DNA of 64,000 nucleotides from Callorhinchus milii (Eukaryota), in NCBI RefSeq assembly GCF_018977255.1, contig NW_024704742.1:97466001-97530000 (forward strand). The letters are read 5' to 3'. This document shows positions 1 through 64,000 of the stretch, in pieces; within the stretch, counting starts at the first letter, position 1, and each line of letters opens with the position of its first letter. Made by a program: the position numbers and the translations under genes. The notes below the pieces were generated by a model. The model had not been told where the DNA came from. It saw only the letters and a program-made list of their open reading frames with translations, and did no database searches.

Positions 1-69
1 ACAGATATGATCAAAAGTAAGAAAGCAGTAGCTTTGGTATTTTATTTTTGATGCACGAACTGCAGAAAA

Positions 70-230
70 AGAGAACACCGATTTAAATTTGCAAAGCACA
101 ATTTTAGGTTGGACACCAATAAGTATTTCTTTACCCACAGGGTGAATAACAATTGGAACAGGTTACCAGGAAGGGTGGTTGAGGCCAGAGGCTGGACCCA
201 TTGAAAAAAGGGTGTGGGCTGTAATTTGAG
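70..230 (+). mobile_element. CR1 LINE 3' fragment
   Basis: Encodes FFTHRVNNNWNRLP, similar to the CR1 ORF2 C-terminus. Confidence 0.6.
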
Positions 231-1844
231 GATGATAAGATTAGTTTTCTGAAAGGATTATTCAAATATACATAAGGACCTTCTTCATCCAAACATCTTT
301 GGGGCTCTTGCTTTCAAAGCAAATCTTTTCAATTGATCTAGAATTGATCTAGGTTTAGCTGCATCAACTTGTCTGTTCCTTCATAATTATGGAAATTTGA
401 CTCAAGCAGAGTTTGGTGAGAATTCCCTCTTGTGGTTAAATTCGTGACTTTGACCAATGGTGTCGAAAAACAAAAATTCACAATCTACGGTCGTAAACAT
501 CAATATAGAATTCCAACTAGTGATACCTGCCAATAATCAGATATGAGATACTCAGACATGCAGGAACTCCACTCCAATTGAAAGAAAGATGCTTTTGAAA
601 ATCCAAGTCACAAATACTGCATTTTAAGCACTCAACTTCAAAGTTAATAAATGGTAATAAGGGACATTTACCCCCTTCGTTCAGTCAGAATATCTACTCA
701 GCCATACCTCTCCAGTGTAATCCAAAAATGGACTGAGGTATTCCCTGGATGGTTTAAAACAATATCAGATGATTTTCTTTGCAAACTTCCGCAAAACGCT
801 ACAGTATTCCTATTATAAGAATTTGTAGAATATTGATGCTCTTGCATTTCTTAGCATAGTTTATCATCTCAGAGGCAAGTATTCCAAAATATAAGATCCT
901 TGATACCACAATAAATATAGTGCCCTTCGCAAAGGATAACATCTTGGAGCGCTTCACAAAGATGGAGTGGGACACCGAGCAAGGAAAGAAGTGGGAGGAG
1001 GAGATGGCAAAAGGGAGGTAACTTTAGGCACAATCAAAGGGGTAAGTTTTTAGTTAGAATTTAAAGACTGATAGAGAGAAGGCCTGAGTTGGAAGGATAC
1101 ATCAAGGGAGTTCCAGAGGATGGTATAGTTGCTGAATGCTGCGCGATTAAGTTGAAATTCCTTTATTTTCACAATACATTGAAGTGCATCACGGCTTTCC
1201 GTTCTTCAAACTGCATGGAATTTTCATTCCTGTGACAAATGGACTGCGGACTTCATCTCTGTATGACAAGGACCTCTCATCAATGTGTGGTAGAGATGTC
1301 TTCCTTGATCAGCTAGCAAATCAGCTATTTTTTACTTTATGCTAAAATGAGATACCACAATTGCAAAAAGGCTTTTCTTTGAAGTAAGAGCCTTACGTTG
1401 ATTTTTAACTAAGCTCAGCATATGCTGCCACAAACATATTTACTGGCACAATGAATCAGCAGACTGGATATATCAACTAATTCCTTTACGTTCTTTACAC
1501 ATCAATGATAACTCTTCTCAATTCAGACAATAGATATTGAATACTACAAAATGCAAAGTGTGAATAAAGTTAGTAAAGTTCAAACAATGCTTTAATCCAC
1601 ACAGCAAAGGCATTCCCCTTTCAATCAAGCCCTTTCATAAGACTTTCTGACTCATCACAATCCTACCTTGGAGTGTGTGTTTAGAGTGAACTCAAGTCAG
1701 TCTCTGGTGGAAGCCGTACAGGCTGATGTTTCGGATTAAACCTTCCTCAGACCTTGCAGTTTTGCATCTCATCACTTCATTAGAAATGGTTCTAGTTATT
1801 ACAAATTAGGATAATAATAATAAAGGATAGCGGATAATAATAAT

Positions 1845-2140
1845 TGATAATAATAATCATCCTTTAATTTGATACTGCTCCTGTTATGTTGGGCATCTCA
1901 AAGTGCTTCACAGGATTCACAGCAAAGTGTGGTGTATTTTGTTGGTAAATGTGGCAGTAAATTTGTACAAGTCAATGTCCCCCTAATTTCATCCAGAGGA
2001 TTACTGGCCAGACCATCAGAGGAAGTTCCCACATTTAACATATCCTCCGAAGGACAGCACCTCCAACAACACACAGCACTCCCTAAGCAGTGCTTTGGAA
2101 TTCAGCCTAGATTCTGAGTTTGCGTGGGGCTTTAACCCTT
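1845..2140 (-). mobile_element. Old Deu-type SINE
   Basis: (AAT)n tail, tttaacatatcctccgaaggacagcacctcc motif and degenerate tRNA-like head; similar to the copy at 48085. Confidence 0.6.
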
Positions 2141-3411
2141 GATACCAATGTTTCATCTGAAAGATGGCCTACCTCTCTGATATTGTAATACAACAATGAT
2201 GTATCAATTTAGACTGTAAGCTCAGTTCACAAAATACTCCATTTCATTTATCTACTGGGTATAGTGTATTTTGCCCACAAAATATATAGTCAATTCACTT
2301 TACAGTATATTCTGTGAAGCGCTTTAAGACATTTCAAAGACGTGATAAGGCGCTATATCAAATGCAAGGATTATTATTATTTTATAAGAACATCAAGGTG
2401 GTTGGCACATCACAAGCGGTCATGTAAAAGTCCGTCCACCACGCTTAAGGCAGATGCCTGCCAGATAGTTGATGGTTGAGGAAACTGAGGCTTGGGGTGA
2501 CAGCTGCTAGAAGGTGTTACCTGTAGACTGAGTTCATGAGCACACGCTTGTATGTTCAGCGCCTGGATTCCACCTTGATTGGCCTGCAGTGAGGCCAGTA
2601 GCTGCTGCTTAAACTCCACACCTCTGACTAGTGAAACCATTGCTCAATGGGAAGGGCTGTGTGTCTTAGCTGCGGACAGAAAGACCTTGGCAATTTCCAT
2701 TCCAATAATCTACCTCTGTAATTTTGATGTGAAGGTGGAATGTATGGAATTCTCAGCTTGTTTGGATACTCTTAAGCATCGTGATGGGTTTCCTTATGTG
2801 TCAGACACCTGGCTTACCAAAAATACTTTTAAAAATCCCCCATCCTAGCTCTGATCTGCTGGCTCTCCTTCCCCCTGTGGATTGAATTCAAGATCCTAAC
2901 CCTGTGTTCAAATACCTCCACAGCCTTGTTGCTCACTACCTCTGTGATCTCCTGTGACTGTACACCTCTTGCCTGTTTCATGTCACCCCATCACAAGTGC
3001 GCAAAGTTTCAGCTACTCTGCCTCTACTCTGGAACTCCATCAAATATTCCCTTTGTTTTTTTCCCTCCTTTAAGTGCACTGTAACACTAACTCGAGTGAA
3101 GGGCACTCTATAAATGCAAGTTGTTGTTGTAAATGTAAATTGGAATTATAAAGCTGAAAAGCTTTCACCTGGTCTACACATCTTGCACAGTGCTGGAAGT
3201 TTTGACTGTTCTACACAACCTTGTGTGCTTTGTTTAAGGACAATTATTGAAGAGACTTTGCTGTATTCAATGTTTCTGAGTGGGCCTGTTTACTCAGAGC
3301 TTCCAGTATGACTGTGACACATGTTGTAACACAACCTCTGTTCTAAATGGGGGAAACAAGTCATTTGCCTTCCTTCCTCATTTTAAGCAAACTATTTCAT
3401 TGCATTTACGA

Positions 3412-3510
3412 AATACAAAATACTGCAGATGCTGAAAATCTGAAACAAAAACAGAAGTCGCTGGGAACACTCAGGCAACATCTATGGAGAAAGGAAAGTG
3501 AGTGAGCATT
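3412..3510 (+). repeat. Fragment of an abundant elasmobranch-type dispersed repeat
   Basis: aaatactgcagatgctgaaaatctgaaacaaaaacag motif, recognised from memory; class uncertain. Confidence 0.5.
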
Positions 3511-4829
3511 TCAGAACTGGGCATGTTGGGTGGGGAGAGGCTTTTTAAGGGCTAACAGAGCGGGATGGTCAGGGTAAGGAATACAAAGGAGAAGATGGGG
3601 TAGAGGACAGAAACGTTCAGTTCTGTCAATGTACTACTCTATAATAAGCCCCTTGAAAGTACAAAGATGAGGGGGAGATGAACCTGATCATCTCTGAACT
3701 AACCCTAACCCATTGCTGAGAGATAGAAGAAAATCTGAAATTTGACAGTAATAATTTAGATTTTTGTTACTGAATTCAAAATCAGGTTAAAAATAGTAGC
3801 ACCATTCTGCATTTTTATGTTTTTCACTACTTTGCACATAATGTATTATCCAGTGTATCACTTCCAACAAGTGAATACCATACCACTGGATTATCAGCCA
3901 ATGGTTGCCAGCTTTGTTTCTGTTGGGAAATATGGACTAAATAAATTTGCCTCAAAAGATCTGTGTTAAGAGAGATGCAGTAATACATTTTATAAGCTTT
4001 CTTTGCTCTACTTAACCACTTGATTCATTTTGATGCAACTCGAGTCTTGTTAAGACTTGTTAACTTTAATGTAAGTAATGCACCTTATCGTTGCGATCCC
4101 CCTTAAAATGAGACAAAGTGAATGCGATCAAAGGGTTTATGCTGCTCCCAGATTCTATTATCTGCTGGATATAGATATTATTAAATTATTGGCGACTCCC
4201 TCCGTTCCACAAATTCTGCTGTTTTGCATTCGCCTGCCTCTTCTTCACCACTTTGCACCCTCTCTCTGGAAATCTCCATAAATCTATCCACTTCACCTCT
4301 TCCCTCTCAGCTTTAAAATCATACCCAAAGGACTCCTCTTTGACTTATGCTTTCAGTCACTTCCACTCCCCTAAGTTCCCACCCAGCTCAGGTTCCAGTT
4401 CAGTCTTTGTAAAGAACTTTGGGATGTTCTCCCAATGTGAATAGTGCTATATAAATGTAAATTGTTGTAATGTAACATCCTTTTGTTACATTTCAGAAGA
4501 GTGCATTGCTATTAAACATGATAGGGTTGCACAATTGCTCCTCTTGAAAATTGTAACTTTACTGCAACCTTCCTGCTAGACAAAGTGCTTTGTAATGCAA
4601 ACTCTGTTTTCTGCAGGAAAAACTTTATCATCCCTTACAGCTCTGTATATCATCCCGATTTGTGAGGTCTTAGCTCCAATTCAAGAATGCATTAAAGCCA
4701 GGGTGGGATAAAGGAGTTTTCTTGCAAACAAATTCTAATAATCTTTTCATTTCATAAAAGTGCCTTATTGTATTGAAACGTTTCAAACCAGTTCATAGTA
4801 GTTATTGTTAAGTGTAGTGATTGTAATTG

Positions 4830-5120
4830 TAGGCAAATTCAGCAGCCAATTTGCGCACAGCAATAACCCACAAACAACCAGAATGTGAGTCACCAATTTA
4901 ACTGGAGAACTGTTGGCCAGGACACAGGAGACATTCCCTTCTCTTTCCAAATGGAGCCATGTAAACAATAAGATCCAAACAGAATAGCAGACAGGGCCTT
5001 GGTTTGACATCTCATCCAAACAACAGCACTTCTTACAATGCAACACAAGGTTATCAATCATGAAGTTTCCCAACATGGAATTTGAACCGACAGCCTTCTA
5101 ACATAGAGGCAAGAATGCTT
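4830..5120 (-). mobile_element. Deu-type SINE (degenerate)
   Basis: gcagccaatttgcgcacagc and ttggccaggacac motifs shared with other copies. Confidence 0.6.
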
Positions 5121-5989
5121 TCCTGACGTTGCTGCTTTTCATACTCCATTTGGAATTTTTATCCAGACTTATTAATAACTCGTGATTATTCATTAAATGT
5201 CAGCTTTAATTTATATTTGTAATGTAATACTAATGTTGGGTGACCACTGGATAGTGGACTTTGAAATATTGGATCAATAATAAATGTTTCAACCATGACA
5301 CACTTTGAGCTTGAATGAACAATCCGTTTGTTTTACGTAAACCTCTGATCTAAAGTCTAGTCTACAGTTTACACTATAGACTCGTACAAATGTTTGGGAG
5401 GACGCACCTTGATGGTCTCGCAGGCCACTACCAGGCCACATGTTGGCTACCACTGATCTGTGGTTTTCCACAGGCCATTTGTTTGCACATCTCCTGTTAC
5501 CTAAACCATTGTTTTTTTCTCTGTGGGGCATTAAATTATATGTAAGTTAAAAATTGACACTCAGCCATGAGCATGAAAACTAATTGAGTACAAAGTGTCA
5601 TTTAATAATCTTCAATCTTACCTAGGAGTTCAGCCTCTGTAGTTTGTATCTCCCATTGTTGTTTGGGTTCCTGAACTTCTTTTAATATTGAGGATATATT
5701 GATTTAGAAGGCAGTTTTTTGGGGGGATAAAGGTCCTTTATGCAGTTCAAAAGTTTTGTGAAAATGATATGTGCACTTGGATCTCTAATATCTTTACAGG
5801 ACCTAGGAGCCATGTTTCAGTGCAGATATATCTTGGTGCTCTATCAGCTTTGATTGACATATTTTGTATTTTTATACAGAATTGCTGATCCTTTCTGTAT
5901 AACTAGCTTAGATGTGGAACCAGAGTGCTGAAGGTTTATATATACATGATATGAATCAACATATATTACTCTTCCTTGATGGATTACTA

Positions 5990-6752
5990 CAACAAAATGA
6001 CATGTGTATAGCGCCTTTCACGTCGGGAGGACGTCCCAAAGTGCTGGATAGTGTTTCAGACCTGAGCTGGGGGTTGAGATCAGGGAGGGTGGGGAACAGG
6101 GGCAGAAGCAGGGTGATTGAAAGCATGGTCGAAAAGGAGGATCTTGAGATGGGTCTTGAAGGAGGCAAGGGAGAGGGCGAGGCGGAGGGACTGCGGGATG
6201 GAGTTTCAGAGGATGGGGCAGAGTGGCTGAAGGCCCACCCGCCAATGGTGGGGTGGGTGAGGCAGGGGACATGAAGCAGGCCGGAGCCCACTGAGCGGAG
6301 GGAGCGGGCAGGTTGGTAGGGGTTAGGAGGTCGCAGAAGTGGGGGTAGCAAGGCCATGGTGGGCTTTGAAGGTGAAGAGCAGGATCATGAACTGTATGTT
6401 CTGAGTGATGGGAAGTCAGTGGAATCAAGCGAGGATGGGGGTGATAGTGTCATGGAGTTTGGTGCGGCAGAGGACATGAGCTGTAGTGTTCTAGATGATC
6501 CGCAGCCTATCGAGGGAGGAGTTGGGGAGACCGACAAACGGGATTTGCATAGTCAAGCCTGGATACTATGAAAGCGTGTATGAGGGTTTCGGCGTCCTGC
6601 AGTGTGAGACAGTGGCGAAGCCAGGCAATGTTGTGGAGGTGGGGGAAGGCAGAGCAGGTGGGGTAGAAAGGATGACTAAGGGTCAAACAAGACACTGAGG
6701 TTCTGGACTGGCTTAGTAAGTTGGAGTGTGCATCCATGGATGGTGATGTTGT
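5990..6752 (-). mobile_element. L2 LINE, 5'-truncated
   Basis: Minus strand encodes AETLIHAFIVSRLDYAN; the 3' end tagcgcctttcacgtcgggaggacgtccc is shared with other copies. Confidence 0.9.
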
Positions 6753-6968
6753 CAAACGTGTAACCTGTCTAACCAGGTTGCACGTTTGCATGTTTGAACC
6801 TGTCTAACACGTTTGAATCTCGCTTTATTCTGTCAGCTGACCTCAGTTAGGCTATCAGTTGAATTTAGAATTGTTCTCAGTGCCCATAGGTTCGATAAGG
6901 GAAAAGCAATCTGGGTTTCCACTCCAAAATGAAAAGCTGACACTAAATTGAACTTATTCATCATAATA

Positions 6969-7249
6969 CAGTCGAACCTCATTATAAGACAACTCCTTAT
7001 AAAGGAGTCTATGGACCAGTAGTTGGCTTCAGTAGGTGGACCAATTGACTTCCTCTTCGCAGGTCAGCTTCTTGCATATTAAAAAGTGACTGATTTCCAG
7101 ATCTTCAGGTCGCTCTTGACATCATTTCCTGATAGACTTGAAAACAGCCACTTTTGTGGTGTGAGAAGTCATCCATCTTTCTGCACACAATCGCTGTGAA
7201 TGGTAGGATTTAGTGACCTCCAACAGCCTCTTATAACAAGGTTCTACTA
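6969..7249. mobile_element. Tc1/mariner-pogo (Tigger-like) MITE
   Basis: Imperfect TIRs cagtcgaacctcattataag / cttataacaaggttctacta flanked by TA on both sides. Confidence 0.7.
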
Positions 7250-10200
7250 TAATTCGATTTGATTCTAAATGACAATATTGTGCATGATTGTATCAAAAAT
7301 GCAAGAAACATAATACAGCATGCTGGGCTTTTTAATTTGGTGGAAAATATATGGTGTCGGATCATGTTTATCTTCTTATTGGCACAGATTCATTTCCCTC
7401 TGCTTGAACTCACAATAATGCTGTACTTCAGTAGAGACATTTGTAGTTATGCTTATTCCAGTCCCTGAAAATGTGACAAATGTGCAGCTTTCTGCTGATC
7501 TAAATAAATTAGCATCGAGTACGTCAAGAGAAAATTGTACTCCGTTAGGCAATTTTGCAGGACATTGAAATGGATATAAGAGTCAGCTTGTACGTTGATT
7601 GGACTGCTTGGAATACAGTAGTTGGTTCTGTGTGCTGCAGTTGTGCCCATGCAAATTAGCAGGAATATTTGCACAGTTCTCCTTGCCCATCTATCAGTGT
7701 TACATACAAGGTAATTCTTTGTTGTGATTCACAAACTAGGCTTGAAAGATGTTATAATAATAAATCCTTGCATTTGATATGGCGCTTTTCACATCTTCTA
7801 GACGTCTCAAAGCGGGAGTCTTACAGTATAAACCCCTGAAGCAGTTAACAGCCCTTAATAAATTCATCCAATTCATTGTAACAGTCAGTGCTGCTGTGCT
7901 TTCTAGTTGGAGGGCCAACTGGGAGCAGGTGATCATCCTTATTTAATGTGTCATCAGTCACGTGTTCAGCAGTGTAAAATGGTGGAAGATCTGTGTTCAT
8001 AATGAACTGCTGCACATAGAGATGCTGAGGCTAAACAAAGCATACCATCCTTGATCATATTAGCAAAAATACTGCCCAAGTCTTTAAAAGGTAAGGCGGT
8101 TTTGACAAAGCTTGTTGTGTGAATGTTTTTTTGTATAAGCTGAAATTTGAATAAACAAATCTGGAGGCATCCACACTCATCTCTCACTGATTTCCAGGCA
8201 GGACGGGATACAGCACTTGGTGTTTATTCCTGGCTGATGGAACTGGATCTGCTATTAAATATTTATTTTATTTTTAAATATAGCAATGTTTAACAATTGA
8301 AATCTATCAACCACCCTCCTCCTCCCACAATCAGCCATTGCATACACAAACACATGCACAATCCACACTCGCACATGCACACAATCTTACCCCAGCAAAC
8401 AAATGCCTTGATAATATTATTTGCCAGTGATGCTTTCCTAAGATACTTGTGACTTGCCTTGTTTATAATTTGACGTGCTGGACTGCAATGGTTCAACATG
8501 GTAACTCTCAGCAGTTCAACGAGAGGAAATTGTAATATTAGAATGCTTAACAAACTATTCTTGCAGTATCTGACATGTTATTGATGCTATGAAAGCAGGG
8601 GAGAGAGAGAGATTCTAATCCGTATGGATGACATTTTAAAGTCAAGTCTACTTGAATATATTTAATGTAAAACAAGAGATTAGTTGCACTAAATAGGCAA
8701 TGTTTTCTTGTCAGGTGATTTATTGTCATCAAACTATTCGAGCGAAATGTGTCAGATCAGTTCATGTGAACATGGCAGTAGAAACAAGTTCTCAGTTGGT
8801 GCTCACAGCTGGTCGAGCACCAGCTGCAAATCTCTTATTGTGGTCCTTTGTCTAAGGCTGAAGCCTGTATCTTTCTCTTACTCATTTAATGCTCATAGTC
8901 GATTGGCCAATGGGAATATACTCATTGCTTCCGGGAAAGATAGGAGGGGGTAAAGGAGAGAGAGAGAGAGAGAAACAAAAGTATGTCTGCTTTGGTGACA
9001 TGAGTTGTTTGTTTTTGTTTCCTGTGATCTGAATCACAGTATCACTCCTTGAAAGGCTGGCTTATTGATCAAAAGGAACAGGTAATTTAAAACATAATGA
9101 CTTTGATTTAACCTTAGTTAACTGTGTATGTGGAGGTTGCCATGGGAAGTGAGTCTTACATTACAGTTTAAGGGACTTGTGGCACAGCTCTGTTTTATCA
9201 AGTTATAAAATGAAGCCATTACAAGATTAGTCCGTGAAGTAGTTTGTTTTGCAACTGTGGTTAACACTTTCCTATATGAACAGCACCTTTTGATAATTGT
9301 ATATTGTTTCCAGACCAGTTCAGATGACCCTCTGCCCTGGGAGATCACTATATTTGTCCAATTCATTGTTTTTGTATTGTTCAATTTAATTATTCTTCAG
9401 AATAATTCTTCAGAATAAATTTCTTCTGAGTATGCAGCTTGTTACCTTTCTGCTATCTGATAAACTATCTAAAAAGAAAAAAGATTTTCCCTTGGAGTCC
9501 TGCGCAACAATCCTCCAGATAAATTGGTTATTCACCTCATTGCTTGTTGTTTGTGGGATCTTGTTGTTACAAATGGGTGCCATGTTTGCCTGCAAAATCA
9601 CTTACGATGCTTTACTGTAAGGGCTTATTGAGATGCTTTATGTCATTAAGGTGTTCAAAAAATATTTATTTTCTTTCTGTGTCAAGATACAATTATTCCA
9701 GATATCTTAATTCTCCTTTCTGTGCCTTCCCCTCCTCCTTTCCTAAAATCTTTTCCCTTCACGTAGTCGCCATAAGTGGACTTTTCAACCACAAAAGTTA
9801 TACCAGATGAGCCCAGTCTTGTTATCACCCAACATCTATGTACAAAATCGGGAGTGGGGGAAGTATAGACCCAGAGGTGCTGTAGCCATTTGTAGCCCCC
9901 GTTCCAAAAGGTCAGCTAATTCAGCACAGAATGCAGTTTGAGCCTGCAAGCTTCTGGGTATGTATGGTTCAATGCTTAATGGTAACTTTACCTGTTCAAT
10001 GGTTCAACGGTAACTTTACCTGTTACACCACCAGGAGAGCTGTTATTGTAGTTTTTGAACTTTATTGTTAAATGTGAGCATGATACACAGAACCTATAAA
10101 AGTTCCAGCAACCATAAAACCAGCATCAACGTGGCAAGTGCTGTTGTAACAGTGTATAGTGCCCTGGGCTGGTGTGGGATACAGGTTTGATTTCCCCTCT

Positions 10201-11479
10201 TCCAAATCCCCTAACTCCTGAAAGCATACAAGTAGGAAGTGAGGAGAGATTTAAGAAAGAGTTCTTTCCGTCTTGTTTTAGAGCTCAGCACTTTAGGAAT
10301 CCTCCCAATGTGAAAGACACTATAGAAATGTAATTTGTTTTTTTATGCCTAGCATGGTTTCCTTCTACACCCTAGTCATTGTGTGCCCCTGGGAGACGAA
10401 GGAACACTGGAGAGATTTATATCCACTAAAAAAATACAAAATGCATGGCTGCCTGATAGCCTCTATCAGAAGCTTTGTTATAGGTGTGCCTTATTGCTTC
10501 TTTGATATGTAACGTAGGTGAAGTCGGTTTTAAAGACACTGGAGAAAGTTGTCTTCCAAATTAGTTCTGAATTCCAGTCTTAATTTAAGACAATGTCAGT
10601 GGTCATAATCCTAAGAACATGAGAAATTTCAGTTGTCCCAAATTCGTTCTCAAATTGTACCATGATATGATCAACCCATTCCGTCAGTACTACGAACAGT
10701 TCAGGTTCCTGAGACATAAGGAGCTGTCCAGCACTTAAAAACAGTGAAGAGGAGAGCAATGGGATTGATCCCAAGGGTTAGAGGAATGAGCTATTAAGAA
10801 TGACTAGATAAATAGGGATCTTCACCCACGAAAATAGATGTCTCAGAGGGAACGTAAGAGGTATATAAACTGCTTAATAGGATAGAGAAATTAACGCTGG
10901 AACAATGGTTTCAAATCTTAGTAGAATTCATCTTCAAACCATCTTAGATGTATCCGAACTAGAGGCTTAAGATTATTGTCCCTTGTGCAAGCCTGGCTTT
11001 GCATTTATCTGGTGCACTTGAGAAGAAAATTGGCTCCCAAATGCTCTTGTTGTGATCAGCTTTGAATATTACCTTTTAATGGCAAATTCAATGCACTGTA
11101 CTGTTAAATGTGGAATACCATGATTTTAATTTAACAAACTGAGCTGTAAGTTTAAATGACCTATATACGTTCTGCTCAAAAGGGAAATTATTAGCATAAT
11201 TAACATTTCTCCATCAAAGAAGGATATGATTTTAGAGCCTTGTTACATGCAGTTGATCAGACGACACAAAAACTAGAAATCATCTATAAAGACTGCATTT
11301 TAAGAAATTTGACTAAGTATATTTGCACATAATAATAATAATCCTTGCATTTTTCCAGAGCCTTTTCACATTGTATTTTCACATTTCAAAGCTCTTCACT
11401 GGATAAATAAATAAAATAAATCTTTACTTTTGGTATAGTTTCTTTCATGTCGGCAGGATATCTCAAAGCACTTCACAAG

Positions 11480-11745
11480 ATATACTGTAAAGTGTAGTGA
11501 CGTATGTTTTATGGATAAATGCTGCAACTAAATTGCGCATAGCAATATCCCACAAACAGCTACGAAGTAAGTGACCAATTTTATTTGGGGGATTTGTTGG
11601 CCAGGACACTGGGAGAAACTCCTTCCTTTTCAAATAGTGCCGAGGGATCTATAACGTCCACCTGAACCTACACATGAGGCTGAGGTTTAACGTCTGAAGG
11701 ACAGTAACTCCAATATTGCAGCACATCCCCAATGGAATGTCAGCT
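11480..11745 (-). mobile_element. Deu-type SINE
   Basis: ttggccaggacactgggagaaactcc...caaatagtgccgagggatct motif. Confidence 0.7.
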
Positions 11746-11839
11746 ACTAATCCAGTCTGATACATATGCAGGCAGGCGACATGGATATACAAATGAGCTT
11801 TCTCAATAATTTCATTGTTGGTATGTTTATGTTTTGCAG

Positions 11840-11919
11840 ATCAAAACCAGAGGATGTCGGAATGGACATTCCCTTTGATGAGGGAGTGCTAAGTCCCTTA
11901 GCTGAAGACAGCAGACCTG
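11840..11919 (+). CDS. PRUNE2: PRUNE2-like coding exon (SKPEDVGMDIPFDEGVLSPLAEDSRP)
   Basis: ttttgcAG|a...cctg|GTagga; 80 nt, phase 2 to 1. The peptide resembles PRUNE2 EDVGMDIPFEEGVLSP (recalled). Internal ATG at 11862 in a GGAATGG context. Confidence 0.88.
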
Positions 11920-13189
11920 GTAGGAAGAATATTCTTAATTTATACCACAAGTAACTTAAATTATTCACTGGGGATTAGTGTTGCATTGATTCTGACTCAT
12001 CGTTTTGCTGGGTTGAAAGTGTGAATTAGAAATGAAACGCATTAACAAGCTAGCACAGAAGTGATCCCAGCTTAGCTTGAATTGCATCCCTTGTTAGGTA
12101 CATTTTATGTAAGACGTAAAATGTTGTTCTCATTAGCTGGTGAGGTAGTCTGCATCTGTGACTCTGTATTTTTTATCATAGGCTTAAGGAAAACATGAAG
12201 TGATGGGGGGTACGGGAGAGAGTATACACCAATGTTGCATGTAAAGTTATGACCAGTGATAAATATTGCCTCAACCAAAATTGCAGTTAAATGCAATGAG
12301 TGGTTATCACTAACCTCGGGAAAAGGAGAGGGAAAGAAGTGGTGTGCACAAAGAGCAAAACATGCATATACATAATTTGTCATATAAACAATTCTGCTAC
12401 ATTTTACACGTGCCTGCCTAATCAATGACCTTATTGAAACTTATGCATGGATTTGCATTATCGTGCACTGCATATAATTAGACAAGAATGGACTGTATTT
12501 TTAATGTTTTATTAATATTGAGAATCAACAATGAATGCATAAAATTGCATTGTATGTGAAAAAAGATTAAAGCTCCTTGATCACCATGCATGTGAAAGCA
12601 TATCTTGCACTAGGCAATTTGACCTTTAGATGTGTTCTTGTGCCTCCATTGAAATATAGTGGTAGAACAAAATATAATGCAAATCCCCTTGGCTACGCTC
12701 TCTAACTGCACAGATAAAGTAAGCTCAGTTTATGATTCTCATGAATTGTGCTAATGTTCTGCGTTGCCTTGAACGAACAACAAGATATGTCAAAAATATT
12801 GTTGAGCCTTTCATTGCTTTGGGAATTTGGGACATTTAGAGGTCCTCATAGTTCTTTGTTCTGAATCTACTTCTTCCTTGAGTTTTAAACCACATTTATA
12901 ACCTCCCGCACTCTACAATGAGCACTTCTATATCCCTATAAATCTAGAATGGTGATGTCCTTATGAGTGGGGAAGAAGCTATCAAATGCTGTGATGGTAT
13001 TGAGTGACTGAACAATCGAGGGCCTGATTTGATTGGAAGCACTTGATTTGCAGACATTAAGATGTGGCTCTACTGGACCTGAAATTTATTTTGGAGTATA
13101 TTGGAAAATTTCACAGCTTCACTGTTGCTAATCTGTGAAAACTTTAGATATCCCTTATTCTAATACTTGAAGTCCATCTCTCCAGAACC

Positions 13190-13405
13190 AACGGGGAGAC
13201 GAGGAGAAATTTTTTTACCCAGAGAGTTATTACAGTATGGAATGCACCTCCTGAAAGGGTGGTCGAAGCGGATTTGATTGTAGGGAAAGGGAATTAGATA
13301 AGTACTTAAAAAGGAAAAAATTGTAGCGCTGTGTGGTAAGAGCGGGGGAGTGGGACTAGTTGGATAGCTCTTTCAAAGAGCTGGCACAGGCACGATGGGC
13401 TAAAT
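13190..13405 (+). mobile_element. CR1 3' fragment
   Basis: Encodes FFTQRVITVWNAPPE, followed by the agagctggcacaggcacgatgggc 3' UTR. Confidence 0.8.
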
Positions 13406-13620
13406 AGTCTGCCGGTAGCATGTCAGGACTTTACCATATGGCTGACTGCCTTTGGATCACAGTAAAATGTCATCCGTATTTTCATGAGTGTGTGTATTAA
13501 AAAAAAGCAGATTATGCCAATGCAGCCTTAGAAGGAAATCTCGAACAAACCTGATCACAGAAAAAAGGAAAAACCATAGAAATTTACATCTTAGAAAGAA
13601 GCTATTTGGCCTATAACCCT

Positions 13621-13947
13621 ATAATAATAATATAATAATAATCCTTGCATTTGATATAGCGCTTTTCACGTCGGGAGGACGTCCCAAAGCGCTTCACAGA
13701 ACACACTGTAAAGTGAATTGACTGTATATTTGTGGGTGAACACGGCAGCCAATTGCGCACAGCAATGTCCCACAAACAGTCGTAGATTGAAAATGACCAA
13801 TTTATTATTGTTTTTGGTTTTGGAGGATTATTATTAGGCTCTGTGTGGAGTAAGGAAACTTGCCCAAGGTTTCGCCCTCTGCCTGGAATTGAACTCGGGT
13901 CTCTCGCTTGCAAAGCGAGTGCTCTAACCACTGAGCTACAGGACTCC
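13621..13947 (-). mobile_element. tRNA-Ala-derived SINE, full length
   Basis: A box tagctcagtgg, B box gttcaattcc, anticodon arm ctcgc-tttgcaa-gcgag, L2-like 3' end and (ATT)n tail. Confidence 0.88.
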
Positions 13948-13964
13948 ACAATGAGAGCAAGTGG

Positions 13965-14130
13965 GTGAGAAAGAGAGGACGAGAGCGTGAGAGATGGTGT
14001 GCGTGTGTGTGTGTGTACGTGACAGGTTGCGTGTGAGAAATAGAGTGTGTGTGAGAGTGTGAGCGTGTGTGTGAGCGTGTGAGAGAGAGTGTGAGCGTGT
14101 GAGAGAGAGAGAGAGAGAGAGGGAGGGAGG
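13965..14130. repeat. Compound (GT)n/(GA)n microsatellite
   Basis: Direct reading. Confidence 0.9.
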
Positions 14131-14164
14131 GACAGGAATTGGGGTGTAATGTCTCTCAAACTCC

Positions 14165-14470
14165 AACCCTGTGCTGGAACCACTGAAAAAGATGACCTTT
14201 GATGAAGCTGTTCTCAGTCCTGTGGTGTGGCTGCAGGGTCTCAATTAGAGAGTGATGTGAGCACATCAATGGGTGGCAGTGACACTTTCCAGGAGCTAAG
14301 CAAGAAAGGAAACAATTGAGAGGTTGATATTTGGAGAAGGTAGAGGAGTCAATGAGGTAATGATAATAGGTTTGAAGGGACAATGACAGATCCTAAGACT
14401 ACGCAGAGGTTAACTATGTCAGCTAGCATGAGGTGAAGAAAGAATAGTTGGTTAGTCAGTGCCTGGGTTG
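14165..14470 (-). mobile_element. Old L2 RT fragment
   Basis: Minus strand HHRTENSFIK resembles the HSTETALVKV motif. Confidence 0.5.
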
Positions 14471-15960
14471 GTAGAGTCAAAGGAACATGTGGTACACTAT
14501 AATACATTACACATTTACATTTATATAGTGCCTTTACATCAGTAGCATCATAAAAGCAATGAGAGCTGGGGGAGGTAGAGCAGACATTGCAAGGGATGGG
14601 GGATGGATGGTGGCTTAGAGAAATGAGGGAAAAGGTCGGAGAAGGAAGTGGATGAGACTGAGATAGCCCAAATGAATGGGCTCAATTTTGGTCAAAGAAA
14701 GTTCTTGTGTTCTTCACATTTTGAATCAGAGGAGAGAAATTCTTCAAAATCTGTTCTCATTTTACTGCCAGGTTTACTCCCAGTGGCTGGCTGACATTTA
14801 TGTGACACATCCTTCACAGACCAAACACTTCAGAAGGGGATGTGTGTTGGCAGTCACACAAACAGGAACTCAGAGGTGCAACCAAAACCCACCAGAAATT
14901 GATATAGAGGCAGTACCAACAGTACACCTCAAAATTAACACTAGGGTTATCCACAAACCACTCAGAGGCTTGCTCTTGAGGATTCACCTCATAGCTGTTT
15001 GTATGACCTTAGGGACTCTAAAAGAAAAGTCACTACACTTGAAAGAAATTACCTGTTAAGTGTTTGGAGAGAACTTGACAAATAACATTATTTGATACAG
15101 TCCCTATGTAGTTCAGGACATATGTGCATGGACCGTCAGGAAGCGGAAGGCAAACTAGATGGGCTTTGATTTTTTTTTGTCGAGCGTTTCTTATGTTCTT
15201 AAAATAAGATGCTTTTAACAAGAATTAAAAATTTGAATTCAGTAGGGTTTTTGTTCAGGTATCAATACCCTCATTGATGTGGACAATCCTCATAACTAAG
15301 AAATGGATAAAATGGAAAAAACATTTCATTTTTTTCCACAAAGGGAGGACAAGTTTGCAAGGCTATGGGGGTAGAGAGAGTGGGATTGATTTCAAAGAGC
15401 TGGCACAGACACACTGGGCTGAATGGCCTCCTCTATGTTGTATAATTCCATCATTCAAGAAAGGAGTCATGGATAAAGTGTATGGATTTAACACCAATAT
15501 TCCTGTTTCACAGTTATTGATCAGTGCTTGTGAATTTGGCACAAATTTTAATGACAAAAACTATAAAAGGATTTGCATAACCAAAAAACTGACTTTTTTT
15601 CATCAATGCTGTGTTGTCACAGTGACTGAGGTATTATAAATCCAGATTAAATAAACACAGTAAATGCTGGAAGTGGCATTGTGTATTAACCAGTATCTGA
15701 AAGAGAAAGATAGGGCAATGTTTTTGGTGCCAATGGTGCCACGCATCAGCAGAGCTGGAACAATAAGCCATGAATACAAAGACCTGACCAAGAAAAATTG
15801 TGCATTTGCCCCATTTGAGCCTTCTAATGATTCAGTTCTTTCAAAATTTTAACCAATCTTCTTTCAAGTGCGGATCAACTCTGTTTAATCTCACAAGACA
15901 AGAAAATGTGTAATGGATTGTAATTTAATAATTTTGACATTTTTCATTGTTTTTGATCAG

Positions 15961-16182
15961 CACCACCTAATTCCCTGAACCTCAATGGAATCCAGGCTGG
16001 AAGGAAAAAGCTTGCTGCTCCTGAAATCAACCTTTCACTGGATCAGAGCGAGGGCTCAATCCTGTCTGACGACAACCTTGATACTCCAGATGACCTAGAC
16101 ATCAATGTAGATGACCTTGAAACCCCCGACGAGGCGGATTCTCTTGAATACTCCGGGCATGGTAATGAACTGGAGTGGGAAG
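15961..16182 (+). CDS. PRUNE2: PRUNE2-like exon, BNIP2 N-terminal acidic region ([10 protein letters not shown]...[50 protein letters not shown])
   Basis: ttttgatcAG acceptor; donor gaag|GTaaaa at 16183; 222 nt, phase 1-1, open frame. An alternative donor lies at 16162. Confidence 0.93.
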
Positions 16183-19100
16183 GTAAAAAAAAAACGGAAG
16201 AGAAAAAATTCACTGAGAAATTCATTTGTGATTTTTTTCCTTTTTGTTGCTTTTTTATACTTCATCTCCACTTTTTTTTTATATCATTGTTTTAATGATT
16301 TGAGAGTTTTCCTGTTCTGTTTTCTAAATGTGGAACATTTGTTGATGCGTATTGGGTTACTCAGCTCTCAAATGAGTCATTATATGCTCATAATTAACTG
16401 TTGTAAATGGTACCCCTTTATCATTTTACTTTTAATTTAAAAGTTCCATTGTTTATAACTTAGTAAATGGAGCAGAAGAGATTTGCCATTAAATTGGCTA
16501 CATTTAGCAAACGGAGCAGATTGACCCCATTATTTTTTTAATAATTTTCAATTGACATCATACTTTAATACTAGAATTATACAGCTATTCACTCATGTAA
16601 TGTGCCCCTTTCATTTCATAACATTCATAGCATTAGACCCTAGAAAATCAATACATATCAATTTCTAGATATGATTTAATATCTATCAGAAAATATGTCT
16701 GAATATAATTGCCAGAATTGTATATTCTAATTTCGTAACTATTGTAAACGCAGCATGAACGTGTATAATGTAAGCACCTATGAGTGAGTTTAGCCTTGCA
16801 TGATATATAGAATGATCTGAACATGGATTTGATGTCTGTGTGATTCGCTTGAACTTCAAAGTATCCTGTTATGTTGCTGAAAGGCTTTTTCCTTGGAAGC
16901 ATTAGTTTGATGAACTGAATTGTTGTTATTGTAACATTCTATTTGTGAATGGGAGTAATCAGTCTCGGGATTGGCAGAAAGGTATTGCAAAGAGTGGCTA
17001 AGATTTAACTTTGAATATCTTGTGGCAAACAAAGTGCATTTTCATTGCAGAATTTATATTGAAAGCTCTGCAATAACTAATTAGAATCGGCTCTGCAATA
17101 TTTGGTGTGATTCTCTCCATTTTTGGATGCATTTCACTGAAATGATTGATCCAATCTGCAATTTTAGCACCTCATAATTTGGGGAAGACACAGGTCTGTC
17201 TTGATTATCATTAAAAGAGCTGTTAGTCATTGAACTGTTCTATTGAAGCCAGATTTAATCCTTCATGTGCTGCAAAGAAGTTTAGTTATCTAGAAATCTC
17301 CTTTTAGTGAGGTCTGTTTACTTTCAAAATATCACCAAAACATTATTTCTGCTTTGGTGATATTGTACTCATCAAGAAACATTGTAATTATCTTCTAGAC
17401 ATGACCATTTAAATCTTCAATGGCATTCAGTAAGGTTGCAGTTACAGAGATATTTTGTAACTAATTAAATGGAAATCATTTCAAAGTGGCTCTCATCCCT
17501 AAAATGGATATTTTCGAAACAATTTCTATTTAATTAGTTACACAATGTCTCCAAATTAGGAGCAAGGGGACAGAAGGTAAGTAAGTGTTTTCAAATTAAA
17601 CAGAATACAATTTTATCTTTATGAATCGCATCATCTCCTAAATCATATATGCACCTGAGTCCCTTTCAGCTTCCTATCAAAGCCACTTAGATATATTTGC
17701 ACTAGCCGTATTTATCATCTCCTAACTCGTAATGCCACTATCCTATCCTCCATTGCTTCTGTACTTACTGGGCGGCATTGTATCGTGGGAAATGACATCC
17801 TGACCCATCGATGCATGCACACTTACCGTCCGGCTGCATTGAATCACAGGAAACTTAGTCTTGATCTGTCCCTCAGGGCAGAAGAACTTCATTCCCCCAA
17901 TTCAATGTGACTCCAATGCTTGTTCACATGCGGCGATCAGTCAGACATAATGAATTGTGAAAAAGGTAGTTTTGACCCATCATCGAATGTGTACTTATCC
18001 GTGGCAGTGACAAAATACCTCCTGTGCACTTACCGGCTGCAGCGACAACGTTTTTTTGGTTTGTCTGTTTGTTTTGGTCAGCTGGGTGTTTGTTACATAC
18101 AGAAACCCATCACTAATCTTAAAAGGATCCAAACCAAACTGAGATTTCCATGCATCCATCTACGCATGGAAATTCCAGAGATAGATTGTTGGAATGAAAT
18201 GCACACTCTCTCCCTGGTAGGATGCATCCTGCTTACCTAATTCTGGAAAGTATTAGGCACAGATTGGCAAGAGCCAAGGCTTGGGGACTCCAGGACCATT
18301 AGGGCTTTGGCTTCCAGGGTTGGCAGGAGCTGAGTGGGATGAGTCCCTGCCCCCAGTGACTGATCTGCGCTTTCATGTCCTCTGATGAGCCAGGCTGGCT
18401 GGCTATGCTGTCATCAGCAGTGCCCTGGAACACTGCGGACTCATCTGGCTCAGGAAGCAGACTACTAAGACCACCACAGAGGGCTGGCTCAACTCCGACA
18501 TTCCATTGCCAAACATGTTTAGATAATTATTTGTGGAGGATAAGTTTGCAGGCCTATGGGGAGAAAGCTGGGAAGTGGGATTGTATTGGATAGCTCTTTT
18601 CTAAGAGCTGATGCAGACATGGTGGGCTTCCTCCTGTGCTCTATAGTTCTACGATTCTATGTCACCTTGGAGCCAGTTCAGCACCAAGAAGACCCCACTT
18701 GTATAATCTCCCCTCCTCGCCCCCAAGAGGATATTCCAGTGACAAAGTACTGCATGGGCACCAATATGCCTATAACTCAAATGTTGTCTAAGTCATATTA
18801 AATATTTTGGTCCCGACTAATATGACTTATGTGATTTTTACCATAGACAACAAAAAATATATCTAAAATAATAAAAAACAACAATGCAAATAAAGAAGTC
18901 AAAAGAGATGGCAAGCAGAAATAGTTTTTTATTTTAAAATTATCCTATAAATGTTTGTTTTCATAGTTAACAGTGAATATTGTAACAATAATGTTGCCCT
19001 TAATCTTGAAGAGGTTTATTACTTTATCAGTGTTTATTTCAGCATCACAATGGGTAAGCTGTATGTTTTATACCTGACAGGTTAGGGAAATTATGATTCC

Positions 19101-20822
19101 CTGAACTGACTAGCAGCCTAAGGGTTACTATGACATTGCAAATGGGGAAGAGTCTTAATTTTCATGTGTTGTATTCCTGCCAATAGTAATAATATATCAC
19201 AATCATTAAAAGTCCTGTAACCCTATCTCACACAGGATGGCCCAGCATTTAACCAAGATGTTTCCTCCTTTTTCACATTCACTCTAAATACACCATCGTA
19301 TTTTGGAAACAAGTTTGTTGCACACCGTTAGTTGATAGAATTTAATATATATTTACATTAATATAGCTGTTTTTGTGGTGTGGCAGAATTGGCTTTTATA
19401 TGCATCCAATTTGCGAGTTTTTTGACTTTACTGTGAAGCAAAAGTATATTTGGCTACTTTGCTGAATGTTAAGGCTTGTTTTATGGACACAGCAGGGCCC
19501 CAATTTTGGCATGCAAACCTCTCTTGGGAAATTTATCTTCTGAAATCAGAAGGAAATCTATCCGTGTTTGCTGAGTAGACAAAGAAAGCCTCAATTCAGT
19601 AAGAGTATGCAGCATGAAATGGGTCAGTCTCTCTCACCCAGAAAATAACCGAGGCCAGGAAAAGTGAATGAAGAAACAAATTGATAATTCTGTGCATCTG
19701 GATGAATGATGCAACAGTGCAGAATTCATTATGGAAACTTGTTGATGAATGTTTTTCCAGTAACACCGTTCCAACAAATATTGGAAATGTATTGAAGAGA
19801 CCAGGGTATGATAGTGAGAGAATTGCTGTTTGTATACTGAATAGCGGAGGTTTATTGAACTTTCACAACTTTGCATGTCTCTCTCCAATTCTTCTGCCAC
19901 AATATGGATCTTCTTTTAAGATAAATCAAGGAAATCACAACATTTGTTTTACTGGCAAACTCTTTCTCTGCCCCTCCCTTTTCACCTCTGGCAACTCACC
20001 TCTAAGAAATGTGCTTTGCAACATAATCAGCGGTTTCCGCAGGAAAATCCTAACTCATCAAAAAGCTTCAGTTTTGACTCAATATCTCTTTGTATCTGAC
20101 AACCTCAGCGCTTCTATACAGTTTTCTACCAAAAACAGTTCTGCATTGCAAAACAGTTTTCTGGTAACACTAACCTTTTGAGAGAATTGCTTTTTCATTT
20201 CTTCTGTCAAATAGAGTAATAAGAGAATAAAATAAACAATGCCACACGTGCAAACGTTCTTCCCTCCCCCCACACCGTAAGTTTCATGCTGACAGATATT
20301 CATTGTCAGGGCATTGTAAATAAGTCTCAAATATCAGCTGAGAATTAAACAGTAACTTGTGAAGGACGAGTACATCAGAGAAAATGGAGTGGAAGCCCTT
20401 TGTGGCATTCTGTGTTTGCTCTTCTTTTGGCACAAAAAATAGAAAGTAATTGATTTTTACTGATTGATTTTCACTCCAAAAAGGGTATATCGCAGTGAAA
20501 AAATGTTTTTAAAAAGTGAATGTGGTAAAAACCTGAATTTACTGTTCTTCATACCATTAAAGACCATTAAATTTTGCCCACAAATAAATACAAAAGCCAA
20601 CTCTAATGAATCATTAATAAATTAAAACACTTCCACTTTGCTTGATAAATCTAGTTCCTGAATTACCACCATTTTTCATCCTGCTCCTATTCTGATTCTA
20701 ATTAATTACTGATGCAGAAAGGTGGTGGGAAATCTGGCACCTAATAATAGTTTTTTAAATGGGCATTCAATGTCAGGTGAAACTACGGCTAATATTTGAT
20801 TAGCTGACATCATTACTTAGGA

Positions 20823-21572
20823 TCATACAATCTTACAGCACAGAAGGAGGCCACTTGGCTCATCGTGCCTCTACCAGTTCTTTGAAAGAGCTATCCAACT
20901 AGTCCCGCTTCCCCGCTCTTACCCCATAGCCCTGCAAATTTTTTATTTTTAAGTACCTAACCGATTTCCTTTCGAAAGCTACTATCGAATCTGCTTCCAC
21001 CACCCATTCCAATAATGCATTCTAGACCGAAACAACTCTTTGGGTAAAAAAAAATTCTGCTCGTTTCCCCTCTGGTTCTTTGCCAATTATCTTAAATCTG
21101 TGTACTCAGGTTATGGAACCAACTGCCAAAGGAAACCATTTCTCCCTATCTACCTTATTTTAAAAAAAACTCAATTTTGAATACCTCTATTAAATTTCCT
21201 CTTGACCTTCTCTGCTGTAGAATGGAGAATAATTCTAAACACTCCACATAATTGAAGTCCCTCATCTCTGATATCATTCTTGTAAAACTCCTCTGCACAT
21301 TCTCAAAGATGCTGATATCCTTCCTAAAATGTGGTGCCCAGAATTGGGCACAATACTCCAACTGAGACCTAACCAGAGATTTGTAAAGGTTCAACATAAC
21401 TTCCTTGCTTTTATACTCTATGCCTCTATTTATAAAGCCAAGGATCCCACATGCATTTCAACAACTTTATCAACTTGTACCTTCAACCTTCTACCTTCAA
21501 AGATTTGCTTCTGTGAACCCCAGAGGTCTCTCTGGTCCTGCACCCCCTTTAAAATGGTACCATTTATCTTAT
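20823..21572 (-). mobile_element. CR1 LINE 3' part (segment 1 of an interrupted copy)
   Basis: Encodes LYKSLVRSQLEYCAQFWAPH and RGNLIEVFK; CR1 3' end at about 20823. Confidence 0.9.
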
Positions 21573-22825
21573 GTCATCCACAGAAACAGCTTTGGTCAAA
21601 GTGACAAATGACATTTTGTCCATCTGTAACCAGGGCTCCCTCTGCCTCCTCGTCCTCCTTGACCTCTCTGCTGCCTTCGATAACGTTGCCCACACCTCTC
21701 CTCTTACCTCAACCTTCATGGTTCTGTCCTTGAAAGATTCAGATCCTACCTCTCACACGGTCTCCGCTTCATCTCCACAAATAGCTTCTCCTCTTAGCCT
21801 CTGTGCTGTCTTATGCTGAGTTCCTCAGGTCTCTGTCCTTGCTCCCCTCTTTTTCACTATCTATATGCTACCTCTTGATGGCAACATCCGCAGACATGGG
21901 GTCAATTTTCACAAGTATGCGGATGACACCCAACTCTATCTCTCTGCCTCCACGCTTGATTCCAGGACCACTGCTGTCCTGACAGAATGTCTGTCAGATA
22001 TCAAGTCCTAGATGAGAGCTAACTTTCTATAGTTGAACATCAACAAGACTGCGGCTCTCCTGATTGGCTCCCATCAGCGCCTCCACACTTCAGGCAACCG
22101 AGCCAGTCCAGAATCTTGATGTCTTGTTTAACCCTCAACTATCTTTTCTACCCCACATCCGTGCCATGTCCCGCTCCACCTTTCCCCACCATCGCAACCT
22201 CGCCCGGCTCCACCACTGTCTCACACCGGAAGCCACCAAGACCCTCATACACACATTCATAACATCCAGGCTTGACTATGCAAACTCTCTACCTAACTCC
22301 TCCCTCCATAGGCTGTAGATCATCCAGAACTCTGCAGCCCATGTCTTCTCCTGCACCAGGCTCCATGAGCCTATCACCTTCATCCTTGCCCAACTCCACT
22401 GGCTTTCCATCACATAGGATACAGGTCAAGTTCCTGGTCCTCACCTTCAAAGCCCTCTATGACCATGCTCCCCCCTACCTCTGCAACCTCCTAACCCCTA
22501 CCAACCTGCCCTCTGCGTCCGCTCAGCAGGTTCCGGCCTGCTTCATGTCCCCTGCCTCGCACGCCCCACCATTGGTGGTCGGGCCTTCTGCCCCCACCCA
22601 CTGGACCTCCATCATGCAGTCCATCCAACTCATGTCCTCCCTTGCCTCCTTCAAGACCTGACTCAAGACCCTCCTCTTTGACGTGCCTTCAGTCACCCTC
22701 CTTCCACCCCTGCCCTCCACTCCCCTAATCCTGACCCCCAGCTCGGGTCCAAAACACTGATTGTCCAGTGCCTTGGATGTCCTCCCGATGTGAAAGGTGT
22801 TATACAAATGTAATTTTATTGTTGT
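21573..22825 (+). mobile_element. L2 LINE inserted into CR1
   Basis: Encodes STETALVKVTND, LLDLSAAFD, YADDTQ and SRLDYAN; (TTG) tail. Confidence 0.9.
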
Positions 22826-23252
22826 ATATTGCCTCCTCATTCCTGCTCCCCAAATGCATCACTTCACACTTAGCTGCATTAAATTCCACCTGCCATGTGT
22901 GTACCCATTTCACCAGCCTGTCTGTGTCCTCCTGCAATATGTTACTATCCTCCTCACTGTTTAGTACGTTTCTAGTACTTTAGTACATTACCTTTTACAA
23001 GTTTTGTATCATCTGCAAACTTTAACATTTTGCTCTCTATACCCAGGTCCAGGTCATTAATATATTAAAAAGACCAGTGGTCCTAATACCAACTCCTGGG
23101 GGACACCACTGTATACTTCCCTCCAGTCTGAAAAACAACCGTGCACTACTACCCTCTGCTTTCTGTCTCCCAGATAATTTCGGATCCATACTGCCACTTT
23201 AATCCCATGGGCTTCAATTTTGCTAACAAGTCTATTATGTGGCATTTTATCA
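22826..23252 (-). mobile_element. CR1 segment 2 (RT)
   Basis: Encodes PHNRLVSKIEAHG and SGVPQELVLGP; continuous with segment 1 by comparison with the copy at 32130. Confidence 0.9.
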
Positions 23253-25135
23253 ACAACAAAAGTAACAAAATTATATTTGTAAAGCGCCTTTCATGTCGGG
23301 AGGACATCCCAAGGCGATGGGCAGACAGAGTTTCGGACCCGAACTGGGGGTTGGGTGTACATGGTGGGCAGGGGGAGACCAGGGAGATCAAAAGCACGAT
23401 CGAAGAGGAGGGTCTTGAGATGGTTTTTGAAGGTGGCAAGGGAGGGGCGAGGCAGAGTGGCAGAAGGCCTGCCAGCCAATATTGGGGCGAGCTAGGCAGG
23501 GGACGTGAGGCAGGCCAGAGCCCGCTGAGCGGAGGGAGAGAGCAGGATGGTATGGGGTTAGGAGGTCACAGAGGTAGGGGGAACAAGATGTAGAGGACTT
23601 TGAAGGTGAGGACCAGGATCTTGAACTGTATCCTTAGTATTGAACTGTATGATGGGAAGCCAGTGGAGTCGGGTGAGGATGGTGGTGATAGGGTCAGGGA
23701 GCCTAGTGCAGGAGAGGACATGGGATACAGAATTCTGGATGATCTGCAGCCTATGGAAAAGGAGTTGGGGAGGCTGACAAGCAGTAAGTTTACATAGTCA
23801 ACCCTCGATGTAATGAAAGCATGTATGAGGGTTTTGGCGGCCTGTGGTGTGAGACAGTGGCGGAGCCGGGTGATATTGCAGAGGTGGGGGAAGGCAGAGC
23901 CGGGTCATGGTGCAGATGTGAGGTAGAAAGGATAGTTGAGGGTCAAACAAGATGCCAGGGTTCCAGACTGGCTTAGCAAGGTGGAGTGTGCAACCATGGA
24001 TGGTGATGCTGTCAGCAGCTGAGGTGAGGAGGTGCTGACAGGAGCCATTCAGGAGAGCCTCGGTCTAGTTGATGTTCAACTGAAGTAAGTTAGCTCTCAT
24101 CCAGGACTTGATGTCTGATAGGCATTCTGTCTATCCTCATCCTCACCTACAAGGCCATTCACGGCCTTGCTCCCTCCTACCTCTCCGACCTACTATCCCC
24201 CTACTTACCTGCCCGTACCCTCCGTTCCTCTGGCTCCGGTCTGCTCCACATCCCCCACGCCAACCGCCCTACCATCGGTGGCCGGGCGTTCAGCCTCTCA
24301 GCCCCTAGGCTCTGGAACTCCAACCCCAGTGCCTTCACCTTGCTTCCTCCCTTTCCTCCTTGAAGGCCGGTCTCAAGACCTTTCTCTTCGACCGTGCCTT
24401 CAGCTCCCCTCTCGACTCTCTACCCCTTCCTCACTCCCTCCCTTCCCTCACCCTGACCATTTCCTCCCTGCTCGGGTCCCGACCCAACTGTCCAGCGCCT
24501 TGGGACGTCCTCCTGACGTGGAAGGCACTCTATAAATGAAATCTTGTTGTTGTTGTCAGGACAGCAGTGGTCCTGGAGTCAAGAGTGGAAGCAGAGAGAT
24601 AGAGTTGGGTGTCATCTGCATACATGTGGAAGTTGACCCCATGTCTGCGGATTATGTCACCAAGAGGGAGCATGTAGATATTGAAGAAGAGGGGACCAAG
24701 GACAGACCTCTGAGGAACGCCTCACAAGACAGTGCGGGGGCTAGGGGAGAAGCCGTTTGTGCAGATGAAGTGGAGGTAGTGTGTGAGGTACAATCTGAAC
24801 TAGTCAAGGACAGAGCCGTGAAGGTTGAGGTGCGAGGAGAGGCGGTGGATGAGGATAAAGTGGGCGACGGTGTCGAAGACAGCAGAGAGGTCAAGGAGGA
24901 CGAGGAGGCAGAGGGAGCCTTGGTTGCAGATGGACAGAATGTCATTTGTCACTTTGACCAGGACTGTTTCTGTGCTATGGGCGGCACGGAAACCCAATTG
25001 GAGGGTTTCGTGAAGGGAATGGTGGGAAGGAGCGAAGCTGAGAAGCAACAACTCATTCCAGGATCTTGGAGAGGAAAGGGAGGTTGGAGATGGGGTGGTA
25101 GTTTGGGAGTAGAGATGGGCCCAGGGAGAGTTTTG
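23253..25135 (-). mobile_element. L2 LINE inserted into CR1, itself interrupted
   Basis: Encodes GFRAAHSTETVLVKVTND; interrupted at 24132-24553. Confidence 0.88.
24132..24553 (+). mobile_element. Young L2 3' fragment nested in L2
   Basis: Flanked by the duplicated tgtc (24128-24131 and 24554-24557); highly similar to 43975-44400. Confidence 0.9.
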
Positions 25136-25285
25136 AACACCTTTTGAAAGTCCATGTATACACATCAACTGCACTATCTTCCTTCATCAATCTTCTCTGT
25201 TACTTTATCGAAGAAGTCAATCAACTCAGTCAGAAGTTATTTGCCTTTAACAAATCCATGTTGGCTGTCATTTATTTACCCATGT
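25136..25285 (-). mobile_element. CR1 segment 3
   Basis: Encodes MDFQKVF; continues segment 2 (ttatcaa|acaccttttgaaag). Confidence 0.85.
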
Positions 25286-25984
25286 TATGTTACTTTTAAT
25301 AGTGCTCTTTCACTTCAATAGAACTGCTGAAATTATACCAGAAATGTATCTGTATTAACATCTCCTTGAATGCATCAACTTCAAGTTGGAGAATTGGTTT
25401 GTGTTTTTCATTCTGAACTGTGGATAGAACTGTGAAAAGCACTGAATATTTTCAATATATTTATTCACAGCTCAGAAATGGCATTAGGGATTAGTTTTAA
25501 TGTAAGTTTAGATACCTAGGTTGTGTGAATCCCAGGAAATTGAGAGTCGTCATGGATACCGCTCAGTTCTGCTTTAAATAATTACACATCAAGTGCCTTG
25601 AAGCCACAGTTGCTTGGCAGGAAGACTCTTTGATGCTGAAACGCTATTGACTGACTCATCTACAAGCGTATCAGACAACTCGACAGGCTAAATGGCCTAC
25701 TCCTGTTCCTATGTTCCTGAATCTCTGAAGGTTATGCTTGTGTGTGTGTGTATACAACTGTTGCAAAATGAGAATGCATACAAATGCATCACAAGATTGA
25801 ATTATGTTGTCGTAGGCTGATTTATATACTACTCAAAAGCATGATAGTTTATGGGTTCTGATGAATAAGTGATACAGAAAGTTGGAGAAAATCTGGCACC
25901 TAATAATAATCGTCTTTTAATGGGAATTTAATGTCGTCCAGATCACTGGATGAAGCAAGCCCATCCAATCTCATCCTTCCAGAA

Positions 25985-26290
25985 CAACAACAACCAAATT
26001 ACATTTGCAAGCGCCTTTCAGGTTGGGAGGAAGTCCCAAGATCCTGAACAGTCAGGGATTAGGACCCGAGCATTGGGGGCAGAGTGGGTAGGAGGGCGGC
26101 TAGAGGCACTGTCAAAAAGGAGGGTCTTGGGTCGTGCCTTGAAGGAGGCAAGGGAGGGAACAATGTGTAGGGATTGTGGGATGGAGTTCCAAAGGATGGA
26201 GGTTGAAGGTCCGACCGCTGATGGTAGGACCGGTTGGGTGGAGACATGGAGCAGGTCAGAACCTGCTGAATGGATGGAGGGGAATGAAGG
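25985..26290 (-). mobile_element. L2 3' fragment
   Basis: Encodes LWNSIPQSL...SLASFKARPKTLLF; (AAC)n tail. Confidence 0.85.
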
Positions 26291-26403
26291 GAGGGAGAAC
26301 AACCCCCAACTGTCTTTTTAAATAAGTCCAGGGTTCTAGCCTTAACCACCCTTCCTGGAAACCTGTTCCAGTTTTTGGATTATACAGTAAAACTCACATG
26401 GAT

Positions 26404-26765
26404 CAACAACAACAACAACTTGGATTTGTATAGCGCCCTCCACCCTGGATGGCATCTCAGAGCACTTCACAGTAATCGAGCCAGGGGGAGGGGAGGAAGG
26501 TGACCAAAAGCATGGTCGAAAAGAAAGGTGTTCAGCAGAGACCTGAAAATAGGAAGAAAGGGGTCGAGGCGAAGGGAGAGAGGAAGGGAGTTCCAGAGCC
26601 TCGGGGTGTAGTGGCTGAAGGCACGGGTGGAGCAGAGGACTCGGGGGACAAGGAGGAGGCCAGACCCAGAGGAACGAAGGCAACGGGCACTGTTTTGAGG
26701 AGAGTGGAGGTCAGAGAGGTAGGGGGGTGCAGAGAAGTGGAGGGATTTGAAGACAAGGGTGAAGA
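26404..26765 (-). mobile_element. L2 3' fragment (ttggatttatatagc subfamily)
   Basis: Shared 3' end with copies at 33925, 58940 and 62908. Confidence 0.88.
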
Positions 26766-29700
26766 TCAGTCGGATCATATCAGTCAGGACCATAACATTT
26801 AATGCGAATTACACAAAGTCCGAATAGCTGGCAAACTATACAAGTCATATAAAATCTGATTTAATCAATAATCTACATGGCGCATGCGTAATTCAAAGCA
26901 ACCGGTAAGTCCAGAGATACTGATCTGCACCGAAAAAAGTTTATGTTCACTTTTGCACTCAGTGCTGTACATAATGGAATCCAATGGAGCAGTGTAGACT
27001 ATTTTAACAGTTTGTACGGACATAATATTATAGCTGCCAATAACACTGGCACTCCCCTGAGTAAGAAAGCGCTGTATGTTGAGCTGTTCATACCAATTAA
27101 TCTAATTTTTTTCTCATTGGAGGATATTCTGCTCCATGCTCACTGCTGTGGACTTTGTGGCCATGTTGTAGGAAACAACACAAAATTAGATGTTGTCCAT
27201 CATGTGTGTTTTGGTCCTGAAGTAGTATTCTGGTCTTGTCCAAGAAACTATTATCAGGGAATTCACATTGAGCAACAGATATGTGTTCTTCTTTAGGCAG
27301 ATTTATGGAGTTGGTAAGAAGTAGAACCTTAATAACGATAATAATAATAATCCTTGTATTTTATATAGCACCTTACACATCAGGAGAACGTCCCAAAGCA
27401 CTTCACAGGATATATTGTAAAGTGGAGTAATTGTGATACACAACCTTACTAGAAGCAGTGACATTTAATGGCAGCATTCAACTCTCATGAACCAGAAATT
27501 ACTGTTTTTCTCAAACTGGTACTGATGTGTTGACATGTTCCAGTCAATGGTATAAAATTCTGTTACTCAGACTATTGTTCAGTCAAGCAGATCTTTTATG
27601 TCTTTGCTTACAATAAGAGTGAATGCAATCATTGTTTAAAAATTGCTACTTTGCCGTTGCTCCTGGGCCATACCTGTACCTAATTTTTGAACAAAGCTGT
27701 TGTCTTAGTAATCTTTGCATTTGATATAGCACCTTATCACTTCGTCGAGAGGTGTCAAAGCGCTTCACAGAATATCCTGTAAAGTGAATTGACTGCATAT
27801 TTTATGGGCAAAACACGGCAGCCAATTGCGCACAGCAGTGTCCCACCAACAGTTGAGGATTGAATGACCAAATTATTATTTTCAAAAAGTTTGAAGCGAT
27901 TACTACACCCTTCAATATGAGAACATACAAAATGTAGGAGGTTATTTTTATTTACTCTATGAATCATGAATCAATGCTAGTTTGGTTAGTATACTGTAAT
28001 GTCATTGTAACCCACAGCTGATGCTTGATGCTGATTGAACCTTCCAGTTTGCGCAACAAAATATTCAGTGACAGCTGATTCAGAAATGAAATGTGGAATC
28101 CTTAACTGCTATTTAGGCAGCTGAATTATAAGAAATAGTATTGAAGACTACCCAGCAGGTGGCAAAACCATTACACACTGACTGCTGCATTTGACTGGAA
28201 GCTGTATTTCACTAAAACCAGAAAAATGATACCTTCAGTACAAATCTGATTTTTACAGTGGAAATTGTAGAGCTTAAAATATTAAGCCCTTTATGGATCT
28301 TGCAACTTTATTTCATGAGAAATTTAAAGCAGTTTCAAACTTGGGCAAACACATTGGAGCCCCATTATAATGCAGTGCTTGGAATTCTAGAAAATTCCAA
28401 CACACATAATGAAAGCTGAGTTCGCTGCTCATGCCGCCAGCTGTCTTGCTCACCATGCGCCAGTCAGTTCCCACACTAAAAGACAAATTGACAGAACTTC
28501 CTTTTTGCATGGTCAATTATTGCAGCACACCCGCACCCTCTGTTAGAGTCTCACCCTAGAACATATGAGTTCAAAGTCCCTACTTGGAGTTTGAACTCAC
28601 AAGCTTGCTGACAATTGAGCCAGGTTGACACCACCTAACCATATTTATCGGTTGTTTTTAAGCACTTTTTGAGTCATTATTTTACTTAAAAAATTATGTA
28701 TAAGTGAAAGCTGTTACATTTTGCAGGAGTGGTCAGTACAGACCTTACTGGTTTTATTCCACTGACCAATACAGTAAGTATTAATGAAATAAGTACAATA
28801 AATAACAATGGAATTAGAAAAATATGTCATTGCAGATGCAAGTAAACAGGAAAGTATAAGTTTAAATTTTTTTAAAACAGGAAGAGAAACTTAAAACAAA
28901 GTTTTAGAAATTACTGAAGGAGTTTATTTGGCCTATTCAGCCTATGCTGGTGCTTGCTGCTTAAATTGAGTTTAACACTTCATTCCCCACCTTACCCTGG
29001 ATCCTATTGTTCTTTTCTTTGTGTTTAAGCAATTACTTTTTAAACATTAGAATGGTCTTAACTTCAATACTCATGGCAAAACATTTCATGTTTTAATAGC
29101 CCTCTATGTGGGGAGAAACTATTTTAAACTCCTCCTAAACTTTCTTCTGACCTCATAGGTAGAGTGGGAAATAAAGTAAAGTTGTAAATTATAATAGAAG
29201 TGAATAATGCAGACCAGGAGATCAGAAGCAGTGATTAAGGTTGCAACATTGCAGCCTGCCTAGAAATTCTACTCTAATTGATTTAGTGCTATTGCGTGGA
29301 TTCCATCCACTTTTGTGCCTCATTACTCTTATATAAAAAGTGTTTCAGAATGATTGTTTCACTGCCAGCCATTGTATTTCACATTATCTTGGATGTTATT
29401 TGCTTTATTTATCTACTTTGGAGTGCCACCAATATTTATTTGTGTGTTTCAAAAAAAGTGTGTATTAAAAAAAACTATTTTTATCAGTAGCTCTCGCACT
29501 TTAGCAATGTCTTTCATCCATGAACAATCCCTCCCCCATCTTCTTCAATGCTCTGCTTGCTACAAACAATCCCTTTTAATTCTCCCCTAATGTTCTTTCA
29601 GTTTTTCTTCCATCCATGATAAATGTTTCAGAGTTTTTTTAGTTTAATGACCAATCATTTTCTTTCCATTTCCATAAATTACTTAAAACATTTTTGTTTA

Positions 29701-30159
29701 TTATGAATTTAACTTGACCTGTTTATTTTAATACTTGTAACCTAGATTTGCTTAGTATTGGCCAACAGCATTGATTTCACAATCTTCCCTAAATTCTTAG
29801 CTCATTGCTTCAAGTTGACCTCTCCCCAACCCCAAAATGTAGTACAATACATCCATTTTATAAACCTTGCTTCACAATCTGTAACACAGTGTTAACTATA
29901 ATAGCATTTTCTGCAATAGTAATTTAAGAATTCCCCAACTTTCAGATTTCAGCTTTCTCAAACTGTCAGTGAAATATTGGATGCAGATTGGCTGATCTTC
30001 CTCATATCTTTTTGACACATATCAAAAAAGCATTTCTCCAGTATTTTAACAACAACAAATTGCATTTATGTAGCATTTTTCATGTCAGGAGGACATCCAA
30101 AGGTGTTGAAACTCCACAAGTTAACTCGCTCCTTTGAAACAGCAAATTTGAAACCAGCT

Positions 30160-30490
30160 AATGCAAAACTGTGCCATCTGCATACTCACCCGTACTAAAC
30201 TCCGTACTCCCATCACACCAGGCTCCACTGACTCCCTATCACCAAACAAATCAATTTCCAGATCCTCACACTTGTTTTCAAATCCCTTCATGCCCTGGCA
30301 TCTCCCTACCTCTGACCTGCTTACCCTCCAATCCACAACCCGCTGCCTCCGCTCGACTGGCTCGGCCTTCTGCATGTCCCTCGTGCCCTCTATTCCACTA
30401 TCAGCGATCCACTACGCCCCAAAGCTCTGCAACACTCTTCCTCTATTACTCTGCCTTGCCCCTTTCCTATCTTCAGGCCGCGCTTGAAGA
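30160..30490 (+). mobile_element. L2 fragment
   Basis: Encodes QNCAICILTRTKLRTPITP. Confidence 0.75.
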
Positions 30491-31167
30491 CCTTCGTGTG
30501 TTTTTGTTGGAGGAAGAACCAGTATTCTCAGAGTATATGACACTTTGTGCCAGAATTATAATACCTTGTTGTTGATACAGAGGGCATGTTTAATAAATTA
30601 TGATTAAATACTTCAACAGAAGCATAACTGTACAAAATAATATAAGAGTATTGTGTAAACAACAGGTGAACTTAAGCACTCTTAAGTTCATTGTGTTGAT
30701 TATAGTATGCTATGTATTGTTATTTCAATGAATTGAATCTTAGTCTGTCTGGATGAATGCATCTATTCATAATAATCCTTGATTTTATTGCAGAATACAT
30801 CTATTTGCCAGCAATTGAAGCAAAGAACAGATTGTTTTGACTTAATGCTTATACTAATATAGATTTAACACAAAGATTGTATTTGGAGCAACAAAACTAC
30901 ACTCCAAATAGCCTGCTTGGTCTCCATCAAAATGAACCCAACTAGGTGGCTCAGAGATGGAGATAGAAAAACAATGGTTTTAATTTTAGAAAAAATTAAA
31001 CCTTTTATTTTGATCTCTTTCTGTCACCTTTCCCCTTTCCATTTGATAATGGAATAATGCCTTGCACAACAGTGAAGTGCTTAGGGTGAAGTGCATTTTA
31101 ATAGCTAAATGTTCTTGTATACTCTTGCTGACATTTATTTACTGACTGGGGTATTCCCTCATTTTAG

Positions 31168-31344
31168 ATGAGACGCCTATTGCCACCAACACTGCAAAAG
31201 AGGAAGTGGAACCCATACCGGAATATACCGCGGAGCAAGAACGCACAGATAATCGGCTGTGGAGGACAGTTGTCATTGGAGAGCAGGAGCACAGGATTGA
31301 CATGAAGGCCATTGAACCTTACCAAAAGGTTATCTCTCATGGCG
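31168..31344 (+). CDS. PRUNE2: PRUNE2-like exon (DETPIATNTAKEEVEPIPEYTAEQERTDNRLWRTVVIGEQEHRIDMKAIEPYQKVISHG)
   Basis: attttAG acceptor, ggcg|GTatgt donor; 177 nt, phase 1-1. Contains the RLWRTVVIGEQE motif typical of BCH proteins. Confidence 0.95.
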
Positions 31345-32129
31345 GTATGTTAATTAATCAAATCACTTATGCTTTGACTAGAAACACGAGATGCACTCAA
31401 TTTATGATCGAGGTGTAAATTATTGTCACTGAGGGGCTGGGATTCAACCTCTGTTAATCTTGCAAGCTAAAACCCCCACACATAGTGTGAAACAGCAGCA
31501 AGAAGTTTGCCAGACAGTGCTTTCAAGCTACAAGATTTTAGCTGGTTAAACTCGAGCAATATCTCAATGCACGTTCTGGATTCTCAAGCCTTGGTTCTTC
31601 CTAACCTGCATCTAATACTCTCCAGAATAGGGTAAGCAGGATGTGTCCCTCCAGGAAGAGTGTGTGCATTCCAAACACAGAGAAAATTGTATATCTAGAT
31701 GGTATACCTATGTGGCACTCTCAGTCTGGTTTGGATACTCAAGAATTTTTAAGATACTGAAAATACTTAAGAATTCTAATGGACTTCTGTATGTGCCAGA
31801 CATTTAGCCGACCAAGTAAAAAGAGAAATAGTGTACAAGAGACACACTGAATTTTAAGATCAGGGTGTAGATTGTTTTAGCTCACTTCTCAGGTGCTTTC
31901 TTTAGTAGTAGAATTAGGAAAATATTATCATGCTGGGGAAAAGGAATTACTTTTTGTTACTTTATATAATTCTGCTACTAAACTTGACTTTTAGAAAGCA
32001 AAATCAACCTTTTCAGTAGAACAAAGCCTATTAATCCTGGCATATAGTGAACTTTCTGTGAGATGTTTACTTTGCCGATAAATGCTAAGAACACCTTTGG
32101 ATGTTTAGTGATTCTCCCTATGTTGTATA

Positions 32130-33340
32130 GAATCATAGACTATTACAGCACAGGAGACCATTTGGCCCATCGTGTCTGTACCGTATCTTTGGAAGAGCTA
32201 CACAATCAGTCCCACTCCCCTGCTCTTTCCCTATGTTCTTGCAAATGTTTCCACTTCAAGTACCTAACCAATTCCCTTTTGAAACTATTGAATCTTAAGT
32301 TATTGAATCTATTTCCACAAACCTTTCAAACAGTGCATTCCAGAACATAACAACGCTTTGTGTGAAAAATTTCTCATCTACCCTTTGGTTCTTTAGTGAA
32401 TTATCTTAAATCTACGTTCCCAAATTACTGACCCACCTGTCAGTGGAAACAATTTTCCCCTACCTCCTCTATCAAAACCCCTCATAATTTTGAACACCTC
32501 TATTAAATTTCCTCTTAACCTTCTTTACTCCAAGGAGAACAATCACAGATTTTCTCGTCTCTCTACATAACTAAAGTCCCTCATGCCTGGTAGCTTTCTG
32601 GTAAAACTCCTCTGCACTCTCTCCAAGACCTTGATATCTTTCCTAAAGTGTGGTAGTCAGAATTGGACACAATACTCCAGCTGAGGGCTAACCAGTGATT
32701 TATAAAGGTTTAGCAGAACTTCCTTGCTTTCATATTCTATGCCTCTATTTATACAGCCAAGGATTAATGTTTTTAATAGCTCTATCAACCTGTCCTGCCA
32801 CCTTCAAAGACCTGTGTATGTGAACCCTCAGGTCTGCCTGGTCCTGAACCCCCTTTAAAACTGTATCATTTAGTGAATATTGCCTCTCCGAAAATGCATC
32901 ACCTCACATTTCTCTGCATTAAACTTCATCTGCCATGTGTCTGCCCATTTCACCAGTGTGTCTATGTCCTCCTGCAGTCTGCTGCTATCCTTCTCACTGT
33001 TTACTATGTTCCCAAGTTTTGTATCATCTGCAAACTTTAAAATTTTGCTTTCTATACCCAAGTCCAATTCATTTGTGATTATCAAAGAGCATAGTGGACC
33101 TGATACCGACCCCGGGGGACACCACTGTATACTTCCCTCCAGTCTGAAAAACAATCATTCACCACTACCCTCTGCTTTCTGTCTCCCAGACAACTGTACC
33201 TTTTATCCCATGGGCTTCAATTTTGCTAACTAGTCTATTATGTGGCACTTTATCAAACACCTTCTGAAAGTCCATATGCGCTACATCAACTGCACTACCT
33301 TCATCAATCCACTCTGTTATTTTAACAAAGAACTCAATTA
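32130..33340 (-). mobile_element. CR1 LINE (RT and 3' end)
   Basis: Encodes KFADDTKLG, WADTWQMKFNAEKC and DFQKVFDKVPH; resumes at about 33727-33760. Confidence 0.92.
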
Positions 33341-33726
33341 GGTTACGAGGAGACCTAATAGGGGTCTTCGAAATCATGAGGGGATTTGATAGGTTAGAAA
33401 GGGAAAAACTGTTTCCGTTGGTGGGTGTGTCGGTGACTCAAGGTCACAGATTCAAAATAGTATCTAAAAGAAGCAGAGGGGAGGTGAGAAGATATTTTTT
33501 CACGCAGCGAGTTGTTCGAATCTGGAACACATTGCCTGAAAGGGTGGTCGAGGCCGATTCGATAACTACTTCTAAAAACACGGTGGATGGGTATTTCAGA
33601 AGGATGAAGGATTAAGGGAAAGGGCTGGGGAGTGGGATTGACATTACATAGCTCTTTTTCAAAGAGCCGGCACAAACTCGATGGATCGAATGGCCTCTTT
33701 TTGTGCTGTACGATTCTATGATTCTA
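33341..33726 (+). mobile_element. CR1 3' fragment inserted antisense into CR1
   Basis: Encodes RGDLIGVFEIMRGFDRL...FFTQRVVRIWNTLPE; attctatg tail. Confidence 0.9.
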
Positions 33727-33924
33727 AGTTTATCAGACATGATTTGCCTTTAACAAAGCCAGGTGAACCAGGTATTATTTCTAGAAAACCCTGAAGCAAC
33801 CATCATTCAGAATTTAAATCAGTTTCAATTAGGATTTTCTGCTTCCACTGAATAAATCCACTGAAACTAGATTCACAATAAATGATGAATTGTGATATTT
33901 GGTGCATTTATTTGTTGACTACTA

Positions 33925-35251
33925 CAACAACAACAACTTGGATTTATATAGCACCCTCCATGCTGGACGGCGTCTCAGAGTGCTTCACAGTAACAGATCC
34001 TGGGGCTGAGCCAGGGAGAGGGGGAGGAAGGGACCAAAGGCGCAGGCGAAAAGAAAGGTCTTCAGCAGAGACTTGAAAATAGGAAGAGAAGGGGCAAGGC
34101 GAAGGGAGTGAGGAAGGGAGTTCCAAAGGCTGGGGGCATAGTGGCTGAATGCACGGCTGCCGAGGGTGGAGCAGAGGACTCGGGGGACAAGGAGGAGGCC
34201 AGATCCGGAGGAACGAAGGCAATGGGCACTGTTTTGATGAGAGGAGGTCAGAGAGGTAGGAGGGTTCAGAGGAGTGGAGGGATTTGAATACAAGGGTGAG
34301 GATCTTGAAGTCAATCCTTTCTGGGACAGGCAGCCAATGCAGTCTGGCAAGGACTGGGGTGATCGGGGAGCGGAGTTTGGTGCAGGTGAGAATGCGGGCG
34401 GCAGAGTTTTGAATAATCTGGATTTTATGGATGGTAGTGGATGGGAGGCCGATGAGGAGGGTGTTTGAATAGTCCAGCCGAGAGTTGACAAAGTCATGGA
34501 CCAGGGTTTCAGCGGCTTTCGGAGAGAGGTATTGGCGGAGATGGGTGATGCATCAGAGGTGGGAGAAGGCAGTGCTGGTGAGGGACCGGATGTGGGGGAG
34601 GAAGGATAATTGGGGGTTGAACCTGACGCCTAGGTTGTGTATGGGTTCGGAGAGTTTTAGGGGGAGGTCGGGTAGGTGGAGGAGGTGAGAACTGTGAGAT
34701 TTTAGATGTTGACGAGAGCCAAAGAGTATGGCTTCCGTCTTGTCAAAGTTCAGCTGAAGTAAATTTGCGCTCATCCAGCTCCTGAGGTCTGACAGGCAGC
34801 CTGACAGAACATCAGGGGACCGAGGGTCACAAAGTGAAGGTGGAAAAATAGAGTTGGGTGTCGTCTGCATACATGTGGAAGTGTACCCCATGTCTGCGGA
34901 TGAATCCCCAAGAGAGAGCATGTAGATCAGAAAGAGGAGAGGGCCAAGGATGGATCCCTGGGGTACCCCACAGGTAACCGGGTGAGAGCGGGAGGAGAAG
35001 CCGTTTGTGCAGATGTGCTGCTGGAGGTTTGTGAGGTAGGACTCGAACCAGGCAAGTGCAGTCCCACTGAGGTGGATGACGGAGGAAAGGCTGTGGAGGA
35101 GGATGGTGTGATCGACTGTATCGAACGCGGCGGAGAGGTCCAGGAGGACAAGGAGGCAGAGGGATCCCTGGTCACAGATAGAGAGGATGTTGTTTGTGAC
35201 TTTTACAAGCGCAGTCTCTGTACTGTGGGCAGGATGGAAACTGGACTGGAG
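33925..35251 (-). mobile_element. L2 LINE with 8-bp TSD
   Basis: Encodes HSTETALVKV, LLDLSAAFDTVDH and GVPQGSILGP; gactacta duplicated at 33917 and 35252. Confidence 0.93.
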
Positions 35252-35499
35252 GACTACTAGACCCATAGTTGAATCTCTGAAATGAAATTTACAAATGAAT
35301 TAACCCAATTGTCCAGAGTATTTTGTTGGAAGGTAAATGCACATCAATCCACTTTTACAGTGAAGCACTTTGTGACATGACATGAAGGGCCATATATCAA
35401 CGGCAAGGATAACCTTTATTACTGTGAAATAAATTTCCCTTTCTACCACTCCTATTAGCCAAAAGAGAAACATTTGAAGGTATCCATTGCAACTCACTT

Positions 35500-35965
35500 T
35501 GGTATATCCTGAAATTGCTCTTTGTGGTTCTAAATCTGTGTCCTCTTTTTCGCGCATCCACAGGTATTGTTCTGAGTTTACTTTCTCAATCCCAATTAAA
35601 ACGTTGGGTACCTCTATAAGGTCTCCTCTGAGACATCTTTTTTCAACACTGAAGAGCCCTATCTTGTCTAATTGATGCTCATAGTTCATTCCTTCAGCAC
35701 TGAAGATTATCTTTTGCTGTCCTCTGCACTGCCTCCAGTGAATTTTTTTGCAGAGGAGTTGTTCGGATCTGGAATGCATTGTCTGAAAAGATGGTGGAAG
35801 CCAATTTATTAACAACTTTTAAGAGAGAAGTAGATAATTATTTGGGGAGGACAAGTTTGCAGGGCTATGAGGAGAGAGCGGGGGAGTGGGGTGATTTGGA
35901 TAGCTGTTTTCAAAGAGCAGGCACAGACACGATGGGCCGAATGGCCTTCTTCTGTGCTTGATTCT
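35500..35965. mobile_element. Two abutting CR1 fragments (minus, then plus)
   Basis: Minus strand encodes LFSVEKRCLRGDLIEV; plus strand has a CR1 3' end from about 35744. Confidence 0.75.
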
Positions 35966-36658
35966 TTAATCCAGGTCCATCCTGACCAGACGTGGGGAAG
36001 ACAAAACCCAACATTTGTTTTAATTACAACTGCTTTTTTATAAAAAGAATCATCAGTCTGCAGACTGATCTGTTTACTTTAATTACAATTCTGTGTCAGA
36101 TCCATTCAGCAAACTTTGCAATGCAAATCAAGATTTTCTTTACATATTTTTTACTATGGCCTAGAATGAAATAACAACATATGAAACGTATGCAATGTAT
36201 GTTTAGAAGTTTGGTTAATAAAATGTATCTGCAATATATAATTCAGTTCAACTATAAAATATAGTCATTACATTTACAATATAATCCTGTGAAGCACTGT
36301 GAGACATCCTCCCAACATGAGAGGTGTTATACCAAAAGTAAGGATTATAGGATTATAATAGTGACAGATTGGCATTTAGTGCTCTTCTGAATTAATGAGA
36401 AAGGAAGTATCCTGAACTGGTTTTACATTTACCAGATTTCCTGTTTCCTAATGCAAAAAACCTCTGGGTTATTTTGAAATGGGATAGACTCATCTTCGAC
36501 TGTGCTTCGATCTCCCTGCTTCCCCCCACTCAGTAATTCTTTCTGTCCAGCGCCTTGGGACGTCCTCCCAACGTGAAAGGCAATTTTCAAATGTAATGTT
36601 GTTGTTGTTGTTTTGCTATCAGTAGGCAATACTAGACAAACACTTCTTGTTTTCTCAG

Positions 36659-36761
36659 GATACTATAGTGACGGACTCAATGCCATTATTGTGTTTGCTG
36701 CGTGTTTCCTACCAGAGAGTACTGGAGACAACTATCACTATGTTATGGAGAATCTTTTTTT
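36659..36761 (+). CDS. PRUNE2: BCH-domain exon ([35 protein letters not shown])
   Basis: tttctcAG acceptor, tt|GTgagt donor; 103 nt, phase 1 to 2. Confidence 0.95.
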
Positions 36762-39700
36762 GTGAGTAATATATCAAAACTCCTTAGAGTTGTTTAACCT
36801 GGATAAAGTCTGTCCTGTCTTGTGTTGGTAGAGCTAAGTTTGAATTCCAAAAGTGTCATGGACTAAGCCTACTTTATTGATCAATTACAGTATTTTTATT
36901 AATTAATCTATTATACTATATTGTACAGATGACCAAGTAACATAATTTTTTTTGCCTATGGTTTTCTTTATTGTGTTATTTTAGATTGCCAAAAATACCC
37001 TTGGAAATAAAATAAGCATTACATCAGTCATGTGGGAGATGGCATAGTATATCTGTGTGGTGAATGTCTCCATGCGGATCACATACCACTGCTATTTAAA
37101 TGGAGATCAGTAAGTCCTCAATATGACCCTCAACCTTTAGTTGAAAGCACATTACTAAGGTCTGTATCCCCATCCAAGTCAGTTGAGGCATGAATCCTTT
37201 TGGACCCTCCACCAATTATCAGCAGCTAAGCTAGCAACTAGTACTACGTATTCCATTCACATGCTGCAATATGATTTAATTCATTACTGCTGCCCCTGTT
37301 GTGAGTGATCTTTTGCATTTGCTCTTACTGCTTTTCAGAATAAGCTAATTCTATGTGGCCTCATTAATAACGCACTTCTATATAGTGTGAATTAAGTTAT
37401 AATGTCAATAATATGTGAATCCCATTCTATATACACATGCTCATCTGGTCTGCTTGATTCTCTTGCACAACGAATTGTGGCCGAATTCTGGGTCATTAGT
37501 GTGAGCACAGCAAACAGAAGTGACATCGGCAAGGACTTGGCCAACAGGGAGTCAGACAGTTTTCTGTTAGCGCAGGAACGAGCTGATGAGCAGGGAGCAA
37601 GCCGGTCAGCTGCCCACAAGCGCAGTGTAACCAGCCATCACACCCCGTTATAGCACAGACTGGAATTTTATAGATCCCAACCACAGTGGGGGCAGCATTG
37701 TGACCTATTGCCCACTAAGAGTTGTATTAAGTCTGCCCAGTCTAATGTATTGAGGATGTTTACAGCTTAGTAGAGAGAAAACTCATTCAACCCATGCATC
37801 TGAATGGCTACAAAAAAGAGGAAAAATAACCTGGTGTAATCCTGTTTTGCAACCTGTCCCCCTTGAATCTAAATATACTGATTTATAAAACATTCAAGCA
37901 TTCAAAAAGGAAAGGTGATTTGGATTCCTTTATAGTTATCTACTCAATAATTGATTTTGCTATCTTTTGTTGAGAAGGATGGCAGATAGTGATTCTTACT
38001 GTCATGCTTTGAATTATGAGTATGATGCTTTTATCCTTTTTTATTTGTCTCAAGAATTTGACTGGAAGCAAAACCCACAAAGGAGTAAAAGATTATTTAG
38101 ATGAATTTATTTCCATTTCTGGATGGCCTAAAGGATTAATGTGAATCCAACTAAACAGACTTGAGTGCTAGTCTATTGTTATTATTCTGAAATGTTATTA
38201 GATTTTACAGTTTTTAAAAATCTTTTCCAAATACTAAGTAAGGTTAGAATCTCAAATCTTCAGTTAGACTTGATTTAAAAGTACTTCTCTTAGGAAAAGG
38301 AAAAGCTTGTTTAATTTATAGTCTCTTCCTACTGCTGGAAAGGCAAAATCCAGATCATGTTTAGTTTCTGTGCATTTGAATTCCTCTCCTAGGTAGAATG
38401 TTAATTGTACTTCATGCTTTGAGATGCAATTCTGTCCCTTATTTGAATGATTGTTTTTTTATTTTAGAACACAGTAACATTCAATAATACTTTGTACAAT
38501 TTGCTTATATCTTGATAAATTCCTGTTATTGCCTGATCCTCCTGTGTATTTTCTCAGGTCGTCAATGGATGGCACTGTTGCTGCTGTGATGCAGCAGTCA
38601 CTTGAGAATATCTAACTCTGTGCAATGGGGAATATCTAACTGCAGCAATGGGGAGTAGCAATGGGGAGCAAAGCTAGGATTGGTTTCTGAGGAAACTTCT
38701 GAGGAGGGGTTCTCGTATTTTCAATTTTTCCCTCCGTAGTCGTAAAGGATTTACGGTCGAAATATTGTCTCCTGTTCAGTAGCTAGGTTTTGTTTACACA
38801 GTTGTGGTGAAGGGAGTTTCAATATTTAAGCTGCTTTTCTCAGCTAGTTTAAGGTGAGCATGTGTGGTTGAAACTAGTAGACCTCCAGTTCTTTGTCTAC
38901 CTAACCAGTGTAAAGGAATTGTATGAGAGGAGTCTGAGATATCTTGCCTCTTTATTTCTGCACTTCTCTTTAGCTTCTGGTAAGTGGCTTCCTAACAAAC
39001 AGGTCATGATTGGGAGCTTATATTCTACTACATTCTTACATAAGTATACGTTGACTATCAGCTACACCAGCAAGACTTCAGGACGTAACAACAGTAATAA
39101 TTTACTACACTATCACATTGACATCAAATGTAAGGATAATTATTATTTTTCAAGCATCTAATTCACAGGAGTGTCCCACAAACAATTGTGGATTGAGTAA
39201 TCAAATTATTATTAATATTTGAAGGGATTATTATTCGATATTCTATTAGAATAATAATTTATATGCAATGATCGTGCAGGTTCACTTTAAGAACAGTGGA
39301 AGAAGCACAAGTATTCATTGACTATAAAGATCAGCTAATGTACTCATGTAATGCTTGTTTATAGATTTAACGTCTTCAAAAAATCATTGTCTACTAGCCT
39401 AATCCTCCACCTTCTTGTATTGCTGTACCAGAGTACCTTTTGACTTTCTATTGCTTGGGTCAGGGATTTTGCACTAGTCATTTACAATTACAATCATGGA
39501 AAACCATAATAGACACTTTGATTCCCATCAGTTATTATATCTGAGTCACTTAATAGAGCACAGGAAACTCCGTAACCCATGAACAATTGGATATACAATT
39601 ACAGTCATAAGTGATTTACTGGATCACATGAATAACATGATTTCAAGGTCTAATTTTACCTGGAAACTTTCTTAAATCCCTCCGTCTTGCACTCCCCCAT

Positions 39701-40370
39701 ATTCCTGCCCCCCCATCTATCCTTGAACTATACTTCTTTGAATGTGCTTATGCTCCCTTCTCCCTTGCTCAGCATCTGACACTGCCTTGTAAAGTTATCT
39801 GCATGAAGGGTACTGTATAAATTCAAGATATTGTATTTTACTCTCTTCCAGTCTGTACATTTAAGGGAGAAATCCTTTGTGAGTTTATTCTACCAATATC
39901 TGCAAATTTACTGACAAGTAATCACCTCTTGTGTGAAGGATTTACGGTCAAAGTATTGACTCCTGTCCAGTAGCCAGGTTTTGTTTACACAGTTGTGGTT
40001 AAGGGAATTTCAGTATTTAAGCTTTTAATTAACATTTTCCACGCCTATAGTAAACAAGTGATTTGCTACAAAATATGCATTACACACAATGTTTCAGTGC
40101 TGTCATGGATACTCAATAGCAATAGAATTAGTCAAATTAATGGAGTCACCAGTGAGCCATAAGATCCTCTGAGGTAGAGGTTTAGCTTTACCTTCATCAT
40201 GTTTACCTTAAAACTCTCAGCCAGTTATTTACACAGTAAATGTCATAACTGGAGAAACTGGTTGCCTTATTGTTTTAAGTCAGTTATGACCCTTACTGTA
40301 GGACTACTCTTCCAAACATTGTTCCACACGAGCATACCACTTTGTATGCCAAACTGCCTCCCGGTACCTC

Positions 40371-43300
40371 AACAATCACAAAATTACATTTGTATAGCGC
40401 CTTTCACGTTGGGTGGATGTGGAGAGTGGGGCAAAAGAAGGGTAATTGAAGGCATGGTTGAAGAGGAGGGTCTTGAAACGGGTCTTGAAGGAGGCAAGGG
40501 AGGGGTTGAGGCGGAGGGACTGCGGGATGGAGTTCCAGAGGGTGGCAGCAGAGTGGCTAAAACCCCACCTGCCAATAGTGGGGTGGCGAGGCAGGGGGCA
40601 TGAAACAGGCCGGAGCCCGCTGATTGGAGGGAGCGGGCAGGTTGGTAGGGGGTTAGGAGGTCACAGAGGTAGTGGGGAGCAAGGCCATGGAGGACTTTGA
40701 AGGTGAGGACCAGGAGCTTGAACTATATCCTCTGTATAATGGGAAGTCAGTGGAATCGGGCGAGGATGAGGCTGATAGAGTCACAGAACCTGGTGCAGGA
40801 GAGAACATGGGCTGCAGACATCTGGGTGATCTGCAGCCTGTGCAGGGAGGAGTTGGGGAGGCCGACAAGCAGGGAGTTTTCATGTTATGAATGCATGTAT
40901 GAGGGTTTCGGCGGCCTGCGGTGTGAGACCGTGGCAGAGCCGGATGATGTTGCGGAGGTGGGGGAAGGCAGAGCGGGTTATGGCATGAATGTGAGGTAGA
41001 AAAGATGGTTGAGGGTCAAACAAGACACCATGGTTCCGGACTGGCTTAGTAAGATGGAGTGCGCATCCATGGATGGTGAAGCTTTCAGCACCTGAGTTGT
41101 GGAGACGCTGATGGGAGCCATTCAGGAGAGCCTCAGTCTTGTTGATGTTCAACTGTAGAAAATTAGCTCTCATCCAGGCCTTGATGTCTGCCAAACATTC
41201 TGTCAGGACAGCAGTGGTCCTGGAGTTGAGGGTGGAGGCAAAAAAATAGAGTTGGGTTTCATCCGCATATATGTGTAAGTTGATCCCATGTCTGCGGATG
41301 ATATCACCAAGTTGGAGGATGTCGATATTGAAGAGGAGGGGACCAAGGACAGAGCCCTGAGGAATGCTGTACGAGATGGTGCGGGGGCTAGAGAAAAAAC
41401 TGTTTGTGGAGATGAAGTGGAGATGGTGTGAGAGGTAGGATCTGAACCATTCAAGGACAGAACCATGAAGGTTGAGGTGAGAGGAGAGGCGTGGAGGAGG
41501 ATAGAGTGGTCAACAGTATCGAAGGCAGCAGAGAGGTCAAGGGGGCAAGGAGGAAGAGGGAGTCTTGGTTGCAGATGGACAAAATGTAATTTGTCACTTT
41601 TACCAAAGCTGTTTCTGTGCTGTGGGTGGCTTGATTAGAGGGGTTCATGAAGTGAGAGGTGGGAGAGGAAAGAGCGAAGCTGGGAAGCAATGACCTGTTC
41701 CACAACCTTGGAAAGGAAGGTTGGAGATGGAGCAATAGTTTGAAAGTAGGGATGGGTCCACAGAGGGTTTTTTAAGGATAGGAGTGATGATGGCAATTTT
41801 TAAATGGATGGGAACCGCTCCATTGGACAGGGAGAGGTTTATGATGTCGATGAGTGGAGGGGCAAGGAGGTGAAGCTGAGAAGTAAGGAGAGGGGTAGGG
41901 ATGGGTTCGATGGAGCAGGTGGTTGGTTTCATGCGGGTTATAGAGGTGGTGAGAGAGGAGGGGGAGGTGGGTTCGAAAGTGTGGAGGGATGGGTGGGGAG
42001 AATGGGAGTAGGGACCGGCGTGTGAGAGGGAGGTGTGGTGGTGGTAGTAGTCAGAAGGGCAGAGGCAGCTGAGTGGGGTCCCCTCGACTTTGGTTTTGAG
42101 GACATTCAGCATTGCCTCGCAGTTGCCATTAGAGGATAGGATGGACGAGATGTGAGAGGGTGGGCGGAGGGGCCAGTTGGTGATGGAGAAAAGGAGCTGG
42201 GGTTGTCCTTGGCCTCCAAGATTGTCTTGTAGTAGAGGGACAATTTGGCAGAGACGACAGTGGAGCAGTAAGTTTTGATAAAGTCCAGCCAGATCTGCCG
42301 ATGGACCGTTATGTTGGATTTGAGCCATGAGCATTCGGTGACATGCACCTGTGCCTTGAGGGAGCAGAGATGGCTGGTGTACCAGAGTGACTTCTGTGAG
42401 AAGGAGGCAGTTTGGGAAGTGAGGGGAGCAAGGGCATCGAGAGTCCTGGAAAGGGAGTTGGTGAGCAGAGTGACTGAGGAGGATGGGTCATTGGGATAGG
42501 AAGTCCAGAGGGTGAGGCGTTCAGATGATTCCAAAGCAGTGTAGAGGGAGGGGGGAAGATTTTTGTCCAGATTTGGTAGGAGATGGAGGTGTTGGGTGGC
42601 AATGGGGAGAGGGATTGAGGAGTTAAGGGAGATGAAGTAACCAAGATAAAGTAACCGAGGTATCTTTGTCGGTGATGGTGAGGTTCGAGACAGTGAGGGT
42701 CTGGGTGATCATCAGGCTGAGGGGCTGACCGCGGACCTGGAGAGTGGATGAGGAGGAAAGAGAAGTCAGCAGTGGTAGAGCAGGAGGGAGTGAAGTGAAG
42801 ATTGAAGTCATCTAGGATGAGGAAGCGTTCGGAGCAGAGGGAGAGGGAAGATAGGAGGGTGGAGATACCAGGAAGGAAGGTGGGGAGGGCTTGGGGTGGG
42901 GGCGAGTGGTTAATAAACGAGGAGAATTTTGAAGGAAAGGCTGGGGGGGGGGGGGGTGATAAAAGGAAAGGTGCTCAAAGGAGGGGAAAGTTTCTGAGGA
43001 ATCTTCAGGAGATGAGAGCCACATCGCCACCATGGCGGTTAGGTTGTGGGGTATGATGGAAGGTGCAGCTGGGTGGTGTGGACAATGTCGGGGTAAGGTG
43101 GTGCCTGGAGTGACCCAGGTTTCGGTGAGGGCGAGGATGTCGATCTTTTCATTGACAATCAGGTCTTGGATGGTGAGAGTTTTATTGGAGAGGGAGTGGA
43201 CATTTGTAGGCCAATGCGGAGGGAACAGTTAGTGGTGAAATGTGGGGGACGAGGAGGACAAGGGGGTGATTGACAGGAAGGGTGGGGATGTGGATGAGGG

Positions 43301-43420
43301 AAGAGAGGTTGACACTTGGGGTCAGAGACCGATGGGCCTTGTGGTGAGAATGGGGGATAGGGCAATCAGAGTGGCTACTGTTGGACAGACAGCGGGGTCT
43401 GCCGCCAAGGGCCCTACAGA
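40371..43420 (-). mobile_element. Long decayed L2 LINE (APE endonuclease + RT)
   Basis: Minus strand encodes DILALTETWV (endonuclease), AIITPILKKP, HSTETALVKV and WMRANFLQLNINKTE; multiple frameshifts. Confidence 0.93.
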
Positions 43421-43685
43421 GGATTTGCCTCATCTGCCTGTTCAGGTGAACGTTAAAGATTCCATGGCACTATTTGGAAAGAGAAGGCGTTTCTCCAAGT
43501 GTGTTGGTCAACAATCCCCCAAATAAAATTGTTCATTCATCTCCTGGCTGTTTGTGGGACATTGTTTTGTTCAAATTGGCTGTCGCGTTTGGCTATAAAA
43601 TGGATACTCATTACACTTTAGAGTAAAATCCTGTTAAGCACTTCAAGATTTCTCACAGATGTGATAAGGCGCTATATCAAATTCA
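43421..43685 (+). mobile_element. Deu-type SINE (3' part)
   Basis: aacgttaaagattccatggcactatttgg Deu-like core plus the shared tail. Confidence 0.75.
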
Positions 43686-43974
43686 GTCAGTTTAGATTGT
43701 ACATTGGTTTATCTAAGTCAAAATATTACTGAAGTAAAATAGGAGCGAACAGATTTAAGAACTTATAAATGGGTATTAAAATATTTGATCATTGGCATTA
43801 ATGGAGTGAAAGATATATCTTAGTGCAAGCTGGATGGAATCCAGCCAAGCCTAATTTTGTGAAAGTATACTCTCTGCTCCCTCTAATTGAATGAATTCCA
43901 TTAGTCTCAATTCATTACCTATTGGGAATGAGTCCAATGTAGGTCCAAACCTCCTCTGCTTCAAAGGTGTTTTA

Positions 43975-44590
43975 CAACAACAACGACAAGATTCCATTTA
44001 TTGAGCGCCTTTCACGTCGGGAGGACGTCCCAAGGCGCTGGACAGTTGGGTCAGGACCCGAGCAAGGGGGGAAATGGTCAGGGTGAGGGGAGGGAAGGGA
44101 GGGAGCGAGGAGAGGGTAGAGAGTCGAGAGGGGAGCTGAAGGCACGGTCAAAGAGAAAGGTCTTGAGACCGGCCTTGAAGGAGGAAAGGGAGGAGGCAAG
44201 GCAAAGGCACCGGGGGATAGATTTCCAGAGCCTCAGGGCTGAGAGGCTGAAGGCCCGGCCACCGATGGTAGGGCGGTTGGGGCGGGGGATGTGGAGCAGA
44301 CCGGAGCCAGAGGAATGGAGGGTACAGGCAGGTAGGTAGGGGGATAGTAGGTCGGAGAGGTAGGAGGGAGCAAGGCCGTGAATGGCCTTGTAGGTGAAGG
44401 TGAGGATCTTGAATTTGATCCTCTGGGGGATGGGGAGCCAGTGGAGGCGAGTGAGGGTGGGAGTGATGTGGTCGCGAAGCCTGGTGCGGGACAGTACACG
44501 AGCTGCAGAGTTCTGAATGACCTGCAGCTTGTGGAGGGATGTGCTGGGAAGGCCGGCGAGGAGAGAGTTCCCATAGTCCAGCCTTGAGGT
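43975..44590 (-). mobile_element. Young L2 3' fragment
   Basis: Intact 173-aa frame [14 protein letters not shown]...QNSAARVL...LHWLP. Confidence 0.93.
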
Positions 44591-44779
44591 GAACCACAAT
44601 TACCACAATTTTTCAATATTACTTCGAGGATTTATGATGATTTGAAAGTAAAATGCTACATAGAGTCAGTTTTAGGTTTATTAGACAGATACTCCGATAT
44701 CATCACAGAACGGAGGGAAAACAGTTGTTTCCCAGCAATGCCACAATGCCGCATTATCCAAAACTGTAGTGTCCATTTT

Positions 44780-45385
44780 GATCATCACATCGCTCCCTCA
44801 CATTCAGTCCCTCACCGAGATTGCTTTTCTCCCTCCATCTGCCACATTGACCTCCTCAACCCCTATCACTGCTGAAAACCTTATTCAATGATTTGTTTAC
44901 CTCCCGCCTAGACTTTTCGAATATACTCATTGATTGTTTTCCTAGCTGCACCATCTACAAACTCCAGCTAATCCAAAACTCCACCATCCACACCGTCACA
45001 CTCGCCCAACTCTGCATGCCCATCATCCCAATCTACACTAGGCCTCACTGCCTCCTGGATTCTAAACAGAACAACTTCCAAGTTTCTTACCTATAAATCC
45101 CTTCACACTCCAGCATCTCTCTAACTTTGTGATCTTCTCTTACCCAGTCTTCTGCTCGCATCCTTCCACTTGGCTAAATTGGACTTGCTGCATGGCGGCT
45201 GAGCCTTCAGCTACTTCGCCTCTAAACTCTGCAGCTGCCTCCATTTTGCCTGCTCTGTTTTTAAATCCCACCTCTTTGATGTGGCTCATGGTCACCTTCC
45301 CCTTTCCTCATGTTCAGTGTCTGACCCCATTCTTGTGAAGCACTCCCAGATGCTATCCTACGGGAAGAGTGACACATAAATAAAA
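44780..45385 (+). mobile_element. Old L2 fragment
   Basis: Encodes FTSRLDFSNILI...KLQLIQNS. Confidence 0.75.
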
Positions 45386-45439
45386 ATATATTTGTTAGTG
45401 TCGTTATTAATCCCATAGTGAGAATAACATTTCCTACAG

Positions 45440-46270
45440 TTGAATGTGAACAAGACTGAGGCCCTCCTGATTGGCTCACGCCAGCGCCTCAGCACCTCAG
45501 GCTCTGGCAGCATCAACCTCCATGGCTGCACACTACAACTCACCAGCCAGTCAGGAACCTCGGTGTCTTATTCAACCCTCACTGTCTTTTCTCCCCCACA
45601 TCCAAGCCATGACCCGCTCTACCTTCCCTCACCTCCATAACATCGCCTGACTCCGCCACTACCTCACCCCTCAGGCCGCTGAAACTCTTGTTCCTGCCCT
45701 CATCACCTCCAGGCTCGACTATGCAAACGTCCTGCTTGTCGGCCTTCCCAACTCCTCCCTCCACAGGCTGCAGATAATCCAGAACTCTGCAACCCATGTC
45801 CTCTCCCGCACCAAACTTCGTGACCCCATCTCCCCCACTCTTCCCCAACTCAACTGGCTCCCTATCCTTCAGAGAATCCATTTCAAGATCCTGGTCCTCA
45901 CCTACAAAACCCTCCATGGCCTCGCCCCACCCTACCTCTACGACCTCCTAACCCCCTACCAACCCGCCCGTTCACTCCGCTCAGCCGGATCCGGCCTGCT
46001 CCACGTCCCCCGACCCACCCGCTCCACCATTGGCGGGAGAGCCTTCAGCCATTCTGCCACCAACCTCTGGAATTCCATCCCCCAGTCACTCCGCCTCGTC
46101 CCCTCCTTAGCCTCCTTCAAGTCCCACCTCAAGACCCTCCTCTTCGACCATGCCATTGGCCACCCCACTTCCCTTTCCCTCCCATCTCCCGCCCTGATCC
46201 CAGCTTGGGTCTGAAATGCTGTACTTGGGACGTCCTCCCGATGTGAAAGGCACTGTACAAATGTACAAAT
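45440..46270 (+). mobile_element. L2 3' part
   Basis: Encodes LNVNKTEALLIGS and SRLDYANVLLVGLP. Confidence 0.9.
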
Positions 46271-46271
46271 G

Positions 46272-46560
46272 TTCCTCCCTTTCCTCCTTCAAGGCCGGTC
46301 TCAAAACCTTTCTCTTTGACCGTGCCTTCAGCTCCCCTCTCGACTCTCTTCCTCCTCCTCGCTCCCTCCCTTCCCTCCCCTCACCCTGACCATTTCCCCC
46401 CTCCTCTCTCCCTCCCCTCCCCTCACCCTGACCATTTCCCCCCTGCTCGGGTCATGACCCAACTGTGCAGCGCCTTGGGACGTCCTCCTGACGTGAAAGG
46501 CGCTCTATAAATGGAATCTTGTTGTTGTTGTTGTTGTAATCTTGTTGTTGTTATTGTTGT
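46272..46560 (+). mobile_element. Young L2 3' end at the tail of the previous L2
   Basis: Same subfamily as 24132 and 43975; internal tandem duplication of about 40 bp; (TTG)n tail. Confidence 0.88.
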
Positions 46561-47084
46561 AACCCCTTCCCGTCCAAGTAACACAAAAAGTCATAGCGCA
46601 TTAAACATTAGAAAAGATCTAATAGCTATAAAGAATAAATATGAGTGGCAAAATAGTTTTCTAGAAAGTGTGACCTATATTTAGTGTGCTGATCCTTATC
46701 CATTCTTGTATGTCAATATATTGCAATATAATTAACTTTTTCAAAAGATGATTACTTCATCTATCACTTGGCAGTTTCTTTAGTAAACATAATTACATTT
46801 TGACTTATGACAATGAGCATTATTTCAGTATGTGTGCTGCCTCTAAACTAGTAGTAGCTGACAGTCTTCATGAAAGACCTGAAGTTGTAAAACGGTTGTT
46901 ATTGGTAAGTTTTGTATTTTTGACTTCATTGCTTTAGTTGAAACCAGTTAGTGTTTTATTTGATGTGTTATTAACATAAGATATTTGAGTGTTATTTCAA
47001 TGAATCTGACAGAGCTGAAATCACTATCTGAATGCTGATTTGTAAAGATCTGTAATATAAAGCTCTCTTTCTCTTTGGGGACAG

Positions 47085-47216
47085 GTATGTGATTAGTACT
47101 TTGGAGCTCCTGGTAGCTGAGGACTACCTGATAGTTTATCTGAATGGAGCGACTCCACGAAGGAGAATGCCAGGATTTACTTGGATGAAAAGGTGCTATC
47201 AGATGATAGATAGAAG
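47085..47216 (+). CDS. PRUNE2: BCH-domain exon ([44 protein letters not shown])
   Basis: acAG acceptor, ag|GTgagt donor; 132 nt, phase 2-2. Contains the RRRMP arginine patch. Confidence 0.95.
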
Positions 47217-47858
47217 GTGAGTAAGCTTTACTGTAAGCACCCAGATCAACTGCTATTGTACCCACTAAGGGAAGGATTATTCCTCTCCAACCCTCCCTTC
47301 AATCTCAGATTCCTAATTTATAAATGATTCATTCAGTTATAAAGTGAAAACCTGTTGAAATGCAACTTGTAACTTTCTGTAATCGTCTGGCCATCTGAAA
47401 TACAGAACTGGTTGGTTCTCAATGTGAAGCAAAGGCTTGTTGGATGCTTATTTTAATATTTGTATTCAAACTCATTACAGTAAATGAATCTCCTCCGGTA
47501 TGGACTGCCCTTTTCACTTTGAACCTAACCAATTTTCAACACTTTGTTTTATTTATGTGTAAAATTTTACCTTCAATGGCTTTGTTTTACTTTTCTTTCT
47601 TTCTTGTGGTTTATTTACAGTTGTGTGGTTGTGACTCTGTGAATTTAGCAAATCTAACCTTGATTTTCTTGAAAAGAAAAAAATAATGAATTACAAATAA
47701 TTATAAGTATTAGAGTAAACCTTTTTTATATATAAATAATGAAAATTGCAATACATAACTGGATTTTAACAGCAACACCTTTTTTCCTTTTGTAATTAAG
47801 AACAGCAATTGGTTTAAGTGTAATTAATTTATACTAATTGGGAAACTTCTAAACACAG

Positions 47859-47945
47859 GCTGAGGAAGAACCTGAAATCATTTATAATTGTGCATCCATC
47901 GTGGTTTATCAGAGCGATCCTTGCTGTTACTCGGCCTTTCATTAG
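47859..47945 (+). CDS. PRUNE2: BCH-domain exon ([29 protein letters not shown])
   Basis: cacAG acceptor, ag|GTaagt donor; 87 nt, phase 2-2. Confidence 0.95.
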
Positions 47946-48084
47946 GTAAGTGTTATTCTTTTATTTGCTACTGAGAATTAGATTATTGATGCTGACTGTA
48001 TAAAATTAAATATTCACTTATAAAATATTCCTTTATAAAAGACATGTTTAATATGCTCTGTGTATCTTTATACTTATTCTTACA

Positions 48085-48475
48085 GTAATAATATTAATCC
48101 TTGCACAGGATTTACTGTGAAGTGATGTGACTGAATATTTGTGGGTGAATGCGGCAGTCAATTTGCACACAGTGATGTCTCAAAAACAGTTATGAAGTGA
48201 AGGACCAGTTTTATTTTGGAGGGATTGTTGGCAACTGGGAAAAAACTCCCTTCTTTTTTAAAATAATGCCATAGGATCCTTAATGTCTCCCTGAAGAAGC
48301 AGACGGGATCTCAGTTTAACATCTCCGAAAAAGAACGGCACTTCCACAATGCCACACATCCCTGCAATTTCATTAAGTGTAATCTTTGACAATGCGAGAT
48401 CAAGTCCCAAAGTGGGGCTTGGAACACACAACCTTCTAACTCAGAGGTGAGAGTGCTACCACTGAGTCAGGTTGA
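48085..48475 (-). mobile_element. Deu-type SINE, near full length
   Basis: Head tgactcagtggtagcactctcacctctgag, Deu-like core and shared tail. Confidence 0.8.
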
Positions 48476-48985
48476 TGTCTCGAAAGGCTAGACAATTTTT
48501 ATTGACACTGCAAGTAGAAATTCCATCAAAGTGAAGTTAGAGTATTTAAGGCATTATGTGAGTGATCCATATGTAGTTACTTTTCTCCAGTTGAATGTCA
48601 ATAGGACAGAGCTTTGGCTCCATTCATTGCTTCTTGCCTCTGGCATTGACAGCATCAAACTGTGTGGATGCACACTCCACCTCACAAGAGGAGCTAGTGT
48701 GAAATCTTAATGTCTTGTTTTATTCCCAACTGTCCTTTAAACCCCGCATCCATGCTTTGACTCGCTCAGCTTGTCCCTGCCTCCATAATATTTTCCTTCT
48801 CTGCTACCACCTCTCCTGCTGGCCGCTGAGACCCTTATCCAGGCACTTATTACATTCACATCGTTTAATTGCACACAACCTTTACTGATTTGTGGAATAT
48901 TTAGGGGTGTGTGTGTGTTGTTGACTGTTGGTTCAGATCCAATCTTCACCTCACCTCGTGCGTAAATATTGCTAAGGTATTATGT

Positions 48986-49296
48986 GGAGTCCTGTAGCTC
49001 AGTGGTTAGAGCATTCGCTTTGCAAGTGAGAGACCTGAGTTCAATTCCAGGCAGGGCGAAACCTTGGTCAAGTTTCCTTACTCCACACGCCTAATAATAA
49101 CCCCTCCAAAAACAATAATAAAATTGGTCATTTCAATCTACGACTGTTTGTGGGACATTGCTGTGCGCAATTGGCTGCCGCGTTCGCCCACAAATATACA
49201 GTCAATTCACTTTACAGTGTTCTGTGAAGCGCTTTGGGACGTCCTCCTGACGTGAAAAGCGCTATATCAAATGTAAGGATTATTATTATTATTATT
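48986..49296 (+). mobile_element. tRNA-Ala-derived SINE, full length
   Basis: Near-identical to 13621-13947. Confidence 0.88.
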
Positions 49297-49484
49297 AAGG
49301 CGTGAGTGACCCCAAAAATTTGGTTATTCAATCCTGTTTGAGGGACACTGCTGTGAGCAATTGGCTTCCGCGTTTCACCCACAAAATACATAGCCAATCC
49401 ACTTTAAAATATATTCCTTGAAGAGCTTTGAGAAGTCTCAATGACACCAAAGGCACTATATCAAATGCAAGGATTATGTTTCAT

Positions 49485-50030
49485 CAGGTCTTGGTTTGAC
49501 TACCCCAATGCTCGGCTCTCTGGGCGACCTAACACTTTGCTCCAAAAGCTGCAGACCATCCAGAACTCTGCAGCCCATGTCGTTTGCCACACTAGGCTGA
49601 ATGAGCATATCACCCCTCCCCTTGTCCAGCTCCATTGGCTCCCCATTCTCCCAGCAGATCGAGTTCAAGATCCTCGTCATTGCCTTCAAATCCTTGTATG
49701 GGCTTGCCCCATTCTATCTCTGCCACCTCCTCAAACTGTACCAACCCAGCTGTTCCCTTCGCAGCAAGCACCATCCTGCTTCATGTTCCCTACCTTATCA
49801 TCACTCATCTCTGAAACTCTGTTGTGCAGTCCTTCCAACTTGCCCCCTCCCTCACCTCTTTTAATGGTCCATCTCAAGAACTTGACCATTTTTGACCATG
49901 CCTTCGGTCATCTTTCCCCTCCCTACCCATCTCAGCTCCCATCCCAGCTCAGGTACCAAGCCAGGTCTGACAAGCGCTTTGGGACATCATCCTGACATGA
50001 AAGGCAATATATAAGTGTAAATTTGTATTT
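49485..50030 (+). mobile_element. L2 3' fragment
   Basis: Encodes KLQTIQNSAAHVV...LHWLP. Confidence 0.85.
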
Positions 50031-50417
50031 TCTATTGTAAGTGGATTTGGATTTAGTTGGACAGTTGACTGACATGTGGAACTCCATCACGATGCTTAAG
50101 GCTGTTAGCTCTCTCCATGATTACATTGAAAAATGTCCCCATCACATTCAGTTGCACATCATCATCATTGATTATAGCTTAACCTCCACAGTGGGTAATT
50201 CTTTGATTGATGGTAAAGTTTCCAGGCCTTGGCTGTGAGTGTAATATTGTGATCTCAACATAAAAATCAAAGAAAAGCCAGCGTACTGCTAATTGGGAAG
50301 TTCAAAGCTAGATGGTTTCAGGCCCAACTATTGTGACACTGTTGGAGGGGCAGGGCACACCCACAGACTGCATGAAATCTTTAGCTATTGCAGAGTGGAA
50401 TTTACAATAATGTGATA

Positions 50418-50636
50418 ATACGCCTAATAATAATCCCTCCAAAACCAAAAACAATAATAAAATTGGCATTTTCAATCTACGACTGTTTGTGGGACATTGC
50501 TGTGCGCAATTGGCTGCCGCGTTCGCCCACAAATTTACAGTCAATTCACTTTACAGTGTGTTCTGTGAAGCACTTTGGGACGTCCTTCCGACGTGAAAAG
50601 CGCTATATCAAATGCAAGGATTATTATTATTATAAT
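50418..50636 (+). mobile_element. 5'-truncated copy of the tRNA-Ala SINE
   Basis: Matches 49087-49296. Confidence 0.85.
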
Positions 50637-51582
50637 TAATGCTGTCAGTTCCTGATGTGAGTAAAAATACTAAGGGATTAGTTCTACCATTATTATAATA
50701 ATAATAATAATCCTTGTATTTGATACAGTGTCTTATCACATATTCGAGATGTCTCAACATGCTTTAAATATGAATGTGAATTATCTTAGAATTCAGACCA
50801 AAGTGAGCGGGGGAGAGAATGAGAATTGATTTGGATTCCTGATGCAGTGACTCCTGGTGTAACACAGGTCTGGGTCAAGATGACAGGATCAGCATTGGTT
50901 TTGGTACCTCCATCCTCTTCACAATAAAAAAAACTTCAATGTTACTGTCTATGTTCACCTAAGTACAATGGCCACATTGATGAAGTATGGGAGGACCTTT
51001 TTTGAAGAAGACCAGCAGCAGATTATGATATTGCTCAAAAGGTCAAGATAACTGGCTAATTTGTGCTGAATACATCCCATACCTGTGATAGTATCATGGA
51101 ACTCAGGATTTGAGAGAGTTGGATGGGTTATGTGCATTCAAGTACACTTGAAATTTGGTCATCCAAATATAATTTGTTGATGTCAATGGTATTGACAATT
51201 TGTGCTAGTCTACAGAACACGCCGCCAAATAAAGTGAGTCATTGATTAATTCTGAATCTTTTTCGTGTACAGAATCGTTTTCTGTGGTAGTGCTTCATGG
51301 GGATAAATGCCATCAATATTTTTTGCACAGTAATACCTCATTATCTTGTTACTTTTATATTTTCCTTTCAGGATTTATACTGAACTCGCGCTATTCTGAA
51401 TAAACATGAAAGACGGAGAAAGGGTGTGTGTGAAAAGTGGGGAATTAATATACATGGAATAAAGCAAACTAGTTTTTTAAAAATTTGAACAGCGTATTGC
51501 AGGGAGAGGCTAATAATATTATGTTTGTCCTCTTGGTGGATAACAGATCTACATAGTAACTCTCTTGACTGCTTCTCTTCAG

Positions 51583-51681
51583 TTCAAAGTTCAGCAGTAA
51601 GATAAGATACGTCAGTAGCCTGACTGAGCTGGAGGAACTGATTCCAATGCAACATGTTCAGATTCCAGAGGGCATCAGGAA
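51583..51681 (+). CDS. PRUNE2: BCH-domain exon ([33 protein letters not shown])
   Basis: cttctcttcAG acceptor, aa|GTaagt donor; 99 nt, phase 2-2. Confidence 0.95.
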
Positions 51682-52994
51682 GTAAGTAAAGTATTTCCCA
51701 TTCAATAGCAACTAGTCACATGGTATATTCTAACCAGATATAGAAATCTTTAAGATAGAATGAAGTTCTTTTTATTTTCTTTTAAAGTTTTTGGTGATTA
51801 GATTTTACCAGCTTCTGTTTATCAAATAAGATGTAATCTCCTGCCTTGGTTAAAATGTGATCAGAACTGCATTCCCTTACCATGAAGTAAATTGTATGTC
51901 AAAGACATCAATGGTATTGGTTTTGCTTCCTTCATACAGTATTTCCTGTTTTATTGATCCGAATGAATTTGTTTATTTTGTAGGAGAACTGTTTCTGGTG
52001 GTAAAGTTATTCATTCGGCTGTTGACTAATATTTCTCATTATTTAATTGCTTTTCAATACTTTTATTTAGCTGTGTCATCTTCTAGACAAACTCTTATTT
52101 GTCTCTGTATAGTGGCTTTCTCCTATTTCAAAAGTGAATTGGATATTTACTTGAAAAGAAAAAAATTGAAAGGATATATGGAATAAAGGGCGGAGAGACG
52201 GACTAATTGAATAACTCTTTCAAAGAGATGGCACAGGCATGATGGGCTGAATGGCCCATGTAGATTCTATGATCTTATGTCATAAGTGAACAAGGTCATT
52301 GTGGATTACTAGCTCTTATCTAGTTGAATACATTGATTCAAAGCTCACTGTTATGCTTTTACTTCTATAAAACTTATTGCGTGAAGCAGAATTTATTCAT
52401 AACCTTTAAGACCACAGCAACCTTGTTTATCCAAAGTTCTTACCAGACTACCTAAATAATTCAGCACAGTGTGCTTGGGTAACAGGAGTATGAAATAACT
52501 GAACAATTTTAAAAGTAACTATTATAAATTCATACATTGATCTTGTAATTGAAGGGTGCTTTTTCCATGAAGCTTTTAAAATGCATAATTTGGGGAAAAC
52601 AGGATAGCAGCCAGCCACAATCCTTCATTATGTTTGTGCACTGGGTTATTCTGCCATGCAATGACACTGCAGGGGTTTTCTTTTCGCAATTGGAATACAT
52701 TCCTAGTCTCTGGTGATGTTCGCTGTCTCTGATGATGTTGATCCAAAGCAAAAAGAAAAGTCAGAGTATCAGTCAACTTACACTCAAAGCAGTAATGGAT
52801 TACATGCAGTTCAGTGAAGAAAGCTCTTTGGATGTTTTAATCTCAACCTTCTAGAATAACAAATAGCATCACTTTTCTTAAACATGTCGATTGTTTTTCA
52901 TAACCTGGTCTATCTGTTGATTACACTGGTGTGCATCTTAAATTGCTTTTAACATACTTGAAACCTGAGCTACTGTTGCATAGATTACTTGGAA

Positions 52995-53770
52995 TTTACA
53001 GCACCAAAGCAGGTCACCCGATCCAATGCTGGTGTTTATACTCCAAATGAGCCTTCATCCATCATAATGTTCCACTCACTGCCCTACCCTACCATTCCCC
53101 CAACCCCCGCCATACCCCTCTACTCCCTTCAATCTCATGTATACATCACATTTCTCTTAAATGTACAGATGCTCTCTGATACAACTTCCAGGTTCTCACC
53201 ACCCTCTGTGAAAAGAATATCTTCCTAAAATCTCTTTTAGATCTCTTAGTGGCTATCTTATATTTATGCTGTCTTGTGATGGTTTCACCAACAAGTGGGA
53301 ACAATTTATTCACTTTTACCTTATTATTTTCTCCCACAAAACACACAGTCACTGCGCTTTACAGTAAATCTTGTGAAGTGCTTTGGAACATCCTTCCGAT
53401 ATGAACATCCTTCCTATACCAAATGTAAAATTATTATTATTTTCCACCCTCCAGTTTGATGTCATCTGTGAATTTGAATCCATCTTTCAATCCAATCTAC
53501 TGCCTCTTCCATGACTCCATGTGTCCTGATCATGTTCTCCATGAGCCTTTTAAGTGGCATTATAGCAAAGGCCTTCTAAATATGTTTATACACCACATTC
53601 ACTGCATTTTCCTTATCTACTTATCTGTTACTGCTTCAGAAATACACAATAATTTGGTCATGCATGACATTCCTTTCATAAATCCACACTTTTTTAGTTT
53701 TTATCATATTATCCATCTCAAGATGTTTAGTTATTTCATCCTTTATTATAAATTTTAATATCTTGCCCAC
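52995..53770 (-). mobile_element. Old CR1 fragments
   Basis: Encodes LFPLVGETITRQHKYKI...FFSQRVVRTW and IVGKILKFIIKDEITKHL. Confidence 0.7.
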
Positions 53771-55062
53771 AATAGACTTGTGGGCAAGATACTCCCCTCC
53801 CCCCCCACCACCCCCCCACCCCACAGGCAAACTTGACTCCTTTTCCAGCTATATTGCTCCATACATACTCAGAATGATAATTTTATAATAACTCATTTTA
53901 TTTCTTCAGGGGCAATGGTGGTTGCAATTACTGTTCCTGATGCAGGATTCCAGTCTATTGGAACCTTCTAAGTGTTCGGATTCTTTATAATATTATTACT
54001 ATTATATTTGTCAGTACTTCACAAACATTTCTGTGTCTCTAAATACTAATCTTTTTCCTGTCTCTCTATGTACTACCTACCCTGACAGTTGATCTGTCCT
54101 GGGAGTTTTATTGGTTTTCAGTCTCTTGAGCCTATCTGGAAACACATATTGCCTGCAAGATCTGTTGATCAGAGTATTGTCCTTGGTTGTAGAGGAGTTT
54201 AGGGTTTTAAGAGAAAATGGCAAGAGAACTATGGAATAATTGCAACAACTAAAATGATTAAGAAAATAAATTGCAATTAATTTTAATGGCTTCAGTGCTG
54301 AGTTGTAAACACTTTGGTAATAACGTCAGCACAGTTAACAGCAGCACACATAAACAATCAATATTGTGTATTTTCCATTCAAAATAATGCTATTGATCTT
54401 TGCCTCATGGTATAAATTTCATTGAAACAATTTCCTCCTAGCATCTATGTCCTGAACATCCTGGTATCTTTTTGCATTTTTATTACAGGCTTGCTTTTGG
54501 GGGGAAAAAATTCTTGTTCACATCTAATGCCTGCTTTACATTACAGCGTTGCTCTAGGCCTGGCTTCAACAATAGCGCTATAATGTACAGCAGATATTGA
54601 AAATGCAGTGCTGTAATATACAATGGCATTTTAAAGAAAATTCAAGAGACATTTGATAAAGTTCTTCAGAGCTTTAAAGTCTTACGATTTAAAATTGAGC
54701 AAAATTATGGAAAATTCTTAAATCCAGCCTTTAAAAAAAACAATTGAGAAAAAACAGTTTCCACACTGACTGAATTTTTAGGGTCTGCAATTTCATCCAG
54801 TCTTAGCTCACTTTGTCCTAGAATTTAAGGTGATACAAAATTGCAGAATTTTAAAATTCAGTCTTCATTGGGAAAGCCATTCTATTTTCCAACTTTTTGT
54901 GCCTAACCATTCATCAGAACAGCTTCCTTCTCTGCTGAAGCTTTAGGCTGGGTTTATATGATGGTTCCATTGGCACCAATATTTCTGGCTCCATGAGCAG
55001 ACTCAAAGTACATAGAAATATTCAAAATAGTCCCACTTTGAGACTGTGCCAGTGGAACTAGA

Positions 55063-55430
55063 TAATAATAATAATAATCCTTGCATTTGATATAGAGCCT
55101 GTTCACGTTGTCAAGATGTCTCAAAGTACTTCACAGGATATACTGTAAAGTGGATTGGCTTTGTATCTTTTGGGAGAAATACTGCAGCGAGTTGCTCACA
55201 GTAATGTCTCACAAATAGCCATGGAGTGAGTGACCAATTTTGTTTGGGGGATTTCTTGGCCAGAACACTGGGAGAAACTCACTTCTCTTTTCAAGTCATG
55301 CCATGGAATCTTTATCAACCACCTGAACAGATAGGTGTAGCCTCAGTTTAACATCTCATCTGAAGGACTGCACCTCCAACAATGCAACATCCCTCTTGCA
55401 CCACATTGGAGTGTCAGCTTACCTCAGACT
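55063..55430 (-). mobile_element. Deu-type SINE
   Basis: (AAT)n tail; ttggccagaacactgggagaaactc core. Confidence 0.78.
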
Positions 55431-55752
55431 ATGTGGTTCCAATTAATTGTGGGCTCATGCATTAATATTTAGACTGATGGCAGGTCTAGATGGGCCAACA
55501 GATCTGAGTGTTTACATCTCACTTGTTGTGACCCTGAAACAATTATATAGCAGAAGTAAAGCTGCTGAAGCATAATATCAATCCAAAACTACTAAAATAA
55601 TATTAAAAACACAAATCAGAAATGTTCAATTGAAATCTCCAAGTTTAGGGGGCATATATATGTTGAACTCTGTCTAGTTTGAATACTCTTAAGCATTGTG
55701 ACGAGTTTCTGCATGTGTCAGACACCCAGTTAACCAAAACCATCCCATCTTA

Positions 55753-56045
55753 GGAGTCTTGTAGCTCAGTGGTTGGAGCACTCACCTCGCAAATGAGAGA
55801 CCTGGGTTCAATTCCAAGCAGGGCGAAACCTTGGGCAAGTTTCCTTATGCCACACTCCTGATAATATTCCCTCAAGAAAAAAAAACAATATTAATTTGGT
55901 CACTCAGTCCATGACTGTTTGTGAGACACTGCTGTGCACAATTGACTGTCGCGTTTCGCCCACAAAATATACAGTCAATACAATTTACAGTATATTCTGT
56001 GAAGCGCTTTGAGACATCTATAAGATGTGAAAAGGATTATTATTA
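55753..56045 (+). mobile_element. tRNA-Ala-derived SINE (diverged)
   Basis: gtagctcagtggttggagcactc...gggttcaattcc head and shared tail. Confidence 0.82.
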
Positions 56046-58281
56046 CGATTCTATTCTTGTTTGCCCTTTTTTTCTTCTATTTTCTCCTTGTTTATTACCA
56101 CTCTACTTTTACTTCAAAACAACAGCTTGCATTTGAATAGGACTCTTCGCATAGAGTACAAGTACGGTGCCAAACATTTTACTTTTACTTATTTCGACCT
56201 TTTTCTCACCTAGCTTTCTCTCTCTTTAAATATCATTTGTTTTTTCTTGTTTTCTTTGCAGTTTGAAATCTGTTACCTTTCTTCTGACTTTCTGCTCTGA
56301 CCAAGTATTGAGCAGACGTGTTTTACTGCCATAAAATCAGTTTTGAAGACTCTTTGCAGCCAACAAAAGGTCCATACTCTTAAGATTGCCATTAACATCA
56401 TAGATTCAGCTCATGGAACTAAGTGGTATCCAAATTTTAATCTTAGGACCTCCTTCCCTACTTCCACTAAGTGCCCTTGACAAACTCTGGCAGCCAGAAT
56501 TGGTGTAATTTAATTAATAAATATGTTATGAATGCAAAAGTTATATAACACAATTACTGAGTGCATTTCAGGACAACTTAACGTATCAATTGGCAACCTT
56601 AAAGGAATCAATGAATAATAAATGCATGAATAAATAAATAAATGATTGAATCGCTGGCTGAATAGATCAATTAATAATCAGTTCACAATAATTGTCTGGT
56701 TGAATAGAAGAATAAATTCATGAACAACTCCCCTGAGTATTCAATCAGTTTCCTGACTGGAATAAATTAATAGATAAGTATTTAACAAACATGCAAGGAC
56801 ACTTGATTCACTAAGTGGAGCAGGGAAATCGATTCAATAAAAAAATGAGTTCTTTAAAATAACGAAACAGTTGCTTAACTTAATCAATTAAATATTTATT
56901 TTACTGAGTGGAATAATTTAAACACCTGATTGTTTTAAACCGGTGATTATCAGAATTGGCTATCTGAATATAATTCTTCTTTCTTATTGGGACCTCTGAC
57001 TACTACATCTGTCTTTGGCCTTTGATCCTGGCTAATTGCTGCAGCTCACTGGTATCCTGGTCACAGTCTCTCCTAATCCAAGTCCAGGAACATCTAGTCA
57101 GGCAGCTTTTCCCAGCCTGTTGCTTTCCTACCTGTGGTGCTGTATGTGGGCAGTTGTAATACAACTGAGTTCCCTTGTGAACCTCGGATCGGCCAGTAAA
57201 GATTAATGTTCCAAAGGTCGGTGCTAAGTGGGGATACTCCATTTCTCCTGATCCCATAAATCCTAACAGCTAACTACAATTATAACTTCGTGGAATCATA
57301 GAATGTTCCAGTCCATTTGGCTCATTAAATCTGTACCGCACACGACTCGCCTGATCTGATTTCTGCTCGATTCCCACACCCTGTAAAATTGCTCTTTTTC
57401 CAACATCTATCAAATTTGTTTCCAAAATAATTCACAAACTCTGTTTCAATAACAATCTGTGACTAAGAATTCCACATTTCAGTCACCCTCTCTGAAATGT
57501 TTTTTTCTAACCTCTTTAAGTAGTGGTAGATAAATGACACTGAGAGATTTAATAAATTTGACCAAAGGCGTGGTTGAGGAGAGATGTTTTTGGACGTTTT
57601 CAAATGTAGGGTGAGAGGTAATAAAGCAAAATGGTTTTGAAAACTGATTCTGTTGAACAACTGAAACTTTTCCTGTCATAAAGATTTAGTAGACAACAAC
57701 TCTGTTTCGCCCATACAATATACAGCCAATTCACTTCACAGTATATTCTGTGAAGCACTTTGAGACGTCCCGAAGATGTGATAAGGCGCTATATCAAATG
57801 CAAGGATTATTATAATTAATAATATCCCAAATAAAATTGGTCATTTGTTTTATGGGACGTTGTGTGCAATTGTGGTGCTGTTTTTGCCTACAAATACACA
57901 GTCATTCCATTTCACAGTAAATCCTGTGAAGCGCTTTGAGACATCTTTCCAACTTGATAAGGCACTGTACCAAATACAAGAATTATTATTAATGATGATT
58001 TTACTGATATGCTTGCTCTCCAGCACTAATAGTACAGACACACTTGCATCCGAACACTGTTAATACAGAATAGTGGATGTCTCCTAATCTAGTGAAACAT
58101 TCTGCAACTACTTAATGTGTAAGACTACAGAATCTGTGTTTAAGCAGGTAGCTACTGTAGGTTTTGTAAATAGGTTTATTCACTGCCAAGGATGTCTGAA
58201 AGGTGATTTCACCTGACTGACTATCTTTTGTGACTGAGTTTTGCTGATTCCTAACTGCTTTAATAACTTGTTTCCTACAAG

Positions 58282-58317
58282 GTATGAAGAGAGAAAGTGT
58301 CTAAAAAGAAACACAAG
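58282..58317 (+). CDS. PRUNE2: 36-nt cassette exon (YEERKCLKRNTR)
   Basis: tttcctacaAG|g...ag|GTaaat; phase 2-2, in frame with the previous exon. Resembles the short basic YEE/YDEE cassette I recall in BNIP2/PRUNE2 isoforms. Confidence 0.75.
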
Positions 58318-58819
58318 GTAAATAACGGTATTTCAAACCATGTTGCTGGTCTTTCCTCTACAGATAACTAACCCTTTCGCTGACCTTAATAGTAACCACA
58401 GGAACTATATTTGCTTTTATTGGCTGTTTTTTCCCTTTGTTGATTCAGGGCTGTTGAGGTCAACCTTTTTAATCTAGCATTAAATCGCGGCACGTTATCG
58501 TTTTCTAACCGAGAAAGAATGTCCTTTGCTTTTGCCAGGTTACATCATGCTGAAAATTAACAATGTATGAAAAGGCCGCAGTGCTTTTCAGCTTTCTATA
58601 ACAAGCATGCGGTTCCTGAAAAATTGCCTTGCTTAGTGCTGTTCTTAAGACATTTGTTTTTTCTGCACACAGAATATTGGGGGTCCATTTTGCTACCTTC
58701 GTTCTGCTTTATGGAGGCATCATTGCAGTTAAATGAATTTATAAAGCAGTGCATTAAATTCCTGGCAGGTTTTTATGGTGCAGAAGTGGTACCGGTGTCC
58801 AGTAATTCTCCGAATTAAA

Positions 58820-61800
58820 GGAGCAGAGAGCCCAATGGATTGAGTTGTGAATGGAGTAAGGTGGGAACACAGTGAATCTTTAGTGAAGGAATTTGGTGAG
58901 AGCGGGGATTCAGTACAGAGGATGAAGGAGGTGCTTATACAACAACAACAACTTGGATTTATATAGCCCCCTCCATGCCGGACAGCGTCTCAGAGCGCTT
59001 TACAGTAACGGATCCCGAGCCAGGGGAAGGGGGAGGAAGGTGACCAAAGGAGTGGTTGAAGAGAAAGGTCTTCAGCAGGGATCTGAAAATAGGAAGAGGG
59101 GGAGTGAGATGAAGGGAGTGAGGAAGGGAATTCCAGAGCCTCGGGGCATAATGGCTGAAGGCACGGCCGCCGAGGGTGGAGCGGAGGATTCGGGGGACGA
59201 GGAGGAGGCCAGACCCGGAGGAACAGAGGCAATGGGTACTGTTTTGAGGAGAGAGGAGGTCAGAGAGGTAGGGGGGTGCAGAGGAGTGGAGGGATTTGAA
59301 TACACGGTGAGGATCTTGAAGTCGATCCTCTCTGGGATAGGCAGCCAGTGCAGTCTGGCAAGGCTTATATAAAAATAAGCAGAAAAATAGAAATAGGAAT
59401 CAATAGGAATTAATAAGAAGCAGCTGAGAAAACTTAGCCAGCTCTGTTTAAAGTAAACTTCAATGAAAATGGAATACTTTATGCAGAAGTTGTGAGATGT
59501 TTGCCTTCCGGGCCCAGGTTGTGGAGGGATTCATTTGTAACAACTGCAAACTGGTCGATGCACTCAAGGTTGAAGTGGTCAGTCTTTGATGAGTGGCCAG
59601 TAGCTCACTAAGTATTAGGGAGGATGGGATTTTTATAAATGAGGTATTAGAGGAGACCACACAGAGTAAGGGGGCAGAATAGGAGAGGAGTCCCTGTAAC
59701 CTAGAAGAGGTGGGGGGTTCTCTGTTAGAAAATGCTCCGGAAGTTGTGATCAGGCATTAAGGCAGGAAAAGGCATCTCTGGTGCTCTCAAACAGTTTCTC
59801 TCCTCTGGAGAGAGATGATGTGGAAACCCAAGGGCTGGCTGAGACGGGCAAGGTTATGCCATATCCCAAGAGCATCCAGCAGCCTATCAGAGAAGGAAGG
59901 GAAAAGAGAAAGAAAATCAGACAAGTCATGTTGTTAGGGAATTCGATTATTCGGACACAATTCTGTGCAAACCAAACCCAGAAAATCAAATGGTAAGTTG
60001 CCTCCTATGTGCACCGGTTGAGGATCTGACGTCCCAGGTTGACAAAATGCTCGAGGGAGCAGGTGAGGAACCAATTGCGGTTGTTCATGTGGGAAGAAAT
60101 TACGTAGATATAAGTAGACCAGAAATCGTACATGCTAAATTCAAGGCAATAGGAAGGAAGCTTATGGGAAAGACCTCAAATGCAGTTTTTTCGGAAGTAC
60201 TCCCCATACCACGTGCTAGTGAGGAGAGACAGAGGGTAATATGGAAGACCAATGCATGGCTAAGACATTGTTGTAGGGAATCAGGTTTTAGGTTCATCAG
60301 ATAGTGATGCATTTTTGGAATAGGGTGCACCTCTACAGAGCAGATGGTCTCCATCTGAACAAAAGGTGGGTGGAGGTGTTGGCAGGCAGGATAGATAGTA
60401 TGGTAAGGAAGTGTTTAAACTAGATACAGAGTGTGGTAGGTGTAACTGATTAGGCACCCAAACTGATTAGGGGAAACCTTGAAGTATACCAGTGGAAACA
60501 TACACCAAAATATAATATTGGTGGGAGATAAGGAAAATAATTATGTTAATAACATACAATAGAGTTGTGCTTGCATTAATGCCAACAAGATGTGTGACCT
60601 GGAAGGTCTTGCAAGGGGCGACAGATTGGATATCAATAGCATCACAGAGTCATGGTGGAATGATTCCAATCAATGGGATACAAGTCTGGAAGGATTCACA
60701 CTGTTTAGGAGGGACTGTATCAGGAGAAGAGGAGCTGTTGTGGCAGTATATATGAACTGCAGTATTGAGGCACAAATGAGAGTATATAAAAAAAGGAAGG
60801 GCAGCCACAAAATCAGTTTGGGTAGAATTAATAAATGGCAACAGAGGTAAACTATTATTGGAAGTTTGCTATAGACCACCAGGCCAAGGTGATAACTTTG
60901 ATTTGTAATTGTGGGATGAGGTAAGGAAGGCGACTAGCAAGGGTTCAACCATAGTAGTTGGATATTTTAACTTATCACAAATTGATTGGGATAAAAATGT
61001 GTTTACTGGTAAGATACGGAAGGATTTTTAGAGTTAAAGGAGGAGTTTTTTATAACTCAATTTATAAAGGAGCCAACAAGAGGCAATAAAATTTTGGATT
61101 TGGTTATGAGTAACAGGGATGATCAAATCTCCAACACAAAGGTGAGTGTGGGTTTAAGCAACAATGGTCATACTGTTATCACATTTATTACATGGATTAG
61201 TGAGGTTATAAAAACAGAAACAAAATTTTAAGAAGATCAATTTTATGTGATTGAGACGTCTTGTCAGAGTGGGCCTGGCAGGCTTAAACATGACTAAGGG
61301 AGCAGAGGAACTATGGAGTTCATTCAGTGGGTGAATTTGGAATGCACTGGACCAATGCGTACCCATGCAAAGCAAAGGTACCAAGCTTAAGGGTATTCCT
61401 GCCTGGTTGGAAGGGGCCACAAAACAACTTATAAAAGAGGAAAAAAAGGCATTTAACGCCTTGAAAGGAAATGGCATAGAGGAAAGACAGACTCATTACC
61501 AGAAGGCATGCCAGGATTGTGACAAAGGTATCAGAATGCCAAAGAAAACTTTTGAAATGAACATGGCAAGAGACGTGAAGGCTAACAATAAAACGTTTTT
61601 CAGAGATTAAGGGAAAAGAAAAAACGAATGATGGAATAGGGCCATTGAAGGTGGGATCAGGTGAGGATATGGCAAATGATGCTACACCAGCTGCCGAAGT
61701 ACTAAATCCGTTTTTTGCCTCAGTTTTTAGAAAAGAGGAGATGTGAAATGTATTGGATCTGGAAAGAGAATTCAGTGATGTTGCAGAGGCAAGTTGTGAC

Positions 61801-62300
61801 ACTATACATATCACTACCAGGATGGTTGCTGAACAACTTTGTAAACTTAAGGCAAACAAATCCAGATGTTACTCCATTTTTTTTAAAAAAAAGGTAGCCA
61901 AAGTTTCCCAGGAAACTACAGACCAGTGAGTTTGACATCCATTGTGAGTAAAGTTAGGGAGACTCTTATTAAAAAAATAAGATCATGGAGCATCTGGATA
62001 ATAATGAAATAATAAAAGATAGCCAATATAGGTTTACGAAGGGGAAATCCTGCCAAACTAATTTACTGTTTTTCTTTGATTGTATGACAAAGGAGCCTGA
62101 TAAGGGTAAGGCAGTGGATGTTGTAAGGCCTTTGATACAGTTCTTCATGAAAGGCTGGTATGGAAAATAAAGAAAGTGGGAATCAGAGGAATTATCTTGC
62201 AATGGATACGTAATTGGCTGACCGATAAAACCCAGAAGGTGGTGGTATATGGAATGTCATCCGGCTGGTAAAATGCCACAGGGTTCTGCTTTGGGACCTC
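58820..62300 (+). mobile_element. Decayed near-full-length CR1: 5' UTR, ORF1 (zinc finger + SGNH esterase), ORF2 (endonuclease, partial RT)
   Basis: CRSC-x14-CNNC at 59482; LLGNSIIR, VVHVGRN and DGLHLN esterase motifs; ITESWW, YRPP, PTRGNKILDLV and KGKSCQTNLL motifs; many stops. Confidence 0.88.
58940..59362 (-). mobile_element. L2 3' fragment with 7-bp TSD inside the CR1 5' UTR
   Basis: gcttata duplicated at 58933 and 59363. Confidence 0.9.
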
Positions 62301-62394
62301 TGTGATTGTATTTTATAAAGATAATAAAGGCTCTGAAGGATAGAAACCCAAAATCTGGGAGTAGAGACATGAAGGGCACAATGTGAAATCTATA

Positions 62395-62476
62395 CAACAA
62401 CAACAACAACAAGATTCCATTTATAAAGCGCCTTTCACGTCAGGAGGACGTCCCAAGGCGCTGCACAGTTGGGTCA
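62395..62476 (-). mobile_element. Very short young L2 3' end
   Basis: Near-identical to the reverse complement of 46450-46535. Confidence 0.85.
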
Positions 62477-62907
62477 AAATACAAAATATTTTGAGCTTAT
62501 GGAATTCCTACTGATGACGAGACACAAAAAGTATTTGAAATGAAGTGTTGAAAACATGACTTGCAAGGCTGTTTAATGAAACAGGAGGTCGTGACAATTT
62601 GAACATTATGAAGCTACAGTCGTCTGCCAGATAGTGTATATTTTGCTCATAAAACATACAACTTTATTTGGCTAGATTGCTCCTAAAAATAATGTGCTCC
62701 ATATATTTCTATCTGATGCATCATCCAGTGGTGATAATTCATCTAGTTGCTTGAAGGCACTGGACAAGAATTGTTTTGAGTTAAATCATGAAGATATTGC
62801 ACCCAGTTACAGCAAGCAATTCATGCTTCTTGAGATTTTTGCATATATCAAGTCTACTAAGTACCTATGGTTCTGAAAAGAAACACCAATTAGAAAAACG
62901 ACACCCA

Positions 62908-63532
62908 ACAACAATAACAACTTGGATTTATAAAGCGCCCTCCACGCTGGACGGCGTCTCAGAGCACTTCACAGTAATAGATCCCAAGGCTGAGCCAGGG
63001 GGAGGGGGAGGAAGGTGACCAAAGGCGCGGTCAAAAAGAAAAGTCTTCAGCAGGGACCTGGAAATAGGAAGAGAGGGGGCGAGGTGAAGGGAATGAGGAA
63101 GGGAATTCCAGAGCTTCGGGGCATAGTGGCTGAAGGCACGGCCGCTGAGGGTGGAACAGAGGAATCGGGGAACAAGGAGGAGGCCAGACCCGGAGGAATG
63201 AAGGCAACGGGTGCAGTTTTGAGGAGAGAGGAGGTCAGAGAGGTAGGAGGGTGCAGAGGAATAGAGGGATTTGAATGCAAGAGTGAGGATCTTGAAGTCT
63301 ATCCTCTCTGGGATAGGCAGCCAGTGCAGTCTGGCACGGACTGAGGTGATCGGGGAGCGGAGTTTGGTGCGGTGAGAATGCGGGCGGCAGAGTTTTGAAT
63401 GATCTGGATTTTATGGATGGTAGTGGATGGGAGACCAGCGATGAGGGCGTTAGTATAGTCCAGCCGAGAGGTGACAAAGACACCAGGGTTTCAGCGGCTT
63501 TCGGAGAGAGGTATTGGCAGAGACGGGCAATG
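62908..63532 (-). mobile_element. L2 3' part
   Basis: Encodes [17 protein letters not shown]; same subfamily as 33925. Confidence 0.9.
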
Positions 63533-64000
63533 GTTAAGCTGAAGTCCACTCTTCCACCATATTCCTCTTGTCTACGGCACTTGGCTGCATAATATCTGCA
63601 CTTATATGGTCCAAAATTTCTCATGTACATTGGTCAAGATGATTGTCTCAAAATCTACAATCTTGTAGAATTTTGGGAAGTAGATTCAAATTGTCTCTCT
63701 TAATTTGGAAGCGAAATATTTGGAGTTCTTTTCAGTACTGAGATAAATGGGCCTCCAAATTAAGACTGAATTTAAGGTTTTTTCAAATTACCACAAGATC
63801 TTCAATGGACAGTGGTTCTAAGAACGTGAGAAGTTTTGATCCACTTGAGTGTTCACAACTGCTGTGCTGCACTTTAAAAATAGGTCATGTTATGATAAAT
63901 CTGTGCTCAAAGGGTGATGATAATGCAGAACTAGTAGATAATAATCGAGGATATCGATTATACAAGGTAGCTAAAAAGAGAAGATATGTTGCATTTTACT

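Follow-up and report, generated by a model that had tools for sequence, protein, structure and literature searches.

Two potential 5' splice sites lie 21 nt apart at the end of an exon of the Callorhinchus milii genome, and the 21 nt between them encode a sequence resembling a kinesin-binding motif, which raises the question of whether splicing decides if the protein carries that motif. We investigated this using the window, i.e., the whole 64,000-nucleotide stretch of DNA in which the exon lies, together with public transcript and protein data. Alternative use of the two donors is real and takes away the sole W-acidic motif of PRUNE2, and the pair is shared with at least the newt. For the explanation as a whole, that the single W-acidic motif of PRUNE2 is included or omitted according to which of two competing 5' splice sites is used, we estimate a probability of roughly 60%.

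The best protein matches of the exon were shark PRUNE2 proteins, with 88-92% across the exon. A tree of 32 rows, built without BNIP2 or BNIPL, separated PRUNE2 from ATCAY with support of 100/100 and placed the window gene inside PRUNE2, where it joins the PRUNE2 of cartilaginous fishes (98/93) and forms the sister lineage of ten sharks and rays (93/93, drawn open). The 2997-residue model P0532 includes the window's long form exactly (299/299 residues) and contains the domains PF02833 (DHHA2), PF12496 (BNIP2) and PF13716 (CRAL_TRIO_2), which is the full-length PRUNE2 layout. An ATCAY or BNIP2 identity of the gene is ruled out by the tree and the DHHA2 domain. The window covers the 3' half of PRUNE2, the N-terminal part lying outside it. 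Seven exons were located between 11840 and 51681 (Table 1), with open frames of 299 residues when the distal donor is used and 292 residues with the proximal donor; we looked for PRUNE2 exons after 51681 within the 64-kb window and found none, nor was any adjacent gene identified there. The 3' end of the first of the seven exons is the loose end preceding position 15960 in the contigs of run X1, and a primer given in PMC3327665 identifies this exon as the homologue of mouse PRUNE2 exon 10, the start of the short brain isoform.

Table 1. Features of the PRUNE2 locus in the window (positions counted from the first letter of the window).
Feature	Positions	Strand	Evidence
PRUNE2 exon with GMDIPF segment	11840..11919	+	tblastn; boundaries from spliced model
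Constant part of alternatively ended exon, N-terminal BNIP2 domain (PF12496)	15961..16161	+	contigs 15960-16160/16161
Proximal 5' splice site ATG/GTAATG, short form	16159..16167	+	joint 16161>31168, protein P0544
Alternative 21 nt, GNELEWE with flanking bases	16162..16182	+	completes ELEWED
Distal 5' splice site AAG/GTAAAA, long form	16180..16188	+	joint 16182>31168, protein P0532
U-rich tract, four T runs, candidate splicing enhancer	16232..16280	+	50-100 nt below distal donor; T5 count
Common 3' splice site TTTTAG/ATGAG	31150..31167	+	contig joints
Downstream exon, DETP..., start of BCH region	31168..31344	+	contigs, tblastn, spliced model
BCH-domain exon	36659..36761	+	tblastn, spliced model, protein match
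BCH-domain exon	47085..47216	+	tblastn, spliced model, protein match
BCH-domain exon	47859..47945	+	tblastn, spliced model, protein match
BCH-domain exon, last located within window	51583..51681	+	tblastn, spliced model, protein match

An earlier, sequence-only reading had described two in-frame donors, CATG/GTAATG (exon end 16161) and GAAG/GTAAAA (exon end 16182), both in phase 1 and both joined to an acceptor at exon start 31168. The sites are as claimed, and their phase is borne out by the coordinates and by the open frames of both spliced forms. The 299- and 292-residue frames differ by the heptamer GNELEWE alone, confirming that the proximal donor removes exactly these residues. In the long form, the GT AAT of the proximal site is part of the Gly-Asn codons (GGT-AAT). 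Scored with a simple donor matrix, the proximal donor gave 1.83 and the distal donor 4.13, the six other donors ranging from 0.9 to 7.9. A score equal to or above that of the proximal site was found at 6.1% of the 3525 plus-strand GT sites in the window and, judged on sequence alone, this donor could have arisen by chance; it is also the sole internal GT with a score of at least 1 across the seven exons. A NAGNAG acceptor at 31168 was rejected, as the AGs lie at 31166 and 31171 and form no in-frame tandem.

Both junctions are used in transcripts. The exon is contained in 13 runs, none of which is recorded as RNA, and four of these, presumed to be RNA, were mapped as contigs over 15900-31400 (X1 and X3 from study P1, X5 and X6 from study P2); in such contig data minor forms drop out and depths are rough. 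The proposed junctions 16161>31168 and 16182>31168 were both recovered as GT..AG joints in transcript contigs from these four runs, the short joint in three (two studies) and the long joint in two (one study), so the proximal donor is not a mere paper site. Both isoforms are already present in public databases as automatic models. The model P0544 matches exactly over 259 residues that include the short junction, although it is not fully independent support because it may come from the same public reads. Separately, the depth in run X5 rises from 69.9 to 94.9 across 31168-31197, with a contig break 30 nt past the acceptor and none at 16161, hinting at a second route into exon 31168..31344. Removal of the entire 222-nt alternatively ended exon would stay in frame, and the whale shark model P0129 starts MN-DETP.

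The long form reads ELEWED at the junction, a Trp flanked by acids with Leu at -2, and the short form has no Trp there. In P0532, which has 21 Trp residues, ELEWED was the sole match to two W-acidic patterns; P0544 had none. W-acidic motifs are described as a Trp with Asp/Glu flanks and Leu at -2, as in TNLEWDD of SKIP (PMC6214655, PMC5753338); they bind kinesin light chain (KLC) at its TPR domain and can activate kinesin-1, and in other adaptors one such motif can suffice (PMC6214655). ELEWED agrees with the sequence definition of ELM LIG_KLC1_WD_1, so the proposal of a kinesin-adaptor-type motif in PRUNE2 holds at the level of the motif, from which we infer KLC binding. In caytaxin, the GNGNELEWEDD region contacts the KLC TPR domain and binding of the peptide has been measured (PMC11658413). 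A BNIP-2 mutant without its two Trp motifs shows no co-localization with KLC1 and does not rescue migration control, and the BNIP-2 motif is required for RhoA scaffolding (PMC7399486). An upstream acid-flanked partner Trp motif was absent from P0532, the nearest Trp residues being those of SMVWSNE (166 residues) and TQSWTVL (236 residues); in two sharks, KENWLxE occurs at a distance of 106 residues upstream of the motif. The motif segment is acidic and lies upstream of the BCH domain, and a PDB sequence search returned no solved structure for it, the lone match, at E 1.5, being due to chance. By analogy with these adaptors, the long form of PRUNE2 is predicted to couple to kinesin-1.

We then surveyed the exon in other vertebrates, assigning species groups from names or else by cluster. 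The counts cover the models listed, with 15 members per large cluster, and exclude read-throughs (P0025, P0198, P0215, P0217, P0219, P0224, P0227) and models without the exon (P0346-P0348, P0351, P0352, P0354, P0358). Elasmobranchs have the long form with Trp in 63 of 64 listed models from 18 named species (62 spliced and one read-through; one is without the exon), and none of the 62 listed spliced shark and ray models has the short form. The same holds for early ray-finned fishes (long form with Trp 35/35 listed models, short form 0/35). The coelacanth has the long form with Trp in five of six models (four NCBI, one UniProt), the short form being one UniProt model. Among salamanders, 12 of the 15 listed Pleurodeles models and all four other salamander-type models are long with Trp, and GNELDWE is the sole difference within each of the Pleurodeles RefSeq isoform pairs X1/X2 (618/611 residues) and X12/X13 (324/317). 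Among the reptile models listed, the long form with Trp was found in both non-gecko lizards, in one of two from the tuatara and in two of 21 from turtles (Pelodiscus and Carettochelys), the remaining 19 turtle models being short. The listed models of birds (38/38), frogs (25/25) and snakes (3/3) are all short. All five gecko models (P0233, P0301, P0360, P0361, P0362) have the seven extra residues with the Trp gone (GNELLGE, GNESLGK), and 13 clupeid models have a Trp in a shorter context, with the motif HEMDWDE.

Among distant representatives (139 examined with a loose pattern), a W-acidic motif stands at this position in 30 of the 91 that could be anchored, which is consistent with an old origin of the motif there. 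Of 232 caytaxin-like sequences, four teleost models (two NCBI isoforms, two UniProt) lack exactly the seven residues, so that splicing at the homologous proximal donor can occur in the paralogue as well; teleost caytaxin models without the heptamer are P0248, P0275, P0282 and P0291, plus P0562. A metagenome scan for PRUNE2 DNA of other vertebrates yielded only a fish BNIP2 exon (L001) and an unrelated bacterial sequence (L002), and the donors of other vertebrates were therefore deduced through protein read-throughs alone. Two further observations concern the models themselves. Four sardine models (P0321, P0395, P0396, P0399) have a KH-domain N-terminus, probably through read-through from an adjacent hnRNP K-like gene, and a one-residue tandem-acceptor choice occurs at the homologous junction in newt (P0310/P0339), human (P0478/P0473) and bowfin (P0182/P0008).

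In mammals, all 44 spliced models listed read Y-x-x-H-(E)-D without the heptamer, and splicing at the homologue of 16161 was thus predicted correctly; the human sequence EYTGH(E)DPTANK, given in that earlier reading, was found in P0216 and P0478. A mouse primer spanning exons 11/12 has, when reversed, CATG joined to AAGAT, i.e., the proximal junction (PMC3327665). The further suggestion that mammals lost the motif through a donor shift stands as far as the homologous proximal junction is concerned, but the loss is not particular to mammals. The long form persists in salamanders, lizards and two turtles, which makes several origins of the short-only state probable, and the motif-less state of several tetrapod groups has been established in part. 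The short-only state of frogs, snakes and turtles is seen in protein models alone and may reflect missing annotation. Geckos represent a second route of motif loss, via substitution.

Four mammal-type read-throughs go on as H/G-K and, set against GNELEWEG, have GKSLSWQG, GKLPSWQD, GKSPGCQG (bear) and GKWPSGQG; a bird-type read-through has GSILDCKC. A register test on these five was clear in one, P0227, where identities gave a P of about 0.001; in the other four it was weak, with P values of 0.03-0.11 for base changes and 0.24 for identities. The four mammalian read-throughs are, moreover, related to one another. Because only GKSLSWQG is clearly above chance, the mammalian read-throughs are suggestive of a decayed heptamer kept in register. 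Judging from the residues, the H/G-K continuation fits a mammalian proximal donor in which GTAAT has given way to the consensus GTAAG. Full-length mammal-type PRUNE2 (P0541, P0535) has the W-acidic-like sequences DLDWDD and NIDWEI in a large acidic region, and long mammalian isoforms might still bind KLC.

This distribution bears directly on the leading alternative, namely that the splicing is real but unselected. A latent GGT-AAT donor would come into play where the distal site is weak and the motif would be a leftover of the ancestor shared with caytaxin; its presence would matter little, and lineages would therefore drift to the short form. Such an account fits the patchy use of the proximal donor (none of the 62 elasmobranch models listed, four of the 232 caytaxin-like sequences), which also led us to regard the switch as patchy given the absence of the short form from the listed shark, ray and early ray-finned models. 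It further fits the many losses, including that of the Trp in all five gecko models with the long exon end, and the frequency with which the score of the proximal site occurs by chance. On the other hand, the dominant donor flips between samples, the same isoform pair is annotated in the newt, and the motif is nearly invariant in the listed models of sharks, rays, early ray-finned fishes, the coelacanth and salamanders. We consider unselected splicing unlikely, but it deserves to be taken seriously.

Another possibility is that the switch is regulated but mainly serves a different TPR protein, e.g., the ubiquitin ligase CHIP, and so governs PRUNE2 turnover instead of transport. The WED region of caytaxin has been proposed as a ligand of the CHIP TPR domain, but the same peptide is the one whose binding to the KLC TPR domain was measured (PMC11658413), and the PRUNE2 motif matches the SKIP pattern L-E-W-D/E-D (PMC6214655). 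CHIP and kinesin roles are not mutually exclusive, and we regard CHIP as an improbable main target.

The dominant donor differs between the four runs mapped, which might reflect tissue or cell type. In contig depths, run X1 gave the long joint at 379.7 with the short joint unlisted, X3 gave both (short 31.2, long 9.26), and X5 and X6 gave the short joint at 69.9 and 17.7 with the long joint unlisted. The two joints of X3 total 40.5, close to the depth of the upstream contig common to both (38.9), which corresponds to about 77% short form. These differences could be allelic, the ratio tracking the genotype near the donor and not the tissue: both runs of study P2 have the short joint only, and the spliced contigs, all from runs taken as RNA, leave the intronic donor bases uncovered. 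However, the runs of study P1 differ strongly from each other, no variant is listed within the exon, and the newt pair would require a second, independent polymorphism, making an allelic origin more improbable still. An origin of one of the junctions in a processed retrocopy, or through an assembly artefact, is conceivable as the runs are only presumed to be RNA, but is very hard to reconcile with GT..AG joints that in both cases span 15 kb between exon pieces without other letters, with a depth of 0-4.5 in unique intron bins versus 6-162 in exon bins, the pattern expected of spliced RNA, and with a spanning contig for each form (1008 nt across the long joint in X1, 1244 nt across the short joint in X6), each having ~180 letters on its shorter side and no extra letters.

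We therefore favor competing donors, and propose the following mechanism. Both donors join one acceptor in frame, leaving the heptamer in or out as observed in the contigs, and the inserted heptamer completes ELEWED, which is the sequence of caytaxin at the same exon junction. Donor choice may be regulated by cell type, the long form probably being neural, since the long-only run is the deepest and short PRUNE2 is brain-enriched in the mouse (PMC3327665). The 120 nt below the distal donor contain 11 overlapping T5 matches, as many as are seen in 0.1% of windows, and the other six introns have 0-2; T runs were one of eight patterns tried. U-rich tracts act through TIA1/ELAVL proteins, and the tract at 16232-16280 might perhaps help the distal donor. 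Nova, Rbfox, Mbnl, QKI, PTB and TGC motifs showed no enrichment below the distal donor, that of YCAY (Nova) being non-significant (equalled in 7% of windows). Tetrapod lineages would later have fixed the short form, for which the protein models provide part of the evidence, and in mammals the proximal site would have become GTAAG while the 21 nt decayed into intron, as the read-throughs in part indicate.

The 15-kb intron between the donors and their acceptor also contains an inverted pair of repeat fragments (21579-22460 and 23590-24975, ~80-90% complementary) that could form double-stranded RNA. Elsewhere in this intron, run X1 has three low-depth A>G differences (17031, 21183, 30999). Degenerate reverse-transcriptase-like frames, i.e., LINE fragments, which we take to be of the L2/CR1 type, fill the introns (33944-35299, 40880-46214, 49432-49995, 59072-63410).

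In evolutionary terms, we can tentatively envisage an ancestral jawed-vertebrate switch, biased to neurons and with its donor in the Gly-Asn codons, that made PRUNE2 an on-demand kinesin-1 adaptor. The switch would survive in chimaeras, the coelacanth and newts, and would have become locked off on separate occasions in frogs, mammals, birds, snakes and most turtles, and in geckos by loss of the Trp, leaving axonal transport to caytaxin. This scenario is possible but doubtful: the absence of the short form from the listed shark, ray and early ray-finned models calls for caution in choosing between an ancestral switch and a recurrently recruited GGT-AAT donor. The repeated loss in tetrapods shows that PRUNE2 can do without the motif.

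As W-acidic motifs not only bind kinesin-1 but also activate it, a 21-nt donor shift would come close to the minimal on/off switch for coupling to the motor. Such a shift would account for the lack of a motif beside the BCH domain, which sets mammalian PRUNE2 apart from its close paralogues, and both an intermediate (both donors live) and a putative fossil (a decayed heptamer at the mammalian intron start) would be visible. One motif would have been lost repeatedly by two routes, and the two isoforms offer a natural matched protein pair for probing the kinesin coupling of a Rho-scaffolding BCH protein. Short linear motifs in disordered regions can in general be alternatively spliced, an in-frame segment adding or removing one interaction motif. 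Our literature searches returned no case in which competing donors switch a W-acidic kinesin motif on and off, and no description of the PRUNE2 splice choice or of a PRUNE2-KLC link. The absence of the motif from mammalian PRUNE2 may already have been noted by Aoyama 2009, Dodding 2011 or Pernigo 2013. PRUNE2 isoforms are listed in Figures S1-S2 of PMC3327665, which may bear on the splice choice.

Among known systems, the closest is caytaxin (ATCAY/BNIP-H), whose read-throughs (GNELEWEDD) carry an identical GNELEWE, then D, at this phase-1 exon junction and which, like BNIP-2, shares the BNIP2 plus BCH layout. The fish BNIP2 exon L001 stops at the corresponding point, with AGC-AAT and no GT at the proximal position. 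Both paralogues include the motif constitutively in nearly all cases and pair it with an upstream W motif (WQ/WE ... WED), whereas in the PRUNE2 of the window it is optional and single. Mammalian PRUNE2/BMCC1 (Bmcc1s, BNIP-XL) is the orthologue and has the same exon and the same proximal donor but, unlike the gene described here, uses that donor only in all listed models; Bmcc1s has been described as a MAP6 binder (PMC3327665), and our searches turned up no tie to kinesin for it. The choice between UNC-83a/b and UNC-83c in C. elegans offers a parallel, as there too the isoform governs kinesin-1 engagement of a W-acidic adaptor, although all UNC-83 isoforms retain EWD and alternative promoters vary an inhibitory N-terminal domain (PMC13224763), whereas in PRUNE2 the choice of donor removes the motif itself.
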